Source: an uncultured delta proteobacterium
Lineage (GTDB): Bacteria > Desulfobacterota > Binatia > JACPRU01
Direction: 5' to 3'
DNA: 64,000 nucleotides
Assembly (NCBI GenBank): GCA_963745025.1
Contig: CAVUWD010000016.1
Span: 1,077,507-1,141,506 of the forward strand
Shown: positions 1-64,000 of the stretch, piece after piece
Layout of the letters: every line of letters starts with the position of its first letter
Numbering within the stretch: the first letter of the stretch is position 1
Notes under the pieces: generated by a model
Databases searched by the model: none
Told to the model about the DNA's origin: nothing
What the model saw: only the letters and a program-made list of their open reading frames with translations
Translations under genes and position numbers: made by a program

Positions 1-1451
1 GGGCATCGACGTCGGGGAAGTGCGCCGGAGCCACGCCAGAGTCTCGGAGCGGCCGTTCGACAGCGCGTGGAAGTTCACGCGCGTCACCGTCGAGGAAGGC
101 GGCCGGCTGATCAGCTACCTCAAAGGGGCGCCCGAAGTCATCCTGGATCGCTGCACGCTGCCTCAGCCAGAACGCGACTCGTGGCGCGAAAAGGCCGATG
201 CTTACGCGCACGAGGGATTCCGCGTCCTGGCGGTGGCGTGGGCGCCGGGAGAAGCCGAGCAGCACCTGACCATGCTCGGGCTGATCCTGTTCTGGGACCC
301 GCCGCGGCCCGAGGTGCGCGATGCGATGCGGCACGCGATCGATGCCGGCATCCGCGTGATCATGATCACGGGCGATCACCCGGCGACGGCGCTCGCGGTT
401 GCGCGCCAGATCGGGATTCCCGGCGTGCAGGTGCTGACGGGCGAGGATCTCCGCGACTACGACGAGACCTCCCTCAAGGCCGCGCTCGGCGAGGTCAACG
501 TCTTCGCGCGCGTGCATCCCGATCAGAAGCTGCGTCTCGTCGAGGCGCTGCAGGCGGACGGCGAGATCGTCGCGATGACCGGCGACGGCGTCAATGACGC
601 GCCGGCTCTGAAGCGCTCCGACGTCGGCGTGGCCATGGGCGAGCGCGGCTCGGATGTGAGCCGGGAGGTCGCCGACCTGGTGCTGCTCGACGACAACTTC
701 GCCACCATCGTCGGCGCGGTCGAGGAAGGGCGAAGCATCTACGAGAACATCCAGAAGTTCCTCCGCTTCCTGTTTTCGACCAACCTGTCCGAAGTGCTGC
801 TCGTGTCGGCCGGCGCGGTGCTGTCCTACGCCCTGGATCTGCGGGACGCGTCCGGCGATCTGTTGCTGCCGCTCACGGCGGCGCAGATACTCTGGATCAA
901 CCTGGTCACCGACGGACTGCCGGCGCTGGCTCTGGCCTTCGACCGCACACCGGGTGTCATGCGGCAGCCGCCCCGGCCGCCCACCGCTCCGCTGCTGGAC
1001 CGGCCGTCGGTGCAGTTCGTCGTGGGCGCGGGGACGCATGAAGGCGCTGCTGGCCCTGGGGCTCCTCGGCCTCGTGCCGCAGCTCGGGTTCGACACGGAC
1101 ACGGCGCGGGCGGTCACGTTCCACTTCATGGCGATCGGCCAGCTACTGCTGACGTATCCGTCGCGCCACACGTGGACCAATCCCCTGCCGAACGCCTACC
1201 TGCACGCCGCCGTCGCCGGCGGCATCGCGATCCAGCTCGGCGCCGGGGCGGTGCCGGTGGTGGCCGCGATGCTCGGGGGGGCGAGCCTGCCCCTTCTCCT
1301 GTGGGGCCTCGTCTTTGCCTCCGCGCTGGTTTCCTGGACGGTGGCCGAGGCGTGGTCGCGGCTCGTCTGGGGGTTAGAGCGGCGGCGCACGAGCGGGCGA
1401 TTACCTGGATCCTCTTCCTTGGCGTCTCCGGAGCCAAGGGAACCGGGATGA
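1..1451 (+). pseudogene. Cation-transporting P-type ATPase (type IIA-like), 5' end outside window, frameshifted near 1030-1040
   Basis: KGAPE, DPPR, MITGD, MTGDGVNDAPALK and QILWINLVTDGLPALAL motifs in frame 20..; C-terminal TM helices (MKALLALGLLG...NAYLHAAV) continue in frame 954..1451. Confidence 0.85.
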
Positions 1452-1722
1452 ACGAGCGATCACGTGTGCACGCCGTGGTCGGTGGCACCGTTTTCACGCA
1501 GGACGCCGGGAGGCCCGACGTGGCGGCATCGCGCGCCGCAGCGTCGGGCGTACCGCTCCGTCGCCGATTCGTTCAGGCAACCAACGCGTCGCCGAGGCCT
1601 TCTATCTTTCCAGCGCGCTTGAGACATGAGACTAGGTGCGGATGTTCTGAAGCTAGTGCCCGCTCGCTAACTTGGCGGGCTCGGTGTCGGGAGAGATCTC
1701 GCGGGAGGTGAAACAGGTGAAA

Positions 1723-2709
1723 ATGGAATTCGGACTGCAACTGGCAAACATGGAGCCGGCCCAGTTTCGGGCCAACGCGCAGGCGGCCGAGGCGCTCGGT
1801 TACGACCTGATCGTGCTTCCCGACCACATCGTGCTCGAGGGACCGGAGCGCCAATCCGATCCGCACGCGCTGGCCTACGACGCGATCGTGATGGCAGCGG
1901 CGCTGGCCGACGCGACGAGGAAGATTCGCATCGGGCACCTGGTGCTCTGCAACCTGTTTCGTCATCCCGCCATCACCGCGCAGTCCCTGATGACGCTGGA
2001 CCGCGTGAGCGGCGGACGGCTGCTGGCAGGGCTCGGCACGGGATGGACCGAGACCGAATTTCAAATGACCGGAATTCCTTTCCCGCCGATCGCCGAGCGG
2101 CTGCGGATGCTGGACGAAGCCCTGGCCTGCATCATTTCGCTGTGGACCAACGAGCGGACCACGTTCGCCGGCGAATTCTACAGATTCAGCGACGCGATCC
2201 TGTGGCCCAAGCCGGTACAGAAGCCGCGTCCGCCGATCATCGTGGGCGGGGGCGGCAAGGGTCTGCTGCGCATCGCCGCGAAGTACGCCGACTACGTCAA
2301 CCTCATTCCCGACGCCGGCAAGGCTGGAAAGATCTCGCTCGCGAACTTGAAGCGGATGACCGACGACGCCTTTCGCGGAAAGGTCGGCTTCGTCCGCGAG
2401 GAGGCGAAACGCTGCGGGCGCGATCCCGACGCGATCAAGGTCAGCAATTTCGTCTTCACGCTGACGATCACCGACTCGCGCGAGGCCACGCGCAAGACGG
2501 CCGAGATGATGGGCCCGGCGTTCGGTCAGACACCAGAAGGCATCCTGGCGTCGCCGATGTCGCTCATCGGCACGCCCGACGAGTGCGTCACCGAGCTCAA
2601 GCGGCGCGCGAAGAACTGGGGCGTCTCGCAATTCATCTTTTCCACCTTCATGGGGATGGATGAGAAGACCATCCGCCGGCTCCGCGAGAAAGTTATCGCG
2701 CACGTCTGA
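1723..2709 (+). CDS. LLM-class (luciferase-like, probably F420-dependent) oxidoreductase
   Basis: MEFGLQL start, PDH motif, LDRVSGGRLLAGLGTGW, PKPVQKPRPPIIVGG. Confidence 0.9.
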   Translation: MEFGLQLANMEPAQFRANAQAAEALGYDLIVLPDHIVLEGPERQSDPHALAYDAIVMAAALADATRKIRIGHLVLCNLFRHPAITAQSLMTLDRVSGGRLLAGLGTGWTETEFQMTGIPFPPIAERLRMLDEALACIISLWTNERTTFAGEFYRFSDAILWPKPVQKPRPPIIVGGGGKGLLRIAAKYADYVNLIPDAGKAGKISLANLKRMTDDAFRGKVGFVREEAKRCGRDPDAIKVSNFVFTLTITDSREATRKTAEMMGPAFGQTPEGILASPMSLIGTPDECVTELKRRAKNWGVSQFIFSTFMGMDEKTIRRLREKVIAHV

Positions 2710-2924
2710 ACGATCGGGAAGCGAGGAGTTTGAGCGCGGAGCAGCGTCGGCGAGGCCCCAGCCGGAGGTCGCGGAGGCCGCGCTCGCGGCGGCGGCGTCT
2801 TTGCAACGGTCGTTGTTGCGCGCTGAAGCCTGAAACCTATAGTGTCCGTGCGCAGAAATGCGGATTGTTCGTCCCACCCGCAGCCACCGTGTCGTCGATG
2901 ATCGATTCGAAAGTGGAGGAAGAT

Positions 2925-4448
2925 ATGAGCGTACCCGCACTCACGCCTGAACAACTGCTCGAAGCTGCCGACGCCGTGGGGCTGTCGCTGACCGACGCAG
3001 ACGTAACCTCCTATCTGGGCCTGCTGAAGCCCTTTGTTGATGCTTACAATCTCGTCGATCAGATGCCGGACAATCTGCCGGTCGTGAAATATCAGCGCAC
3101 GCCCGGGTATTTCCCTCCGGCTTCGGAAAACCCGCGCAACGCCTGGTACGTGAGGACGTCCATCAAGGGCGCCGCAAGTGGCAAGCTGGCAGGCAAGAAA
3201 GTCGCCATCAAGGACAATGTCATGGTGGCAGGCGTACCGATGATGAACGGCAACGCGATCCTGGAAGGTTACGTTCCAAACATCGATGCCACCGTCATTT
3301 CGCGCATCCTCGATGCCGGCGGCGAAATCACCGGCAAAACCCACTGTGAGAATTACTGCATCTCGGGGGGCAGCCACACGGGCGCCAAGGGTCCGGTACA
3401 TAATCCCTACAAGATGGGATATTCCGCGGGTGGCTCATCGTCCGGCAGCGGGGTCGTCGTGGCGCTCGGTGAAGCGGACATGGCGATCGGCGGCGACCAG
3501 GGCGGCTCGATCCGTATGCCGTCCTCGTGGTGCGGGATCGTCGGCATGAAGGCAACCCATGGCCTCGTACCCTACACGGGGATCATGCCGATCGAGCCTT
3601 ATATCGACCACACAGGCCCAATGACGGCGAACGTCAAGGCGAACGCGACGCTGCTGGAAGTCATCGCCGGCATCGATGGCTATGATCCTCGACAGTGCCA
3701 TGTCAAACAACACGGCACCCTCGATTATTCTTCGCAGATCGACGCCGGCGTCAAAGGCATGAAGATCGGCGTGGTGAAAGAAGGCTTCGGACACCCGAAC
3801 TCCGAAGCGGACGTGGATGCGAAGGTGCGCAGCGCCGCGCTTCAGCTGCAGGCGCTCGGCGCACTCGTCGAGGATGTATCGATCCCGCAGCATCTGCTGG
3901 GGGGTGCGATCTGGACACCGATCGGCGTCGAAGGCCTCACGCAGACCATGATGTTCGGTGATGGTTATGGCCTGTCGCGGCGAGATCTGTACGTGACGAG
4001 CCTCATCGACAAGCTCCACGGCTGGGAATTGCGCGCCGATCAGCTCTCGGAAACCACCAAGCTCCTCACCGTCTTCGGCGTGCACATGAAGAAGCATTAT
4101 GGCAGTCGCTTTTACGGCAAAGCCGTGAACCTCTCGCGAATGCTGACAGCGGCCTACGATGCGGCGCTCGCGAAGTACGATTTACTGCTGATGCCGACCA
4201 TGGTGTTGAAGCCCACGCCTTTGCCTCCGGCTGACGCGCCACGCGAACTGTACGTGCAACGCGCGCTAGAGATGATCGGCAACACCTGCCCCTTCGATAT
4301 CACGCACCATCCCGCGATGACGGTGCCGTGTGGGATGTCGGACGGTCTGCCGATCGGAATGATGTTGATCGGAAGACACTTCGACGAGGCAAGCGTATAC
4401 AAAGCTGGCTACGCGTTCGAGCAATCGGCCGACTGGAAGACGCGATGA
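2925..4448 (+). CDS. Amidase (amidase-signature family)
   Basis: AIKDN Lys, GGSSSGS and GGDQGGSIRMPSSWCG signature; GGAGGA RBS before ATG 2925. Confidence 0.92.
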   Translation: MSVPALTPEQLLEAADAVGLSLTDADVTSYLGLLKPFVDAYNLVDQMPDNLPVVKYQRTPGYFPPASENPRNAWYVRTSIKGAASGKLAGKKVAIKDNVMVAGVPMMNGNAILEGYVPNIDATVISRILDAGGEITGKTHCENYCISGGSHTGAKGPVHNPYKMGYSAGGSSSGSGVVVALGEADMAIGGDQGGSIRMPSSWCGIVGMKATHGLVPYTGIMPIEPYIDHTGPMTANVKANATLLEVIAGIDGYDPRQCHVKQHGTLDYSSQIDAGVKGMKIGVVKEGFGHPNSEADVDAKVRSAALQLQALGALVEDVSIPQHLLGGAIWTPIGVEGLTQTMMFGDGYGLSRRDLYVTSLIDKLHGWELRADQLSETTKLLTVFGVHMKKHYGSRFYGKAVNLSRMLTAAYDAALAKYDLLLMPTMVLKPTPLPPADAPRELYVQRALEMIGNTCPFDITHHPAMTVPCGMSDGLPIGMMLIGRHFDEASVYKAGYAFEQSADWKTR

Positions 4449-4623
4449 GATCGCGCGGAGCCGCTGCGTAGCACGCTCGTTGGGCGTTGTCCTCGTGCGC
4501 GACCGCCACCCCGCTGCGTCAGCGGCGGGATTGCATCGCGAGTTCGGTGCATCAGGCCTTACCGACGGTGACCTGGAAGACCGGCCACCGGGCTCTTCAC
4601 CCGGCAGGAACGGCGGCGAGTAT

Positions 4624-4733
4624 TTGGACCTTGATCACGTACGCGCCGACGTCCGCGAGAATGCAGCCGCACATTGGTCCTGCCCAGGTCCTCGTCGTCT
4701 CCACGACGCGGACTCCGGCGAGCGGCCCGGGAA
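4624..4733 (-). pseudogene. N-terminal shard of CaiB/BaiF family CoA-transferase
   Basis: Manual translation GPLAGVRVVETTRTWAGPMCGCILADVGAYVIKV matches the family III CoA-transferase N-terminus; no continuation. Confidence 0.7.
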
Positions 4734-4838
4734 AGTCCCTCTAGGCGTCGCGGTAGAACGCGGACTCTCCATCGCGCGAGCGATCTATAGCCGCGCGATA
4801 AAAAGGACACGGAGGTCGACGTTCGATCGACCCGCTTC

Positions 4839-5618
4839 CTATTTCGGACTGCCCCCTTCGCCACTGGAAGTCTCGCCGCCATCGCCGCTCGACCCACTCG
4901 TGCCGCCGCCGTCCCCGGACTCGCGCTCGACGCCCACCGAAGCGGCTTCGACGTCTCCGTCGCTCCGCACCTCGCCGTCGACCTCGGTGGATTGTCCTGC
5001 GGACAGATCGCCGCAGGCGACCGGGTTCCCGTCCGGGTCGCGCACCACCGCGTCACCGAGCAGCACGGTATAGGTATTGCCGTCGGTGGGCGTCTCGCGG
5101 CTCACCATCGTCGCCGCGTCCCGCCGGCAGTCGGTGCCGTTCACCACCCCCCCGAAGCGCACGTGCTGGTTGTCGGCCGTCGCCTGGCTCGTTCGCTCAT
5201 CGAGATGGACGTTGATGACCCTCACCTCGCCCCCGCGCGGAACGACGATGACGAGGCGCGCGCGGCCGCCGTCGGGCAGGTCGAAGACCATCCCCACGGG
5301 GCCCGCGAAGTCGCCGCGCAGCGCGAATTGCCCCTGTCCGTCGGTGCGCGTCGAGAGCGTCGTTCCCTCGATGCTGACGCCGATGTCCTCGAGCGCTCCA
5401 CGCGCGAGAGCTTCGCGCTCAGGGCTGAGCCAGCCGAGCAGCCGCGCGATCATCGTCGGCCTCGCCGCGCCCGACGCCGGCCGTAGCGCGGTGTTGAGGC
5501 TGGTGACGTTGCCCAGTGCGGCCGTGCTGATGCCCGTCCCGCTCGAGCCTCCGTCACAGCCGGCGATGGCGATCGCCAGCGACGTGGCGAGCGTGAACTC
5601 GCTGAGAATGTTCTTCAT
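4839..5618 (-). CDS. Exported lipoprotein, DUF5666-like OB-fold domain
   Basis: Lipobox IAGC followed by GGSSGTGI; CGDLSAGQSTEVDGEV...VEAASV pattern; acidic Gly/Ser tail. Confidence 0.65.
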   Translation of the reverse strand: MKNILSEFTLATSLAIAIAGCDGGSSGTGISTAALGNVTSLNTALRPASGAARPTMIARLLGWLSPEREALARGALEDIGVSIEGTTLSTRTDGQGQFALRGDFAGPVGMVFDLPDGGRARLVIVVPRGGEVRVINVHLDERTSQATADNQHVRFGGVVNGTDCRRDAATMVSRETPTDGNTYTVLLGDAVVRDPDGNPVACGDLSAGQSTEVDGEVRSDGDVEAASVGVERESGDGGGTSGSSGDGGETSSGEGGSPK

Positions 5619-5859
5619 AGCGCGCTTCGAGCATGCCGAACGGCACTCCGGAGGCCGGCAGGCGGCGGACGATCGGGCGCAGCATCTCGACCGAGCCTCG
5701 CAACAAGCCCTCTTCGTTCTCGCGGGACACGCGGCGACCCTAGCGCAGTGGCGGGCGCAGCGCTAGAAAGTAAATGGGAAGTTTTACCATTCTTACCGAC
5801 GACGCCGCGTCCCCAATGTAAAGTCGGTCGTAGGGCGAGCCGCTGTTGAGGGACCGGAA

Positions 5860-6177
5860 GTGGTCGTGGTTCACACGCATGACCCATCGGGTAACCCCCG
5901 CACGAGGCGCACATGGATCGCCTACAATGAGGGTTTCGCGTGGATCGAGGCCGCCAACCCGGACCGCGAGTTCTATCGCGACATCGTGGCCAACCCGGAG
6001 ATCGAGGTCGGACGCCACGGCGAGTTGCGCCGCTACCATGCGGTGCCGCTCGCCAACCCCGACGGACACCAGATCATCCGCCGGCTGCTCGCCGAGAAGT
6101 ACGGCTTAGCCGACTGCTGGATCGGCCTGATCGCCAACACCTCGCGTTCGGTCGCCATCCGCCTGGAGCCGCGCTGA
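5860..6177 (+). pseudogene. N-truncated deazaflavin-dependent nitroreductase-like (split-barrel) protein
   Basis: VVVHT...RTWI...WIEAANPDREFYRDIVANPEIEV...LAEKYGLAD; no clear start or RBS; 3' end duplicated at 35,510-35,620. Confidence 0.5.
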
Positions 6178-6197
6178 ACGGCGCCGCTTCGTGCGCC

Positions 6198-6241
6198 CCG
6201 TCAAAGCGGGCAGAGATGGGGAAGTGCCGACGTCCGAGATC
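6198..6241 (-). repeat. Dispersed repeat copy C (CCGTCAAAGCGGGC...AGTGCCGACGTCCGAGATC on + strand)
   Basis: Reverse complement aligns with 61,032-61,074 and with the 70-bp repeats at 34,287 and 35,441. Confidence 0.8.
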
Positions 6242-6274
6242 GACCGTTATGTAGCGTTCCGGCCCTTGTTGCCG

Positions 6275-7282
6275 CTATCCCACCGGATAGAGCCCGCGCG
6301 ACTGCGCCAGCAGCCGCACCAGACCGTACAGCGCGTCGATGTTGGGCGTCGGCTGCCCCAGGTGCCGGCTGATCTCGCGCACCGCGCCGATGAGCGCGTC
6401 GATCTCCAGCGGCCGCCCGGCCTCCAGGTCCTGCAGCATCGAGGTCTTGAACGCGCCGAGCTTCCTCGTCACCTCGTGGCGCTCGTCGGGCGTCTGCCCG
6501 ATCGCGCAGCCGAACTGCACGCCGACCGTCTGCGCCTCGCGCATCACCGCGCTGCAGAAGCCGCGCACCAGTTCATCGTCGAGGATGCGGTCGCAGGTGG
6601 CGCCTGTGAGCGCCGATACCGGGTTCATGGTCATGTTGCCCCACAGCTTGAACCAGATGTCGCGCTGGATGTGCTCCGACACCGTGACCGCGAAGCCGGC
6701 CCGGGAGAGCAGGGATTCGAGCGTTGCGATCCGCCCGCTGCGGCCGCCCGCCGGCTCGCCGATGATCAGCCCGTTGCCCATCACATGCCGTACCATGCCC
6801 GGCTGCGGGGCGGTGCTGCCCACATGCACCACGCAGCCGATCGCGTGCGCGGTGGGAATCACCGCGCGCAGGACGCCGCCCCGATCGACCGACGAAAGTC
6901 GCAGCCCCGCGCACGGCCCGGTGGAGACGCCGTCGAAGAACCACCAGGGCACGCCGTTCATCGCCACCAGCACCATCGTCTTCGGCCCGAGCAGCGGCGT
7001 CACCTGCGGGGCCACGCCGACGAGCGCCGGGCCCTTCACGGCGATGACGACGAGATCCTGTTCGCCAAGGACGCTTGCGCTGTCTTCCGCGCGCAAAGGC
7101 ACTCCGCGCACGTCGCCGGGTGCGGCGGCGCTTTCGATACGCAGCCCGTCGCGCCGCAGCGCCGCGAGCGTCGCCCCGCGGGCGAGGGCGCTCAGCTCGA
7201 CCTCACCCTTCGGGATGCGGCTGCCGATCCAGCCGGCGAACAGTCCGCCGATCGCGCCAGCGCCGACGATGCACACTTTCAT
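6275..7282 (-). CDS. panE: 2-dehydropantoate 2-reductase (ApbA/PanE family)
   Basis: MKVCIVGAGAIGG Rossmann, IWFKLWGN, TSMLQDLEAGRPLEIDAL. Confidence 0.88.
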   Translation of the reverse strand: MKVCIVGAGAIGGLFAGWIGSRIPKGEVELSALARGATLAALRRDGLRIESAAAPGDVRGVPLRAEDSASVLGEQDLVVIAVKGPALVGVAPQVTPLLGPKTMVLVAMNGVPWWFFDGVSTGPCAGLRLSSVDRGGVLRAVIPTAHAIGCVVHVGSTAPQPGMVRHVMGNGLIIGEPAGGRSGRIATLESLLSRAGFAVTVSEHIQRDIWFKLWGNMTMNPVSALTGATCDRILDDELVRGFCSAVMREAQTVGVQFGCAIGQTPDERHEVTRKLGAFKTSMLQDLEAGRPLEIDALIGAVREISRHLGQPTPNIDALYGLVRLLAQSRGLYPVG

Positions 7283-7419
7283 CTCCAGGTTCGCTTCCCA
7301 CCGGCGCTCGCCAGAATGCGCTTACCCTCATCCAGGTGCACGCTGCACTCGGGCGGCAGCTGAGCGTAGGAGATCCCGGCGAAGAGTACGAGGGCAAGGA
7401 GTGCGAATTGAATCCGTTT

Positions 7420-7527
7420 GATGCGGCCGACCTGGTCATCGAGCGCCGTGATCATGCCGGCATAGATTTGCCGCATCGGATCCTTGATCGCGTCCTTGTA
7501 GGCATCGACGTACTTCGGAGGGGCTTG
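7420..7527 (-). pseudogene. Internal shard of an arylsulfatase
   Basis: Manual translation QAPPKYVDAYKDAIKDPMRQIYAGMITALDDQVGRI, typical of arylsulfatase B-like enzymes. Confidence 0.6.
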
Positions 7528-7535
7528 GTCGTCGT

Positions 7536-8240
7536 TTACGGGCTCGGCTCCGAATGAGAGAACTTGGAGAGCGAATCGGTCTCGACGGTACCAGAGCCGG
7601 CCCGATGCACGGCGATCTTCGCCTGCGCGTCCTGCAGCAGCGACTTCAGTTTGGGATCCGTTTCGGTCTCGCTGAACTTTTGTAAGTCGTCGTGCACCGT
7701 TTCATCTCCGATCTCGCCGATCACACGGATCGCCGTAGCTCGAACCTTGGGATCGGCTTCGCCCTGCGCGAAAGCGAGGACGCGCCGTGCGGACGCCGGA
7801 TCCCTGATCCTGCCGAGCGCCACGAGAATGTGTTGGCGCAGCACTGCGTTCGTGCTCGCCAGGAAGAGCTTCTCGGACAAGATGTCGCAGGCCTCTTTCA
7901 CGGCGAGCTTGCCAAGGGAGTCGACCGCGGAGGTCGCAACCGCTGCATCCGGATTGTCGATCGCTCGGATAAGGTATTGATTGGCAGTCGGATTTCCAGA
8001 TTCCGCCAGTAACTTGACCGCCTCGAGCCTCCGACCGGGGTCTGGGTCTTCCAAGTGGCGCGCCCACTCCTCGATCGTCTCTCCCATCGTGCCTTTCTGG
8101 TAGCGCACGGACACATCCGCCGGGTCCTTGGTCGAGCCCGAAAATTGGTTCGGAAGGTGACTAGAGGTCGAAAGCTGCGCGCGTCCCGGGGACTCTGCGA
8201 GTAGCCAGAGTGCGAGCGTAACCAGAACGACGGTCTTCAT
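7536..8240 (-). CDS. Exported HEAT-repeat protein
   Basis: Signal peptide; repeated D.D..VR..A...LG.IGD units; GGAGG RBS. Confidence 0.75.
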   Translation of the reverse strand: MKTVVLVTLALWLLAESPGRAQLSTSSHLPNQFSGSTKDPADVSVRYQKGTMGETIEEWARHLEDPDPGRRLEAVKLLAESGNPTANQYLIRAIDNPDAAVATSAVDSLGKLAVKEACDILSEKLFLASTNAVLRQHILVALGRIRDPASARRVLAFAQGEADPKVRATAIRVIGEIGDETVHDDLQKFSETETDPKLKSLLQDAQAKIAVHRAGSGTVETDSLSKFSHSEPSP

Positions 8241-8539
8241 TTTTCACCTCCTAGCGGCGGGGGCGCGTGGCCGACACCGACCTCGGCAGCCTTGCGGCAC
8301 CACTCGATCGCCTGCGCATCGTCTTGAGTGACGCCCTTACGCGTGAGGTACATGAGCCCCAGAGCATGCGCCGCGTTTCCGTCCCCCTATTGTGCTGCAG
8401 AGAAAAACTCTCGGGAAGCGGCGGCATCGTCGCCGCGCTGATAGTCCTCGACACCCTGCTCACAGCCCGCATGCCCCGTTTCCGGCCAGAAGGCAATCAT
8501 GAGGAGTGCGCCCGCAGCCAACCACGTTGTTTTCGCCAT
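8237..8539 (-). pseudogene. Sel1-repeat exported protein with in-frame TAG at 8387-8389
   Basis: MAKTTWLAAG...REFFSAAQ*GDGNAAHALGLMYLTRKGVTQDDAQAIEWCRKAAE; its stop overlaps the HEAT gene ATG. Confidence 0.75.
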
Positions 8540-8721
8540 GAGATCTTCCGTAACGTTCAACCCGCTCCGGCGGCTTCGGTCTCCTTCACACGCAGGCCGC
8601 GATGACAGAGATACATGACCACCGGTGATCGCCAGCCCCCCCACACAATTGGCAATGCGGTTGGCGTTCACGAAAAGGGAGAGTATGGAGTGGCAGCCGC
8701 CGCGCAAACGGAGAAGACAAG

Positions 8722-9627
8722 ATGGAGTTCGGACTGCATCTACCGCACATCGGACCGATGGCGACGCGGGAAGGAGTTCTCGACATGGCGCGCGCGGCCG
8801 ATGCAGCGGGCATCGACTCGCTCTGGACTTCCGATCACATCATCGTGCCGCGCGACTATGCCTCGACATATCCGTACTCGCCCTCGGGCAGAATGCCGGT
8901 TTCGGATGATACGCCGTTTCTCGAAGCCGTGTCGACATTGCTCGCCGTGTGCGGCGTGACGCGACGCGCTCGGCTCGGCACCTCTGTCATCGTCCTCCCG
9001 CAGCGCCAGCCGATCCTCGTCGCGAAGCAATGGGCTACGCTCGACGTGCTGTCCGGCGGGCGAACGATTTTCGGCGCGGGCGCAGGATGGCTGGAAGAGG
9101 AGTTCGCGGCCCTCGGTGTCTCGTTCAAGGATCGCGGTGGCCGCTGCGACGAGGCACTCGAAATCCTCCAGCGCTGCTGGAAGGAATCCACGGTGACGTT
9201 CCAAGGCAAGCATTTTCAGATCGACCGGATCGCGTGCGAGCCAAAACCGATACAGCAACCCCGGCCGCCGATCTGGATCGGTGGGCACACGCCGGGTGCC
9301 TTCCGCCGGGTTGCCCGCTACGGGGACGCCTGGCACGGAGGTGGTACCGTAGATGTCTGCCGCGCCGCGATCGACGCCGTTCGCGCGGAAGCGGAACGGA
9401 TCGGACGCGACCCGCGCACCATCGGGCTGACGATCCGCGACCGTGGCGGAATCGACATCTCTACTCGCGAGGCGCGCCACAAAACGATCGAAAGGTTGCT
9501 CCCGTATGCACGCCTCGGGGCAACGCACTTCGTATTCTTGTCGTTCGATCCTCCCGAGAAAGTCGGGGAGACAGTGCAAGCGTTGCAAGAGGAAATCAAG
9601 CCAGCGGTCGCCGCCGCACGCGCGTGA
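8722..9627 (+). CDS. LLM-class F420-dependent oxidoreductase (TIGR03619-like)
   Basis: MEFGLHLP, WTSDHIIVP, ATLDVLSGGR..GAGWLEEEF, PKPIQQPRPPIWIGG. Confidence 0.9.
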   Translation: MEFGLHLPHIGPMATREGVLDMARAADAAGIDSLWTSDHIIVPRDYASTYPYSPSGRMPVSDDTPFLEAVSTLLAVCGVTRRARLGTSVIVLPQRQPILVAKQWATLDVLSGGRTIFGAGAGWLEEEFAALGVSFKDRGGRCDEALEILQRCWKESTVTFQGKHFQIDRIACEPKPIQQPRPPIWIGGHTPGAFRRVARYGDAWHGGGTVDVCRAAIDAVRAEAERIGRDPRTIGLTIRDRGGIDISTREARHKTIERLLPYARLGATHFVFLSFDPPEKVGETVQALQEEIKPAVAAARA

Positions 9628-9851
9628 AGTGATTCTCGCGCAAATCATTCCGTTGAATCTGCCGACGAAGAGCGCGCGGATCATCCTTGCAGCTTCGCGT
9701 TGCCAAGGCGCGAAACCGTATCCCGGTCCATCGACGAGGCGATGCTTCTCTGCGGTTGCTCGAAGCTCGGCGATATCGGTCGATGGCCGCTCGCACCATA
9801 ACGGTGCGTCGTTGAATCGTTGAATGGTTGAAGCGTGGTGGTGAACTTGGA

Positions 9852-11062
9852 ATGTCCGAAGCTCGGTCACGCGCAGGAGTTGTAACCGCAATCGCGGCGC
9901 CGTGGCCTTCGCCGTGGGTGCGCGGTCCAGCCTGGGACGGATTCTGGATGCTCAGCGCGCTCTGGCTCGCGCCGATCATCCTGTGGCTCTCCCACGGATA
10001 TGCCGACCCGCAGGACAGCCCTCTCGATCTGCTCTACTTCGGCCTGACCGCGCTGTTCTGGATCGGTCATCGGTTGTGCAGCACGTACCTCGCCTACTGC
10101 ACGGAGGCGTATCGGCCTCTCTTGCGAACTCAGCCGGTGCGGTTCGTCGTGCTCCCGCTGCTGGTGACGGCCGGGTGCTTCGCTGTCTTCCTGCCGTCGG
10201 ACACGGCGTTGCCGTGGAGCCGCGAGGAGCGCCTGGTGGCGCTCGCAATCCTCGACTATGTCTTTGTGACGTACCACTTCGCGGCCCAGCATTTCGGCGC
10301 GCTCTCTCTCTACCGCACGCGGGTCGGACGCAGCGCCTGCACTGCGCACGAGAACGCATGGATCGGCTCTTCGCGCTGGGCGTCGGCGGCGTGCTCGTCT
10401 TCCTGGCAGACATCCTCGCTGGAGCGGTCGCCTACCAGGACCAGTGGGTCGATCGCTGGCTCTTTCCCGCCTGGCTCGTGTCGGCACAAGATGGGATCCG
10501 CGCAGGCGCCACGCTCGTGCTGCTCGCCGCGACGGCCGCCATGCTTTTCGTGGAGTTGCGCGCGCCGCGATGGTCGCTGCCGCGCGTGCTTTACGTCCTG
10601 GGAATCGCGGCCATGGTCGCCATCGCCCTCCGCCCGCGGAGCCTGTTTCTCTTCCTCGTGATCTGGACTTCGCAGCACTGGATCCTCGCGACGGGACTCG
10701 CTTCCCAGACGCCGGTCGGCGAGCCCGCTCCCATGCGCGGTGTGGTGCGCCGGGTGCTCCACGCATTGAACACGCGGCCTTGGGCCATCCTGCTTCTTCT
10801 CGTGGTTGCGTCGGTCGTGCTCTTGCCCCTCTTCGAAGTCGAAGGGAACCGGCAGGACGGTACCTATTATGGGGATCGGATATTCGGCGCCATCGCGACG
10901 GGATTGCGTACGTCTCCGTGGGTCCCCGCGCTCCTGGCCCTCGGCTTCGCGACGGGGTTCATCCACTACCTCCTCGATCGGAGCGTCTACCGACTGTCGG
11001 ATCCCCAGGTCCGCACGGCGGCGCGTGGTCTCCTCGCCGAAACGGGTCCATCGCCGATGTAA
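9852..11062 (+). pseudogene. Polytopic membrane protein, frameshifted near 10,340-10,350
   Basis: Hydrophobic helices with HFAAQHFG in frame 9828..; continuation with QHW and FIHYLLDR in frame 9902..11062. Confidence 0.65.
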
Positions 11063-11175
11063 CGGTGACGTTCGACAAAGACGGCAAGCCGTAGCCGGCG
11101 TAGCAAGAGCCACAGCGATTCGCTATCCTTTCGCCGACTGCTTCCGAGTGGCTACGCCGCTCGGCCATCGATCCC

Positions 11176-11838
11176 ATGTGCGGCCGTATCTCACGCACCA
11201 GCCCCCGCGAGGTCATCGCCGAGGAGTTCGGCGTCTCGCGGTTCGTCAACGTCGATCTCCGCCCCCGCTACAACGTGGCCCCGAGCCAGTTGGTCGAAAC
11301 CATCATCCGCGCCGGCGACGAGAAACGCCTCGGTCCGATGCGGTGGGGATTTGTGTCCCCAACCGCAAAGGATCCGAAGCTCGCCCCGATCAACGCACGC
11401 GCCGAGACGCTCTCGACCTCACCGATGTTCCGAGACGCCTTCCGACGCCACCGTTGTCTCGTCGTCGCGAACGGGTTCTACGAGTGGCGGAAGGAGGGAC
11501 GTACCAAGACGCCGTACTTCATCCATCTGCGGTCGGGCCATCCGTTCGGGTTCGCCGGTATCTGGTCTACGAGGCGCGGGGAGGTAGGGAATCGCCTTGT
11601 CACGTGCGCCATCGTGACCTGCCCGCCGAACGAGCTCATGGCCACGATTCACAACCGGATGCCTGTGATCCTGCCTCCGGGCGCGCGTGATCGGTGGCTC
11701 GATCCGACGGCGGACGAGACTGAGCTCCGTGGGCTTCTCGTCCCCCTTCCCGCGGAGGACTTGGATGCCTACGAGGTCTCCACGCTCGTCAACTCGCCGC
11801 AAAACGATTCGCCGGAGTGCGTGCGGCCGATCGGGTAG
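11176..11838 (+). CDS. SOS response-associated peptidase (SRAP/YedK family)
   Basis: MCGR N-terminus, RYNVAPSQ, INARAET, GFYEW, IHNRMPVIL. Confidence 0.93.
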   Translation: MCGRISRTSPREVIAEEFGVSRFVNVDLRPRYNVAPSQLVETIIRAGDEKRLGPMRWGFVSPTAKDPKLAPINARAETLSTSPMFRDAFRRHRCLVVANGFYEWRKEGRTKTPYFIHLRSGHPFGFAGIWSTRRGEVGNRLVTCAIVTCPPNELMATIHNRMPVILPPGARDRWLDPTADETELRGLLVPLPAEDLDAYEVSTLVNSPQNDSPECVRPIG

Positions 11839-11982
11839 GCAATGACGGGACGGGCCGTCGCCTTCGGATTCGGGATGGGCGGGCTGAGGGGCAATGCTTC
11901 TAGCCTGCGGATCAGATTGGCCAGTTCGAGGAGCGACGGACGGTCGTTCCGATGAGGATCTTCGCCGGCCTGGGGCCTCGGC

Positions 11983-12782
11983 TCATGCGACCCTTGCCTG
12001 ATAGCCGGGACCGAGATGGATCCCGAATTCCTCGCCCCAGTCGTACGGCAAATCGATCAGCTCGCCACCGACCTCGACCGATTCGAGAGCATGCAGCGCG
12101 TCGAGCAGGATCATTCTCTGCCGCGCGGTATCGAATGGTCTGCCGAACGGATTACCCATCGGGAAGTTGACGAACACGGTTCGCGGCGCCTTGACCTGCG
12201 CGCTCAAGTCGCGGCCGGTCGAGACCACCACCGTTGCGACTCCTGCTTCCTCCACCACCCTGGCAACCAGACCCACGGTCTGGTGATCCAGCGGTCACGC
12301 GGGCACGAGCACGAACGCATCGATGCCGTCGTCGACGAGCTTGCGCGCGAGCGCCGGGGCCGCCTCGTTCACGACCGCCGTGCGAACGTAGATTCGGCCC
12401 ATGAATCCGCTGTAGTGACGAGGCGCGACTTCGCCGATCACGCCTTCGGCAGCGAGCTCGCGCAGCCGCTCGATCGGGAAGATGCAGTTGATGTCCCGAT
12501 CGGCGTCGCGGTGGTTGTAGTAGTCGTCGCTGATGGCGAAAAAACCCGGGGGAGTGTCCTTTTCGATGCTGTCGACCCGCAAATCGTTGCGCGCCTGCGG
12601 GTTGAAAGGAACCGCATCCTGCTAGAAACGCCGCCCGAGGTCAGCATCGCGACGCGGCACCGGTCGAGCGGCTTCCGCAGCCGGGTCGACGGGGCAGCTT
12701 CGTTGATCGTCTATCGGTACGCCGGAAATCCTTGACTCCGGTAGAACTCGCCCAGGGGTGGGACGTAAGCGATCGGCCTCAT
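11983..12782 (-). pseudogene. Glycine/betaine/proline reductase selenoprotein B-like protein (Sec TGA at 12,295-12,297), disrupted by TAG (12,711-12,713) and a frameshift (~12,625)
   Basis: KPLDRCRVAMLTSGGV, DADRDINCIFPIERLRELAAEGVIG, DAFVLVPA-TGA-PLDHQTVGLVARVVEEAG..PRTVFVNFPMGNPFG. Confidence 0.85.
12266..12284 (-). promoter_or_regulatory. Bacterial SECIS-like hairpin downstream of the in-frame UGA
   Basis: mRNA ACCAGACC-GUG-GGUCUGGU: perfect 8-bp stem, G-first loop 18 nt after the UGA. Confidence 0.7.
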
Positions 12783-13021
12783 GGTCGCGCTTCCCCTACT
12801 GGACCGAAAGAATTCCTCTGTCGGAGCATCTTCGCGCCGAGCAAAGCATCGCGCGATCCGTCGTGTCAACCCATGCTCGGCGACCGCGTCGGGTTCGCCC
12901 GCGACGGCCGATGCTCCTCCACGGTGCCTTGCCCGAAGGAGGCCCCCGACCTCGCGGGCCGATGTTGATCGACAAGGCGGCAGAGCAAGCCGAATTTTGC
13001 TAGCTTGATCCTATTCCGCGG

Positions 13022-13753
13022 ATGAGGATGCAAGAGGTGCGCATACGACATTCGATTCTGCTCGCTGCTGGCATCGGCGTGTCGTGGTGCGGGCTACAGG
13101 CATCGTACGGGGCGAGCACGCCGGCGGCCGAGGCGACACCTCCAGCCCAGGCGCACCACGACGCCACCGTCCGACACTCCTTCGAAGACGTGCAGCACTG
13201 GATCGCGGTATTTGATGATCCGACGCGCGACGCGTGGCAGAAGCCCGCGGAGGTGGTGCAGGCGCTCGGGATCCGCCGTGGTATGTGCGTGGCCGATCTC
13301 GGCGCCGGCACCGGCTATTTCAACCGCTATCTCTCCGCCGCCGTCGGCGAGGGCGGCACGGTATTCGCGGTCGACACGGAGCCAAACCTCATCGTGCATC
13401 TGCGCGAGCGTGCCGAGCGCGAACAGGCGCCGAATGTCGTGCCGATCCTTGCCTCCGCCGACAACCCGCGCTTGCCGGCCGGCATGGTCGATCTGGTGTT
13501 GATCGTCGATACCGTTCACCACATCGATGACCGCGTGGACTACGTGCGCCGGTTGCGGCGCGTCCTGAAGTCGGGTGGCCGCGTCGTGGTCATCGACTTC
13601 AAGAAGGACGCCGACATCCCCGTCGGCCCACCCGCCACGCACCGATTGGCGCGTGCGCAGGTCGTCGAGGAGTTCCAGAGCGCCGGCTATCAGCTCATCG
13701 CCGCGCCGGAGGTGCTGCCGTACCAATATTTCCTGATCTTTCAGCCGACGTGA
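13022..13753 (+). CDS. Exported class I SAM-dependent methyltransferase
   Basis: Signal peptide; RDAWQKP; VADLGAGTGYF motif I; LKSGGRVVVIDF. Confidence 0.88.
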   Translation: MRMQEVRIRHSILLAAGIGVSWCGLQASYGASTPAAEATPPAQAHHDATVRHSFEDVQHWIAVFDDPTRDAWQKPAEVVQALGIRRGMCVADLGAGTGYFNRYLSAAVGEGGTVFAVDTEPNLIVHLRERAEREQAPNVVPILASADNPRLPAGMVDLVLIVDTVHHIDDRVDYVRRLRRVLKSGGRVVVIDFKKDADIPVGPPATHRLARAQVVEEFQSAGYQLIAAPEVLPYQYFLIFQPT

Positions 13754-13900
13754 ACGCGCAATGCATCTCGACCGTGTCCCGCAAGTCAGTCGGTCCTGCG
13801 TCGCTAGCCAGTTTCGCTGCTCGTGCGATCCTTCAGCATCGAGTACAAGATCCGACAGAGCCACGCGCCATAGGAACCCACACGGGAGGAGGGCCTTCAG

Positions 13901-14692
13901 ATGAACTACAGCAGTTATCGCGCGCTCGACATCGAGCGCAAGGGCAAGGTGCTGGTGATCTCTTTCAACCGGGCGGACAAAGCGAACGCCATTGACGGGC
14001 CTATCCATCTGGAGCTGGCTCGCGTCTTCTCCGACATCGCGATGGACAGGGAGACGGAAGCCGTTTTGCTGACCGGAAAGGGCGGCACGTTCTCCGTCGG
14101 CGGGGATGCGGAATGGCTTAGCGCCATGACGAGCGAGCAGGTGGATGTCCTTTTCGTCGAGGCCCGCAAGATAGTCACGGACATGCTGGAGGTGCCGCAG
14201 CCCATCGTTGCGGCCGTACAGGGCATGGCCACCGGCCTTGCGGCGACGCTGGTTGTCTTCTGCGACGTGGTATTTATCGCCGAGGACGCCGAGATCGGAG
14301 ACCCGCACGTCGCCTATGCGCTCGTGGCCGGTGACGGCGGCGCGGCGGTCTGGCCGCTCCTCATCGGCCTGTCTCGGGCCAAGGAGCTGCTGATGACCGG
14401 CGACATCATCAGCGGGAAGGAAGCGGCGCGCATCGGCCTGGTGAACCACGCCGTGCCCGACGATCAGGTGCAGGCCCGCGCGCTCGAATTCGCCAATCGC
14501 CTTGCCAACGGCCACTCGGCTGCGATCCGGGGCACGAAAACCGCGATCAACAAGATCCTGCGCTTTACGACGAACCTGGTCTTCGACACCGCCCTGGCGC
14601 TGGAGAGAACGTGCTTCCAGTCGAAGGAGTTCGAAGAAGCCGCGCGCGCCATCGCCGCCCGCCGCGCGGCCGGGGGAAAACAGTGGGATTAG
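13901..14692 (+). CDS. Enoyl-CoA hydratase/isomerase (crotonase) family protein
   Basis: NRADKANAI, FSVGGD, PIVAAVQG.A.G, DPHV...VAGDGG, EAARIGLVN. Confidence 0.9.
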   Translation: MNYSSYRALDIERKGKVLVISFNRADKANAIDGPIHLELARVFSDIAMDRETEAVLLTGKGGTFSVGGDAEWLSAMTSEQVDVLFVEARKIVTDMLEVPQPIVAAVQGMATGLAATLVVFCDVVFIAEDAEIGDPHVAYALVAGDGGAAVWPLLIGLSRAKELLMTGDIISGKEAARIGLVNHAVPDDQVQARALEFANRLANGHSAAIRGTKTAINKILRFTTNLVFDTALALERTCFQSKEFEEAARAIAARRAAGGKQWD

Positions 14693-14729
14693 CGTAAGCA
14701 TCGTTCGCCCCGATCGACCTGGCCTTCCG

Positions 14730-14813
14730 CCTACTCCGACCCCGGAGCCGAGCGAGCTCAGTCTCGGACTGGCCGCGCTCGCGACGCTCGCCCGGCGGTC
14801 GTGCGCGCGGAGA
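14730..14813 (+). pseudogene. Orphan PEP-CTERM-like sorting-signal shard
   Basis: PTPTPEPSELSLGLAALATLARRSCARR: PEP, hydrophobic helix, Arg cluster; no upstream body. Confidence 0.5.
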
Positions 14814-14856
14814 TCCCAGGCCGCGACGCAAGCCCCTACACGGAAGTCGGCGTGGC

Positions 14857-15894
14857 TCAGCTGCGTGCAGGATCGCGAGGGCTTGGTTGCCGGTTCGTGC
14901 TGGCGCCTGACCCCGAAGGGGCGAATTGGGGCATTACTTCATCTACAAAGAGATCGAGGGTTTCGGGCGTGGTCGGCGCCAGAATGAAGTACGCCATCCC
15001 GGTGTCTTCGATCCGCTCGCGCAACTCGTCGCACACCTGGTCGGGCGATCCGAGCAGGGCCACTGGGGATTTTTTGGCCGTGGAGAGATCGGGAAAACCG
15101 AGCGACCTCGCGAGATGACCAAGGGCGGGGTCCTCGGGGTTTCGGGACAGGCCGAGCAGCGCCAAGCCGCTCAGCTCGATCTCCTCGGGATCGCGGCCGG
15201 CCGCCTCGGCAAAGCCTCGCAAGCGTTTGATCCGGTCCTTGAGTCGCGCGGTGTCGAATCGGAGGGTCGCCACAGGGTCGTTGGGGAAGTCTTTGCCATT
15301 TCTGGTGGGCGGGATCAGGTTCACGAGGTCCGCATAGGCGGCGGCGATCTGGAGAAGCCGGGTGCCCGAACCACCAAGCATGATCGGGGGGTGGGGTCGC
15401 TGGATGGGCCGGGGTTGGTTGTAGGCCTTTTCAATCGCGAAATAGCGACCCTTGAAGGTAGGCTCCTCCTGGGTCCACATCGCTTTCACCACCTGCAGCG
15501 CCTCAGCCAACTGCTCCAGGCGTTCCGGCGTCGATGGAAAGGGATAGCCATGGGCGTGGTACTCACCGGGGAGCCAGCCGGCCCCGACGCCCAGGATGAG
15601 ACGTCCCCCGCTCACGATGTCCAGCGTCGTTGCGATCTTCGCCAACAGCGGCGGGGGTCGGAACGATGCCGCGACCACTGCCGGCGCCAAACGGATGCGA
15701 TTCGTTCTGGCGGCAATCGCGCTCAGGATCGTGAAGCATTCGAGCTGGGGAGCCTCGGGTGAACCGAAAGGCGAGAAGAAATGGTCGTTGGGTGAGAACG
15801 AGTAAAAGCCCGCCCGGTCGGCGCGAAGCGCCGTCGCCATCACCGCCGAGAAATCGCCGCTCATCGAGAATAGGCCGAACTTGACGCGCATCAT
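14857..15894 (-). CDS. LLM-class flavin/F420-dependent oxidoreductase
   Basis: NDHF, ATTLDIVSGGRLILGVGAGW, PRPIQRPHPPIMLGG. Confidence 0.9.
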   Translation of the reverse strand: MMRVKFGLFSMSGDFSAVMATALRADRAGFYSFSPNDHFFSPFGSPEAPQLECFTILSAIAARTNRIRLAPAVVAASFRPPPLLAKIATTLDIVSGGRLILGVGAGWLPGEYHAHGYPFPSTPERLEQLAEALQVVKAMWTQEEPTFKGRYFAIEKAYNQPRPIQRPHPPIMLGGSGTRLLQIAAAYADLVNLIPPTRNGKDFPNDPVATLRFDTARLKDRIKRLRGFAEAAGRDPEEIELSGLALLGLSRNPEDPALGHLARSLGFPDLSTAKKSPVALLGSPDQVCDELRERIEDTGMAYFILAPTTPETLDLFVDEVMPQFAPSGSGASTNRQPSPRDPARS

Positions 15895-16018
15895 CGATCG
15901 CGTGCCCCTTGCGTAGCCTTACGCCAACTCGGCCGCTTGTGCCGCCTATCCGCGTCCGTAGATGGCACTAGGCTCGCTGAGGTTTCAGGTGTCAAGGAAT
16001 CTGGGGTGCCGGCAACCG

Positions 16019-16153
16019 AAGTCCGCCCACGAAGGCGAACGCAAGCAGGTGACGATGCTCTTCGCCGACGTGAAGGGCTCGATGGAGCTGGCCGAGTAGC
16101 TCGACGCCGAGGAGTGGCACAAGATCCTCGACCGCTTCTTCGAGATCTTGACC
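16019..16153 (+). pseudogene. Adenylate/guanylate cyclase shard 1 (internal TAG)
   Basis: EGERKQVTMLFADVKGSMELAE*LDAEEWHKILDRFFEILT. Confidence 0.8.
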
Positions 16154-16156
16154 GTG

Positions 16157-16343
16157 CGATCGCCGGCAGCCAGGTCGATGGTCAGACGAGCAGCCGGGTT
16201 CGTGCCGCTTGCGTCGGACGGGTGCACGCTGCGATACGCCTCGATGAACTGCTGGAGCCCGTCGATGTTGGGGTCGGTGTTCTCCTCGTAGTCGATCTCG
16301 ATGCCGACGCCCAGCTCCGTCGCCACGGCGGCGGCCTTCAGGC
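16157..16343 (-). pseudogene. Shard of a GH18/chitinase-like TIM-barrel protein
   Basis: LGVGIEIDYEE...LQQFIEAYRS...ARLTIDLAAGDR resembles the DxxDxDxE region of GH18-like proteins. Confidence 0.4.
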
Positions 16344-16373
16344 CGAGGTCGCGGCCGCCGAGGGCGATTTCGG

Positions 16374-17225
16374 TTGTGCGGCCCCACCGGCTCTGACACA
16401 GGTCGCGCCGTGCCGCTGCTGCGCTTCTTCTCTGGTTTTCGGCTACCGCTCGACGCCGTGGGACTTCTGCGGCACGAGTCCAGGGTCCGCGTCGCGGCGA
16501 TCGTCCCTCTGCTCGTCTCGGCGGCGGCGCTCGCCATCGGAGTCGCCGTCGTGGTCGCGTGGGCGGGAGAGCTGTACGCGCTCGCGACCGGCTGGCTGCC
16601 CTGGCCCGAAGCTGCGGCGTGGTACGCATGGATCTGGATCGGGCCGCTTCGGGTCCTTCTTTTCGTCATCGGGCTCGCCGCCTTCGGCGCGCTGGCGGGC
16701 GGCGTCATCGTCGTCGCGTTCCTTCTCGGCGGCGTCGTCGCTGCGCCGTTTCTCGATCGGCTGTCGCGGCGGGTCGAGGAGACGCTCACCGCTTCGGTGA
16801 TCGACACGGCGAGGCCGGGCGTCGCCGGCTTCTTCGCCGACGCGGCGCGCGTGATTCTGGAGGAGGTGAAACGGCTCGGCTTCTTCCTCGGCGTGCAGGG
16901 TCTCGTCGTGATTCCCGGCGCGCTCGTTCCGGGGGCTCAGCCGGCAGCCGCAGCGGCCATGGTGGCGCTGACGATCCTCTTTCTCGCCCTCGACTCGGCG
17001 AGCTACGCGCTCGACCGCCGGGGGCTTGGCTTCGGCGAGAAGCTGCGGTGGAGCCGCGAGCATTTTCCGGCCGTCGCGGGCTACGGCGCGGCGGCATTTC
17101 TCGTCTGCTCCATTCCCCTCGTCAACCTGATCGCGCTGCCGCTGCTCGTTGCGGCGGGAACGCTGCTCGTCGCCGAGGTGGAGCGACGCCACAACGCGGG
17201 CGATGAACGAGCGCGCAAGTCGTAG
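16374..17225 (+). CDS. EI24/CysZ-like membrane protein (start uncertain)
   Basis: VVAAPFLDRLSRRVE, LALDSASYALDRR, SIPLVNLIALPLLVAAGTLL. Confidence 0.75.
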   Translation: MCGPTGSDTGRAVPLLRFFSGFRLPLDAVGLLRHESRVRVAAIVPLLVSAAALAIGVAVVVAWAGELYALATGWLPWPEAAAWYAWIWIGPLRVLLFVIGLAAFGALAGGVIVVAFLLGGVVAAPFLDRLSRRVEETLTASVIDTARPGVAGFFADAARVILEEVKRLGFFLGVQGLVVIPGALVPGAQPAAAAAMVALTILFLALDSASYALDRRGLGFGEKLRWSREHFPAVAGYGAAAFLVCSIPLVNLIALPLLVAAGTLLVAEVERRHNAGDERARKS

Positions 17226-17398
17226 CGCCCGAAGAGAGCATGCCGACGTCTCGAACCCGTCCGATCCCGGCTCGTTGCTGAGACCGCGAGGCCGTCGGGC
17301 GGTCCCCCCAAATCAGCCTTCGTATACGCCGTCACAACCGGTGCACGCGGCTGTCGTTCGAGCCCCGCCGCCTGCGATCAGTGTGGGTTCGAACACGG

Positions 17399-17809
17399 CT
17401 ATCGGCGAGTGCCCGCGCGCGGCGTGAAGACCTCGTCCAGGCTCCACTTGACCCCGCCGCGACAGGCAATGACGAGGAAAACGAAGGAGTAGAGAGCGGC
17501 CAACTCGCCTTTGTTCAGAGCCGGGAAGAACTCGGGTCCCATCTGTAGCTTCCAGTGGAATTGGAAATACGCCACCGCCATCATCCCGCTGCAGAGAAAA
17601 GCCGCCGCGCGGGTCTGGAACCCCAGCATCACCGGCAACCCTCCCAGGAGCTCGATGATCCCGCCGAACCAAAGTTGGGACCCCACGGGCGGCTGGAACT
17701 CGGAAAGCACCCCGAGGATCTTCTGAATCCCGTGGAACGAGAACATGAATCCGGCCGCCATTCGCATCAAGGCAAAGGAGTGATCGGTCCACTTTTCGAG
17801 CCATGTCAT
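17399..17809 (-). CDS. DoxX family membrane protein
   Basis: MRMAAGFMFSFHGIQK, IELLGG, TRAAAFLCSGMMAVAYF, GELAALYSFVFL...G..WSLD. Confidence 0.9.
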   Translation of the reverse strand: MTWLEKWTDHSFALMRMAAGFMFSFHGIQKILGVLSEFQPPVGSQLWFGGIIELLGGLPVMLGFQTRAAAFLCSGMMAVAYFQFHWKLQMGPEFFPALNKGELAALYSFVFLVIACRGGVKWSLDEVFTPRAGTRR

Positions 17810-18113
17810 CAGAGCACTCTCCGGTTCGGAGATCCTCCTTCGGTCACGATGATCTCGCCGACGAGCTAGAAGGCTCGCGGGTCACAGTCAAGGCGCCTCA
17901 CGATATTGTTGATGTTCCCCACTACCGCCATCCGAGCCGACATCTGCAAGCGAACGCTCGATTGCGATACTGCCGATACCTAGGGCGTCGAAGCGCGCTG
18001 ACGTCGCCGGCAACGGCATCTCGGTCACGGCGGACCACGGCACGATCGTCCACCGAAAGCGACGGCGTCTTCGGCATGTCGAGCGGTCGGTCGCGACAGC
18101 GATTATGCTCACC

Positions 18114-18276
18114 GGTGATCGCCCTGACCGATGCGATGCTGGCGGTGGAGGAAGAAAACATGCGGCCGGTGACGTGGGTGGTCATCGAGGAGGTGCGCGG
18201 CGGTGATTGGGCCATCGGCGGCAAGCGGCTTCCGGCGCGCGACGTCAAGGCTCTCGCCGCCGGGCGCGCTGCGTAG
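18114..18276 (+). pseudogene. C-terminal shard of 4-oxalocrotonate tautomerase family protein
   Basis: LTDAMLAVEEENMRPVTWVVIEEVRGGDWAIGGKRL; N-terminal Pro region absent. Confidence 0.75.
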
Positions 18277-18551
18277 CGAGGCTGCATGCGGCGGTCGCCG
18301 AGCGCGCCGAGCGGTGTCCGCGTTGCGGTACCGCTCGGCCCTCCGCATGATAGATTTTCCTGGCCGGTCGGCGGATGTGGGTTTACCATCGAGCCGTTCG
18401 AATCGTTGAAGAAAATGACGACTTTCAAATCGAGCAGGACGATCACGCTCTACTTCGAGGCGCGCGACGCGCTGTTTCGAGAGCCGCGCGTCATGCGGAT
18501 CATCTGGAGGAGCAGGTCTTGTTACGCCGCTATCCATGAGGAGGCTTGAAC

Positions 18552-19853
18552 ATGGCAACCCAAAGTAACCCTTCTGACGCTGCGATTCGCAAACTTCTCG
18601 AGTTTCCGCTGCTGGAGGCCCTCTTCGGCCGCCGGGCGCGCCGCTTCGGGCTTGGAATGGAGGTCCCGTCCGGGCCTCTTGCCTTCAAATCCCGCTACGC
18701 GCCGATGCCGCTGTCGGAGCTCGAGCAGGCGGTGCTCATCGTCGCGGCGACGGGAGTAAGCGGTTGGCACTTCGGCATTCCCCATACCCCGAGCCGCCCG
18801 AACGAGCTCTCACACTACAGCGTGCGACTGGCGGGGCGCACCGTGCCGACCGGAGCGGGGATCGGGACCCCCGTGCTCTTCTACACCGACGACGACGGAA
18901 CCTATCTCGTGAACCTCCGCGACATTCGGCCGACCCGCCTGCGCGAGTACCAGGAGGCTGGCGACTTCGAGGGGATCCTTGCGGTCTGCCGGGACCACCG
19001 GACCAAGCTAGGGGAAAAGCGATTGGATATCCGTCGCGATCCACGGGACATCATGGAGCACAACCTTTGGGTTGCGAACCAGCCGGGTTCTACCCTGTTG
19101 ATCCCAGCGACCGATCTCAGCGAGTACTTGCTGGCGCTCCTCATGCTCCTCAGCTCCAACGGCTATTTTCTCTTCGATGACTACGCGAAGCGCCCGGCGG
19201 GGAATCTCGAGCCCTTTTTCCGCTTGGGTCTTCTCGATTCTCAGAAAGCCGTCCCGCTTTCCTTCCTGGAGCAGGCAACGCTCTCGTGGGCGTCGATGGA
19301 GCTCGGCTTCATGGCGCACAACGCGGTTCTCACAATGCAAGCGATGGGGCTCGGCGGCTGGTTCTTCACCGGGATGTACCCCTGGAGCATTCTCGGCGGA
19401 TATCGGGACGAAGGAGTGGAAGGGCTCGGCTTCCGTTTCGTGCGGGACGAGCGCTGGACGCTGCCGAACCCGGTAGGGCTCGACGGGCACTACGAAGGGC
19501 TCTGTCCGCCCTACCAGCGGGACATGCGCTCGGCTGTCGAGGCGCTCGTGACGAAGAAGTTCGGTCCCGGCGGTACCTACGATCCGGCCACGGGCGGCGC
19601 CTACAAGCGGACCGCCGAGGTGAAAGCCAGCGTCAGCCGGTACAGCCGCGAGCTCGTCGAGTCGCTCGGCGAGATGGCGCAGTACGTATACGACGCCTAT
19701 GGGAAGTTCCCCGCAACGATCCCGACGATCCTGGTTTCGGGATACGTCCAGGCGCAGCACATCGACCTCGAGTATTACGAAACCCACTTCAAACCCGGCG
19801 CAGTTTTGCCGACGCACACCGAACACATGGTTCGCTGGCACGGCGGAGCCTGA
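18552..19853 (+). CDS. Uncharacterised nitroreductase-fold-like protein
   Basis: 433 aa with GAGGAGG RBS; LLEALFGRRARRF N-terminus and ELGFMAHN..L..QAMGLGGW motif. Confidence 0.7.
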   Translation: MATQSNPSDAAIRKLLEFPLLEALFGRRARRFGLGMEVPSGPLAFKSRYAPMPLSELEQAVLIVAATGVSGWHFGIPHTPSRPNELSHYSVRLAGRTVPTGAGIGTPVLFYTDDDGTYLVNLRDIRPTRLREYQEAGDFEGILAVCRDHRTKLGEKRLDIRRDPRDIMEHNLWVANQPGSTLLIPATDLSEYLLALLMLLSSNGYFLFDDYAKRPAGNLEPFFRLGLLDSQKAVPLSFLEQATLSWASMELGFMAHNAVLTMQAMGLGGWFFTGMYPWSILGGYRDEGVEGLGFRFVRDERWTLPNPVGLDGHYEGLCPPYQRDMRSAVEALVTKKFGPGGTYDPATGGAYKRTAEVKASVSRYSRELVESLGEMAQYVYDAYGKFPATIPTILVSGYVQAQHIDLEYYETHFKPGAVLPTHTEHMVRWHGGA

Positions 19854-20172
19854 GAGAGGCTGGGCCTGGCGTTCGCGCCGCTCAACGCAGAGGATGCTCA
19901 CCAAATTTCGAAACCGATTGTCTCATTCTCATTGACAGCCTCCGGAGGCGACACCCCAGCCTCCGCTCGGTGAACGCTGAGCTCGTGGGACACTACGAGG
20001 CTTTCTGGAAAGGCCACTGACGGGCGGTCGCCCCCACCGGTCGTGGTCTTCGCTGTTTACTTCACCATACGAATGCCTTCTTTCCGAGCCGGACCGGGCA
20101 ATGACTGCGGCGTTGAGGCACACGGGTGGTCCGGTCCGGGTCGCAAAGTGGGCGTAGGACGGAGGAGCTGAG

Positions 20173-20415
20173 ATGAAAGTCGGCCTTCTTCTAATCGTGC
20201 TCATAGCCGCTCAGGGCTGCGCGACGCACGTCGTGGAGTCCGTCGTGAAGTCGGATTCGCGTTCTGTCACCGTGCATTCGCGGAGGAACGACGCCGCAAA
20301 GGCTCAGGAGCTAGCGGACGCCGAATGCGCCAGATACATGCGCTTCGCGGTGGTGGAAGGTGATCCCCACGAAGAGAACTACGTGTTCAAATGCGTCGAC
20401 CGTTTCGGGAACTGA
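20173..20415 (+). CDS. Small lipoprotein
   Basis: GGAGGAG RBS, AQGC lipobox, two further Cys. Confidence 0.6.
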   Translation: MKVGLLLIVLIAAQGCATHVVESVVKSDSRSVTVHSRRNDAAKAQELADAECARYMRFAVVEGDPHEENYVFKCVDRFGN

Positions 20416-20519
20416 CATGCAGCACGGCCGCGGGCTTCGCCCTGCTGCTCGTTTTCGCCTCCTGCGCCGGTTCGAGTCGGCGACGCCCTGGGTCGGCGCG
20501 CCGACCCCGAGGTTCGTAC

Positions 20520-20700
20520 TCAGGGAGAAGCGGTTCGCCGAGCTCCCAGCTCGCGATGAGCCTGCCGAAGGGATCGTAGCCGTCGCTCGTCACGGCGCGT
20601 CCGCCGGTTGGGAAGCTGAGACCCGCCAGCACAGAGGTGGCCGGCAACCATTGCTGCTGTTCCCAGAGCCGGACCTTCGTCGACAGCTCGAGGTCGCTGC
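20520..20700 (-). pseudogene. Shard of a putative outer-membrane beta-barrel transporter (MetA-pathway family)
   Basis: SDLELSTKVRLWEQQQWLPATSVLAGLSFPTG...SDGYDPFGRLIASWEL. Confidence 0.5.
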
Positions 20701-20990
20701 CCGCCTATACCTTCTGCCCGTATGGTGAATCTGGTAGCGCTCGGGCCGCCGGCGACGCGCCTCCCACCCCGGCGTGATCATGATGATCGCGGCGCCGACC
20801 TACCGATTCACGCGGTCGAGGTTCGGAAACGAGTCTGGCGTGAAGGTCGGAGCAGCGTCCGGTGCTACGGTAGCAGTGGCGGCCGGTGCCTGTCCCGGGC
20901 GGTGCGGAAAGCAGCCGAGCACATCCCGGTGACGGTGCAAGCGTCTCCCGGCTGCAATGGCATCCGAGCTTCGTCCGTGACGCCTGCCCG

Positions 20991-21920
20991 TTAGCCCTCG
21001 CCCGGATCGCCCCGGCTGGCCGCGACACTGACACCGAGAGGACCGCGGGGTACCTGGATCTCGAACCGCCGGCCTTGGCGGAGGATCTCCATCCGCACGT
21101 TCTCCCCGGCGGTGCCGGCGCGGGTGGCGGTGACGAGCTCGCTGGGAGCGAAGATGCGGGTCTCGCCGTAGCTCAGAACCACATCCCCGGCCTGTAGGCC
21201 TTCCGCCGCCGCCGGTGATTCGAGCAGCACCTCGTTGATGGCGACGCGGTTCGGCTGGTCAAGGGCGGCGAGATAGCGGTCGTACCTCTGGTCCCCGATC
21301 TCGTCTCGGATCGACGTGCGTTGCCCCTCGATCTCCGCCATCTTCGCGGCGAAGCCGGGCGTGTCCAGCCATCCCTCCCGCTCTGCCTGATTGCGCAGGT
21401 AGATCTCGGACAGCCCGAGCCCGTCCTGCCGCCGCCTGATCTCGGTCGCGGTCGTCGTGTCGATACCGGCGGCGACCAGCGCGCGCTCCATTGCCGTGCT
21501 GGCATCGTAGACGGGCGCCGGGTCGGCTGCGCTGCCGGGTGCGGCCCGTGTCGCCGGCGCGGCCGCTACGGGCTCGGGCCTTGAGGGCACCGCGCGCGGA
21601 GTCTCGTGGCCGCTGCCGCGCAGCGCGGCAAGCTCGGTCGCGAGCACATCGATCCGTTCCTCGAGGCGGCGCCGCCCATCCGCTTCCGCTGCCAGGTTCG
21701 CCGCTAGCAGCTTGAGCCGCCGTTCCAGCCCGATGGCGTGCCGATCGCCTCCGCCCTCGGTCTCACGGGCACCTGGGCTCTGCGCAGATGCGGACACCGA
21801 GCCTCCGAGGCGCCCCTCCGCGGGCTCGATTCGGCCTCCTTCACCCCGCCAACCGAGCCAGACACCTGCCGCCAGGCCGAGAGCGACAAGCAGAGCACCG
21901 TACACAGCTGTCCTGTTCAT
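20991..21920 (-). CDS. Membrane-anchored PDZ-domain protein
   Basis: N-terminal TM, coiled coil, C-terminal PDZ (VLLESPAAAEGLQAGDVVLSY...RGPLGV). Confidence 0.8.
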   Translation of the reverse strand: MNRTAVYGALLVALGLAAGVWLGWRGEGGRIEPAEGRLGGSVSASAQSPGARETEGGGDRHAIGLERRLKLLAANLAAEADGRRRLEERIDVLATELAALRGSGHETPRAVPSRPEPVAAAPATRAAPGSAADPAPVYDASTAMERALVAAGIDTTTATEIRRRQDGLGLSEIYLRNQAEREGWLDTPGFAAKMAEIEGQRTSIRDEIGDQRYDRYLAALDQPNRVAINEVLLESPAAAEGLQAGDVVLSYGETRIFAPSELVTATRAGTAGENVRMEILRQGRRFEIQVPRGPLGVSVAASRGDPGEG

Positions 21921-21974
21921 TCACACGATCCTTCGAGCGCGCTGATTGTGGCGGTGTCGTGCAGGCGACGCAAC

Positions 21975-22352
21975 AGGCTGTCTCGTCCGCGCGACCTTCG
22001 ACGGCGAGGTCTGCCATCTGATCGTCCATCCGAGCGGGCGCTACAACCGCCACCGGCCGTATCCGATTCCCAAGGGCCTCGTCGAGCCCGGTGAGCTGCC
22101 CGAGAAGGCGGCGCTGCGCGAGACCCGCGAGGAGGCGGGCCTCGACTGCCGGATCCTCGCGCCGCTCGGCGAGATCGACTACGTGAAGAGCCGCTCACGC
22201 CGCCCGCCTCGCCGACGCTCAAGCCCGCCGATTGGGAGATCGATCGTGCGGAGTTTCTGCCGGCCGATCAGGCGCGCCCGAGGCTCCATCCGGACCAGCG
22301 TCTGCTCCTCGATCGTGCGCTGGCGAGGGAAGGCGGCCCAGGTCGCCGGTGA
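21975..22352 (+). pseudogene. NUDIX hydrolase, internally deleted/frameshifted
   Basis: IPKGLVEPGE.PEKAALRETREEAGL Nudix box; C-terminal WEIDRAEFLP...LHPDQ in another frame. Confidence 0.7.
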
Positions 22353-23590
22353 TCAGCCGCGCGCCGCGCTGCGAGGCGAAGTACGCCCACGCCCACTCGA
22401 ACAGGACGACCGCGCGGTTGCGAAAGCCGATCAGGAACGCGATGTGCACGACGATCCACAAGAGCCAGGCGACGAAGCCCGACAGTTGGACGACCCCGAA
22501 GTCCGCGACCGCGGCGGCCCTGCCGATCGTCGCCAGCTTCCCCTTGTCGAAGTAGCGGAATGGCTCCGTCGGCTTGCCGGCGAGGCGGCGCAGCACCATG
22601 TCGGCGGCGTGCCGTCCCTCCTGCATCGCGGCGGGTGCGAGGCCGGGCACCGGCTCGCCGCTCCTTTCGTCGCGAAGCGACGCGAGGTCGCCGACGACGA
22701 ACGCCTCGGGATGCCCGGGAATCGACAGGTCAGGCTCCACCAGCACGCGCCCGGCGCGGTCGAGAGGCAGGCCGAGAGTGCGCGACAGCGGCGAAGCGGC
22801 AACTCCGGCGGCCCACAGCACGGTGCGGGCCTCGATGTGCTCTTCACCGAGGCTCACGCCGCGGGCGTCGACCTTCGTCACCGGCTGCCCGCAGAGCACG
22901 CTCACGCCGAGCCGGCGGAGCGAAGCCTCGGCTTTCTGTGAGAGGCGCTCGGGGAACGGCGGTAGCACGCGCGGGCCACCCTCGATGAGCACGACGCGGG
23001 CTTCGCGAGGGTCGATGCTGCGAAAATCGCTGACCAGCACGGTTCGCGAGATGTCGGCGAGCGCGCCGGCGAGCTCGACGCCGGTCGGTCCGCCGCCGAC
23101 GACGACGAAGGTCATGAGCGCGGCGCGCTCGGTGTCGTCGGTCTCTTGCTCCGCGCGTTCGAACGCGAGCAGCACGCGCCGGCGGATCTCGAGCGCATCC
23201 TCGAGGCTCTTCAGTCCCGGCGCTGCGGATTCCCACTCTTCGTGGCCGAAGTAGGAGTGGTCGACGCCGGCGGCGAGGATCAGATAGTCGTAACGCAGCG
23301 GCCGGCGTCTTCGATCCGACGGTGCGCTTCGCGAGATCGACGGCCGTGACCTTAGCGAGGACGACGCGGGTGTTCTCCTGGCGGCGGAGGATCGAGCGGA
23401 TCGGGTGGGCGATGTCGCCCGGGGACAGGCCCGCCATCGCCACCTGATAGAGGAGCGGCTGGAAGAGGTGGTGGTTGCGGCGGTCGACCAGCGTCACTCG
23501 CACCGCCGCGCGGCGCAGCCGCTTCGCCGCATAGAGGCCGCCGAAGCCGCCGCCGACGATGACGACGTGGGGTTTCGGCTCGTCCCGCAT
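22219..23590 (-). pseudogene. ndh: Type II NADH dehydrogenase, frameshifted near 23,290-23,320
   Basis: [24 protein letters not shown]; second frame YDYLILAAG...[34 protein letters not shown]. Confidence 0.88.
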
Positions 23591-23644
23591 TCCGAACCGG
23601 GTTAGCGGTCGACTCCCCCTTCTGCAAGAACGAGATTCTGCCGA

Positions 23645-23772
23645 CGCGAACTTCGCCGGTCCAAACGCCGCCGACGTCGGAAATGGGCGCGTTCCGGCCG
23701 TGGCACCGGTGAACAGGATCGCTCCCCGCCCTTTGGCGAGCATTCCCGGCACGACCTCCTGCGAGCAGAGAT
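23645..23772 (-). pseudogene. Internal shard of a short-chain dehydrogenase
   Basis: [42 protein letters not shown]. Confidence 0.7.
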
Positions 23773-24190
23773 CGACAGGACCGGCCCGCTGGGAACGCCG
23801 GCCAATAACCACCTCATCGCGTCACGTAACCACTCCGCTTGTCCTGGAGCTCACCTAAGTTGCGTGTAGATCTCCGCCCTGTTCACGCGCTTCATCCGCG
23901 TGGTAGCCCACCTGGCACGGAGGACCACAACGACACACGGCAGATTCATTTTGCTCGCCAAGCGCTTGGCAAGTCCCTGTGAAGTCCGTAGGCGGAAGCG
24001 GAACGTCTCTCGAAACCGCGGAACCACACCAAGGACGAAGAAGAACTTTTCAGGGAAGTAGATAACTTACTTCCTGACCAGTACGCCCTCGCAACCTCGC
24101 GGCACTTCGACAATTCCTCTCGGATCGGCGCGATCGTGGCGTCATCAAGTCCGGTCTCAATGAAGCGGTCACTCGAAGCGGCGAAGCCGC

Positions 24191-25030
24191 TCAGAGCACA
24201 GACAAGAGCGCAAGCGCAGCCCCGCCGACGACCAGCGTCGCTCCCCCGGCGCGGGCGATCGTCCTGCCGCCCGGCGCGGTCTTCTCGATCAGGACGAAAG
24301 CCGTGAGGACCGCTATCCAGAAGAGATTCATCGCGCCGAGCGCGAAAAGAACCAGCATCAGCGCGGAGCAGCAGCCGAGGCAAAACAACCCATGGTGGAC
24401 GCCCATAGCGAGCGCGCCGCCGCGCCCGCCTCGCCACGAGGTCATGAAGAAGCCGATCGGCGTTCGGCACTGGCGGAGGCACGCGTTCTTGAGCGGCGTG
24501 AACTGAAAGACGCCAGCCGCGGCGAGGACGGCGCCGCCGGCCAGCGCCGAATCGAGGCTCATGGCGGCGGGCGAGAACCAAGCCGTCTTCTCCAACACGA
24601 CCTGGAGAAGCGTCGCGGCGATGCTGAACACGACCCAGGCGACGAGGTAGCCGAGCGCGAAGAGAGACGAGGGGACGATCGTACGCGCGCTGGGGTCGCG
24701 GCCGCGGACGAAGCGCGCGTGCATGAGGATCATCGGAGCGGCGGTCGGCAGCATCATCGCCGCCATCATCACGACCCACATGGTGAAGATCCACGCGGCG
24801 CCCATGCTCCCCATGCACGGCATGGCCACCCGTTCGAGCAGCTCTTTGGTGTGCGGCCCCGCGCCTGGGGACATCGCGGCCATCTCGTCCGCCAGATGCC
24901 AGAGCCAGGCCCACGAGAGCGCGGCGATCGCACCGAGACCGCCGAAAAGGACGACCCTTTCGCCGAGGAGAATCTCGCCGAGCGCCACCCGGGGCTCGGC
25001 GCGGCTCTCGGCGAGCCCGCTTTCAGCCAC
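24191..25030 (-). CDS. DUF2182 predicted metal-binding membrane protein
   Basis: MWVVMMAAMMLP, FQFTPLKNACLRQCRTP, HHGLFCLGCC.ALM..LF.LGAMNL. Confidence 0.9.
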   Translation of the reverse strand: MAESGLAESRAEPRVALGEILLGERVVLFGGLGAIAALSWAWLWHLADEMAAMSPGAGPHTKELLERVAMPCMGSMGAAWIFTMWVVMMAAMMLPTAAPMILMHARFVRGRDPSARTIVPSSLFALGYLVAWVVFSIAATLLQVVLEKTAWFSPAAMSLDSALAGGAVLAAAGVFQFTPLKNACLRQCRTPIGFFMTSWRGGRGGALAMGVHHGLFCLGCCSALMLVLFALGAMNLFWIAVLTAFVLIEKTAPGGRTIARAGGATLVVGGAALALLSVL

Positions 25031-25619
25031 GGTACTCGAAGGGAGCGAAGAACGCGTTTCGCCCGGAGATCTTCCAACTCATTCCGTGATCGTCGTAGGT
25101 AAGGCTCTTCGACGTCGCCTGAGTGACCGCGAAGCCGGGTGCGATCGCCAGAGGATGTCCGCTGATCTGGATCGGCCCGCCTCCCTGGCCGCTCATCTGC
25201 TCGAGCTCGAGGGCGGCGACGCCCGAGACCGCGAGACGGAACGTGCCGTCGCGGCGCGAGAACTCGATCGGCGCCTTGCGCACGCCGACTACTTCTCCGA
25301 TATGTGACGCGAGCGCCGCCGGGTGTCCTCCGGCTTGGCCGCCGAAGATGCGGTGGAGCGCCGCCTCCTGCTTGGCGTCGGCGCGCTCGTCGCAGTAGAG
25401 CGCCGCTTTCCACTTCACCTTGACCATGTTCCCGGGGCAGTGGACTGCGAGCGCCACGTTTCGGTCGTCGAGCGAAACGTCGCCGTCCTTTCCCTGCTCG
25501 ATGTGCCAGCCGACGAGCACGGTGCATTCGCCGTGCGTCGGATCGCTCAGGAAGATGCACGGGCACGCGGCGGCACAGTTGCAGCTCTCGACGTAGGTTC
25601 CTTTAAGATTCCAGGCCAT
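25023..25619 (-). CDS. DUF1326 domain protein
   Basis: W.LKGTYVESCNCAAACPC...PTHGEC, DERADAKQEAAL..IF.GQAGG; overlaps DUF2182 start. Confidence 0.9.
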   Translation of the reverse strand: MAWNLKGTYVESCNCAAACPCIFLSDPTHGECTVLVGWHIEQGKDGDVSLDDRNVALAVHCPGNMVKVKWKAALYCDERADAKQEAALHRIFGGQAGGHPAALASHIGEVVGVRKAPIEFSRRDGTFRLAVSGVAALELEQMSGQGGGPIQISGHPLAIAPGFAVTQATSKSLTYDDHGMSWKISGRNAFFAPFEYRG

Positions 25620-25869
25620 GACGAACCCCCTTTCCGAAGCTGGGTGCTCGGCGCATCGCGAGTCAGGCGAGAGAGAGCGCTACCACATCTCCCACGTCCC
25701 CTACCAGTGCTCGGAGACGCTGGCGGACGATCCACCAGGACCGCGGATCCGCTGAGCGGACACGCCCGCGTCGCGCGTCCTACATGGCTTTCTTGATCCC
25801 GCTTCGAAGCAGCCGGATAGCTGGTGACGAAGCCGGCGAGCATAGGCGATGTCCGAACATTCCAGGGAC

Positions 25870-26030
25870 CTTTGCAAGATGACGTGCAAAGACGGCCTGT
25901 GATGCAGTGCGACTCCTCCGGGTCGAGCTCGGAGGCCAGTCCCGTCGAACCCCTGACGTCGGCGAAGAGAACGGTGCCCTGCTTCCGTTCGCCTTCGAGG
26001 GCGGCGCGGGTGGTGAGGATCTTCTCGGAG
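25870..26030 (-). pseudogene. Adenylate/guanylate cyclase shard 2 (degenerate)
   Basis: SEKILTTRAALEGERKQGTVLFADVRGSTGLASELDPEESHCI. Confidence 0.75.
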
Positions 26031-26117
26031 GATAGCTGGGATAAGCGGCCGAGTTGACGTAAAGCCTCAATATCCGACGCTGCCCAAACACGAGACGCCT
26101 TGTTTCTAGGGCACCCC

Positions 26118-26235
26118 TCAGATGCTCGCGCGGCCAGCCTGCGCTAACCCCCTAAGTGTGTTGGCCTGCGCCGTCGTCAAAGCCTTACCGCGTTGAGCGC
26201 TGACCTCTTGCAAAAACGCCGACAGTTGCCCCCCT
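26118..26235 (-). pseudogene. C-terminal helical (FIMAH-like) shard
   Basis: GQLSAFLQEVSAQRGKALTTAQANTL. Confidence 0.45.
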
Positions 26236-26251
26236 TCATCCGCCAGGAACG

Positions 26252-27316
26252 TTAGGTCCTCCGGATGATCTGCTTGGAGAATTCTTCGATCGTTTCCTTC
26301 GGATCGGTGATCGGCTGGATCGCGACCTGACGAATCCCCGCAGCGCCCATCGCGTGAATCGATTCCACGACTTCCTCGCGGGTTCCGGTGAGGGTCGTCG
26401 CGCGGATCATCTTCTCGGTCACCAACGACTCGTGCTCCTTTCTGAAACCACGCAGGTAATCGCTGTAGAGCGTCAGGTGGCGGGTCTCGATCGACACGTC
26501 CGGCATACGATACGCGTTCTTGAAGGCCACAAGATCGTGGCGAACGTCGGAGGGTAGATCCGTGGGGGTCGGGCACGAGAACGCGAAGATGTTGCTCGAC
26601 GAAGACACAAAGGGACCGACCGCCTTCCGCACCCGCGTCGACTCGAGCTTCTCTCCCGGTCGAGTCAGGTGGAAGGCCGTCATGCACAGCGTGTAGAGCT
26701 TTCTCGGATCGCGCCCGGCGCGCTCGGCCCCAGCGCGCACGTGGTCCATGCAGAACCGGATCAAACTCGGGCCGACGGCACCGAAGAGAATCACTCCGTC
26801 AGCGATCTCCCCGGCTAGCTCCAGCGTCTTTGGACCGCTCGCCGAAACGTAGATCGGCACCTTATTCTTGATGTTGATCGCACCGCTCTTCGGGTTGAGG
26901 AAGCGGATCACGCGTCGGCGCTCACCTTCCTGGTACGGTGTCGTTTTGCCCGCAAGAAGGTCGCGACAGACCCGGACGTGCTCGCGCAGCACCTCCAGCC
27001 GGGCCGCTGGCATGCCGAGCGTCCGTCGCGCCGTGTTGCCGGTGCCGATACCGAGGATCACCCGCCCAGGCGCGAGCGCGTTGATCGACGCGATCGAGCA
27101 CGCTGTCATAGGCGCGATTCGCGACGCCGGGTTGGTGACGCCCGGACCAAGAACGATCTTCTTGGTGTTGACTGCGCAGAGCGCAAGCGCGGCGTAGACG
27201 TCGCTGGTGAGCATCTGCGAGTCGTAGAGCCAAGCGTGCGTGAAGCCGCGTCGCTCGGCCAACGCCACGGCGGGATAGACGTTCACGTTACCGAAGAATA
27301 CGCATCCAAAATCCAT
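26252..27316 (-). CDS. LLM-class oxidoreductase (Mer-like)
   Basis: WLYDSQM, LGPGVTNP, LAPGRVILGIGTG, IYVSASGPKTLELAGEIADGV; GAGGAGG RBS. Confidence 0.9.
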   Translation of the reverse strand: MDFGCVFFGNVNVYPAVALAERRGFTHAWLYDSQMLTSDVYAALALCAVNTKKIVLGPGVTNPASRIAPMTACSIASINALAPGRVILGIGTGNTARRTLGMPAARLEVLREHVRVCRDLLAGKTTPYQEGERRRVIRFLNPKSGAINIKNKVPIYVSASGPKTLELAGEIADGVILFGAVGPSLIRFCMDHVRAGAERAGRDPRKLYTLCMTAFHLTRPGEKLESTRVRKAVGPFVSSSSNIFAFSCPTPTDLPSDVRHDLVAFKNAYRMPDVSIETRHLTLYSDYLRGFRKEHESLVTEKMIRATTLTGTREEVVESIHAMGAAGIRQVAIQPITDPKETIEEFSKQIIRRT

Positions 27317-27505
27317 TGTCCCTCCTCACGAACCTCGAGATCAGCTTCTGGGCCCCGGCTGCTTTAGTGATTCTCGCTACCGGAAGATGAGCACCGCATC
27401 GAAGAACAGCTCGCTTCAGCAGGCGATAGTCCCTGGGGGTAGTTTCGCGCAAGCGCGACTGGGTGGTTCTGACGAAGGCCGCAGCGAGATCCGCTTGGAG
27501 GAATC

Positions 27506-27675
27506 AAGCGGTCCAAGATCTCGTGCCACTCTTCCGGGTCGAGCTGCTCGGCGAGGTCCATCGAGCCCTTCACGTCGGCGAAGAGGGCCGTCACCTGCTT
27601 CCGCTCGCCTTCGAGGGCGCTGCGCGACGAGAGGATCTTCTCCGCAAGGTGCTTCGGCGTGTAGGAGCGAGGGTC
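27506..27675 (-). pseudogene. Adenylate/guanylate cyclase shard 3
   Basis: DPRSYTPKHLAEKILSSRSALEGERKQVTALFADVKGSMDLAEQLDPEEWHEILDR. Confidence 0.85.
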
Positions 27676-27949
27676 GGCGGAGCGGGTCGAAGGCCCGCCG
27701 GCGACCGGCGTCGCGCGTCGAAGGAGTCGAACCGAGCGAGGGGATTCGAATCGCTGCGAGCTGAGGTTTTGCGCGCGATCATGAGCTACGACGGCCGTTT
27801 ATTCGGCCCGAGTAATTCTACCGCGCCGTCGGGAGCGTTTGCCAGACTACTCGGAGCTGGGTTCGTTGCGCAGGGCCCCTGCACGGCGCCGAGCTGCACA
27901 GTCCTAAGATTTTCTGCAGCTCGCCGTTCGCGGGCGGCAGCATCTGGGC

Positions 27950-27999
27950 AAAAAAAAGAGGGGTGGGCGACCGAGAGGACGGGGAGGTCCTCTCGGTCG
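27950..27999 (-). terminator. Strong hairpin plus U8 tract (terminator or small-RNA 3' end)
   Basis: 13-bp perfect stem CGACCGAGAGGAC/GTCCTCTCGGTCG (27,968-27,999); A8 run at 27,950-27,957. Confidence 0.5.
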
Positions 28000-28025
28000 T
28001 GTTCTGGGTGGGTAGCAGCGTACGG

Positions 28026-28160
28026 TCAAGTCTCGAGCGAGCATTCGAGCGGGCGGATCGTTCGTGAGCGGCGCCGATCGGAGATTCGTGCGTAGACGAG
28101 CGTTGACTCGATCGTCCGGTGCCCGAGGTGATCCTGGACAAAACTCGGCCGACTCCCCCG
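28026..28160 (-). pseudogene. C-terminal shard of a tyrosine recombinase/integrase
   Basis: VQDHLGHRTIESTLVYARI: LGH box and catalytic Tyr. Confidence 0.7.
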
Positions 28161-28188
28161 TCGGAACCGGCTCTTTTGAAACGGCCGC

Positions 28189-29067
28189 TCAGTTGGCCAG
28201 TAGTTCCTGCGCGAGTGCATCGAGCTCGCGCCGCATGTCGTCGCTGGCGCGTCCGAGCAGCCAGATCGTCACTTGTTCGGCACCGGCGGCGGCCAGCACC
28301 TCGACTTCTCGACGCTTTCGCCACTGTTGCCGGGCCCCGAAGACCGTGATGCGGATGGAAGCCGGATCCCGGCCGGCTTCAGCGCACAGCGCGTGAAGCT
28401 GGTCGCGGCCGTCGATCAATTGCTGAACTTCCCGGATTATCGGCAGCCAGCCATCGCCCCACTCGACGATGCGCTTGAACACCCGCCGCGCCCACTGGTC
28501 GCCGAACATGATGCCGCCCAGATACACTGGCGGGTGCGGCCGCTGCGCGGGCTTGGGATAGCAGCGCACCGACGGGAAGTTGTAGTAGCGGCCGTGATGT
28601 TCGGGCGCGTCTTCCGTCCAGCAGGCTTTCATCACAGCGATGGCTTCCTTAACCTGCGACCAGCGGTGTTCGAAGTCGCCGCCGAGGATCTCGGATTCCT
28701 CCTTGTTCCAGCCCGCGCCGATGCCGAATTGAAAGCGCCCGCCGCTATAGGCGTCGAGCGAAGCGATCTCTTTCGCGAGGTGCAGCGGATGACGTTCCGG
28801 CACCAGCAGGACGCCGGTGCCCACTTCGAGCGTGGTAGTGGCGGTGGCGGCGCGCATGAGTGCGATGAGTGGATCCGGCATCTGCCAGAGGTAATCTGGA
28901 TCGGGGCCGTTGCCGGGATTGCCCGGATAGGGCGTGCTGTAATTCAGCGGCAGAATGATGTGGTCCGGGACCCAGTAAGACGCAAAGCCCAGATCTTCCG
29001 CGTGTCTCGCCACGATGGCCGGATCTGCCGCCGCATCCGGAAGGATCGAAAAGACGCCTATCTTCAT
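28189..29067 (-). CDS. LLM-class F420-dependent oxidoreductase (TIGR03619-like)
   Basis: WVPDHIILP, EIASLDAYSGGRFQFGIGAGWNKEE, PKPAQRPHPPVYLGG. Confidence 0.9.
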   Translation of the reverse strand: MKIGVFSILPDAAADPAIVARHAEDLGFASYWVPDHIILPLNYSTPYPGNPGNGPDPDYLWQMPDPLIALMRAATATTTLEVGTGVLLVPERHPLHLAKEIASLDAYSGGRFQFGIGAGWNKEESEILGGDFEHRWSQVKEAIAVMKACWTEDAPEHHGRYYNFPSVRCYPKPAQRPHPPVYLGGIMFGDQWARRVFKRIVEWGDGWLPIIREVQQLIDGRDQLHALCAEAGRDPASIRITVFGARQQWRKRREVEVLAAAGAEQVTIWLLGRASDDMRRELDALAQELLAN

Positions 29068-29350
29068 GGGAGTCGCCTCGATTCTGCGAAATTGCGGGCG
29101 GCCCAGGAGTTGCTCTGCACACGACCGCGCGCCAGCAGCGCCCGCCGGCGTTCCTCGATGGCCGCCGGGTCGATGTTGTTGTGCATCACTGCGACTTGGG
29201 CTTCAAGTGCCATGTCCGCGCCAAAGGGCAGGACATGGCCATCGTCCAACAATCGTTTGTAGGAGACCAGCGTGGCGGGATCGAGACTCAGCATGTCCTG
29301 AGCGAGTTGCCGACAGATGGGCAGCAGCTCCTCGGCTGGCACCACGATTG
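29064..29350 (-). pseudogene. C-terminal half of an enoyl-CoA hydratase family gene
   Basis: VVPAEELLP.CRQLAQDMLSLDP..LVSYKRLLDDG...ALE; stop overlaps LLM start. Confidence 0.65.
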
Positions 29351-29589
29351 ACGAGTCCTCAGCGTTCGGCGGTGGCCGCATCCACGAAATTGCCAGTCAG
29401 CGACATCTCCTTGGCGCGGGGCAGCGCTCGTGAGTATAGGCGAGGCGACACTTGGTGCATATGCATGGTCTACGCGCGAGGCAAAGCCGGCGCTGCGTAG
29501 CGATCTTCCGCGACTCGATGCAGAGCCTGCCTTCGAGGATTCGTCCGGATTCCGAGATCGTCTCGGATCGGAGTAGAATCCTCGAGTAG

Positions 29590-29844
29590 ATGGCCGGTAC
29601 GCGGCTCGAGATCCCAGCCTTGTCGAAATCCCGCTTCATTGCGGGGCTCCAGTGTCTCAAGCGACTCTATCTCGAGTGCTATGCGAGAGATCTCGGAGGA
29701 CCACCCGACGAGGTGACGAAGGCCGTGTTCGAGGCCGGTAGCGCCATCGGCGCGCTCGCGCGCTTCCGCTACCCGGCGGAGGGTTGGTTGTCGAGGATCA
29801 CCTGCACCATGGAGGGGCGCCGCAGCTTACAGTACGATGAATAG
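29590..29844 (+). pseudogene. N-terminal shard of a DUF2779-like (RecB-family nuclease) protein
   Basis: LSKSRFIAGLQCLKRLYL...FEAGSAIGALAR..YP. Confidence 0.65.
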
Positions 29845-29996
29845 CTGGCGCGTCCTTCAACCATTCTGCGCGCGCCTCCTCACGGCCTTATTGTAACGCT
29901 CCAGCGCCGCATCCGCATCGACGTCAACCAACCGCCTCGCTCCTCCGTCTCAAAGTCATAAAGCTCACACAAGGGTTCGAACAGGAGGAGAAGGCA

Positions 29997-30497
29997 ATGA
30001 CTCGAAAGGATGTAGTTTCGCTGGTCGGCGTCGTCGCGATCGTCGCCGTGGCGGCGATGCACGGCGCGGCGTCCGCACACGGCAGGGGAGGTCATCGAAA
30101 CGGCGGAGACGGGAATCTTTGGCTGCTCGCGCACGCCGCGGGTTTGAGCAGGAGCCAGATCGCCACGGCGTTCAAGAACGATTCGACTCTCAAGACCGAC
30201 CGCTCCAACCTGCGAAGCGCGCGCGAGGCCCTGACGACTTGCTTGGTCTCGGGAAGCTCGTGCGCAAGCCAGATTTCAGCCGATGCGAGCGCACACCAGG
30301 CCCTCGCTCAGGAGGAGATGACGGTATGGGGAACCCTCTTCCAGGGCGCTCCCAACGCAAAGCAGGCGGCTACGGTTCTCAACCAGCTGAGGCAACTGCA
30401 AGCGCAGCGAACGCAGATCTTCCAGCAGGTTTTCGACTCGACCAGCAGCCCGACGTCGGATGGCAGCACCGCGACGTCCGGTGACGGTAGCTCGTAG
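29997..30497 (+). CDS. Exported helical protein of unknown function
   Basis: AGGAGGA RBS, signal peptide, Gln/Ala-rich helices with one Cys pair. Confidence 0.7.
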   Translation: MTRKDVVSLVGVVAIVAVAAMHGAASAHGRGGHRNGGDGNLWLLAHAAGLSRSQIATAFKNDSTLKTDRSNLRSAREALTTCLVSGSSCASQISADASAHQALAQEEMTVWGTLFQGAPNAKQAATVLNQLRQLQAQRTQIFQQVFDSTSSPTSDGSTATSGDGSS

Positions 30498-30536
30498 ACG
30501 GAGCTCGCCTTTTTCTATCGCGAAAGGAGAAAAGCA

Positions 30537-30752
30537 ATGTCACGCTCCCTAGTTCTCCTCTGGGCGATTACCGCACTGACGGCCGGTCTCGCGGCGGCGG
30601 CGAGCGCTCCCGCGGTCGCCGCCCTGCGCATCTCCCCGAGGATTTACACGCCCCAGTCCACGCAGAATCTACAGGTCGCCTGCAATGGCGACGACGACCC
30701 CTCTGACGACTCGGACTCCGGCGACTCGCAAGCAGTCGACTCCGAGGCGTAG
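30537..30752 (+). CDS. Small exported acidic protein
   Basis: AAGGAG RBS, signal peptide, Asp/Ser-rich tail. Confidence 0.55.
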   Translation: MSRSLVLLWAITALTAGLAAAASAPAVAALRISPRIYTPQSTQNLQVACNGDDDPSDDSDSGDSQAVDSEA

Positions 30753-30810
30753 CGTGCAACCTCCAGTGCCAGCTCGGTGTTTAAAAGAGCGGTACCCGTT
30801 GATGCTAGCG

Positions 30811-31245
30811 ATGAAACGAACCATTTCGCGCGCCCTCGGCCTGCTTCTCGTGGCCGCCTGTCTCCTCGCCGCGACGCACACTGCTTCGTTCGCCCTTTCG
30901 CCGTGGCCGAACGACTTGCGCCAGCCGGCCCTCTACATCATCGAGGGCTACCTCGATCGCGCGCCGCAGGACGCCAAGATCCAGGACCGAATCGACATCA
31001 CCGCGCACGGTCGGCGGCATACCCTACTGGTCACGCGCTACGGGACGCCCGGCGAAACCGGGCTCGATGGCTACCTTTCGCGCGTGATGGCGCAGCCGTT
31101 CGCCATCGAAGGGACGTCCGAGGACGTCGACCGCCTCGTGGATGCGCCGCTAGGAACGAAGATCGCCGGCATGTTCGCCGCGTACACGCACGGGTCGCCC
31201 TGGCTGCTGATCGCGGATCTCACCGCTCCTGCTCCGGAGTCGTGA
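30811..31245 (+). CDS. Exported hypothetical protein
   Basis: Signal peptide MKRTISRALGLLLVAACLLAA; IEGYLDRAP motif. Confidence 0.6.
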   Translation: MKRTISRALGLLLVAACLLAATHTASFALSPWPNDLRQPALYIIEGYLDRAPQDAKIQDRIDITAHGRRHTLLVTRYGTPGETGLDGYLSRVMAQPFAIEGTSEDVDRLVDAPLGTKIAGMFAAYTHGSPWLLIADLTAPAPES

Positions 31246-31250
31246 GGCCG

Positions 31251-31510
31251 AGCGAGAAGTCAAAGTTGAAGAGGTCGAGGCGAAGCTGCGTGACGGCGCC
31301 GAGCTTCACCGCGCCTTGGTCGATGTGCTTGGCGACTGTCCCCCGCGGCTCATGCCCGAGAAGCCGGCGGCGCCCAAGTCGCTCACGCTCCGCGAATACT
31401 ACGCGCGCTGGATCGAGACGAAGGTGCCGCCGCTCGTGCGCGCTTCGGCCGCTCGACCGCACCGCTCCGCGTTCAAATCCATCCTCCTGCCTGCGCTGGG
31501 CGACACGCTG
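31251..31510 (+). pseudogene. N-terminal (core-binding/SAM-like) shard of a phage-type integrase
   Basis: LTLREYYARWIETKVPPLVRAS....R..FKSILLPALGD resembles integrase N-domains. Confidence 0.5.
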
Positions 31511-32169
31511 CTTCTCAGATGCGATTGTGGACGCTGTCCTGGTCAAGCCCGACGCGCGGGCCTCGGAGGAAGAGATGCTCGCGCGCCAGCGGCTGACCTT
31601 CCTCCCGAACCGCGTCCTCACCGTCGCAGCCGAAGGACGACACCTAACAGAAGAAGACCCTCGGGCCTCTACTCGAAGGCCGCAAGGCAATCGGCGGAAA
31701 GGTCACGGGCTAGGTCTGCGAGGCGCAGGTCTGCAAGCTGCTGACCACGGACCCCGAGGTGTTCGCAAAGCAGATCGCCGCACGCGGCTCGGCAGCTCGG
31801 TGAGAACGTGGGTCTCCCCTCAGCCCTGCACCGCTGCGGCACGGGAACCTCCGGGTCGGGGCTTATCGTAGCAGCCTGAAAACCTCGAGCATCCCCTCGG
31901 TGTCACGCCGGCAGTAGGCGCGGAGCTGGAGCGCGAGCTCGTGCGCACGCAGGAAACGCTCGAAGACGGCGTTCGGGGCCCGTACCGGCGTGCGTACGAC
32001 GTGGATACTTGTCGCCGCGGCTACCGAGAGTCGAACCGGCCACCGAACTTGTCGTCATGGTCGCGGACGAGCCGCTGGCAAGCGCGCCCCACGCGGTGGC
32101 TTCCCGTCTCTTTCCTCGCCGGATACAATGGATCATCTTTAGACGCATCGCCCGCCACCGGAGGCCCGC

Positions 32170-32703
32170 ATGGACTGCCCGAAGGATCGGACTCCTCTTG
32201 AGGTCGTTCACTTTCACTCAATCCCAATACACCGGTGTCTTAAGTGCGAAGGCACGTGGTACGAGACAGATCAGTTGCGAATTCTCAAGGACAAGGAGGC
32301 GCACGGGGACTACTGCTGGATCAATCTCGATCTCTGGCGTGACACCGCCAAATTCCGGGCTGCCTCCTCTTCGCGGTACACATGCCCTGCGGATAGTACG
32401 CCACTGATCCCTGTCCACTATGGAAACACGATTATCGTTGCCGACATATGTCAGACGTGCAAAGGCGTATGGCTCGACAAGGGCGAGTATGCACGGATTA
32501 TCAAGTTTCTTGCCGATGCCGTGGATGCCCAATCGGTTGGAGATTATCTCAGCGATTTGCGCGACGAGTTCGGAGAAATAGTGAGGGGGCATCCGTTGGC
32601 GGGGCTCAAGGGAATCGAGAAGGTGCTCTACCTGCTGGAGTTGCGCTTCTTTGTTCAGCATCCGCAGCTATTGCGCGGCGTCCAGTCTCTGCCTCGCGCC
32701 TAG
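32170..32703 (+). CDS. Tandem zf-TFIIB-like zinc-ribbon protein
   Basis: MDCPKD...HRCLKCEGTW and TCPAD...DICQTCKGVWLDKGE; GGAGG RBS. Confidence 0.8.
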   Translation: MDCPKDRTPLEVVHFHSIPIHRCLKCEGTWYETDQLRILKDKEAHGDYCWINLDLWRDTAKFRAASSSRYTCPADSTPLIPVHYGNTIIVADICQTCKGVWLDKGEYARIIKFLADAVDAQSVGDYLSDLRDEFGEIVRGHPLAGLKGIEKVLYLLELRFFVQHPQLLRGVQSLPRA

Positions 32704-33459
32704 CGATGGGCGTCGCGCCCTATACGCCGACCGGAGGGGCACGATGAGTTCGGCAGAAGAGCAAGACGTTCAGCGGTTGATGGGTATAGCGAACGCAACC
32801 GCGTGGATGCGTCCGGTGGCGGGATTGGGTGCCACCGTGACTTCCTTCTGGCGGCGTCCCGCTTTCCGCTGCCATCACGGAGGAATCGCCTCCCGTAGCC
32901 GTTCTCTCCAAAGCAACGACGGCCACCGCAGACGCGGTTATCACGGTCGCGGTCTTTGGATCGAGCCAAGAGAGATACGAGGGACGATTGCGCTCGATCA
33001 AGAGCTGTCCGGATTGCTCGCGAGCTGCACAGTGCGGCCCAATTCTCGTGGAGTTCGCCGGGCCGGCCGAGAGCGCAGAAGCGCAAAGCCGCACAGCGTA
33101 CCAGATTCTCAAGAATCAGTACGGCTGCGAGTAGCCGCTCGGCGCGGGCAGGCCTCGCCCGCAGGCGCGACGGGGCACTGGGAGGCCTCCGAAACGTCTC
33201 AGAAGGGGTGGGCTGTGCCCCAACTGTGCCCAACCACGCGGGCTACTCGACGACGCGGTGTCCGTTTGCGGGGGCGTAGGCGACTTTGCTCCTGTGAATC
33301 CCTTCCTGCCCTGGACGAACACAGGCTCGGCGGCGAGTCGACACGATCGGGGCGACGAGACTATAGAAGCGCAGAGCGATGCCGAACCTGTACAATCTCG
33401 GGGACCGCCCGCTCCATGGGCAAGATGCCGTGGTGCGGCAAATTCAGGAGTGAGAGCAC

Positions 33460-34293
33460 ATGCACATAGATGCGAATGAGATCGTACGCACCGCCTTGAA
33501 CGTCGGCACCCGAGTGGCGCTGCAGTTGATCGGCGCCTTCGTCATGTGGATCGTCGGTCGGCGTCTGATCGCCCTGGCGATGCGGCTCGTGAGCCGCGCC
33601 ATGACGCACGAGAACATCGACAAGACCCTGATCAGCTACGTCACGTCGAGCCTTTCCGTGCTCCTCACCGTCGTCCTCGTCGTGGCGATTTTGGGGTTCT
33701 TCGGCATCGAGACGACGTCGTTCGCGGCAGTGCTAGCGGCCGGTGGCGTCGCCATCGGCGTGGCATGGAGCGGCATGCTCGCCAACTTCGCGGCCGGGGC
33801 GTTTCTCATCGCCTTGCGGCCGTTCAAGGTCGGCGATTTCGTGACCGCGGGCGGCGTGACCGGAACCGTGATGGAGATCGGCCTGTTCGGCAGCGTGATC
33901 AACACGCCCGACAACATCCGTACCATCATCGGCAACAACAAGATCTTCTCGGATACGATCCAGAACTTCTCGGCCACCCCGCACCGCCGCGTCGATCTGG
34001 TCGCGCAGCTCAATCACGGCGTCGATCACAAGACGGCGATCCGTCTTCTCAAGGAGCGACTCTCGAAGATCCCGAACGTGCTCGCCGATCCAGCCCCGAC
34101 GGTCGAGATCCTGGAGGCGAACCTCGCCGGCCCGGTGCTCTGCGTGCGCCCACACTGCCACAACGATCACTACTGGCAGGTATACTTCGACACCAATCGC
34201 CTGATCCGCGAGACCTTCGGCGAGGCAGGCTTCCCGGCACCGGAGCAGCACTACGCGGTGCGCAATCCAACACCGGGGGATAGCCGGTACTAG
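33460..34293 (+). CDS. mscS: Small-conductance mechanosensitive channel
   Basis: GIETTSFAAVLAAGGVAIG.AW.G.LANFAAG, RPFKVGDFV, GTVMEIGLF, TPDN. Confidence 0.93.
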   Translation: MHIDANEIVRTALNVGTRVALQLIGAFVMWIVGRRLIALAMRLVSRAMTHENIDKTLISYVTSSLSVLLTVVLVVAILGFFGIETTSFAAVLAAGGVAIGVAWSGMLANFAAGAFLIALRPFKVGDFVTAGGVTGTVMEIGLFGSVINTPDNIRTIIGNNKIFSDTIQNFSATPHRRVDLVAQLNHGVDHKTAIRLLKERLSKIPNVLADPAPTVEILEANLAGPVLCVRPHCHNDHYWQVYFDTNRLIRETFGEAGFPAPEQHYAVRNPTPGDSRY

Positions 34294-34356
34294 GGCCCGA
34301 AGTTGGATCTCGGACATCGGCACTGCCATTCTCCCGCTCTACGCCCGCTTTGACGG
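34287..34356 (+). repeat. 70-bp dispersed repeat copy A
   Basis: 65/70 identical to 35,441-35,510 by manual alignment. Confidence 0.9.
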
Positions 34357-34441
34357 TTCGATAGCATTGCGGCGCGCCCGTCGCTTGCGGCGCCTGCGCC
34401 GCCGGCGGCATCATCGGGCAGCGCCACGATGGGAAAACGCC

Positions 34442-34750
34442 ATGCTTGAACTCAGGCCCACCTGCGAACACTGCAACCGCCTGTTGCCCCCTGAATCCGC
34501 CGAGGCATGGATCTGTTCGGTCGAATGCACGTACTGTGGCGACTGCGTGGAAAATGTGCTGCGCAACGTGTGCCCGAACTGCGGCGCCGGGTTCATGCCG
34601 AGGCCTGTGCGCCCCTCGAAGAACCTGAAGGGCGACAACTATCTCGGCAAGTATCCGGCGAGCACCAAAGTGAAACACCGGCCTGTGGATGCCGCGGCGC
34701 ACGCGGAGTTTTCGGCGGCGATCGGAAAAATTCCACCCGAGAAGCGTTAG
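34442..34750 (+). CDS. DUF1272 domain protein
   Basis: MLELRPTCEHC..LPPES.EA.ICS.ECTYC.DCVE.VL.NVCPNCG.GF..RP. Confidence 0.92.
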   Translation: MLELRPTCEHCNRLLPPESAEAWICSVECTYCGDCVENVLRNVCPNCGAGFMPRPVRPSKNLKGDNYLGKYPASTKVKHRPVDAAAHAEFSAAIGKIPPEKR

Positions 34751-34763
34751 CGAGGAGAACACC

Positions 34764-35114
34764 ATGCAAACCGTGAAGGACGCAGGCCCCCTGTATGACG
34801 TCGAACGCCGGGCAGAACACGCCGCGCGGCCGGGCTTCCGCATCACCGAGTTGCAGATCTCGAAGAAGCAGAAGGTGCCCTGGCACTATCACAACAACAT
34901 CCAGGATACGTTCTACGTGCTGCAGGGAAGCCTGAGGATATTCATGCAGGATCCGAAGGAGGAAATCCGGCTCGGAGTCGGCGAGACATACTCAGTCAAA
35001 TCGCGCCGGCCGCACCTGGTGACCAACGGCGGCGAGGATTCGGCGACCTTCTTCGTGCTGCAGGGCGTCGGCGAATACGATTTCGTCCCGCTCCTCGAGA
35101 AGAACGCGGGCTGA
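34764..35114 (+). CDS. Cupin domain protein
   Basis: VPWHYHNNIQDTFYVLQG...RPHLVTN; GAGGAG RBS. Confidence 0.88.
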   Translation: MQTVKDAGPLYDVERRAEHAARPGFRITELQISKKQKVPWHYHNNIQDTFYVLQGSLRIFMQDPKEEIRLGVGETYSVKSRRPHLVTNGGEDSATFFVLQGVGEYDFVPLLEKNAG

Positions 35115-35115
35115 C

Positions 35116-35409
35116 ATGAGCCAATCGATGCGGGCCAAGGCGACATCCAGGCTGCTGCAGGAAACCGACCGCGCCATCGTCACCGAGTGGCGCTTCGCGC
35201 CCGGGGCGGAGACGGGATGGCACCGGCACGCGCATGACTACATTGTGGTGGTGCTGACCGCCGGCAAGTTGATGCAGGAAACGAACAACGGGGAAATCGT
35301 CACCGAACTCGCCTTCGGGCAGTCGTACGCGCGCGAGGTCGGCGTCGAGCACAACGTCGTCAATCCGAATCCGCACGAATTCGTGTTTGTCGAAGTGGAG
35401 CTGAAATGA
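35116..35409 (+). CDS. Cupin domain protein (BauB-like)
   Basis: VTEWRFAPGAETGWHRHAHDYIVV...GVEHNVVN...FVEVELK. Confidence 0.88.
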   Translation: MSQSMRAKATSRLLQETDRAIVTEWRFAPGAETGWHRHAHDYIVVVLTAGKLMQETNNGEIVTELAFGQSYAREVGVEHNVVNPNPHEFVFVEVELK

Positions 35410-35440
35410 GGCTGCCGTCATGATTCGTGGGGGATAGGCT

Positions 35441-35510
35441 GTACTAGCGCCCGAAGTTGGATCTCGGACACCGGCACTGCCGCTCTACCGCTCTACGCCC
35501 GCTTTGACGG
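35441..35510 (+). repeat. 70-bp dispersed repeat copy B
   Basis: Direct repeat of 34,287-34,356. Confidence 0.9.
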
Positions 35511-35618
35511 GGCGCACAAAGCGACGCCGTTCAGCGCGGCTCCAGGCGGATGGCGACCGAACGCGAGGTGTCGGCGATCAGGCCGATCCAGCAGTCGGCG
35601 AAGCCGTACTTCTCGGCA
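35511..35618 (-). pseudogene. Second copy of the 3' end of the gene at 5860-6177
   Basis: AEKYGFADCWIGLIADTSRSVAIRLEPR*, near-identical to ~6090-6197 in inverted orientation. Confidence 0.85.
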
Positions 35619-35734
35619 AGGGGATAGCGCCTTCAAAATCAGCAGCAACCTCCGGAGCTTGTTCGCGCAACTCTTACGGGAACGGTCCCCCGAAAACGAT
35701 CGTTCCGCTATTCTGAAAGGATGGTCCCTCGGTG

Positions 35735-36244
35735 ATGACAAAGCGCGCGTTCCTCATAGCTGTGGCGGGATCGTTCGCCGCCGCGCTGCTTCCGCGACGG
35801 AACTCGCCTGCCCATGCCGTCGAGGTTGAAACCTTCGAGGTCACCAAAAGTGACGAGGAGTGGCGGCGCATCCTCTCGCCCACGGCCTATGCCGTGCTGC
35901 GCGAGGAAGACACCGAGCGAGCCGGCACCAGTCCGCTGAACCAGGAGCATCGCCCCGGCGTCTACCGCTGCGCCGGGTGTTCGCTGCCCGTATTCTCCTC
36001 CGACGCGAAGTTCGAGAGCGGAACGGGGTGGCCGAGCTTCTGGGAGCCAATCGAAGGTGCGATTCGTTCCCGCAAGGAAGGAGTCCAGTATTTCATCCCG
36101 GGGATCGAGGTACACTGCCGGCGGTGCGGCGGACATCTCGGACACGTGTTCGACGACGGCCCGCCCCCGACCCATCAGCGCTACTGCATCAACGGCGTCG
36201 CGCTCGCGTTCGAGCCCCACTCCGGAACGCCCGAGAAAGGATGA
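35735..36244 (+). CDS. msrB: Peptide-methionine (R)-S-oxide reductase with Tat-like leader
   Basis: YRCAGC, KFESGTGWPSF, VHCRRCGGHLGHVFDDGP, RYCING. Confidence 0.95.
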   Translation: MTKRAFLIAVAGSFAAALLPRRNSPAHAVEVETFEVTKSDEEWRRILSPTAYAVLREEDTERAGTSPLNQEHRPGVYRCAGCSLPVFSSDAKFESGTGWPSFWEPIEGAIRSRKEGVQYFIPGIEVHCRRCGGHLGHVFDDGPPPTHQRYCINGVALAFEPHSGTPEKG

Positions 36245-36502
36245 TCTCGTGAGGCTCGCTTCGATGCCCGCCTGGCTGTTGCTCCTGGTTGTCGCTCCCG
36301 CACTCGCAGGTCGTGGCGCTTTCTCTCATGGTCCAGGTGATCTCGCGACGGCAGCCGGTGGGTCTACGCGTGCTCGTTGCGCCGGTTTGCGCCGCTATTC
36401 GTGCTCGCGGTCCTCGTTTCCGCCATCTTGATCCGCATCAGGAGGTAGTCCTGTTCGCGGTTCGATTCCCGGTAGGACCACTTCCGATCCTGTTGGTCGC
36501 GC

Positions 36503-38299
36503 TCAGCCGCGCTTAACTTCGAGCTCGGCCCAGCGGGCGTAGAGACGCTCGACCGCGTGCTGGGCGTCGTCGAGGGCGCGACAGCGCGCGGCGAGCTCGG
36601 CCGCGTTCGAGGCGATCGTCGGATCGGTCGCCGCCGCCTCGCGGCTCGCAACCATGGATTCGGCGGCAAGAATGGCGGCTTCCATTCCCTCCCACTCGCG
36701 CTGCTCAGCCCACGTGAGCGAGCGCCTCGCGCTCTTCGCCGCCGCCGGCCGCGCCGATGGACGGGACCTCGTCTCGAGCGCATCCCGCTGCCGGCGTGCC
36801 GATTCCCACTGATCGTAGTCGGCGAACGGGGTGACGATTCCGCTGCCATCGAGCGCGAGCACGCTCGTCGTCACGCGCTCGAACAGAAAACGATCGTGGG
36901 TCACCAGCAGGACCGCGCCCGGAAACTCGACGAGGCTCTCCTCGAGTACCTCGAGGGTGGCGATGTCGAGATCGTTGGTCGGCTCGTCGAGCACGAGGAG
37001 ATCGGCGGGCCAGAGCATCAGGGCGGCGACGTGGACACGGGCCTGCTCGCCCCCCGAGAGGCGGCCGACCGGCATGGCGAGCGCCTCGGGCGGAAACAGG
37101 AATCGACGCGCCCAAGCGGCAACGTGCATCGGCTTGCCACCGAACACGACCTGATCCCCCTCCGGCGCCAGCGCGCGGCAGAGCGGAATCGAGGGGTCGA
37201 GCCCGCTGCGATGCTGGTCGAGCGTGGCGATGCGCAGACCCTCGGCGTGTTCGACGCGGCCGGCGTCGGGCTCGAGGTCGCCGGTGAGGAGCCGCAGCAG
37301 CGTCGACTTTCCGCTGCCGTTCGGACCGAGGAGCCCGAGGCGCGTTCCCGGAGAGAGGACGAGGCTCAGGTCGTCGATCAGGCGTCGCTCATTGAATCGC
37401 TTGGCGATGTGCTCGGCGACGACGAGGCGCTTCGTCCGCCGATCGGTCGCGGAGAACTCGATGCCCGCGGTCCTCGTCTCTTGCCTGGCTTGTACGCTCG
37501 CCAGCTCTTCGATCATCCGCCTCGCGTTCTGGATGCGCGCCTGCGCCTTCGTCGTTCGTGCCTTCGGGCCTCGCCGAAGCCACTCGACCTCGCGCCGCAC
37601 CCGGTTGGCCAGCGTCTCCTGCCAGCGTGCCTGCTCGCGCAGCGCCGCGTCCTTCCGTTCGAGGAACTCGCTGTAGCGGCCGCGGGTCTCGAAGAAGCCG
37701 CCCTCGTGGACGGGATCGAGGTCGATCACTCGCCGTGTCACGTGCTCGAGAAACCAGCGATCGTGGCTGACCACGAGAAATGCCGCCGGCTCCGTGGCCA
37801 GCAGCTCCTCGAGCCAGAGGATTCCCTCCAGGTCGAGATGATTCGTCGGCTCATCGAGAAGCAGAAGCTCCGGCACCGCGACGAGAGCGCGCGCGACGGC
37901 GAGGCGCTTCTGCCATCCACCGGAAAGCGTCGCCGGAGTCACATCGGGATCGGAGAAGCCCGAGCGCCCGAGGGTCACGCGAACGCGGGCCGTTCGGATG
38001 GCTTCGTCGAGGTCGCCGGCTGGGATTGCCGCCCCGAGGATCGCCGCTACCGTCTGGTCGCTCGGGAATTCCGGATGCTGCGGCACGTAGGCGAGACGGG
38101 AAAGGCGCCGGAAGCTGACCACTCCGGCGTCGGGCTCCTCAATTCCCGCGAGCACGCGAAGCAGCGTCGACTTGCCGCTGCCGTTCGGACCGACGAGCCC
38201 AATTCTATCCCCCTCCTCGATCGCCAACGAAAGATCGGCGAACAAGGGCTGCGCGCCGAAACGCTTCGAGATCTTCTGACAACCGAGCAGCGGGGGCAT
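36503..38299 (-). CDS. uup: ABC-F family ATP-binding protein (Uup-like)
   Basis: Two GPNGSGKST Walker A, LSGG signatures, LDEPTN; C-terminal coiled coil ending LYARWAELE. Confidence 0.9.
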   Translation of the reverse strand: MPPLLGCQKISKRFGAQPLFADLSLAIEEGDRIGLVGPNGSGKSTLLRVLAGIEEPDAGVVSFRRLSRLAYVPQHPEFPSDQTVAAILGAAIPAGDLDEAIRTARVRVTLGRSGFSDPDVTPATLSGGWQKRLAVARALVAVPELLLLDEPTNHLDLEGILWLEELLATEPAAFLVVSHDRWFLEHVTRRVIDLDPVHEGGFFETRGRYSEFLERKDAALREQARWQETLANRVRREVEWLRRGPKARTTKAQARIQNARRMIEELASVQARQETRTAGIEFSATDRRTKRLVVAEHIAKRFNERRLIDDLSLVLSPGTRLGLLGPNGSGKSTLLRLLTGDLEPDAGRVEHAEGLRIATLDQHRSGLDPSIPLCRALAPEGDQVVFGGKPMHVAAWARRFLFPPEALAMPVGRLSGGEQARVHVAALMLWPADLLVLDEPTNDLDIATLEVLEESLVEFPGAVLLVTHDRFLFERVTTSVLALDGSGIVTPFADYDQWESARRQRDALETRSRPSARPAAAKSARRSLTWAEQREWEGMEAAILAAESMVASREAAATDPTIASNAAELAARCRALDDAQHAVERLYARWAELEVKRG

Positions 38300-38866
38300 C
38301 GCCCCAGTTGTGGCAACGACTCGGCCGCCTGTCGATCCCATCAGCTAGCTTCGCGGCGCGTGCTACCGGCCAGGAACAGCCAGATCGACACTGACCGAAA
38401 GAGGGGTCAGACAACTGTTCTGATCACCGTCGTCACCGCCCCTGCAACGTCGATGGTGTTCTGTCGCGCGCTCGCATCCGGCAGGGCACCATCCTGAGTG
38501 TGCAGCCGGGCGCTCGTCTACACCTTGTGGTCACGGCAGCGCCGATCGCAGGGGGCCCGCGTCATCGCATTCGGCGCACTCCTCGCCGTCGATCTCATGG
38601 TACAGGCGCGAATCGCGGTGCCCCCTGCGACCGTCTGACGCTGGGGCGAAGCTGCCACCCTTTCGCCACCACTTCTCTTAGAAAGGTCTACACCGCTCTG
38701 GCGGCAGCGGTGTTCGGGGACCCACAACAGACAAGGGTTTGGATGACTTTAGACGGGAGTGCCCCTGGCCTTTTGGCGATTGGCAATCCTGCGTCTTAGG
38801 GACCTTGCTCGGCCGCCTCTCCGCGAGCTCAAACTCGAGAACAGCCCCATTTCAGCCCCACGAAGG

Positions 38867-38897
38867 AAAAAAGGGGTTACCCTGCTACGGGTAACCC
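38867..38897 (-). terminator. Rho-independent terminator beyond the displaced tRNA 3' fragment
   Basis: GGGTTACCC-N6-GGGTAACCC stem followed by U6 on minus strand. Confidence 0.7.
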
Positions 38898-38904
38898 ATT
38901 GATT

Positions 38905-38959
38905 TCTCAGAGCGGGAGACGGGGATTGAACCCGCGACCTTCTCGTTGGCAACGAGACG
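38905..38959 (-). repeat. att site: 55-bp copy of the tRNA-Gly 3' end
   Basis: Identical to 48,789-48,843. Confidence 0.95.
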
Positions 38960-38966
38960 CACGGCG

Positions 38967-39254
38967 CTATGCGGGATGATCCGCGCAGACCGGAGTTTCT
39001 GCTCGCTCGGCTGCCGTGATCGACCCACCCGAGACACTCGAAACCCGGTCGAGCTTTGGGAGGTATCCGAGCTCGTTCAGCCTCCAGAGTGCGCCCACGT
39101 GGAAGAGTATGGCGCGGTAGCCTCCGCCGGACAGACAGAGCGCGATCCCCGAGTCGGGAGCCGCATAAGGATCGTCCGTCTCGATGAACGTGACGGGTTC
39201 GGTGAGACTCGGGCCGGTAGGTGTGCTCGTACCTCCTCTGGCGTCGAGGCTCAT
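38967..39254 (-). pseudogene. N-terminal shard of a patatin/cPLA2-like phospholipase
   Basis: GIALCLSGGGYRA.LFHVGALWRLNE (oxyanion motif) and SSVSGGS (nucleophile Ser); truncated next to att. Confidence 0.8.
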
Positions 39255-39724
39255 CTCTCCGCCTACGCGGCTCTAGCTGTCAATGTTTCGGCCCGGTACG
39301 ACAACCAGCACGCGCGAAAGCCCAGAACAGCACGGTGGACCTCGGCCCACTCTTGGAGCGCCGCTGCATCGGCCGTCTCGGTTGACACGACCCACGAGCG
39401 AAGGATCCGCCCGCCCCGAGCCATCACCGTGATCCTGGTGAGGCCATCCGGGCAAGGTCGCAAACGATAGATCTCAAGAGACCTCCCCGGCTGATTGTCC
39501 GCAGACATTCCACACGGTGGCGCGCGGCGAGCAGAAAAAAGGCAGCGCGGAACGGCTCGAAGCGCACTGTTCCACGATGGAAGCTCTTCTCAATCGTATG
39601 GCGGATTCGGTCTCTGCCCGGAGAGGCGCGGACGCTCGGGCGGAAGCACATTAACCGAAGCCAACAATGGCCTGGGTCTGGGCGACGAAAACCTCGACGA
39701 GCGCACCGTCAACGTCGGCTAACC

Positions 39725-42700
39725 TCAGCGCGATTCCAACATACGCTCTAGTTTATCGGCCTGTGCCACGTACCAGTGCATCGCAAACGTACGCAGCGCA
39801 GCCGTCGCCTGCGCGAGCACGCTGTGCGCGGCCTCCGCGTCGCCATCGCGGGCGAGTACCTCCGCGAGCTGGAGACGCGTCACCGCGGTCTCTCGCATCG
39901 CCCCTCGCACCTCGGCCAGCTTTACGCCGGTCTCGAGATGCGCGCGGGCTTCCGCCAGCTGCGGCTCCGGCCCTCGCATACGGGCAATGCCAAGGGCGCG
40001 GTGGGCCTGAATCTCCCCGATCCGGTCTCCCACCTCGGCGCGGGCGAGGGCGCGGTGCGCGACGGAGACGGCCTCGTCTACCCGCCCGCCGAAGGCAAGC
40101 GCCTCGGCGAGACAGCTGCACTTGACCGACAGCGAGAGCCCGCCGCTCTTCTCGAACGCCGTAACGGCCTCTCGTAGCCGATTGAGGCCCACCGGATCCC
40201 CACGCCCGCACACGAGTGCGTACCCTTCCGTCGTTCGGCTCATCGCATCTATGTAGGGCGCCTCGATGGCGTCCGCGATCGCACGCATCTCCTTGCTGCG
40301 GCGGATGCACGCATCCCATTCACCTTGGAAGAGATCGACCCACGCCACTATCGTCAGGATCGAGCCTTCAAGCTGGCGTTGGCGGAGCTCGCGGACGATC
40401 GCGAGGGCCTCGCCGACGCGGGTGCGCGCGGTCGCAAAATCGCCGCGCTCGGCATCGACGAGCGCGAGGTAACCCAGGGCGTTGGCGATGACGATGGTGC
40501 GGCCGCTGGAGCCACCCTCGCGCCGCAGGTGGATCGCCCGAGAGAGGTGATCGGTCGCGAGCCCGAACTCGGCCTCATGGTAGAAGCTCTGGCCGAGATT
40601 GGTGTGGAGCTGCGAGATCAGGCGGTGATCGGCGGCGGCCTGGGCGAGCTCTAGGGCGCGCTCGAAGTGCTGCACGGCGGTCCGGTGATTGCCGAAGGTG
40701 TGCTCGAACCAGCCCATCCAGTAGATGGCGCGCGCGGCACCCCTCAGATACCCGAGGCGCTCGGCGATCTCGTAGGACGCCCGCAGCACGTCTTGGCGCG
40801 CTTCCGCCGGCTGGTACACGGTCACGGCGGCCCACTTCGCGCTGAGGTCGACGCGCTGACGGAGCTGGTCGGGGTCGCTCGCGAGCCGATCGAGCAGCTC
40901 GATCGCCCGCCGATACTGCGTCCGCGCGGCACCCAGCGAAAACGACGCGGCGGCCTTGTCGCCGGCTCGTCCGGCGAACAGCGCCGCGCGCTCGAAGTCC
41001 TCGCCACGTTCGTAGTGCTCGGTGAGCACTTCATAGTGCTCTGAGAGGCGATCCGCTGAGGAGCCCGCCTCGATTGACTGGCCGACTCTCCGATGGAGAT
41101 CGCGCCGACGACGCCGCAGGATGCTCTCGTACGCCACATCGCGCGTGATCGCATGCTTGAAACGATAGGTCGCGTCGCTGCTCCCCGAGTCCGGCACCTC
41201 GCTCACGAGTTCCTGCGCCTCGAGCCGTGCGAGAATTGTCGCGACCGCGCGCTCGCTCTGCGCGGCCACGGTGGCGAGAACACGGAGCGCGAAGCGCTCG
41301 CCCAGCACGGAGGCGAGCCGCAAGAGTTCTCGCTCCGGCGCGTCCAGCCGGTCGATGCGTGCGCGAATTACCGCCTGGACCGTGGGAGGCACCTCGAGCG
41401 CGTCGAATGCGAGGTCAAGGCCCGTCGCGGAGGCTTTGTCGACAAGCGACCGGCAGATCTCTTCCAGGAAGAGAGGGTTGCCGCCGGTCCACCCATGGAG
41501 GCGACGCACGGTCTCGTCCGAGACCGCCCCGAGACGGGACACGATCACCACGCGGGACTCGGAGGCGTCGAGCGGCCGCAGGTGCAAGCGCCACGGGTGC
41601 GGGCCACGCCACGGGGGCTCGCCTTCGGGGCGGTAGGTGGTCACCACCATGAGCGCGTGATTGGCGACCGTTGCGGCGAGCTGCTCCAGCGCGGCGGTGG
41701 ACGACTCGTCAGCCCAGTGCCAGTCCTCGAGTAGAACGACGAGGGGCTGGCGACGTGCGACCGCCGTGCAGAGCGCCACTAGACTGCGTATCATGGCCTC
41801 GCGCAAGAGATCGTCCCGTAGCTGCGGAGGCAGCGGGTAGTCGTCGGTTTGGAGCGACAGCAGCTGGAGGTAGAGCGGGAGGTGCTCGGCGAGCGCTGCA
41901 TCGATCTCTCGAAGCGCCGCCGCCGCGCTGTTCCGCTGCACGCTCGGAGCATCAGTATCGCGTATATCGAGCAGCTCACGGAGCAAGCGCAGAAAGGGCT
42001 GGAACGGTGGGGGTATTGCGGTGGCATCGCAGGCCGTCAGCACTACGCGGACGTCGTCCGGTACACGCGCACGCGCTTCGAAGAGGAAGCGACTCTTGCC
42101 GACGCCCGGTTCCCCGACGACTGCGATCCAGCGTCCATGACCGAGTCGCGCGTTCTGCAGGCATTCGTCGAGTTCGGCGTGCTCGCGCTCACGACCGCAA
42201 TATGCGCCGACGGCCTGCTCACGCATGTCCTCGAACAAGCCGCGCGGAATCGACCCCAACACGCGAAAGGCTTTGACGGGACATTCCTTGCCCCGCAGGG
42301 GCACCGACCCCAATGGCTCCATCGCGAAGTACCGCACGATGGCGTGATGGGTTTCGCCGTCGACCAGGATCTCGTCTGCTTCGGCCACACCGACTAGCCG
42401 GGCCGCAGTGTTGATGGTGTCGCCCGTCACCCCGAAGAGCCCTTCGCGCTTGTCGCGCACCTGCGTGACGATCACGCCGGTGCAGATCGCCGTATGCAGG
42501 GCCAGCCGCCGTCTTCCGAGCCTATCGAGCTCTGTGTCGACCGTCCGCACCAACTGGTGCAGCTCGAGCGCCGCCGTCACAGCGCGACGCGGGTCATTGT
42601 CGTGCGCGACGGGTACGCCGAAGAGGGCCTTCACGTCGTCGCCGGAAAACTGGTTCACGGTCCCGCCGTGCGCCTCGATGATCTGAGTGGCGCCGGTGAA

Positions 42701-42913
42701 GATCCGGTTCATGACTCCGACGACGTCCTCAGGGTCGAGCTGCTCGGTGAGGCGCGAGTAGCCTGCCAGGTCCGCGAAAAGCACCGTCGCCACCCGTCGC
42801 TCGCCGAACGGCAGGTCCCTTCCGGTACTCATATCGTCGCTGGCCGGCTTTCCCGGATCACGGGCACGCCCGATTGCCGCGCCCTCCTGACTCTCCTCTT
42901 TCTCACCCTTCAT
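39725..42913 (-). CDS. Class III adenylate/guanylate cyclase - STAND AAA ATPase - TPR protein
   Basis: TVLFADLAGY, FSGDD, GDTINTAARL; GEPGVGKS Walker A; LLEDWHWAD Walker B; GGNPLF; helical repeat C-terminus. Confidence 0.92.
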   Translation of the reverse strand: MKGEKEESQEGAAIGRARDPGKPASDDMSTGRDLPFGERRVATVLFADLAGYSRLTEQLDPEDVVGVMNRIFTGATQIIEAHGGTVNQFSGDDVKALFGVPVAHDNDPRRAVTAALELHQLVRTVDTELDRLGRRRLALHTAICTGVIVTQVRDKREGLFGVTGDTINTAARLVGVAEADEILVDGETHHAIVRYFAMEPLGSVPLRGKECPVKAFRVLGSIPRGLFEDMREQAVGAYCGREREHAELDECLQNARLGHGRWIAVVGEPGVGKSRFLFEARARVPDDVRVVLTACDATAIPPPFQPFLRLLRELLDIRDTDAPSVQRNSAAAALREIDAALAEHLPLYLQLLSLQTDDYPLPPQLRDDLLREAMIRSLVALCTAVARRQPLVVLLEDWHWADESSTAALEQLAATVANHALMVVTTYRPEGEPPWRGPHPWRLHLRPLDASESRVVIVSRLGAVSDETVRRLHGWTGGNPLFLEEICRSLVDKASATGLDLAFDALEVPPTVQAVIRARIDRLDAPERELLRLASVLGERFALRVLATVAAQSERAVATILARLEAQELVSEVPDSGSSDATYRFKHAITRDVAYESILRRRRRDLHRRVGQSIEAGSSADRLSEHYEVLTEHYERGEDFERAALFAGRAGDKAAASFSLGAARTQYRRAIELLDRLASDPDQLRQRVDLSAKWAAVTVYQPAEARQDVLRASYEIAERLGYLRGAARAIYWMGWFEHTFGNHRTAVQHFERALELAQAAADHRLISQLHTNLGQSFYHEAEFGLATDHLSRAIHLRREGGSSGRTIVIANALGYLALVDAERGDFATARTRVGEALAIVRELRQRQLEGSILTIVAWVDLFQGEWDACIRRSKEMRAIADAIEAPYIDAMSRTTEGYALVCGRGDPVGLNRLREAVTAFEKSGGLSLSVKCSCLAEALAFGGRVDEAVSVAHRALARAEVGDRIGEIQAHRALGIARMRGPEPQLAEARAHLETGVKLAEVRGAMRETAVTRLQLAEVLARDGDAEAAHSVLAQATAALRTFAMHWYVAQADKLERMLESR

Positions 42914-44435
42914 GGCGAATGGTCGCGAGGTACGAGAGCGCGCTCTTCGACGGTAGAAAAAAGTACTCTCCGCCGCGAACGGTCACGAAACGACGCAATG
43001 GCACGTCGGCGTTGCCGAGCACCAGGGGGCCGGAGGTCGTTGGTACGATGAACTGCCCGCCAGCCCGGGTGCGCCCGAGAAGCGGGTCGACTTCGTCCCA
43101 GCGCCCGTTGACGAAGGTGGGATCGTTCAGCCACCGTTGCTGTACGACCTCGAATTGCTGCTCGATGTCGGCGTTGAGGCAGGCGAAGTAGAGCCCGCGC
43201 GTGCCGGCAGGATCCGGCGTAGCGCCCGCCTTTTCCAGCATCAATTTCGGGTCAGGCCATCCCAGCACCGGGTTGCCGTAAGGGCGACCGCGTCGCAGGA
43301 TGCGGTGGCGGCGGACTGCAGCCAGCGACCGCCGCTCGGCAAGCCGCGGTATCGTGTCGCGAGGGTTCGCGCGGCGGATGTGGGCGCCAAACGGACAGGC
43401 GAACCCGTCCGCATCCTCAGCGTCGCGGAAGGCGAAGTTGTTGCTTCTTTCATCGACCTTGAAGAAGCTCGTCGGTTCCTCACGGGCAAGCGTCAGCGGA
43501 GCGCCGTTCCGCCACCGCCCAACGATCTTCGCGGCACGGTGCTCCATCGTCAGGACGTCGCTGGCACTGTCGCGCGCGAACTGCCAGAAGGCGATTACGT
43601 CCTGGTCGATCTCGCGGAGCACCAGATAGGTGCCGCCACGGCCTAAGTCGCAACGGCCGCCGTCGGGGGCGAGTCGGAGGCCAGCGGTGCGTGCGGTCGG
43701 TGTGGCACGCACCGTCGGCCCGCAAACGATCTCCCCCGCCTCGTTCGGATAGCCGAGAAGGAGCTCGCCTGGTGCCAAGAGGTCGGAGGCATCGTCCTCT
43801 GCCTGCAGGCGAAACCACGGTTGTGAGATGCCGTCGACGAAGCCGAAGTGCTCCCTTAGCCCCTCGAACTGCGGCGCCTTCGGCCAGGCGGCTCGGAGCC
43901 GTACCACCTCGCGGATATTGCAGGCCGCGGCGCACTTCTGCGCGTCGGCCAGTGGCTTATCAAGCGCAGTGTCGTCGGCCCCGAACAGCATGAGCACGGC
44001 GTCCACATGCTTCGGGTCCTCTTTGGGGAACTCGGGGTCCAGCGACTTCGGACGCTGCACATTTCCCCACCGCCAATGATCCGGGGCACACTCCCCGACG
44101 TCGCCCAAGTCCCTCGAGCGGTGCGCCGACCCGCTCATTCCCTCTCGAAACGCGGGGCCGAACTCAGCGAGCGCACGCGACTCGAGCCCGCATGCGGCAA
44201 ACCCAGGATGCGAGAACGCAACGTTCACGGACGTGTACCGCTTCCCCTCCGCCCGTCCGAAGCTCACCTGTTTCGCGGTCTCCGCAAGCCAGGCACCCAA
44301 GCGGTCTTTTGCATCGTCGAGGCGCAAGAGGAGATAGCACGCCTCGGGAAGGTCCCCGTGGCCGCTGAGCGCAAGGGACTGTATCTCTGTCAGGTCGACA
44401 TTGTAGGCCGCGTCCGGCGGCGGTCGTCTCGTCAT
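42903..44435 (-). CDS. DyP-type (dye-decolorizing) heme peroxidase
   Basis: EHFGFVDGISQP (distal Asp), CPFGAHIRRANPRD (proximal His), HRILRRGRPYG (distal Arg), GGEYFFLPS. Confidence 0.92.
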   Translation of the reverse strand: MTRRPPPDAAYNVDLTEIQSLALSGHGDLPEACYLLLRLDDAKDRLGAWLAETAKQVSFGRAEGKRYTSVNVAFSHPGFAACGLESRALAEFGPAFREGMSGSAHRSRDLGDVGECAPDHWRWGNVQRPKSLDPEFPKEDPKHVDAVLMLFGADDTALDKPLADAQKCAAACNIREVVRLRAAWPKAPQFEGLREHFGFVDGISQPWFRLQAEDDASDLLAPGELLLGYPNEAGEIVCGPTVRATPTARTAGLRLAPDGGRCDLGRGGTYLVLREIDQDVIAFWQFARDSASDVLTMEHRAAKIVGRWRNGAPLTLAREEPTSFFKVDERSNNFAFRDAEDADGFACPFGAHIRRANPRDTIPRLAERRSLAAVRRHRILRRGRPYGNPVLGWPDPKLMLEKAGATPDPAGTRGLYFACLNADIEQQFEVVQQRWLNDPTFVNGRWDEVDPLLGRTRAGGQFIVPTTSGPLVLGNADVPLRRFVTVRGGEYFFLPSKSALSYLATIRHEG

Positions 44436-45985
44436 GGAGGCCGTCCCTCAAGCATGTCCAGCCACTCGTCCACCTCGCTCGGAGTCGGGTAGCCATTGAG
44501 CAGCTGATGGATGCGCCAGTTGTCGTTGATCCGCCGAGTGGTGAAGCGCCGCGTCGGGTATCCACAGTACCAGACGTCGGTCGCAATCTGATGCACCCGG
44601 GCCGCGTTCTGGAATTCTTCGAGATCGCGCGCTCCATTGCCGAGGAACGCGGTCGTTGGCGGGAATCCCTCTGTGTTGCCCCAGATGGCGTTCAATCCCG
44701 GCGCGGCGTTATCGGAGAAGTCAGCGAAGTAGTCGAGCGCCCGGCCATCGTAGTTGGACATGAAGAGCAAACGCCGCCCGCCGTCGACGAGCCGCCACTG
44801 CGCGAAATGGATCGTCTCCACGCCCATCAGCCGTCCCTCGACATTGCGCCGGGCACGGAAGCCCACGACCCACAAGACAAGGCGTAAGGTCAGCGCCCGC
44901 AGAACCCCGCCCTTCACGTCCGTGACGATCGTCAAGCGATTCATGCCAGGACGTTCGTTGTCGGCCTCCTTGAGGTAGTTGTCATAGTCTTTGAAGGTCT
45001 GTCTTGGCACCGGGACCCAACGGAGGGCCTCGCGAGGCTCGACCACGAAGACGAAGGCGACAGCCCACAGAGCCGCTAGTATCGCGGCAATACCGACGAG
45101 CGCGGCGATGTAGGCGCCCGCAAATCCGAGGATCGGCTTCGCGCCGAGGGGGATGCGGAGCCATACGGCAAGGCAGGCGCCGAACCCTAAGACGCCGACA
45201 GAGACGCCGATGGACAGCGTAGCTGCAACCTGCGATTCGACAATCGCGGAGACTAGGTCGATGAGGAGGCCCCGGGTCGCTGGCTGCGGCGGCGCCTGCG
45301 CCGCGAATGCTGCGAGGTCCGGCGCCTCCTCCTTCAGCGTATCTTTCACGAAGAGCCGCGCCCGTAGAAACAGGTGAGGGTTCGGAAGGTCCTCGAGCCT
45401 TTTCGCGGCAGCCTGCTTCTGCTCGCGTACAAAGCCGGCGAGCCGCCGTGCAAGGAGTTCCTGCAGCTCGATCGCCTTTACCGAACGGTTGGGCGTACCC
45501 ATGTATTCCGCTACGGGGCCTCGTGCCACGTGACTTTCGAGGAAGCTTCGCACCGCGTTTGAGTCGCCGCTTCTGGGATAGGCGGGGCAGTGTGACCCGT
45601 AAATCCGGTCGAGCACATCACGCGCGTTTGTCACAAGCCGGTCGAGGTGCTGCTCGCGCGAACCGTCGAACACGGTGTACATCACGAGCGACGGCGAGAC
45701 CGCGAGCCCGCGACGTCGCACCCGGTCTGGTAGCACCACCCAGCGCGCGACGTGAAGGCCCTCGACCCGGGTAAGGGATGTCTGCCTACTCCGCACCTCC
45801 TTGTCTGTGGTCGCGAGGACCAATCGCAGCGGTTCGACGGCGCTCTCCTCAAGGGGTACGACCACGACGAGACTCGCGATGACGCTCCGCTCAGGCGAGC
45901 TCGCAGTAGCGAAGGAAGAGGACCGCCCCGTGGGGCGGTGTGCTTCGTCAAGCGCCGACTCGCGCCTCGCAGTCTCGGGCGACAT
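44432..45985 (-). CDS. DyP-associated membrane protein with two homologous soluble domains around two TM helices
   Basis: GLHVARWVV...VFDG and TIHFAQW...LLFMSNYDG repeats; GAGGAG RBS; ATGA overlap with DyP. Confidence 0.8.
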   Translation of the reverse strand: MSPETARRESALDEAHRPTGRSSSFATASSPERSVIASLVVVVPLEESAVEPLRLVLATTDKEVRSRQTSLTRVEGLHVARWVVLPDRVRRRGLAVSPSLVMYTVFDGSREQHLDRLVTNARDVLDRIYGSHCPAYPRSGDSNAVRSFLESHVARGPVAEYMGTPNRSVKAIELQELLARRLAGFVREQKQAAAKRLEDLPNPHLFLRARLFVKDTLKEEAPDLAAFAAQAPPQPATRGLLIDLVSAIVESQVAATLSIGVSVGVLGFGACLAVWLRIPLGAKPILGFAGAYIAALVGIAAILAALWAVAFVFVVEPREALRWVPVPRQTFKDYDNYLKEADNERPGMNRLTIVTDVKGGVLRALTLRLVLWVVGFRARRNVEGRLMGVETIHFAQWRLVDGGRRLLFMSNYDGRALDYFADFSDNAAPGLNAIWGNTEGFPPTTAFLGNGARDLEEFQNAARVHQIATDVWYCGYPTRRFTTRRINDNWRIHQLLNGYPTPSEVDEWLDMLEGRPP

Positions 45986-45993
45986 CGTGCTCC

Positions 45994-47367
45994 TCAATCA
46001 AAAACGAGCTGGAAGCTCGTCGGCCATCGACTTTTCACCCTTCGCAGGGTGCCGGCCAGACCCGGCGCCCGCCGGACGTTCCGGAGTGAGAACACGGCGG
46101 CGACCATCTCGGTCATGAGGATGGTGGCGATCGGGCGTTGCGGCGTCGCCGCGACGCACTGATGCTGACCCGTGCCGAATACGAGGTACTGACTCGCCGG
46201 GCGGCCTGCGAGAAAGGTGCCCGGATGAGGGGCAAGTCTCGGATCGAAGGCCACGGCGAGCGTGACCGCAATGACGGTCGCGTTCGCCGGAACAGCCACC
46301 CGTCGCCCGCTCCCGGCCTCGAGCACGACACCGTCAGGGCAGTGTCGGATCAGACCCGGCGGAAAGGGCGAGAAGCGCGCAGCCTCCAGCACGTGCCGCT
46401 CAAGGAGGTTGTCGACGGGAGCCCCCGCGTCTCGCTGCCGGTGGTGCTCGAGCGCCAACGTACGGACGGTGTCGAGGTCGCGCGCCGAAAGGTCGAACAG
46501 GCGATCCATGACGTCGAGGTACTGCGAGGTCGTCGGTACGAGGAGGCCCAAGATGGTTCCGCCCAACACCGTACAGAGCTCGTCGTCGGTCCAACGCGCC
46601 GCGTCGGTCTTGACGAGCCGATCGACCACCGTGTCCCCGCTCGCCTGGCCAGCCGCCTCGCGTTTCTCGCGGATCACCTGGAGCAGGTGTTCTCGGATCT
46701 GCTGCCCAGCGTCCTCCGCGTCTGCCTTGAGGTGGCCCGTCAACAGCTCGACGTTGAAGATGTAGGAGGCCGTTCGCTGGCAGAGGCCCAGCAAGGTGGC
46801 ACCCGCGCGGCCGGCAGACTCGATCTCGCGAACGCCGAAGTAGTCCTCGGTGAAACGAGAGATCGCAATCTGGGCCACGGACACGAGATCGACGGATCCG
46901 CCTCCGTCATTGGCGCGAGGCGAGGAGGGATGCTGGACGCCGAAGGTCGCCGCCTCCCGCGCGAGAGCTCGAATCTGGTCGCAATCGTCCGGCCGCAGAA
47001 CGCCGCGTAGTAGTTCGCTCTGCCGCGCGTACTCCTGCGAGTCGAAATCGAGGCCGAGGAGAAAGGGCCCGAACGTCTCGCGCATTTTCTTTTCGTAGAG
47101 GTAGACCCTGAACTTCTCGTAGTCGGCGAGGACGCGACAGACTCCCTTGGCGTCGAAGACGAGAACGAGCGGCGGCAGATCGCGGCGGGTTAAAACCCCC
47201 TTCTCCCTCTCGACGAACGCCCGCAGAGCACTCTGGAGCCATTGCGGGACGACCCAGACCGGGATGAGCACCCGGAGCACCGCGAAGCCCCAGCAGGTCA
47301 GCGTGCGTACAGCGCGACGAACAAGGCGCCTCACCGAAAGCTCCTTCTCCGACTCTGAGCGGAGCAA
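45994..47367 (-). CDS. Atypical cytochrome P450 (start uncertain)
   Basis: EAAR ExxR motif, FGTGQHQCVA heme-Cys loop; I-helix GTILGLLVPTT lacks A/G-G-x-D/E-T. Confidence 0.85.
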   Translation of the reverse strand: MLRSESEKELSVRRLVRRAVRTLTCWGFAVLRVLIPVWVVPQWLQSALRAFVEREKGVLTRRDLPPLVLVFDAKGVCRVLADYEKFRVYLYEKKMRETFGPFLLGLDFDSQEYARQSELLRGVLRPDDCDQIRALAREAATFGVQHPSSPRANDGGGSVDLVSVAQIAISRFTEDYFGVREIESAGRAGATLLGLCQRTASYIFNVELLTGHLKADAEDAGQQIREHLLQVIREKREAAGQASGDTVVDRLVKTDAARWTDDELCTVLGGTILGLLVPTTSQYLDVMDRLFDLSARDLDTVRTLALEHHRQRDAGAPVDNLLERHVLEAARFSPFPPGLIRHCPDGVVLEAGSGRRVAVPANATVIAVTLAVAFDPRLAPHPGTFLAGRPASQYLVFGTGQHQCVAATPQRPIATILMTEMVAAVFSLRNVRRAPGLAGTLRRVKSRWPTSFQLVFD

Positions 47368-47811
47368 ATCCGGATCGTGGCGACAGCGGATTCTTTATAA
47401 CACTCTGGATCCTGGAGCAAGGCGGGAGACTGTCGAGGCTGCCGAAAAGATCACTGGATACTTCCCCGGTGCGGATCGGCGCACCCGAGCCGATACCACG
47501 CGGACCGCGCAAGGCCGGATGCCCGTCAGGGAGTTCGGGCGTGGGCGCCGATGCCACGCTCGGTCGTGAACGAGCGCAAGCCGGCACCCTTTTGCGCTGC
47601 CCGAGGCCAAGCAGCACGAATCCCGCAAGACGTAGGCCGCGGAGGTTCTCTCCATCCAGTCGGTCCGCTGCCTGCGCGAAGCTACCCGCAGGACTGTGAT
47701 CCGGGTCAAGCCGTCCGGGCCGGCCCCAAGCGGGCTGAAGCAAAGTTCTTCACGCCGCGGCGGGGGAGGGGGACGCTCGCCGAGCGACTCCGATCCCGTG
47801 GCTACCGGCGG

Positions 47812-48340
47812 CTACGCTTGGAGCAGCTCCGATGAGAACAAGGCGCTCGTCCGGAAGGTGCGGCGGCGGTCACGCGTGGATTGCACGATCGTGTCGCGGT
47901 TCTCGTGGCGCTGGTACTGCGCGGCGATTCGCCTAACCGATTCCTCTTCCATCGCCTGAAGCAGTTCGTCCTCCGACTGACCGGGCTTCTGCACGGCCGC
48001 GAAGATGCCGCGCGCGCCCGAGTCGCCATGCTGGTTAGCGAGATCGAGCATGAACGCGACGCTCCGCTCGCTCCAAACCGCTCGGCGTAGCTCCGTACCT
48101 TCTCGAGCGAGGCACCGAAGGCGCGAAGCGCCTCTTGCACCTGCGCGCGCTGGAACGACGGATCGAGCGCGGCCCGTTGAAGCGCGCAATCCAGTCGTCG
48201 GCGGTGAGGTCGAAGCGCAGATCTGTTGTGTGGCCCTGGGCATCGACGCCCCCGTGTGCCCTCGCCACGTGGGCGAGAACCCCTTGCGCGAGCGCCTCGT
48301 CCTTGGCGGCGAAGATCTCCGCGTGTTCGTCGTCAGAGTA
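47812..48340 (-). pseudogene. Multiply frameshifted hypothetical gene (possibly lysozyme-like/peptidoglycan-associated C-terminus)
   Basis: Protein-like segments across frames: DWIARF, FQRAQVQEALRAF, SERSVAFMLDLANQHGDSGA. Confidence 0.35.
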
Positions 48341-48752
48341 ATCGAGACCACGAGACCCGTTTCGTACGAGACACTTTCCAGCCGGTTGGTTTTCCTATGC
48401 GGCTCGTCGATTCATCCGTTTCCGTCGTTTGAGGGTCGCCTGCTTGAGTCGAAGTACCAGCTGCGCTGCAACTTGTTTCGGTCGCGCATTCTCGGGATGC
48501 CGGCGAAGCTGGCCGGGCTACTCGTCGGGGTCGACAACGCGAACGTGATCAAGGACAGGATCGAGATCGAAGCACTCCAGGCTGTCAGGAGCTGTGCTCC
48601 AGTTGTTCCGATCCTAGAGGCACCAGTCTCGTGGCATTCGTTCCAGTAAGTCCATGGATGAGGGAGCATTTTCGGCGCTTCTGCCCGCCGATACCGAATC
48701 TGTCTTGCCGGCATCGTCCAATGAATCTTGCCCTTTCTTGCCCGTGAAGCGC

Positions 48753-48785
48753 CGCGAGGCTAGCCGATTAACGGCTAACCTCGCG
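48753..48785 (-). terminator. Inverted repeat just downstream of the intact tRNA
   Basis: CGCGAGGCTAGCCG-ATTAA-CGGCTAACCTCGCG (13/14 paired). Confidence 0.5.
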
Positions 48786-48794
48786 AAATCTCAG

Positions 48795-48866
48795 AGCGGG
48801 AGACGGGGATTGAACCCGCGACCTTCTCGTTGGCAACGAGACGTTCTACCGCTGAACTACTCCCGC
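48795..48866 (-). tRNA. tRNA-Gly (GCC), CCA not encoded
   Basis: GCGGGAGTAGTTCAGCGGTAGAACGTCTCGTTGCCAACGAGAAGGTCGCGGGTTCAATCCCCGTCTCCCGCT; acceptor GCGGGAG/CTCCCGC. Confidence 0.97.
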
Positions 48867-49103
48867 GTATTCGTTCTTACACGAATTATACTACAGCTCC
48901 ACTCAGAATTTCCTCGACCTCCCGTTCCATCTCCCAGCGCGATTCGGCCCTATTTGCCACCTGGCAGAGCGGTTCGCAACCCCAGCTCCCGGCCACCGAG
49001 ACGGCGACGTCGGTGGCAGTGGGAGCACTCGGTCGGCAACGAGGCGTTCTGCCGCTGACTACGATGGCGGACAGCACCGCGGGGTCGCTTGTCGAAGAAC
49101 TCC

Positions 49104-49622
49104 TCACGGTGTCGGCGTCGGTGCCGGCCCCGTCGTCGAGGTCGGGAACGGAGCCGGCGTCAGCGTTGGCGGTGGCGCTACAGGGAACGGCTTGCCGGGC
49201 GGCAGGCTCGCGCCGTACTCCAGCTGCACGCTCCCCTGGCTGCAATCGATCGCCAGATTGTCGAGCGGAGCTGGATCGTCCGCGTCGGGGATGCCGTCGT
49301 TGTCGGTGTCGTCGTTCAGCGGGTCGGTCTCGCCGAGACAGGGCTCCCAGAACCCGTTGTTGTTGCAATCCTCGCAACCGGTGCACGTCGGCTGCTGGTG
49401 GTCCGGCTGGCCGTCGCACAGCCGGTCGCTGTCCGTATCGGTAATCAGGAAATCCGCTTCGCCGGGATCGTATGCGAAGTTGTCGTTGGTATCTTCGGTG
49501 GCGTCGGTGAGCCCGTCATCGTCGAAATCCGACCCGGACCCCGAGCTGACACATGCGTAGAGCCACAGCGCTACGACGAGGGCGATCGCCGCCGCCGCTC
49601 CCAGCTTCTGCTTCGCGCTCAT
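49104..49622 (-). CDS. Lipoprotein with Ca-binding DxDxDG (thrombospondin-3-like) repeats
   Basis: LYAC lipobox; DFDDDGLTD, DTDSDRLCDG, DTDNDGIPD; Pro/Thr tail; ATGA overlap with pgsA. Confidence 0.7.
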   Translation of the reverse strand: MSAKQKLGAAAAIALVVALWLYACVSSGSGSDFDDDGLTDATEDTNDNFAYDPGEADFLITDTDSDRLCDGQPDHQQPTCTGCEDCNNNGFWEPCLGETDPLNDDTDNDGIPDADDPAPLDNLAIDCSQGSVQLEYGASLPPGKPFPVAPPPTLTPAPFPTSTTGPAPTPTP

Positions 49623-50242
49623 GCCATTCCGCTCCCCGGGTGATGCGCCCGGATCTCGCGCGCCACCCGCGCGGTGTAGAGGCTCCCCGACCAAAGGCTC
49701 ACGACCGTCGAGATCCACAAGAAGTACATGCCGGCGAGATGAAAATCGATACACACGTAGGTGTAGTGCAGGAGCAGGCCGTGGAGCGCGAACATCTGGA
49801 AGATCATCTTGTACTTGCCGAGCTCCTCCGCCGGGATGACGATGTCTTCGCCCGAGGCGATCGCGCGCAGACCCGTGACGGCCATCTCACGGCCGACGAT
49901 GATCACGACGAGCCATCCCGGCAGGCGCGGCTCCCGATCCATCCCGACGAGCATGATGAGAATGGCGACGACGAGCAGCTTATCCGCGAGCGGATCGAGG
50001 AACTTGCCGAGCGTCGTGGTCAGCGAGTACTTGCGAGCGAGTTGCCCGTCCCAGTAATCGGTCAGGCAGGCGAAGAAAAAGAAGCCCGTCGCCAGTGCGC
50101 CCCGCGCGGCGCCTTCGTCCCGCAGCAAGAGAACGATGATCACGACGACCGCGATCCGGCCGAGCGTGAGTAGGTTCGGGAGATTGTTCCACACGATTGA
50201 GCGGAGCGGCGAACGAGGCGACGGCCCGCTGTCCTTCTTCAA
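49619..50242 (-). CDS. pgsA: CDP-diacylglycerol--glycerol-3-phosphate 3-phosphatidyltransferase (start uncertain; alternative GTG at 50,194)
   Basis: NLPNLLTLGRI, TDYWDGQLAR...LGKFLDPLADK, REMAVTGLR, GKYK. Confidence 0.92.
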   Translation of the reverse strand: MKKDSGPSPRSPLRSIVWNNLPNLLTLGRIAVVVIIVLLLRDEGAARGALATGFFFFACLTDYWDGQLARKYSLTTTLGKFLDPLADKLLVVAILIMLVGMDREPRLPGWLVVIIVGREMAVTGLRAIASGEDIVIPAEELGKYKMIFQMFALHGLLLHYTYVCIDFHLAGMYFLWISTVVSLWSGSLYTARVAREIRAHHPGSGMA

Positions 50243-50351
50243 GATGCGGAACTTAGAGGATTGGCGGCAGCGACGCAAATCACGGCGCCTGCAATCAGGG
50301 CGCCTGCGACCTTGAATCCCGTGTGCGTCGTTGTCATCATCCACGACCCTC

Positions 50352-51971
50352 ATGCGTGTTGAGAGCGACACGCTCGTCGTCGGCGGTGGCATCGCGGGTC
50401 TGTTCTTCGCCCTCAAGGCGGCGACGCGTGGTACCGTCACGCTCCTCACCAAAGACCGCCTGCCGATCAGCAACACCGCGTATGCGCAGGGGGGAATCGC
50501 CTCGGTCTGGAGTCCGGAGGACTCCTTTGCGGCTCACGTGGAAGACACGCTCGAGGCGGGAGCGGGACTCTGCCACCGCGACGTCGTCGAGCTCGTCGTT
50601 CGCGAAGGCCCCGACCGCATCCGGGAGCTGATTGCCCTCGGAACGAGCTTCTCGACCCGCGCCGACCAAGAGGATCGCGAGTACGATCTCGGACGCGAGG
50701 GCGGTCACTCGCACCGCCGCATTCTCCATGCCTTCGATGCCACCGGCTGGGAGATCATCCGAGCGCTCATTGCGGTCGTGCGCGCAGAGCCGGCAATCGT
50801 GGTGCTCGAGAACCACATCGCGATCGATCTCATGCTCGAGCCGGCGGCGGACGAAGCTCCTCCCACCTGTTGGGGAGCCTACGTCCTCGACCGCACGACG
50901 AACGAGGTGAAGAGCTTCGTCGCGCGCGCCACGATCCTCGCGACCGGCGGCGCGGGCAAGGTTTACCTCTATACGTCCAATCCCGACATCGCTACCGGCG
51001 ATGGCATCGCCATGGCCTGCCGCGCGGGGGCGGCGGTCGGCAACATGGAGTTCTTCCAGTTCCATCCCACGTGCCTCTACCATCCTCTCGCCAAGTCGTT
51101 CTTGCTCACCGAGGCGCTGCGCGGCGAAGGGGCGATCCTCAGGCTTCCCGACGGCACACCCTTCATGAAACGCTACGACTCCCGCGGCGAGCTCGCCCCG
51201 CGTGACATCGTCTCGCGCGCCATCGATCACGAGATGAAGGTGCACGGCTACGAGCACGTCTATCTCGACATCTCGCACCGCGATCCGGAGTTCGTCCGCA
51301 GCCGTTTTCCGACCATCTACCAACGCTGCCTCGAGTTCGGCCTCGACATGACGAAAGCCCCGCTCCCCGTCGTGCCCGCCGCGCACTATTGCTGCGGCGG
51401 GGTGGTCACCGACGAACACGCGCGAACGACCATCTCTAGACTCTACGCCTGCGGCGAGGTGGCGATGACGGGTCTGCACGGCGCGAACCGCCTCGCCTCG
51501 AATTCTCTCCTCGAGGCCCTGATCTTCGCCGAGCGTGCCTATCGAGACGTCACGGACCGGCTGGGCTCCGATTCCCTCCGGCCGCCGGAGCTTCCGCCCT
51601 GGAATCCCGGCAGCGCGGTCGACAGCGACGAATCCGTGGTGGTCACGCAAAACTGGGACGAGATCCGCCGGCTCATGTGGAACTACGTCGGCATCGTCCG
51701 CACGAACCGTCGCCTCGAGCGCGCGCGCAAACGAATCCGCATGCTGCAAGACGAGATCCACGACTATTACTGGAACTTCCTCGTCACCTCCGATCTCGTC
51801 GAACTTCGCAACATCGCACTGGTGGCCGAGCTGATCATCGAATCGGCGATCGGCCGGCGAGAGAGCCGGGGCCTCCACTTCAATCGAGACACTCCGGAGC
51901 GGGATGACGCGCACTGGCTCCGCGACACGGTGCTGACGCGCGAACGCCTCAAGCAGCTGCGGGGACGATGA
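50352..51971 (+). CDS. nadB: L-aspartate oxidase
   Basis: GGGIAG, NTAYAQGGIA, REGGHS.RRILH, QFHPT, EALRGEG, LHGANRLASNSLLE, RESRGLH. Confidence 0.96.
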   Translation: MRVESDTLVVGGGIAGLFFALKAATRGTVTLLTKDRLPISNTAYAQGGIASVWSPEDSFAAHVEDTLEAGAGLCHRDVVELVVREGPDRIRELIALGTSFSTRADQEDREYDLGREGGHSHRRILHAFDATGWEIIRALIAVVRAEPAIVVLENHIAIDLMLEPAADEAPPTCWGAYVLDRTTNEVKSFVARATILATGGAGKVYLYTSNPDIATGDGIAMACRAGAAVGNMEFFQFHPTCLYHPLAKSFLLTEALRGEGAILRLPDGTPFMKRYDSRGELAPRDIVSRAIDHEMKVHGYEHVYLDISHRDPEFVRSRFPTIYQRCLEFGLDMTKAPLPVVPAAHYCCGGVVTDEHARTTISRLYACGEVAMTGLHGANRLASNSLLEALIFAERAYRDVTDRLGSDSLRPPELPPWNPGSAVDSDESVVVTQNWDEIRRLMWNYVGIVRTNRRLERARKRIRMLQDEIHDYYWNFLVTSDLVELRNIALVAELIIESAIGRRESRGLHFNRDTPERDDAHWLRDTVLTRERLKQLRGR

Positions 51972-53142
51972 CCTCGGCCCCCTTGGCCGCCTCGCAGATC
52001 CACACGCCGGGGATCACCCCCGTCGCCTCGCGGTAGGCCCGCGACAACTCGGTCGCGAATCGTTCGGCACGCGACGCGGCGACGAGGCTCACCGTACAGC
52101 CGCCGAAGCCCGCGCCGGTCAGACGCGCCCCGTAGCATCCCTCGAGCCCGACGGCGGCGTCGACGAGCACATCGAGCTCGTCGCAGCTGACCTCGTAAAG
52201 GTCTCGCCCGCTTCGATGAGCGGCGGTCATCGCGCATCCGAGCGCGGCGGCATCGCCGCGCTCGACGTCGGGAATCACCGCCTGAACGCGGGCGATCTCC
52301 TCGACCACGTGGCGCGCGCGCTGGAACAGCAGGGCGGGCAGCGCGTCGCGCCCCCGCTCGAGCTCGGCCGGGGCGACGTCGCGGAGGCTGCGAATCGCGG
52401 GCATCGTTCGCCGCAGAATCTCCACGGCTTCTTCACATTGGCGCCGGCGCAGATTGAACTCGGATTCGGCGAGCTGGCGCCGGACCTTGGTATCGGCGAC
52501 GACGACGACCGTCGCCGCAGGCAGTGGAATCGCCCTCCATTCGAGGCTTCGGCAATCGAGCAGCAACGCATGCCCGCGCTTCCCGTGGAGGCTCGTGAAG
52601 GGATCCATCAGTCCGCAGGCGACCCCGACGTAGACGTTCTCCGCCTGCTGGCAGAGGCGAGCGAGATCGAGGCCACCGATTTTCCACCCGCCGAGGGCTC
52701 GCCAGAGGACGGCGAAGGCCACCTCGATCGCGGCCGATGACGACAGTCCCGCCCCGATTGGCACGTCGGAAGCCAGCGCGACGTCGACTCCCGGCACGCG
52801 GAGGCCCTGACCATGGAGCACCGACGCAACTCCGGCGGGATAGAACGCCCACGGAGCGAGCGGCCTTCCGTCTTGGTCGGTCCTCAAAGCGACGTGCTCC
52901 ATCCGAAAGCTCGTTCGCTCAGCGAGATCGGCCGCCTCGATCGTGATGGCGTCGTCGGCGACAGGAGCCGCCGCGATCCAGGCGGCACGATCGATCGCCG
53001 CCGGCAGCACGAGGCCCGCGTTGTAATCGACGTGCTCGCCGATCAGGTTCACGCGTCCGGGGGCGCGCACGACGAGCGCCGGCTCGCGCCCGAATCGCTC
53101 CCGGAACGCTCGCAGCGCTCGCCCTTTCGCGGTCGACGGCAT
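51949..53142 (-). CDS. galK: Galactokinase
   Basis: APGRVNLIGEHVDYN, PIGAGLSSSAA, CGLMD, GARLTGAGFGG. Confidence 0.96.
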   Translation of the reverse strand: MPSTAKGRALRAFRERFGREPALVVRAPGRVNLIGEHVDYNAGLVLPAAIDRAAWIAAAPVADDAITIEAADLAERTSFRMEHVALRTDQDGRPLAPWAFYPAGVASVLHGQGLRVPGVDVALASDVPIGAGLSSSAAIEVAFAVLWRALGGWKIGGLDLARLCQQAENVYVGVACGLMDPFTSLHGKRGHALLLDCRSLEWRAIPLPAATVVVVADTKVRRQLAESEFNLRRRQCEEAVEILRRTMPAIRSLRDVAPAELERGRDALPALLFQRARHVVEEIARVQAVIPDVERGDAAALGCAMTAAHRSGRDLYEVSCDELDVLVDAAVGLEGCYGARLTGAGFGGCTVSLVAASRAERFATELSRAYREATGVIPGVWICEAAKGAEVIVPAAA

Positions 53143-53167
53143 GGGACCCCTTTGATAAACCTGGCGC

Positions 53168-53473
53168 ATGTACATAGCCATGAACAATTTTCGCGTGCGG
53201 CCGGAGCGAGCGGTCGACTTCGAGAACGCCTGGGCGAATCGCGAGTCCTATCTCGCCGACGTCCCCGGCTTTCGTGAATTCCATCTGCTGCGCGGCCCGA
53301 TCGACGAGAACGGCGAGCGCCTCTACGCCTCGCACACCGTCTGGGAGGATGAGGCCTCGTTCCGCGCGTGGACGGAGAGCGACGCGTTCCGCAAGGCCCA
53401 TGCGCAGGGCAAGGTCGGGGACCTCCTCGCCGGACCGCCCCGGTTCATCGGCTGGGAAGTGGTCGCAATGTGA
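53168..53473 (+). CDS. Antibiotic-biosynthesis monooxygenase family (IsdG/HmoA-like)
   Basis: MYIAMN.F.V, FE..W..RE, SHTVW...F.AWT.S.AFRKAH. Confidence 0.88.
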   Translation: MYIAMNNFRVRPERAVDFENAWANRESYLADVPGFREFHLLRGPIDENGERLYASHTVWEDEASFRAWTESDAFRKAHAQGKVGDLLAGPPRFIGWEVVAM

Positions 53474-53502
53474 AGACGGCTACCGGCTTGCGGCTACCGC
53501 AA

Positions 53503-53643
53503 GCCCGCAAAGCGGGGGCTAGGGACGGGGGTTAGGGGTGGGCGCGTCGGGTTCCTGCGCAGCAGGAGCGTCCCAGAACGCGAACGCCCGCGAAGCGGGG
53601 GCCAGGGACGGGGGTTGTGGGTCGGCGTGGTTGGGTTCCTGCG
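53503..53643 (+). repeat. Two imperfect G-rich 58-nt tandem units (83-nt period), REP/BIME-like
   Basis: GCCCGC.AAGCGGGGGC.AGGGACGGGGGTT...GGGTTCCTGCGC at 53,503 and 53,586. Confidence 0.75.
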
Positions 53644-55092
53644 CTAGTGAACGTTCCGATGCTTCGCCTCGAACAGATGCAGCTGGATCGGCTGCTCGTC
53701 TTCGGGGCTCACGGGCACGGGATAGCGGCCGGTGAAGCAGGCGTCGCAGAAGCTCGTCTGCCGCGACTCGCCGTCACGCACGAACGTGTAGAGGCCCTCC
53801 TCGTCCAGATAGCCGAGGGTGTCCGCGCCGATGAACGCGCGGATCTCCTCGATCGAGTGCGATGACGCGATCAGCTCCTTGTGCGTCGGCGTGTCGACCC
53901 CGTAGAAGCACGGACCGGTCGTCGGCGGCGAGCTGATCCGCATGTGCACTTCGCGAGCGCCGGCGTTTCGCACCATGGTGACGATCTTGCGGCTCGTCGT
54001 GCCGCGCACGATCGAATCGTCGACGACGATCACGCGCTTGCCCTCGAGCACGTCGCGCTGCGCGTTGAGCTTGACCTTCACGCCGAAGTGGCGAATCGAA
54101 TCCTGCGGCTCGATGAACGTGCGTCCCACGTAGTGGTTGCGGATGAGACCCATCTCGAACGGGATCCCCGATTGCTCGGAGTATCCGACCGCTGCCGGCA
54201 GACCGGAATCGGGAACGGGGATCACGATGTCCGCCTCGACCGCGTGACTGCGCGCCAGCCGGCGGCCGAGCGCTTTGCGCACCTGGTAGACGTTGCGGCC
54301 ATACACGCGGCTGTCCGGCCGCGCGAAATAGACGTACTCGAAGATGCAGCGCTTGGGCTCGACCGGGAAAAACGGCCGATAGGCTCTCATGCCCGACACG
54401 GCGAACTCGATCACCTCGCCGGGCTCGACCTCGCGCACGTACTCGGCGTCGACGAGGTCGAGCGCGCAGGTCTCCGAGGCGACGACCCACCCTTCCCCCG
54501 GCCGGTCCTGGCCGCGCAGCCGCCCGACCACCAGCGGACGAAAGCCGCGCGGATCCCGCGCGGCGATCATCTCGGTCTCGGAGAGCAAGACGAGCGAGTA
54601 CGCTCCTCGCACCTCGCCGAGCGCCTCGGCCACGCGATCGACCAGCCGTTCGGCCTTCGACATCGCAATCAGGTGAAGAATCACTTCCGAATCGGTGCCC
54701 GACTGGAAGATCCGGCCGTCGGCCTCGAGCCGGCGGCGGAGCTCGACGTAGTTCGTCAGGTTCCCGTTGTGGGAGAGCGCGACTGCCCCCCCCACGTAGT
54801 CCACGCAGAACGGCTGTGCATTCTTCAAGAGCGTCGAGCCAGACGTCGAGTAGCGGTTGTGGCCGATCGCCGCGGTGCCCTCGAGCTGCCGGATGATGTC
54901 CTCGTGGAAGATGTCGGCGACGAGCCCCATGCCACGATGCGACAGCAGCACTTTGCCGTCGGCCGAGACGATTCCCGCGGATTCTTGCCCCCGGTGCTGC
55001 AGGGCATAGAGGGAGAGGTAGACGAGATTGGCCGCTTCGGGATGACCATAGACCCCGACGACGCCACACTCTTCGTGAAAGCTATCGAGCAT
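53644..55092 (-). CDS. purF: Amidophosphoribosyltransferase
   Basis: [56 protein letters not shown]. Confidence 0.97.
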
Positions 55093-55126
55093 TAACCCGG
55101 CGCGGATCGCCCACCTCGAGCCGGCG

Positions 55127-57346
55127 TCATGCTACCACTCGCAGTGCGCGTTCTAAAGCGCCCTCCCAGACCTCGGCGAGATCGACGATAGAGAAATCGA
55201 TCCAGTCGCCGATCTCGAGCCGGTCGCCGATCACCTCGCCGATCACCTCGACTGGGATCCCCTCGCGCTGCGCGCGATCGCGCAGGCGCGGCCAGCCCTG
55301 CCGATCGACCGACACGATCACGCGCGACTGGCTCTCCCCGAAGAGCAGCACGTCGGCCCGCATCCCCTGCTCGAGATCGATGCGCGCGCCGAGCCGATCG
55401 GCAGACGTGAGGCAGCATTCTGCGAGGGCCACGCAGAGCCCTCCCTCGGCGACGTCGTGCGCCGAGCGGAGCGCGCCTTCCTCCGCCACCGCGCGTACGA
55501 ATGCCTGCAGCCGCTTCTCGAACCCCAGGTCAATCCACGGCGGCGAGCCGCGCACGAGGCCGTGCACCGTCGCTAGGTATTCGCTTCCGCCGAGCTCCTC
55601 CCGCGTCCGGCCGATGAGAATGATCACGTCGCCGGCGCGCCGGAAGCCCTGAGCGAGACACCGGGTCACGTCCTCGAGAAGCCCGACCATGGCGATGGTC
55701 GGCGTCGGCGGAATCGATCGCCCTTCGGTGTCGTTGTAGAAGCTCACGTTGCCGCTCACCACCGGGACCCCGAGCGCGAGGCACGCGTCGCGGATGCCTG
55801 CGATCGCCTGCTGGAACTGCCACATGACTTCCGGCTTCTCCGGGTTGCCGAAATTCAGGCAATCGCTGATGCCGAGCGGCCGGGCTCCGCTCACCACTAG
55901 ATTCCGCGCCGCCTCGCACGTAGCGATCACCGCGCCGACGTAGGGATCGAGGAGGCAGTAGCGGCTGTTGCAGTCGACCGTGACCGCCAGCCCTTTGCGG
56001 CTTCCCTTGATGCGCAGGACCGCAGCGTCGGACCCCGGCCCGATCACGGTGTGACCCCGCACCAGCGAGTCGTACTGCCGGTAGACCCATCGCTTGGAGC
56101 AGAGGTTCGGGCTGCCCAGGAGCTGGAGGAGGACGTGGTTGTAGTCGCTCGGCTCGGCAACGGATGCGATCGCGAGATCCTGCAGCTCATTGAGATTCTT
56201 AGGCTCCTCTGCCGGCCTGCGGTAGACGGGTGCCTGCGTGGAGACCGGCTCGACGGGGATCTGCACCACCTCCGCACCGTGCCAGCGGGCCCTGAACATT
56301 CCGTCGTCGGCCACGCGACCGATCACGGCAGCCTGGAGATCCCACTTGTCGAAGATCCGCTTCACGTCGGCTTCGCGCCCGGCTTTGGCGACGAGCAGCA
56401 TCCGTTCCTGCGACTCCGAGAGCAGGATCTCGTAGGCACTCATGCCTTGCTCGCGTTGCGGCACGCGATCGAGGTCGATCTCGATGCCGAGACCACCGCG
56501 GCCGGCCATCTCGACCGAAGAGCTGGTGAGCCCGGCGGCGCCCATGTCCTGAATCGCCACCAGGCAATCGCTCTCCACGAGCTCGAGGCAAGCCTCGAGT
56601 AGTAGCTTCTCGGTGAACGGATCACCGACTTGAACGGTCGGCCGCTTCTCATCCGAGTCCTCGTCGAACTCCGCCGACGCCATGCTGGCGCCGTGAATGC
56701 CGTCGCGCCCCGTATGCGAGCCGACGTACATGACCGGATTGTCGACGCCGGAAGCCGCGGCGCGAAAGATGCGATCGTGCCGCACGAGGCCGAGCGTGAA
56801 CGCGTTGACGAGGATGTTGTCGTTGTAGCCAGCGTCGAAGTACACCTCACCGCCAACCGTGGCGACACCGACGCAATTCCCGTATCCACCGATGCCGGCG
56901 ACCACACCCTTCACCAGATGCGGGGTTCGCGGATGATCCACGGCGCCGAAGCGGAGCGAATTGAGGTTCGCGATCGGCCGCGCGCCCATCGTGAAGACGT
57001 CGCGCAGAATCCCACCCACCCCCGTCGCCGCCCCCTGGTAGGGCTCGATGAACGAAGGATGATTGTGACTCTCGATCTTGAAGACCGCAGCAAGCCCGTC
57101 GCCGATGTCGACGATTCCGGCATTCTCGCCGGGCCCTTGAAGGACGTGCGGACCGGTCGTCGGCAGCGACTTCAGGTGGACGCGCGAGCTCTTGTAGCTA
57201 CAGTGCTCCGACCACATCGCCGAAAACACGCCGAGCTCCTCGAGTGTGGGGGCGCGTCCGAGAATCTCGCAGATCTTCTGCCACTCCTCCGCGGTGAGGC
57301 CGTGCTCCGCGGCGATCTCGGCCGTGACCAGCGAACGCTCGCTCAC
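55127..57346 (-). CDS. purL: Phosphoribosylformylglycinamidine synthase subunit PurL
   Basis: [53 protein letters not shown]. Confidence 0.97.
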
Positions 57347-57357
57347 GTTGCCAGGCC

Positions 57358-58071
57358 CTATGCTCGCGCGGCGGCCAGCGGCTGTTCGAGCCCGTCGATC
57401 AGCGAGCCAAAGAGCTTGCGGCCATCCTCGCCCCCGACGATCGCCTCCACGGCGTGCTCGGGGTGCGGCATCAGGCCGAAAACGTTGCGCCCCGCGTTCA
57501 TCACTCCGGCAATCGAGTGGAGCGACCCGTTGGGATTCGCTTCGGGCGTCGGCTCGCCGGAGGCATCGACGTAGCGAAAGAGCACCTGACCACGCGCTTC
57601 GATCTCGCCGAGCGTCGTGTCGTCGGCGACGTAGCAGCCCTCGCCGTGCTTGATCGGGATCTCGAGGATCTCGCCCTTACGGCAGCGGCGAGTGAATGGT
57701 GTGTCTGGATTCTCGACCCGCAGGCGTACACGCTCGCAAATGAACGAAAGCGATCGGTTGCGCACCAGCGCGCCCGGCAGCAGCCCTGCTTCGCAGAGGA
57801 TCTGGAAGCCGTTGCAGATGCCGACCACGGGTCCACCCGATTCGGCGAACGCGCGGACGCTCTGCATGACCGGCGAGAAGCGGGCCATCGCTCCGCAACG
57901 AAGATAGTCCCCGTAGGAAAATCCGCCCGGCACGACGATCGCCTCGGCGCCTTTGAGATCCGCGTCCTTGTGCCAGAGCGCCACGGCCTGCTGGCCGAGC
58001 ACTTCCGAGAGCGCCCAGAGCGCGTCTTGATCGTCGTTGGAGCCGGGGAAGACCAGGACGCCCCACTTCAT
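57358..58071 (-). CDS. purQ: Phosphoribosylformylglycinamidine synthase subunit PurQ
   Basis: [30 protein letters not shown]. Confidence 0.97.
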
Positions 58072-58087
58072 ACCGCCCCCCGCCCTC

Positions 58088-58426
58088 GGCTGTGGTCTGC
58101 GGGCTGCGGGCTGCGGGAAATGAGGCTGCAATGTAAGGCCTCAGTCTCGGGACGATCGCTCCGGCGATGGAGAACGCGGGCGATCGCGGTCGATCCGTAC
58201 TCGGGTCGACCGCGATCGCCCGCAACCGCGCGAAGCGCGGAACGCAATAGACCAGCGCCGAGGGTTGTTGCCTTCCGCGCTCCGCGCGGTGCTGGAGTTT
58301 CCGGTCGAGCCGAGTACGTCCCGACCGAAAACTCCAGCGCTCCTCGGAATTGCCAGCGCTCGAGAAGAGACTGAAACCTCACGCCGTGGTGCCTTGCCCG
58401 TAGACCGTAGCCCGTAGCCTGTAACC
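58088..58426. repeat. Structured intergenic element: inverted heptamer arrays enclosing nested long hairpins
   Basis: (GGCTGCG)n-like 58,088-58,117 vs (CCCGTAG)n-like 58,397-58,426; hairpins 58,176-58,223 and 58,291-58,338. Confidence 0.75.
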
Positions 58427-58432
58427 TTCTCT

Positions 58433-58678
58433 TCACTTGTCGACCACCTCGAAGCGAAAATCCTCGATCACCTGGTTCGCGAGCAGCTTCTCGCACATCT
58501 CGCGGACACGCGCGGAGGCCCGCTCGCGAGAGCCGTCTTCGAGCCGGATCTCCACGTACTTGCCGATGCGAACATCGCCGACCTCGGCGAAGCCGAGCGT
58601 GCGAAGCGCGTGCTCCACCGCTTTGCCTTGCGGGTCGAGCACGCCCCGCTTCGGTGTCACGTAGACCTTGGCGAGCAT
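58433..58678 (-). CDS. purS: Phosphoribosylformylglycinamidine synthase subunit PurS
   Basis: VLDPQG.AV, VRIGKY, MCEKLLAN.VIEDF. Confidence 0.97.
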   Translation of the reverse strand: MLAKVYVTPKRGVLDPQGKAVEHALRTLGFAEVGDVRIGKYVEIRLEDGSRERASARVREMCEKLLANQVIEDFRFEVVDK

Positions 58679-58782
58679 CTCATCTCACCCGAGCTTCGCG
58701 GCAACGACTGAAACGTGTAGGGGCATTGGGGCCTCGTATCTCATATCTTCGTGTGAAACCGTGAAGACCTACCGGTGGTCGC

Positions 58783-59487
58783 TCATCGTGACACGCGGGC
58801 CATCATCTCGCGGTACGCGCCCTCGACGTTGCCGAGATCGCGCCGGAAGCGATCCTTGTCGAGCTTCTCGCGCGTCACCTTGTCCCAGAACCGGCAGGTA
58901 TCGGGACAGATCTCGTCGCCGAGGAGGATCTCGCCTTTGTGGCGACCGAACTCGAACTTCGCATCGACGAGCAGGATACCGCGGGTGTCGAGAAAGCGTC
59001 GCACGACGTCGTTCACTTCCAACGCCATGGCGCGGATCCTCGAAAGCTCTGCCTCCGTCGCAAAGCCGAAGGCGTAGATGTGGTCCTCGATGATCATCGG
59101 ATCGTCGAGCGCGTCGCTCTTGTAGTAGTATTCCACGATCGGTCGCGGCAGCTCCCTGCCCTCCTCGAGCCCGAGGCGCTTGGCGAGGCTTCCGGCCACG
59201 AGGTTGCGCACCACGGTCTCGACCGGAACGATCTCGAGCCGTTTGACGAGCATCTCTCGATCCGAGAGCCGCTTCACGAAGTGCGTGCGCACGCCTTCCT
59301 TCTCGACCAGACCGAAGAAGATCTCCGACATTCGGTTGTTGAGGATGCCCTTCTCCGCGATCGTGCCGCGCTTCTTCGCGTTGAATGCGGTCGCGTCGTC
59401 TTTGAAATACTGGATGAGCAGGTCGGGATCGTCAGTGGTGTAGAGCTTCTTGGCCTTGCCCTCGTAGATGAGCTCCCGCTTCTCCAT
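58783..59487 (-). CDS. purC: SAICAR synthase
   Basis: [42 protein letters not shown]. Confidence 0.97.
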
Positions 59488-59496
59488 ATCCGTCTC

Positions 59497-60795
59497 CTAC
59501 GATTCCCCGAAGACCCTCGCGAACAGGACGTCCACGTAGCGCAAAGCGTGCTCGACGTCGATGGTCGAGCGAATCTCCTGCTCGCTCAGCGTGCGGCGGA
59601 TCGCTCGATCACCGAGCGCGAGCGCGAGGAACGTTCCCTGCCCCGAAGACGCCGCGAGCGCGTGCGGTTGAACGAGAGCGTACGCCGCGTCTCGCGAGAG
59701 GCCCTTGCGAACGAGCGCGAGGAGCAGCGACTCCGAGAACAGCGCACCGCCGGTGAGCTCGAGATTGCGCTTCATCGATTCCGGCCGAACCTCCATGCCC
59801 TCGACGACGCCGGTTAGGCGAGCCAGCATGAAGTCCATGGCGATCGTCGCGTCCGGGCCGATCACACGCTCGGCCGAGGAGTGCGAGATGTCACGCTCGT
59901 GCCAGAGCGGTACGTTCTCCAGCGCCACCAGCCCGTAGCCGCGAACCAGGCGGGCGAGGCCGCAGAGGTTCTCCGTCAGGATCGGGTTCCGCTTGTGGGG
60001 CATCGCCGACGATCCCTTCTGCCCGCGCCCGAACGGCTCGAGCACCTCCAGCACCTCGCTCCGCTGCAGGTGACGGATCTCGACCGCGATCCGCTCGATC
60101 GAAGAGGCCAAGAGCGCGAGCGCCGAAAAGAATGCGGCGTGGCGATCTCTCGGGACCACTTGCGTCGCGAGCGGTTCGGGCTCGAGCCCGAGCCGCTCGC
60201 AGACGTAACGCTCGACGTCGGGGCTCGAGTGCGCGAAGGTGCCGACCGCACCCGACAGCTTCCCGTACGCGATCTCCGTGCGCGCCCGCGACAGCCGCTC
60301 CCGATCGCGCGCGAGCTCGGCGTACCAGTGAGCGAGTTTGAGCCCGAGCGTGATCGGCTCGGCGTGAATCCCGTGGGTGCGGCCGATCATCGGCAGCTGC
60401 TTGTGATGGAAGGCCTGCGCGCGAACCACCTCGAGCAGTCGATCGAGATCGACGAGCAGCCGATCGGCCGCTTCCTTCAACTGCACGGCGTAGGCGGTAT
60501 CCATCACGTCCGACGACGTCATGCCGAGGTGCAGGTAGCGGACCGGGTCGCCGCCCTCTTCGGCGACCGCCGAGAGGAACGCGATCACCTCGTGCTGCGA
60601 GGTCCTCTCGAGCTCGCGGATGCGCGCGACATCGATCGGAGGGAGCTTGCGGAGCTTCTCGATCGCCGCCCGGGGCACCTCGCCGCGCTCGGCGAGCGCT
60701 TCGGCGGCGAGCACCTCGATCTCAAGCCAGAGAGCGAACTTGCGCTCCTCGGACCAGATTGCCGCCATCTCCGGCCGAGAATATCGGTCGATCAC
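59497..60795 (-). CDS. purB: Adenylosuccinate lyase
   Basis: IDRYSRPEM, HLGMTSSD, GRTHGIHAEP, GSSAMPHKRNP, WHERDISHSS. Confidence 0.97.
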   Translation of the reverse strand: MIDRYSRPEMAAIWSEERKFALWLEIEVLAAEALAERGEVPRAAIEKLRKLPPIDVARIRELERTSQHEVIAFLSAVAEEGGDPVRYLHLGMTSSDVMDTAYAVQLKEAADRLLVDLDRLLEVVRAQAFHHKQLPMIGRTHGIHAEPITLGLKLAHWYAELARDRERLSRARTEIAYGKLSGAVGTFAHSSPDVERYVCERLGLEPEPLATQVVPRDRHAAFFSALALLASSIERIAVEIRHLQRSEVLEVLEPFGRGQKGSSAMPHKRNPILTENLCGLARLVRGYGLVALENVPLWHERDISHSSAERVIGPDATIAMDFMLARLTGVVEGMEVRPESMKRNLELTGGALFSESLLLALVRKGLSRDAAYALVQPHALAASSGQGTFLALALGDRAIRRTLSEQEIRSTIDVEHALRYVDVLFARVFGES

Positions 60796-61031
60796 GTCCG
60801 TCTTCTAGCGGGAAACGCCCGAAAGGACGAGGGGCCCTCGACGAATCGGCGGCTGCTGAAGTGCTTTGCAACCTGTGTCCGAAGACAATTCCGAAGGGGG
60901 TTACGAAGGTAACCACCTTTCCGCCTTTCCGGTGCCCGCGTTGCAAAACCGCGAGCCCTGTGGGCTACCGTGCGCGCACGCACCACCGAAGGACTCGGCA
61001 GCCGATGCTGAACCTTGAAGCGAACCTTCGT

Positions 61032-61074
61032 TCTCGGACGCCGGCACTTCCCCATCTCTGCGCTGCTTTGACGG
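61032..61074 (+). repeat. Dispersed repeat copy D
   Basis: TCTCGGACGCCGGCACTTCCCCATCTCTGCGCTGCTTTGACGG, close to the reverse complement of 6198-6241. Confidence 0.8.
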
Positions 61075-61111
61075 TTGACCGGCCGGCGCGCCGGCGCAAG
61101 AGTCTGCGCCC

Positions 61112-61507
61112 ATGACGGAGACGACGCCGGCACCCGAGGGCCTCGTACGGCTCACACACGTCATCTACGGCCTGCACGCCTTCAGCGCGGTCATGGGTAT
61201 CGTGTCATCGGCCGCCGTCGTGACGGCCTTCCTCACCGGCTGGCCGTCGATCCTCGCCGTGATCCTCAACTACGTGAAGCGCGGCGACGTACGCGGAACG
61301 TACCTCGAGTCGCACTTCCGGTGGCAGATCCGGACGTTCTGGTGGGCATGCTTCTGGCTGCTCGCGGCGATCGCGCTCGTGCTCACGATCATCGGGATCC
61401 CGCTCGCGTGGCTCATCATCGTCGCGACGGGGATCTGGGTGCTGTACCGGATCGTGCGGGGGTGGGTGGTGCTAAACGAGGGGCGGGCGATGGCGGTGGA
61501 TGGATGA
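61112..61507 (+). CDS. DUF4870-like membrane protein
   Basis: THVIYGL, IL.YVKR.D..GT..ESHFRWQIRTFWW, WVLYRIVRG. Confidence 0.85.
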   Translation: MTETTPAPEGLVRLTHVIYGLHAFSAVMGIVSSAAVVTAFLTGWPSILAVILNYVKRGDVRGTYLESHFRWQIRTFWWACFWLLAAIALVLTIIGIPLAWLIIVATGIWVLYRIVRGWVVLNEGRAMAVDG

Positions 61508-61602
61508 TGCGAGGCAACGATTCCGGCCGGTGGCTTTGAGACTTTCGTAGGGGGGCTTTTCCGTCCATTCTTCAATGATGCGGCCGCTACGCCGACGGCC
61601 TC

Positions 61603-61965
61603 TCAACAGGTGACGTGAAATAGTCCGATCACGGGTCCCTTGGCGTCGTTCCAGCATCGCGTCGCGGTCGGAGTCGGTTCCAGTTCGACCAAGCACCCCT
61701 TCCGCTTGAAATACTCCGCCGCCTCGTCCGAGAGCCTCACGGTGCCGTGCTGCCCTGCACCGATGATCAATCGTTTTGCGCCCTCTTCGTATACGTGCTC
61801 GGCCTCATCCAGCGAGATGGTGTGGGAAGTGCCGTATATTCGTTTGGAGAGCTTCTTCTTCCGCTTCCTCACCTTGCCGCTGAGCCGGAGAATCACGTCG
61901 TGGTCGAAGACCGATCCGTCGATCGTGATTGAGCCGAATTGCGTCCGGTCGATCTTGGGTTTCAT
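61603..61965 (-). CDS. Mth938-like domain protein
   Basis: ID...FGSITIDG..FDHDVI, IIGAGQHG, PTP.A...WN, GLFHVTC. Confidence 0.85.
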   Translation of the reverse strand: MKPKIDRTQFGSITIDGSVFDHDVILRLSGKVRKRKKKLSKRIYGTSHTISLDEAEHVYEEGAKRLIIGAGQHGTVRLSDEAAEYFKRKGCLVELEPTPTATRCWNDAKGPVIGLFHVTC

Positions 61966-62012
61966 ATTCACGCACTTCCAGAGCGGGCGTTCTCGCCACG
62001 ATATTCTCTTCT

Positions 62013-63722
62013 TCAGATCGCCATGCGAGCCCTCTTGAGTGCTCGGTACGTCGTATAGCCTCCGGAGAGGTTCCAACACCGATACCCGCGCTGGGTCAGG
62101 AAGCGCGTCGCGTAGTATCCTCTCTGCCCTACCGCACAGCAGAGCCAGAGGTCGCGATCTTTTGGCAGCTCGAGGTAACGGGAACGCAGCTGTGAGAGCG
62201 GTAGGTTGATCGCGTTTTGAATGTGCCCGCCGGCGAACTCCTCGGCCTCACGTACGTCGAGCAACAACGCGTCGGCGCGGCTTAGCTTCGACCAGTCGGC
62301 CACGGGCATGTCGCCGTTCAGCACGTTCTCAGCAAGCATTCCGGCGAGATTAACGGGATCCTTCGCCGCGCCAAACTGGGGTGCGTAGCACAGCTCCGCC
62401 TCGGCGAGATCGTGCACGGTGCCATGGAACTGGATCGCAGTCGCGATGACGTCGATCCGCTTTTCCACGCCTTCAAGCCCGACCGCTTGCGCGCCGAGAA
62501 TGCGGCCGTCGGGCACCGAGAAGAGAACCTTCAAGTGAATCGCCTGTGCACCGGGGTAGTAGCCGGCATGATGACCCGGGTGGAGATACACCTTCTCGAA
62601 GCTTGTGACGCCGGCGCGCTGCAGTCCTTTCTCACTGGCACCGGTCGACGCCACAGTGAGTCCCAACACACCCACCACGGCGGTCGCCTGCACACCGCGG
62701 AAATGCGGCGCACGCCCGGCGATCGACTCGGCGGCAACTCGCCCTTGACGATTCGCCGGCCCCGCCAGCGGCAACACGGTTTCTTGACCCGTGAGCACGT
62801 CTTGCACTTCGATGGCATCACCCGCCGCCCAGATGTGCGGATCCGAAGTGCGCATCTGAGGATCGACGACGATGCCGCCTCGAGGGCCGATCTGCAGACC
62901 CGCATTCCTGGCAAGTGCGGTTTCGGGCCGCACCCCGATGGCCAGGATGACGAGATCGGCGGACAAGCGTGCACCGCTCTCCGCGATGACGATCAAGCCG
63001 CCGTCGGCGCGCGCTTCGATGCTCAGAAGCCCATCCCCCAGATGAAGTTGCACGCCCTTCGCGGCGAGGTGCTCCATAAGCGGTATCGCCATCTCAGGGT
63101 CCAGTGGCGGCATCACCTGCGGCAGCTTCTCCAGGATTGCGACTGACAGCTCGCGATGGATCAAGTTCTCGACCATCTCCAAGCCGATGAATCCGCCACC
63201 GACGACGACTGCTGTCTTCGCGTCGCGGTCGGCAATCCAAGAACGGATGCGGCGCGAATCGGGAATGCTCCGCACCGCAAACACGCCTGGCAACTCGACT
63301 CCCGGCAACGGCGGGCGGATCGGCGCCGCCCCGGGCGATAGCACAAGCGCGTCGTAGCGCTCCGACCGGCTATCACCAGTGCGCACGTCACGCACAGCGA
63401 TCGTACATGTGTTGCGGTCTATAGCCGTGACTTCGGTCTCGGTGTGCACCTCGATATTGAATCGGTCGCGGAACATCTCCCGTGACGCCACCAGCAGCTT
63501 ACTCTCGTCCGCTATGACGTTGCCGACATAGTAAGGCAGCCCGCAATTCGCGAACGAAACATAAGGACCGCGATCGAACATGACGATCTCGAGGGACTCG
63601 TCGAGGCGCCTCAGTCGCGTCGCACAGGACGCGCCCCCCGCCACGCCCCCGACAATGAGCACGCGACGGGGGGTGTTCGTCTTTTGTGAGGAAGGGAATT
63701 GAGAGTTGGCTTGATCGCCCAT
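62013..63722 (-). CDS. CoA-disulfide reductase-like FAD oxidoreductase with C-terminal rhodanese domain
   Basis: IVGGVAGGASCA, SFANCGLPY, GGGFIGLEM, LAGPANRQGR, YAPQF..AKDPVN; rhodanese DVRE..EF..GHI, CAVGQRG. Confidence 0.92.
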   Translation of the reverse strand: MGDQANSQFPSSQKTNTPRRVLIVGGVAGGASCATRLRRLDESLEIVMFDRGPYVSFANCGLPYYVGNVIADESKLLVASREMFRDRFNIEVHTETEVTAIDRNTCTIAVRDVRTGDSRSERYDALVLSPGAAPIRPPLPGVELPGVFAVRSIPDSRRIRSWIADRDAKTAVVVGGGFIGLEMVENLIHRELSVAILEKLPQVMPPLDPEMAIPLMEHLAAKGVQLHLGDGLLSIEARADGGLIVIAESGARLSADLVILAIGVRPETALARNAGLQIGPRGGIVVDPQMRTSDPHIWAAGDAIEVQDVLTGQETVLPLAGPANRQGRVAAESIAGRAPHFRGVQATAVVGVLGLTVASTGASEKGLQRAGVTSFEKVYLHPGHHAGYYPGAQAIHLKVLFSVPDGRILGAQAVGLEGVEKRIDVIATAIQFHGTVHDLAEAELCYAPQFGAAKDPVNLAGMLAENVLNGDMPVADWSKLSRADALLLDVREAEEFAGGHIQNAINLPLSQLRSRYLELPKDRDLWLCCAVGQRGYYATRFLTQRGYRCWNLSGGYTTYRALKRARMAI

Positions 63723-63733
63723 ATGAACTCCGA

Positions 63734-64000
63734 TCAGAAAAGCGGCGCCCATGGTACCAGGCCGGCAACCGTATCGACGGGGTTCAGCACCATGTGGCCC
63801 GCCGCAAGAACAGGTCGAGCTGCGGCGTGAGCGGCAGCCGTGGCGAATGTCGCGGTCTTGCTCTGCCGATCGAGCTCATCGAGCGCCCCGATCTCTGCCA
63901 CGCGGATCGGCAGCATGCCCGAACGGCGCGGCTCGAAGTCGTCGAAGTCGCTCTGGATCACCGGCTCATGTCGCCATCCGGCGGCCGAGAGCGGAAGGCC
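63734..64000 (-). pseudogene. Truncated hypothetical gene, 5' end outside window
   Basis: Protein-like IQSDF..FE...MLPIRVAEI.AL.EL...SKT..FA, ending abruptly upstream of the reductase. Confidence 0.3.

Follow-up and report, generated by a model that had tools for sequence, protein, structure and literature searches.

The island and its boundaries

The window (the whole 64,000-nucleotide stretch of DNA analysed here) contains an island of about 9.9 kb, bounded by a tRNA-Gly gene and an exact 55-nt repeat of the 3' part of that tRNA, which carries an operon (39725-47367, minus strand) of four co-oriented, tightly coupled genes for a cytochrome P450, a membrane protein, a DyP-type peroxidase and a cyclase-STAND protein. 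The integration target, tRNA-Gly(GCC), is located at 48794-48866 on the minus strand, at the attL side (ARAGORN; Rfam tRNA, 71.2 bits), and the tRNA-proximal copy of the repeat (48789-48843) spans the anticodon stem to the 3' end of this gene plus 5 nt. The distal copy from the repeat search (38905-38959, attR side) is a displaced 3' remnant of the tRNA and is overlapped by a partial tRNA recognised by Rfam at 38919-38972 (31.2 bits). Directly past the remnant, a terminator search revealed a hairpin with a T-run (38874-38897, minus strand), which is probably the original terminator of tRNA-Gly. The island boundaries are thus directly visible, and the island status proposed in an earlier sequence-only reading was confirmed and sharpened.

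The edges of the island contain little that can be recognised. The segment 47368-48788 gave no Pfam match at E≤0.1 and no PHROGs match at E≤0.01; GC by codon position indicated a possible 214-aa ORF with coding-like GC3 at 48005-48649 (plus strand). At the other edge, the remaining N-terminal part of a gene for a patatin-like phospholipase (38967-39272, minus strand) matches Pfam Patatin with 35.1 bits over profile positions 1-42 of 191 only, in agreement with the patatin shard noticed previously; the GGG and G-x-S-x-G region is preserved, and the truncation lies about 8 nt ahead of the att repeat. Between this fragment and the cyclase gene (39273-39724) the ORF and domain scan recognised no gene, and weak terminator-like hairpins occur at 39694-39712 (minus strand). 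The description of the neighbouring sequence as decayed therefore holds for the edge segments inside the island (38960-39724 and 47368-48788), which lack a recognisable intact gene, but not for the genes outside it (ABC-F, MsrB, CDP-alcohol phosphatidyltransferase, NadB, GalK, PurF and PurL), all of which are intact.

No integrase was found in the island. The best explanation is insertion into tRNA-Gly followed by loss of the integrase and of part of the patatin gene, the four-gene operon being kept intact. The GC content of the island (0.659) does not differ from that of the flanks (0.651 and 0.654), and this was counted against the favoured reading. Among 401 genomes sampled from the phylum, only that of the window itself (G000) contained the family of the membrane protein; among 61 relatives, 3 did, G000 included.

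The four genes and their products

The four minus-strand ORFs (45994-47367; 44432-45997, with the ATG start at 45985; 42903-44435; 39725-42913) and their junctions were verified. Between the stop codon of the P450 gene (TGA) and the next ATG there are 8 nt, and a GAGGAG motif straddles this stop codon; the ORFs of the membrane protein and the DyP overlap by 4 bp (44432-44435), and those of the DyP and the cyclase by 11 bp (42903-42913). No ferredoxin or reductase domain was present in the island ORFs scanned, as had been claimed. All sequence claims of the earlier reading were reproduced, save that on the decayed neighbours, which was right only in part.

The divergent P450 (P0001; 45994-47367, minus strand; 446 aa from the database start at 47334) was characterised by profile search, alignment and a structure model. 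Its P450 domain match is weak, 19.1 bits where the cut-off is 22.8. All 18 of 18 sequences share Cys404, the Cys ligand, and the ExxR motif. In the clade of the window and in that of the fused forms, Pro stands in place of the I-helix acid. No redox partner is encoded nearby. The solved structures nearest to the model are ordinary bacterial P450s, for example CYP134A1, CYP97C1, NzeB and CYP105P1 (E about 1e-10, TM 0.65-0.68); CYP74, CYP152 and Ppo-type enzymes were not among them. The structure search thus gave no special likeness to hydroperoxide-converting P450s.

The membrane protein (P0002; 44432-45985, minus strand) matched no Pfam or NCBIfam family. The structure model (pLDDT 84.8) and searches predict a tandem ABM-type fold, i.e. 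a dimeric alpha+beta barrel, with a two-helix membrane hairpin. The best structural match was WhiE-ORFI (9lmn; Z 14.6, rmsd 4.1 over 224 residues), followed by Abx(+)O (9ltx; Z 10.8) and a tandem ABM protein (3f44; Z 9.8). Like the ABM and SchA-CurD-like barrels, P0002 is predicted to consist of two ferredoxin-like halves forming a pseudo-dimer; it differs from these enzymes in the missing sequence-family match, in a membrane hairpin of about 80 residues inserted between the halves, and in the obligate pairing or fusion of its family with DyP. Since the best structural matches are polyketide enzymes, aromatic substrates fit as well as lipids.

The third product (P0003; 42903-44435, minus strand) was identified by domain search and alignment as a class V (C/D) DyP-type heme peroxidase composed of DyP_N and Dyp_perox_C. 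It keeps the catalytic Asp, the proximal His and the distal Arg; all 20 of 20 sequences compared carry D201, H352 and R381/R382.

In the fourth product (P0004; 39725-42913, minus strand) the domain search showed a nucleotidyl cyclase of class III, joined in one chain to a STAND NTPase of the AAA_16 type and to TPR (Guanylate_cyc, AAA_16, TPR_12). Both presumed metal-binding Asp residues of the cyclase are present, as are Asn and Arg in the GDxxNxAAR motif; at the two positions presumed to specify the substrate, Gln and Gly replace Lys and Asp. The nearest known architectures are presumably the cyclase-ATPase-TPR proteins of the Rv0386/TOMM_kin_cyc type, in which cyclase, AAA_16 and TPR follow in the same order, and MalT-like STAND switches, by analogy with which P0004 would act as a ligand-gated NTPase switch. 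Rv0386 presumably also has Gln in place of the substrate-specifying Lys. In contrast to that type, P0004 contains no kinase or HTH domain and its gene is translationally coupled to the DyP gene; its NCBIfam match to TOMM_kin_cyc (TIGR03903) reaches 272 bits against a cut-off of 706, so that it is not a member of this family.

MalT- or LAL-type STANDs are pathway-specific regulators, and P0004 could have this role if the module served to tailor or oxidatively couple an aromatic metabolite or one derived from a peptide (a pigment, a quinone or a cross-linked product). The ABM enzyme and the P450 would then use substrates resembling polyketides or diketopiperazines, with radical coupling by the DyP. 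The similarity of P0002 to the polyketide enzymes WhiE-ORFI and the decarboxylase Abx(+)O is consistent with such a module, as are the coupling enzymes among the top fold matches of the P450 (CYP134A1, NzeB, DmlH, AryC) and the weak NCBIfam matches of P0001 to a RiPP P450 and of P0004 to TOMM_kin_cyc. Nevertheless, the fold matches are generic, with 8-20% sequence identity, no PKS, NRPS, CDPS or precursor peptide gene occurs in the island or in the scanned neighbourhoods, and the alpha-dioxygenase partners of the sister clusters (see below) point to fatty acids; this explanation is considered quite unlikely.

Recurrence, fusions and linkage to cyclic-nucleotide genes

The ABM family comprises 3733 representatives at E≤1e-3 and is near-obligately paired with DyP: in 70 of 80 metagenomic loci the gene immediately following that of the ABM protein encodes a DyP, and the remaining 10 contigs stop within about 455 bp. 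All four genes recur in the same order in locus L002 (43, 50, 50 and 61% identity) and in rearranged order in G023 and G004. The four-gene linkage is more than chance, and the claim of a conserved, horizontally mobile module stood. The loci are related to each other, so that their counts overstate independence.

The three heme-module genes also occur fused, in the order P450, ABM, DyP of the genes in the window: five single ORFs of 1390-1432 aa span all three, P0204, P0205, P0210 and P0211 are P450...DyP fusion proteins, P0083, P0131 and P0139 combine ABM and DyP, and P0128 combines P450 and ABM. Fusion proteins of the type P450-TM-DyP were described as DyP subclass V4 (PMC9719856, Biochem Biophys Rep 2022), for which, in the excerpted text of that paper, a Ppo-like two-step reaction is considered. 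Both are class V DyPs with the same three parts in the same N-to-C order. The parts encoded in the window differ in being three separate, translationally coupled genes, and the "TM region" corresponds here to a domain of tandem ABM fold, which forms a separate family and is paired with DyP even without P450. The excerpted text mentions neither a cyclase, STAND or Crp link nor alpha-dioxygenase sister clusters. The earlier claim that no system of this composition was described is accordingly to be restricted: the P450-TM-DyP fusion and the Ppo-like idea were already in print as V4 (PMC9719856). New here are the tandem ABM-type fold of the membrane protein, its pairing with DyP, the range of fusions (P450-ABM-DyP, which is in print as P450-TM-DyP, ABM-DyP and P450-ABM), the cyclic-nucleotide link and the alpha-dioxygenase sister loci.

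A cyclase, STAND or Crp gene adjoins 11 of 17 P450-bearing loci versus 1 of 67 loci without P450, and 11 of 16 versus 1 of 37 when at least 3 kb of flank is present; some of the six P450-bearing loci without a signalling gene have short flanks. Each of the five triple fusions is preceded by a cyclase-TPR gene about 100 bp upstream, and in four a Crp-type gene lies downstream. The search for such linkage elsewhere, which might have disproved the association proposed in the sequence-only reading, supported it instead.

The mobile island, its STAND NTPase and class III cyclase domain and the patatin fragment next to the operon also recall anti-phage defence of the CBASS or Pycsar logic, in which the STAND would sense infection, the cyclase would produce a cNMP alarm and the now truncated patatin would be the effector, the heme enzymes being accessory or unrelated. 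Some related loci are indeed near AbiE or SIR2-like genes (L053, L023), and the cyclase domain matches PycC models with up to 48 bits; these matches, however, cover only the shared fold and score below the general Pfam cyclase model (56 bits). P0001, P0002, P0003 and the patatin fragment gave no PADLOC family match, the patatin of G023 has no visible cNMP-binding domain, and the cyclase tracks P450-ABM-DyP across rearranged loci with a Crp factor in the fused lineage, which is the logic of a regulator and not of abortive infection. The suggestion of defence, for which PADLOC yielded only generic cyclase-domain matches, is thus unsupported and highly improbable.

Lipid context

A gene of the An_peroxidase family, encoding a close homologue of plant fatty-acid alpha-dioxygenase, was found in 22 of the 80 ABM-DyP loci, none of which has a P450; the two were never seen together. 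The products score 359-363 bits with the Pfam family, and the homologue aligns with rice fatty-acid alpha-oxidase (E 1.5e-114) and Arabidopsis alpha-DOX (E 1.9e-109). In a quick DyP tree a single branch separates the alpha-DOX-linked sequences from the rest (SH-aLRT 93; none of 500 shuffles was as low), and the DyP of the window groups with the fused forms. Locus L052 differs from the plant enzymes in having Arg at the position aligned to their distal His. Close homologues (E 1e-109 to 1e-114) of the plant and cyanobacterial alpha-dioxygenases (4kvj, 4hhr; PMC8720084) adjoin ABM-DyP in these 22 loci and hold the position of the P450 in the lineage of the window.

The window itself, by contrast, lacks an alpha-dioxygenase, as does its genome as far as searched: no PF03098 match was obtained in the window, G000, G023 or G004, in a search whose controls were also silent. 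The expectation of a co-occurring heme dioxygenase was borne out in the sister loci. Neither a fatty-acid dioxygenase nor a lipoxygenase nor an intact lipase is present in the island.

Co-occurrence of patatin, also anticipated, was found in part. A full-length patatin gene adjoins the module in G023, but its product and the island fragment are not detectably alike. With only 7 patatin matches in G000 and 9 in G023, patatin adjoins the module in both genomes. No patatin was detected in the 80 metagenomic loci by tblastn with the G023 protein, or by Pfam among 63 scanned ORFs of nine P450-bearing loci. Abhydrolase_10 genes occur in G023 and G004.

Proposed function

It is tempting to speculate that the redox-partner-less P450, the hairpin-anchored tandem ABM protein and the catalytically complete class V DyP act as one membrane-tethered unit at the cytoplasmic face, which would make or convert a hydrophobic hydroperoxide, most likely one derived from fatty acids. 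The P450 would take the place held by the alpha-dioxygenase homologue in the sister clusters, the DyP would consume the peroxide, and the ABM domain may bind or hand over the lipid at the membrane. The cyclase-STAND-TPR protein would couple this chemistry to a cyclic nucleotide: either the ligand-bound STAND/TPR part switches on cNMP synthesis and the enzymes are controlled through regulators of the Crp type, whose genes adjoin the module in the fused lineage, or the protein reports the product of the enzymes. We give this proposal about an even chance. From the earlier peroxide/oxylipin synthesis-and-sensing reading the linkage of the module is retained, whereas we infer the substrate and the direction of signalling.

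Alternatively, the P450, ABM protein and DyP could simply detoxify H2O2 or organic peroxides on the cytoplasmic side of the membrane with no specific signalling lipid being made, the cyclase-STAND protein being an ordinary stress sensor that induces the heme enzymes via cNMP and Crp. DyPs and P450s react with H2O2, an option raised in the excerpted text of PMC9719856, the fused lineage has its genes in the order cyclase-TPR, enzyme, Crp, much as in a simple regulatory circuit, and no intact substrate-supplying enzyme is left in the island. Scavenging, however, leaves unexplained the obligate ABM-fold partner, the second heme enzyme (P450 or alpha-dioxygenase homologue, never both in the loci seen) and the patatin and hydrolase neighbours, and it is regarded as unlikely.

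The module offers a testable way into the natural role of bacterial DyP peroxidases, which probably involves the chemistry of fatty-acid peroxides. A precedent is given by PpoA/LDS (psi-factor oxygenases, linoleate diol synthases), in which a fungal heme dioxygenase is fused to a P450. There, too, a linked pair of heme enzymes carries out two successive steps with a fatty-acid hydroperoxide as intermediate, the P450 works without a reductase and the products act as signals. Their first enzyme, however, is an An_peroxidase, a family absent from the window, they contain no DyP, ABM-fold membrane domain or cyclase, and their homology with the window is limited to the P450 superfamily. Enzymes of this type are also cited in the excerpted text of PMC9719856.

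Organization of the operon

The sequence-only reading had placed four co-oriented and tightly linked genes between positions 39725 and 47367, and the ORF scan located all four on the minus strand where they had been described. They encode a P450 (P0001, 45994-47367), a membrane protein with the tandem dimeric alpha+beta barrel (ABM) fold (P0002, 44432-45997, with an ATG start at 45985), a DyP-type peroxidase with the Pfam domains DyP_N and Dyp_perox_C (P0003, 42903-44435) and a cyclase-STAND protein composed of Guanylate_cyc, AAA_16 and TPR_12 domains (P0004, 39725-42913). The junctions also agreed with that reading: 8 nt lie between the stop codon of the P450 and the ATG of the ABM gene, the GAGGAG motif spanning the stop codon, while ORFs 2 and 3 share 4 bp (ATGA) and ORFs 3 and 4 share 11 bp. 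The P450, the ABM protein and the DyP are three separate ORFs with stop codons between them and not one polypeptide. A scan of positions 38300-49000 for sigma-70-like promoters gave no site.

The P450, the ABM-fold protein and the DyP

The Cys-ligand loop of the P450, FGTGQHQCVA, fits the FxxGxxxCxG heme-loop pattern, and the cysteine ligand C404 together with E328 and R331 of the ExxR motif is unchanged in all 18 family members compared. The AF2 model (pLDDT 86.2) has the P450 fold and matches at least 500 P450 chains of the PDB at E<=1e-3, the highest TM-scores being 0.65-0.68; the structures near it come from ordinary P450s of bacteria and plants. The score against Pfam PF00067 is 19.1 bits, below the gathering score of 22.8 bits, a cut-off that is reached by the relatives in locus L014 and by the fused P450s. 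P450s that activate O2 with the help of a redox partner use an acid-alcohol pair (D/E-T) in the I-helix. The corresponding stretch of P0001, LLVPTTS, retains the Thr and has Pro in place of the acid, a replacement found in the clade of the window and in the fused clade; the canonical DTT is retained in loci L018, L023, L030, L078 and L087. Neither the scanned island ORFs nor, by Pfam, the fused proteins showed a ferredoxin or reductase domain. A CYP74- or CYP152-like identity of P0001 was considered and dropped, neither family being among the fold matches listed. In locus L053 the P450 (8305-10341, plus strand) has an N-terminal GST_C_2 domain and 678 aa in total.

P0002 matched no family of Pfam or NCBIfam, the ABM and SchA_CurD types included, and its clusters in the protein atlas are all named 'hypothetical protein'. 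Its model (pLDDT 84.8) is built of two halves of ferredoxin-like fold, at residues 36-162 and 348-474, with a long hydrophobic hairpin of two helices between them. Foldseek comparison of this model with the PDB gave nothing at E<=1e-3; the match came from a wide structure search, in which WhiE-ORFI (9lmn_B, Z 14.6, rmsd 4.1, 224 residues aligned) was followed by the decarboxylase Abx(+)O (9ltx_A, Z 10.8) and 3f44_A (Z 9.8). By its predicted structure P0002 belongs with the tandem ABM-type barrels. The profile built from 23 close relatives retrieved 3733 representatives at E<=1e-3, so that the wider family is large, and profile-profile comparison of the family with the DyP alignment indicated no remote homology. 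Prediction of a complex between ABM residues 33-517 and DyP residues 10-510 gave a score of 0.00 in two runs with the controls not folded, and speaks neither for nor against such a complex. Two database proteins combine the domain differently: P0178 is an ABM-like domain fused to an Exo_endo_phos domain, and P0209 is an ABM and DyP protein fused to a weak catalase-like stretch (16.5 bits).

P0003, which reaches 98 bits for TIGR01413 (NCBIfam), is by sequence a class V (C/D) DyP-type peroxidase. Its best relatives of solved structure are DrDyP (8re3, 5e-39), an ancestral D-type DyP (7anv, 2e-36), DyP2 (4g2c, 3e-29) and AnaPX (5c2i), the class of DrDyP being that assigned in PMC10820274. The catalytic D201 of the GxxDG motif, the proximal H352 and the distal R381/R382 are unchanged in 20 of 20 sequences and align to DrDyP 8re3. 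The physiological substrates and roles of bacterial class V DyPs are stated as not established in PMC8395514 and PMC10820274.

Linkage and gene fusions

A contig scan with the single protein gave one locus, L002, and with the ABM alignment 80 metagenomic loci were kept. L002, on a Myxococcota MAG contig, contains the same four genes in the same order, with 43, 50, 50 and 61% identity. All four genes are also present, in different orders and orientations, in the relatives' genomes G023 and G004, the cyclase domain of the G004 STAND protein being C-terminal. The DyP gene directly follows the ABM gene in 70 of the 80 metagenomic loci; the remaining 10 contigs break off within about 455 bp, nine of them within about 110 bp. 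Of the 80 loci, 13 also contain a P450, which in five (L035, L038, L047, L061 and L083) forms a single ORF of 1390-1432 aa with the ABM protein and the DyP. The protein databases contain P450...DyP fusions of the same kind (P0204, P0205, P0210 and P0211) as well as partial ones, ABM with DyP (P0083, P0131 and P0139) and P450 with ABM (P0128).

This fused form is described in PMC9719856 as DyP 'subclass V4', in which a P450 domain is followed by some transmembrane regions and then a DyP domain. The domain order of the five single-ORF fusions and of P0204, P0205, P0210 and P0211 is the gene order P450, ABM, DyP of the window, but V4 has the P450 and the DyP in one polypeptide and the window has them in separate genes. 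The authors of PMC9719856 considered two functions, the scavenging of H2O2 and a two-step reaction like that of Ppo; for the module described here plain peroxide scavenging is a live rival explanation.

Gene linkage, natural fusions and catalytic residues are directly shown and speak for one membrane-tethered heme unit of three proteins. The N-termini of the proteins show no evident signal peptide, the hairpin of the P0002 model would put both ABM halves on the same side of the membrane, and we infer a location of the unit at the cytoplasmic face.

A protein of about 440 aa, X439 (L002:15707-17023; L015 ~2918-4033; L014 ~18492-19466), is conserved near the module in three of the four loci of cyclase-STAND type; X439 has no Pfam or PDB match and is absent from the window. 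In L061 a 2155-aa protein with SpvB, TcdB-middle, FG-GAP, RHS-repeat and Peptidase_M91 domains (13506-19973, minus strand) is encoded some 1.5 kb away from the fusion and is probably an unrelated neighbour.

Sister clusters with an alpha-dioxygenase homologue

In the neighbourhood analysis, in which the ORFs of 83 loci were clustered, the P450-less ABM-DyP pairs were found to lie in a larger conserved cluster (e.g. L052:3192-11559, L079:6522-13645, L050, L057 and L069). Its parts include a protein of about 150 aa upstream of the ABM gene (36 loci), one of about 133 aa (16 loci) and one of about 400 aa that matches neither Pfam nor PDB entries (21 loci), and none of its extra genes occurs in the window. 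No PDB sequence match was obtained for the Abhydrolase_10 proteins or the ~400-aa 'o406' proteins.

Of the 80 metagenomic loci, 22 contain a gene of the An_peroxidase family, with scores of 359-363 bits, and all 22 lack the P450. Its product is a full-length homologue of the rice fatty-acid alpha-oxidase (1.5e-114) and the Arabidopsis alpha-dioxygenase (1.9e-109) and retains the YRMH stretch; an Arg aligns with what we take to be the distal His of the plant enzymes. The alpha-dioxygenase family makes 2-hydroperoxy fatty acids. No An_peroxidase was found in the window or, by a search whose control genomes gave no match either, in its own genome (G000), G023 or G004.

When 58 DyP domains were placed in a quick maximum-likelihood tree, the members linked to an alpha-dioxygenase gene fell on one side of a branch with an SH-aLRT of 93, and the window and L002 paired at 100. 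The partner labels change once each on this tree, and 0 of 500 shuffles scored as low. By gene content the ABM-DyP core is joined either by the alpha-dioxygenase family or by a P450 without redox partner.

A GMC-family flavin oxidoreductase is found beside the ABM-DyP pair in five loci (L067:5300-7198, L070:12809-14656, L055, L074 and L075); many enzymes of this family make H2O2.

Association with cyclic-nucleotide signalling

P0004 scores 56 bits for Guanylate_cyc (cut-off 21.9), 77.4 bits for AAA_16 and 56.1 bits for TPR_12 (Pfam), and the P-loop reads GEPGVGKS in translation. In the cyclase domain D18 and D62 (numbering of alignment A4), presumably the metal-binding Asp residues, are invariant; the GDxxNxAAR motif is preserved as GDTINTAAR, its Asn and Arg being assumed to be the transition-state residues. 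The specificity pair of class III cyclases is Lys/Asp for ATP and of Glu/Cys type for GTP. The corresponding positions of P0004, as we place them by known motifs, are Gln and Gly and form neither pair.

Signalling genes, meaning those for a cyclase, a STAND or kinase-STAND protein or a Crp-type regulator, were tallied up to a distance of about 1.3 kb. Among the 17 P450-bearing loci (13 metagenomic, L002, G004, G023 and the window) 11 have such a gene, compared with 1 of the 67 P450-less loci, where it is a weak kinase match 2.8 kb off; with at least 3 kb of flank the counts are 11 of 16 and 1 of 37, and since the loci are kin these figures overstate independence. The association recurs in lineages with and without the fusion and under different gene orders. 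A cyclase-TPR gene lies about 100 bp upstream of all five triple fusions, and a Crp-family gene, coding for a cNMP-binding protein, lies just downstream in four of the five, the fifth contig ending before. These Crp-family genes (cNMP_binding and HTH_Crp_2; L035:11933-12667, L061:12041-12724, L047:5082-5846 and L083 ~5937-6515) are all on the minus strand.

In the four loci the Crp gene runs convergently towards the 3' end of the triple-fusion gene, the cyclase-TPR gene being upstream. G000 has only distant cNMP-binding homologues (25-34% identity). In L018 a Ser/Thr kinase-AAA_16 STAND fusion (28-3621, plus strand) takes the place of the window's cyclase-STAND gene, directly upstream of P450, ABM and DyP.

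A functional coupling of the enzyme unit to cNMP is well supported by this context. The STAND/TPR protein might sense an upstream cue, the enzymes then being induced through Crp, or it might sense the enzyme product. Another reading of the module would be anti-phage defence of Pycsar/CBASS type. The matches to PycC, however, are generic (at most 48 bits), and no effector model was matched; the patatin of the window, noted from the sequence as a shard and recovered as an ORF at 38967-39272 (minus strand, 35.1 bits), is truncated to positions 1-42 of the Pfam Patatin model and carries no known sensor domain.

Substrate and possible pathway

A full-length patatin adjoins the DyP in G023, Abhydrolase_10 genes are near the module in G023 and G004, and the window has the patatin fragment; genome-wide only 7 patatin matches were counted in G000 and 9 in G023. 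These lipid-handling neighbours lend some weight to a fatty-acid substrate. Against it stand the unlikeness of the patatins, the window fragment having no detectable similarity to that of G023, the lack of a patatin in the other related loci scanned by tblastn and Pfam, and the failure to find a dioxygenase in G000, G023 and G004 in the search with silent controls. The structural matches of the ABM protein, which are polyketide enzymes, also argue against it, and aromatic oxidative tailoring by the module is a second live rival beside scavenging. A fatty-acid-derived peroxide is the best-supported candidate for the substrate, with the chances for and against it about evenly balanced.

Taken at its widest, the module may represent a widespread and so far undescribed soil-bacterial membrane oxylipin pathway, built on an obligate ABM/DyP pair, equipped with its own cNMP circuit in the P450 lineage and moved by small tRNA-targeting islands; as a whole we regard this as rather unlikely. 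On the oxylipin reading a third heme enzyme would supply the fatty-acid hydroperoxide, namely an alpha-dioxygenase in one of the two lineages and, in the other, a P450 that works without a reductase. Where the P450 is the third enzyme, a sensor of cyclase-STAND or cyclase-TPR type would act through cNMP on the Crp regulator, and a lipid peroxide signal would be turned into a cyclic-nucleotide signal, as a bacterial counterpart of eukaryotic oxylipin signalling. Ppo/LDS-like systems have an An_peroxidase-family fatty-acid dioxygenase alongside the P450; here that family was found only in the P450-less sister loci.

Earlier work has described the P450-TM-DyP architecture as a subclass defined in silico, and proteins of the cyclase-ATPase-TPR type are known as well. 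In the available portions of the literature on DyP context, class V and alpha-dioxygenases (including PMC9719856, PMC10820274, PMC8395514 and PMC8197335) neither the fold of the ABM partner nor its near-obligate pairing with DyP was found, nor the alternation of alpha-dioxygenase and P450 as third enzyme, the cyclase/Crp circuit or carriage by a tRNA-Gly island. The ABM partner, the third heme enzyme and the cNMP circuit of the P450 lineage make the question of the role of class V DyPs testable. Should the lipid reading prove correct, it would establish a new oxylipin route in bacteria and a new input to cNMP signalling; should it fail, the conserved three-protein unit with its natural fusions would still constitute a new enzyme complex.

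The island in tRNA-Gly

The only tRNA of the window, a tRNA-Gly(GCC) detected by ARAGORN at 48794-48866 (minus strand), is overlapped by one copy of an exact 55-nt repeat (48789-48843), which consists of the last 50 nt of the tRNA and 5 nt beyond. The repeat search placed the distal copy at 38905-38959, where Rfam recognized a partial tRNA (38919-38972), and this remnant is followed by a hairpin with a T-run (38874-38897, terminator scan). The tRNA-Gly and the exact repeat of its 3' part indicate that the four genes are part of an insert of about 9.9 kb in the tRNA. The patatin frame ends about 8 nt before the att repeat, so that the distal end of the island must have been deleted. Pfam (E<=0.1) and PHROGs (E<=0.01) detected neither an integrase nor a phage-like domain in the segments at the two island edges. 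The GC content of the island equals that of its flanks, so that the composition gives no sign of foreign origin, and the genes outside it are intact housekeeping genes.

The distribution of the ABM family is patchy: it was found in 3 of the 61 relatives and, across the phylum, in 1 of 401 sampled genomes, G000 being included in both counts. A DNA search of eight relatives for an empty site showed conservation of the right flank and the tRNA only, the same-genus genome having diverged too far for comparison of the site. No island-free form was found in contigs from four DNA runs, which were short, with joint sides of less than 30 letters and no bridging. On the oxylipin reading the module would travel between genomes on small tRNA-targeting islands like this one.

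An ORF of 214 aa at the island edge (48005-48649, plus strand) has a coding-like codon-position GC of 0.65/0.52/0.71 and matches nothing in Pfam or PHROGs. Upstream of the MsrB gene, at about 35429-35620, is a short repeated element with a second copy in the window at about 6088-6241 and many matches of 79-100% across G000 and the same-genus genome G001.

Follow-up and report, generated by a model that had tools for sequence, protein, structure and literature searches.

A divergent bacterial cytochrome P450 that has lost the I-helix acid-alcohol pair is encoded in a cassette with a predicted ABM-fold membrane protein and a DyP-type peroxidase

The window, by which we mean the whole stretch of 64,000 nucleotides that was analysed, contains a four-gene cassette on the minus strand. 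Its genes encode, in this order, a divergent cytochrome P450 (45994..47334), a membrane protein of an unannotated family with a likely ABM fold (44432..45985), a class V (long) DyP-type haem peroxidase (42903..44435) and a class III nucleotide cyclase fused to AAA_16 (STAND-type NTPase) and TPR regions (39725..42913). The frame of the first gene, 45994-47367, is open on the minus strand alone and has a TTG at its upstream end, at 47367. From the sequence, its start is likely the GTG at 47332-47334; a Shine-Dalgarno-like GGAGAAGGAG (47341-47350, minus strand) lies six bases 5' of this GTG, and the resulting 446-amino-acid product matches a 446-amino-acid database protein (P0004). An 8-base gap separates the P450 gene from the membrane-protein gene, whose frame opens with a TTG at 45997 and whose likely start is the ATG at 45983-45985, preceded by GAGGAG. 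The peroxidase start overlaps the stop of the membrane-protein gene (ATGA), and the cyclase protein possibly starts at its Met28 (~42832).

On sequence evidence, the product of the first gene is a genuine haem-thiolate P450, from an uncharacterised clade that is deeply divergent. Translation places the haem-thiolate loop FGTGQHQCVA at 46150-46179 (minus strand; Cys393 at 46156-46158) and the K-helix ExxR, as EAAR, at 46375-46386 (minus strand). Across 158 aligned rows the Cys is conserved in 154, the Glu in 153 and the Arg in 154. The loop has the form FxxGxxxCxG with Ala at its last position. The initial annotation had described both motifs as intact, which the translation bears out, as does their invariance among six family members that are just 41-47% identical to the window's P450. 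In all six, G258, G259, T260, G263, V266, P267, T268 and Q271 are unchanged, as are E317, R320, F386, G387, G389, H391 and C393. Because they are invariant at this level of identity, the I-helix, ExxR and Cys-loop motifs are not chance strings. The Pfam p450 family (PF00067) matched residues 321-405 alone and, with 19.1 bits, fell short of its cut-off (22.8 bits), and yet 29 of 30 long relatives from the profile search match p450 (E<=0.001); we therefore read the window's P450 as a very divergent member rather than a non-member.

The AlphaFold2 model of the P450 (pLDDT 77.7, pTM 0.83; pLDDT <50 for residues 370-399, which hold the haem loop) has the fold type of bacterial class I P450s. All 1000 chains compared by VIA-align gave Z>=8. 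The best was P450BioI (3ejb_F; Z 28.6, rmsd 3.2 Å, 351 residues), tied with orthologues of CYP109B4 and CYP134A1. Foldseek returned 1438 matches at E<=0.001, headed by the CYP134A1 structure 8a91 (E 1.1e-9).

The membrane protein had no sequence match in Pfam, NCBIfam or the PDB, and the ESM Atlas placed it with 'hypothetical protein' clusters alone, which have no common Pfam family. Its two halves are homologous to one another (hhalign probability 92.8%, E 3.9e-7, 141 columns), and between them lie hydrophobic segments 257-285 and 286-322, a two-helix hairpin. The model has a pLDDT of 69.2, with a weak C-terminal half. In a wide VIA search it matched the WhiE-ORFI ABM/SchA-like protein (9lmn_B; Z 14.1, 221 residues), Abx(+)O (9ltx_A; Z 10.7), tandem-ABM proteins (Z 8.7 and 8.2) and many single ABM domains (Z 5-7). 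Foldseek returned nothing for this model at E<=0.001, and the ABM assignment comes from the wide VIA search alone. The model thus points to a protein that likely shares the ABM (ferredoxin-like alpha+beta) fold, with its two halves arranged round the hairpin. A predicted complex of this protein with the P450 scored 0.02 (mark 0.32), a value with no bearing on binding either way.

The peroxidase (510 amino acids; Pfam DyP_N and Dyp_perox_C) scored 98.1 bits against TIGR01413, just below the cut-off of 100.5, and aligned over its full length (residues 13-506) to the class V structures 8re3/8re2 (E 5.2e-39). Its stretches FGFVDGISQP, GAHIRRANPRD and HRILRRGRPYG align to matching stretches of the solved chain 8re3, and we take them to be the GxxDG distal-Asp, proximal-His and distal-Arg motifs. 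With these motifs intact, the window's DyP appears from its sequence to be catalytically complete. No hydrophobic segment was found in it. The cyclase protein carries the Pfam families Guanylate_cyc, AAA_16 and TPR_12.

We searched for the same arrangement elsewhere. In the genome collection, only one of 42 returned loci (L001) covered the P450 over its full length. The other 41 matched no more than 204 of the 446 residues, in most cases the last 50-100 (24-43% identity); these loci presumably encode ordinary P450s. The metagenome scan returned close relatives in two of 74 loci (L051 and L052). The four-gene order is identical in L001 and L051, while L052 has the first three genes and then ends; in all three loci the P450, the ABM-fold protein and the DyP are likewise separate ORFs. 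The cyclase protein is 61% identical (630/1033) to the product of the gene at the same position in L001 and 62% identical to that in L051, and its gene is the last conserved member of the cassette. When 34000-53000 was compared with L001 and L051 by tblastx, just 24-30-bit fragments were found outside 39731-47329, and the 1.7 kb upstream of the P450 gene were not conserved. As the flanks are unconserved in both loci, the cassette consists of four genes. No PADLOC defence-system model matched the P450, the ABM-fold protein or the DyP, and the regulator matched generic PycC-type cyclase and TPR models alone; on this result the cassette was rejected as a known defence system.

The I-helix of the P450 departs from the canonical form. 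The stretch LGGTILGLLVPTTSQY (46519-46566, minus strand) carries Val266-Pro267 at the positions of the acid-alcohol pair. We aligned a profile of the P450 subfamily (11 sequences) with the eight other P450s of the same genome, all of which have AGx[DE]T (8/8; hhalign probability 99.75%, 403 columns). In this register V266 takes the place of the acid and P267 that of the Thr; T268 comes next, and L265 is a one-residue insertion. The register could be shifted by one residue according to an HMM alignment of 158 rows, which would put Pro on the acid and T268 on the alcohol. Whichever register is used the acid is missing, since either V266 or Pro occupies its position. We prefer the hhalign register against canonical P450s. 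The initial annotation had reported an I-helix without A/G-G-x-D/E-T and had named alignment of this helix as a check. The claim held: no Asp/Glu-Thr pair appeared in either register, and in that of hhalign Val266-Pro267 lie opposite the E-T of the eight canonical P450s.

This loss extends to the surrounding clade. In a FastTree phylogeny the window's P450 fell within three nested sets (10 rows, SH-like support 100; 14 rows, 97; 41 rows, 96). The [DE][TS] pair occurs in none of the 41 rows of the largest set and Pro in 37; among the rows outside it for which the motif was read, 48 of 103 have the pair. The alignments therefore indicate that the loss is an old and conserved clade trait, in which a hydrophobic residue and Pro replace the pair. 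The 41-row clade consists exclusively of stand-alone proteins, and fused forms lie elsewhere in the family (24-31% identity). The wider family numbers 155 representatives at E<=1e-30. Enzymes of the CYP152 family (P450 BS-beta, OleT) have Pro at the alcohol position and use H2O2 as oxidant, with an Arg at the acid position that holds the fatty-acid carboxylate. The window's P450 differs in having Val266 at the acid position (hhalign register), and no CYP152 chain was among the sequence and fold matches listed for it.

Fused relatives tie the first three genes together. Among the 120 best long DyP relatives, 96 have ABM-type domains immediately upstream of the DyP, six are single chains that follow the order of the window's genes, P450-ABM-DyP (with both ABM halves recognised in five), and 12 are DyP-P450 chains. 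Precomputed Pfam matches add patatin (PF01734) in six of the 120 and catalase (PF00199) in two. The 30 long P450 relatives carry p450 (29), DyP_N (8), Dyp_perox_C (8), GST_C_2 (6), An_peroxidase (1; P0144, 979 amino acids) and SnoaL (1), and no reductase, flavodoxin or ferredoxin was among the nine families found in them. The P450 domains of the P450-ABM-DyP chains are 26-31% identical to the window's P450, and Pro-Thr stands in the I-helix of the five alignable chains. All 12 aligned DyP-P450 fusions retain the D/E-T pair, so association with a DyP and loss of the pair are separable.

P450-transmembrane-DyP fusions were listed as an unexplored DyP subclass, V4, by Yoshida and Sugano in 2022, who proposed for them either H2O2 use or a Ppo-like two-step reaction (PMC9719856). 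The window's cassette likewise has a P450, a membrane segment and a class V DyP in order. It differs from V4, which is one polypeptide, in that its three genes are translationally coupled and separated by stops, and its P450 belongs to an entirely stand-alone clade. What is called a transmembrane region in V4 is here a tandem, probably ABM-fold, protein with a hairpin, a feature absent from the passages of PMC9719856 on these fusions. In the main text of openly accessible papers we found no characterised DyP-P450 system, and the fusions were named in PMC9719856 alone.

The initial annotation had also remarked that no electron-transfer gene lies near the P450. This is correct for the ORFs scanned, which cover ~26-64 kb of the window; just two flavoproteins are encoded there, one of aspartate-oxidase type (50331-51971) and the other a Pyr_redox_2-rhodanese protein (62013-63752). 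The genome (completeness 92.65%) has no Fer4_15 and no Fer4_13 match, and Fer2 occurs at four places, none within 200 kb of any of the eight canonical P450 loci. A missing ferredoxin neighbour is thus uninformative, since it is common to all eight canonical P450s of the genome.

Our best reading of these data is that the P450 has a peroxide-driven role alongside the DyP and does not work with ferredoxin and O2, and we hold the chances for and against it to be about even. We infer peroxide use from the operon with a DyP, the conserved gene order, the single-chain fusions and the absence of a reductase among the 30 relatives. The general idea of a peroxide-driven, partner-free P450, put forward in the initial annotation, survives on these grounds. 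The argument originally given for it does not, in view of CYP134A1 (below), the 12 of 12 fusions that keep D/E-T and the ferredoxin control, and we consider the I-helix by itself unsafe as evidence of peroxide use. Under the peroxide-driven reading, the P450 would not be a stand-alone monooxygenase but would come first in a three-enzyme unit, cytoplasmic and tethered to the membrane, with the ABM-fold protein and the class V DyP as its other subunits; this unit would be a split-gene form of the V4 fusions, with a dedicated cyclase-STAND-TPR protein encoded alongside. It would take its oxidising equivalents from H2O2 or from an organic, probably lipid, hydroperoxide and would act in sequence with the DyP, while the ABM-fold protein would hold a lipophilic substrate at the membrane; the cyclase may have a role beside the three enzymes. 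The link to lipids comes from the patatin and catalase fusions of distant relatives, not from the window's own locus.

The strongest competitor, possible though clearly less probable, treats the P450 as an ordinary monooxygenase or oxidase, dependent on O2 and NAD(P)H and served by housekeeping redox partners whose genes are unlinked to it. Proton delivery would then be substrate-assisted or water-mediated, as in CYP134A1, and the DyP would act on the product or guard against peroxide from uncoupling. CYP134A1 (CypX), the cyclo-Leu-Leu oxidase of Bacillus and Staphylococcus, is one of the tied top fold matches (VIA-align Z 27.4-28.0, ~355 residues, rmsd 3.3-3.4 Å, identity 14-17%) and has the same hydrophobic/Pro I-helix. 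PMC7731078 describes this enzyme as having proline in place of the conserved alcohol and a hydrophobic oxygen-activation site, and its conversion of cLL as 'mediated by electron transfer', the opposite of what the initial annotation had concluded for the window's P450. It has no DyP or ABM context, unlike the window's P450. Also in favour of an ordinary P450 are a Cys loop canonical in length and form and the retention of D/E-T in the DyP-P450 fusions. Partners acting in trans are moreover the rule in this genome, where no Fer2, Fer4_13 or Fer4_15 protein lies near the eight canonical P450s and the Fer2 proteins could serve from a distance. Three results speak against it: none of the 30 long relatives is fused to a domain of the reductase, flavodoxin or ferredoxin type, whereas fusions to DyP, GST and An_peroxidase recur; no 3Fe-4S-type P450 ferredoxin family has a match in a genome 92.65% complete; and all 41 clade members lack the pair.

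A narrower form of the peroxide-driven reading, contained within it and in our view unlikely, makes the P450 a hydroperoxide isomerase or lyase resembling CYP74, CYP8A or the fungal diol synthases, with a preformed fatty-acid hydroperoxide as both oxidant and substrate. CYP74 and CYP8A enzymes carry a catalytic amide residue (Asn) in the I-helix over the haem. The I-helix stretch of the window's P450 has no Asn, which counts against this form, although Gln271, one turn past Pro267 and invariant in 6/6, could on its position in the sequence act as the amide residue. The clade-wide loss of the pair fits such an enzyme, as do the patatin and catalase fusions in the DyP clade and the fusion of P0144 to an animal-haem-peroxidase domain, a family to which the dioxygenase domains of the fungal enzymes also belong. 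So does the Ppo analogy already drawn for the V4 fusions (PMC9719856): fungal Ppo and linoleate diol synthases, too, pair a P450 that has no reductase with a haem peroxidase-type protein. The window's partner is, however, a DyP (dimeric alpha+beta barrel) and not of the animal-haem-peroxidase fold, and its proteins are separate and include a third, ABM-fold, membrane protein. According to PMC5764023, CYP74 likewise lacks AGxD/ET and needs neither O2 nor NADPH, but it has a nine-residue insertion in the haem-binding loop, whereas the loop of the window's P450 aligns without gaps to canonical P450 loops (hhalign) and so has the ordinary length of redox-partner-type enzymes. Nor does the cassette contain a lipoxygenase or dioxygenase gene to supply a hydroperoxide, and no CYP74, CYP8A or LDS chain was among the matches listed (60 in each of two sequence listings and 50 in each of two fold listings). 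With no insertion in the haem loop and bacterial class I P450s as the best fold matches, the likeness to these enzymes that the initial annotation drew is not upheld as family membership.

That the cassette is a mere peroxide-scavenging or stress device, consuming H2O2 and lipid peroxides non-specifically without a dedicated product while the cyclase reports oxidative stress, is very improbable: scavenging is one of the two options that Yoshida and Sugano gave for the fusions in the relevant passages of PMC9719856, and DyP-catalase fusions exist (2/120), but simple scavenging would not usually involve three different folds in a constant order with recurrent fusion among them. Conservation of the distal-pocket residues G263, V266, P267, T268 and Q271 (6/6), together with that of the ABM domains, suggests a defined substrate.

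The peroxide-driven reading can be carried further, to a bacterial generator of oxylipin-type signals whose parts differ from the eukaryotic ones, a proposal that we regard as quite unlikely. In such a system the ABM-fold protein would take up a fatty acid or another lipid from the membrane bilayer and the DyP, via a protein radical, would make a lipid hydroperoxide, taking the part of the Ppo dioxygenase domain. The Val-Pro P450 would rearrange this hydroperoxide without reductant, and the cyclase-STAND-TPR protein would read the product and convert it into a cyclic-nucleotide signal.

Three points go beyond what is in print: the P450-ABM-DyP unit can also be split into separate genes; the region of the fusions described as transmembrane is, on the models, likely a duplicated ABM-fold domain; and, by alignment, absence of the acid-alcohol pair is fixed across a whole P450 clade. 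The compact operon and the single-chain versions link a P450 without the pair, a complete DyP and an unannotated membrane family, with a cyclic-nucleotide protein adjoining. DyP peroxidases have mostly been studied as oxidisers of dyes and lignin and, to our knowledge, little has been learned of what they do in cells; most of the reductase-independent P450s described come from plants, animals and fungi. If the signal-generator proposal were true, DyP peroxidases would gain their first physiological role, and bacterial P450s that work without a reductase would have a new class. Judged from its sequences, the P450-DyP cassette is probably an unstudied bacterial peroxide-using enzyme system, and it is one that can be tested directly.

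The open frame at 45994-47367 is present on the minus strand only. Its first in-frame start is a TTG at 47367, and a GTG at 47332-47334 lies six bases downstream of GGAGAAGGAG on the same strand; the 446-aa product from this GTG is identical to the public-collection protein P0004. The three strings on which the initial annotation had relied were all recovered by translation of the minus strand: the I-helix stretch LGGTILGLLVPTTSQY (46519-46566), the ExxR motif EAAR (46375-46386) and the Cys loop FGTGQHQCVA (46150-46179). The Pfam p450 model reached 19.1 bits (cut-off 22.8) over residues 321-405 only, and the best PDB sequence match had an E-value of 5.4e-5, with all 60 matches listed being P450s by name. 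An AlphaFold2 model built from six sequences (pLDDT 77.7, pTM 0.83; low confidence at the haem loop, residues 370-399) matched P450BioI (Z 28.6, rmsd 3.2 Å, 351 residues), with CYP109B4 and CYP134A1 orthologues tied within 1 Z unit and a CYP134A1 orthologue at Foldseek rank 1. All three belong to the soluble class I type of bacterial P450s. Family membership was barely visible by sequence and is clear by the predicted fold. Searching 5.8 billion clusters yielded a close family of six proteins at 41-47% identity, and only 1 of 42 loci returned by a scan of 185,579 species genomes covered the P450 in full length. When the profile was searched without a word index, 2008 representatives scored E 0.001 or better (155 at 1e-30 or better), and the tiny close family is the tip of a large one.

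Eight I-helix residues were invariant in the six close relatives (G258, G259, T260, G263, V266, P267, T268 and Q271), as were E317, R320 and the F-G-x-G-x-H-x-C loop. We aligned the subfamily (11 sequences) by hhalign (probability 99.75%, 403 columns) with the genome's eight other P450s, each of which carries AGx[DE]T. The haem loop was ungapped, and G263 fell on the Gly of AGxET, followed by an inserted L265, V266 on the acid, P267 on the Thr, and then T268. In an HMM alignment of 158 rows the register was ambiguous by one residue, the alternative aligning Pro with the acid and T268 with the alcohol. The acid is absent in either register, and the loss of the acid-alcohol motif reported in the initial annotation was borne out. 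A FastTree phylogeny of 162 P450 domains placed the protein in nested sets of 10, 14 and 41 rows (SH-like support 100, 97 and 96), composed entirely of stand-alone proteins. Motifs could be read for 144 rows, the other 18, mostly added fusion proteins, lying outside that alignment. Since none of the 41 rows had a [DE][TS] pair and 37 had Pro in this stretch, loss of the pair is an old, fixed character of the clade; outside it, 48 of 103 rows had the pair. The protein is a haem-thiolate P450 that is complete, though divergent, and lacks the acid-alcohol pair.

The P450 is the first of four translationally coupled minus-strand genes. Gene 2 (44432-45985) has its likely ATG 8 bases past the P450 stop, behind GAGGAG, and sequence comparison with Pfam, NCBIfam and PDB gave no match for it. 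It consists of two homologous halves (hhalign probability 92.8%, E 3.9e-7, 141 columns) that flank two hydrophobic segments, 257-285 and 286-322. The model (pLDDT 69.2) drew no match from Foldseek alone; it resembled tandem ABM-fold proteins, namely WhiE-ORFI ABM/SchA-like (Z 14.1, 221 residues), Abx(+)O (Z 10.7), two tandem 'putative monooxygenases' (Z 8.2-8.7), and then many single ABM domains (Z 5-7). The product is probably a membrane-tethered tandem ABM-fold protein; it has about 22 close homologues, all unnamed. Its 305-aa public version, P0159 (window 44432-45997), matches 59% of the ORF at 100% identity, and homologues of 481-540 aa cover 90-99%; the gene was probably annotated too short at source. 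Gene 3 (42903-44435, starting in an ATGA overlap) encodes a full-length, intact class V DyP with no hydrophobic segment. It matched the solved chain 8re3 at E 5.2e-39, three stretches aligning with corresponding ones that we take to be the GxxDG, proximal-His and distal-Arg motifs of DyP. Gene 4 (39725-42913) encodes, by Pfam, a class III cyclase-AAA_16-TPR protein.

All four genes recurred in identical order in L001, a locus from a MAG labelled Deltaproteobacteria, and in L051; a third locus, L052, held the first three, up to the contig end. Identity to the window protein across these loci was 43-56% for the P450, 48-53% for the ABM protein, 41-52% for the DyP and 61-62% for the regulator. 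The regulator (L001:8719-11802, L051:8873-11974) is therefore more conserved than the three enzymes (41-56%), an unusual pattern for a regulatory protein that points to a sensing role under tight constraint. The cassette's flanks were not conserved in L001 or L051. Upstream of the P450, no ORF in the ~1.7 kb at 47368-49100 passed the GC3 codon-bias filter, and its two longest ORFs (47812-48351 minus, 48005-48649 plus) had no Pfam match. This stretch has no conserved counterpart in L001 or L051 and may represent either a gene in decay or an extended regulatory region. About 2 kb upstream, on the cassette's own strand, lie an unassigned 216-aa ORF (49104-49754, minus) and a CDP-alcohol phosphatidyltransferase (49619-50476, minus), a phospholipid-synthesis gene near a putative lipid-acting cassette, but not conserved in either locus.

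Parts of the cassette are repeatedly fused into a single chain. A size-restricted search gave 1526 DyP relatives of 894-2550 aa among 8000 scored candidates, and we scanned the best 120 with HMMs from the window's own families. ABM-type domains lay directly upstream of DyP in 96, while 12 had only DyP and unassigned sequence. Six were P450-ABM-DyP chains of 1402-1528 aa whose domains follow the window's gene order, and in five of these both ABM halves were recognised; 12 were DyP-P450 fusions. Precomputed Pfam assignments for the same 120 added patatin lipase (PF01734) in six and catalase (PF00199) in two (P0261, P0302, P0197, P0233, P0254, P0257, P0275 and P0298); in many DyP relatives of 1630-1715 aa the DyP is followed by roughly 700 residues with no assignment. 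Thirty long P450 relatives carried p450 (29), DyP_N (8), Dyp_perox_C (8), the glutathione S-transferase family GST_C_2 (6, including P0034 and P0049), An_peroxidase (1; P0144, 979 aa, with the P450 first and then the animal-haem-peroxidase domain) and SnoaL (1, a SnoaL-like domain fused to P450), and none carried a reductase, flavodoxin or ferredoxin family. The fused P450 domains were 24-31% identical to the window P450 and fell outside its clade in the FastTree phylogeny. D/E-T was kept in all 12 aligned DyP-P450 fusions, whereas the five aligned P450-ABM-DyP chains had Pro-Thr-Asn (the sixth, P0248, was below the alignment threshold), so the DyP link and loss of the pair are only partly correlated. 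Elsewhere in the window's genome, a canonical P450 with AGHDT (L048, G000:C5:228868-232341) lies in a reading frame that stays open for about 690-712 aa and may be fused to another domain.

We give about even chances to an overall reading in which the P450 would draw its oxidant from peroxide, instead of O2 and ferredoxin, and would work together with the DyP, at the membrane's cytoplasmic face, on a substrate that is lipophilic and possibly lipid-derived, with the cyclase-STAND-TPR protein sensing or controlling the process. An ordinary P450 that, like CYP134A1, depends on redox partners is a weaker but real contender. CYP134A1, a top fold match, has hydrophobic residues at its oxygen-activation sites and 'an unusual proline' replacing the conserved alcohol, yet its conversion of cyclo-Leu-Leu was 'mediated by electron transfer', according to PMC7731078. 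The lost motif is therefore not enough to establish partner-independence, as had been argued from it. The accompanying claim that no electron-transfer gene lies nearby agrees with the ORFs scanned at ~26-64 kb, each either a housekeeping gene or an unrelated one (ABC-F ATPase, CDP-alcohol phosphatidyltransferase, aspartate-oxidase type flavoprotein, galactokinase, purF/L/Q/C/B, a Pyr_redox_2-rhodanese protein, MsrB, cupins and luciferase-like oxygenases). However, Fer4_15 and Fer4_13 had no match in the window's genome (G000, 92.65% complete), and its four Fer2 places were all more than 200 kb from each of the eight canonical P450 loci. Because those loci also lack a ferredoxin neighbour, its absence here is uninformative.

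The narrower proposal of a hydroperoxide isomerase, which forms part of the peroxide-driven reading, seems rather unlikely. CYP74 is marked, according to PMC5764023, by a nine-residue haem-loop insertion and no AGxD/ET; the window P450 shares the missing motif but not the insertion, its loop being ungapped against canonical P450s. PMC9719856 calls the fusions of P450 and DyP unexplored and suggests for them either the scavenging of H2O2 or a two-step reaction like that of Ppo. Plain peroxide scavenging we consider improbable for the cassette. The literature searched contained no experimental study of a DyP-P450 system. The window locus is the split-gene form of an uncharacterised P450-ABM-DyP kind, with its P450 drawn from a Pro clade whose members all stand alone.
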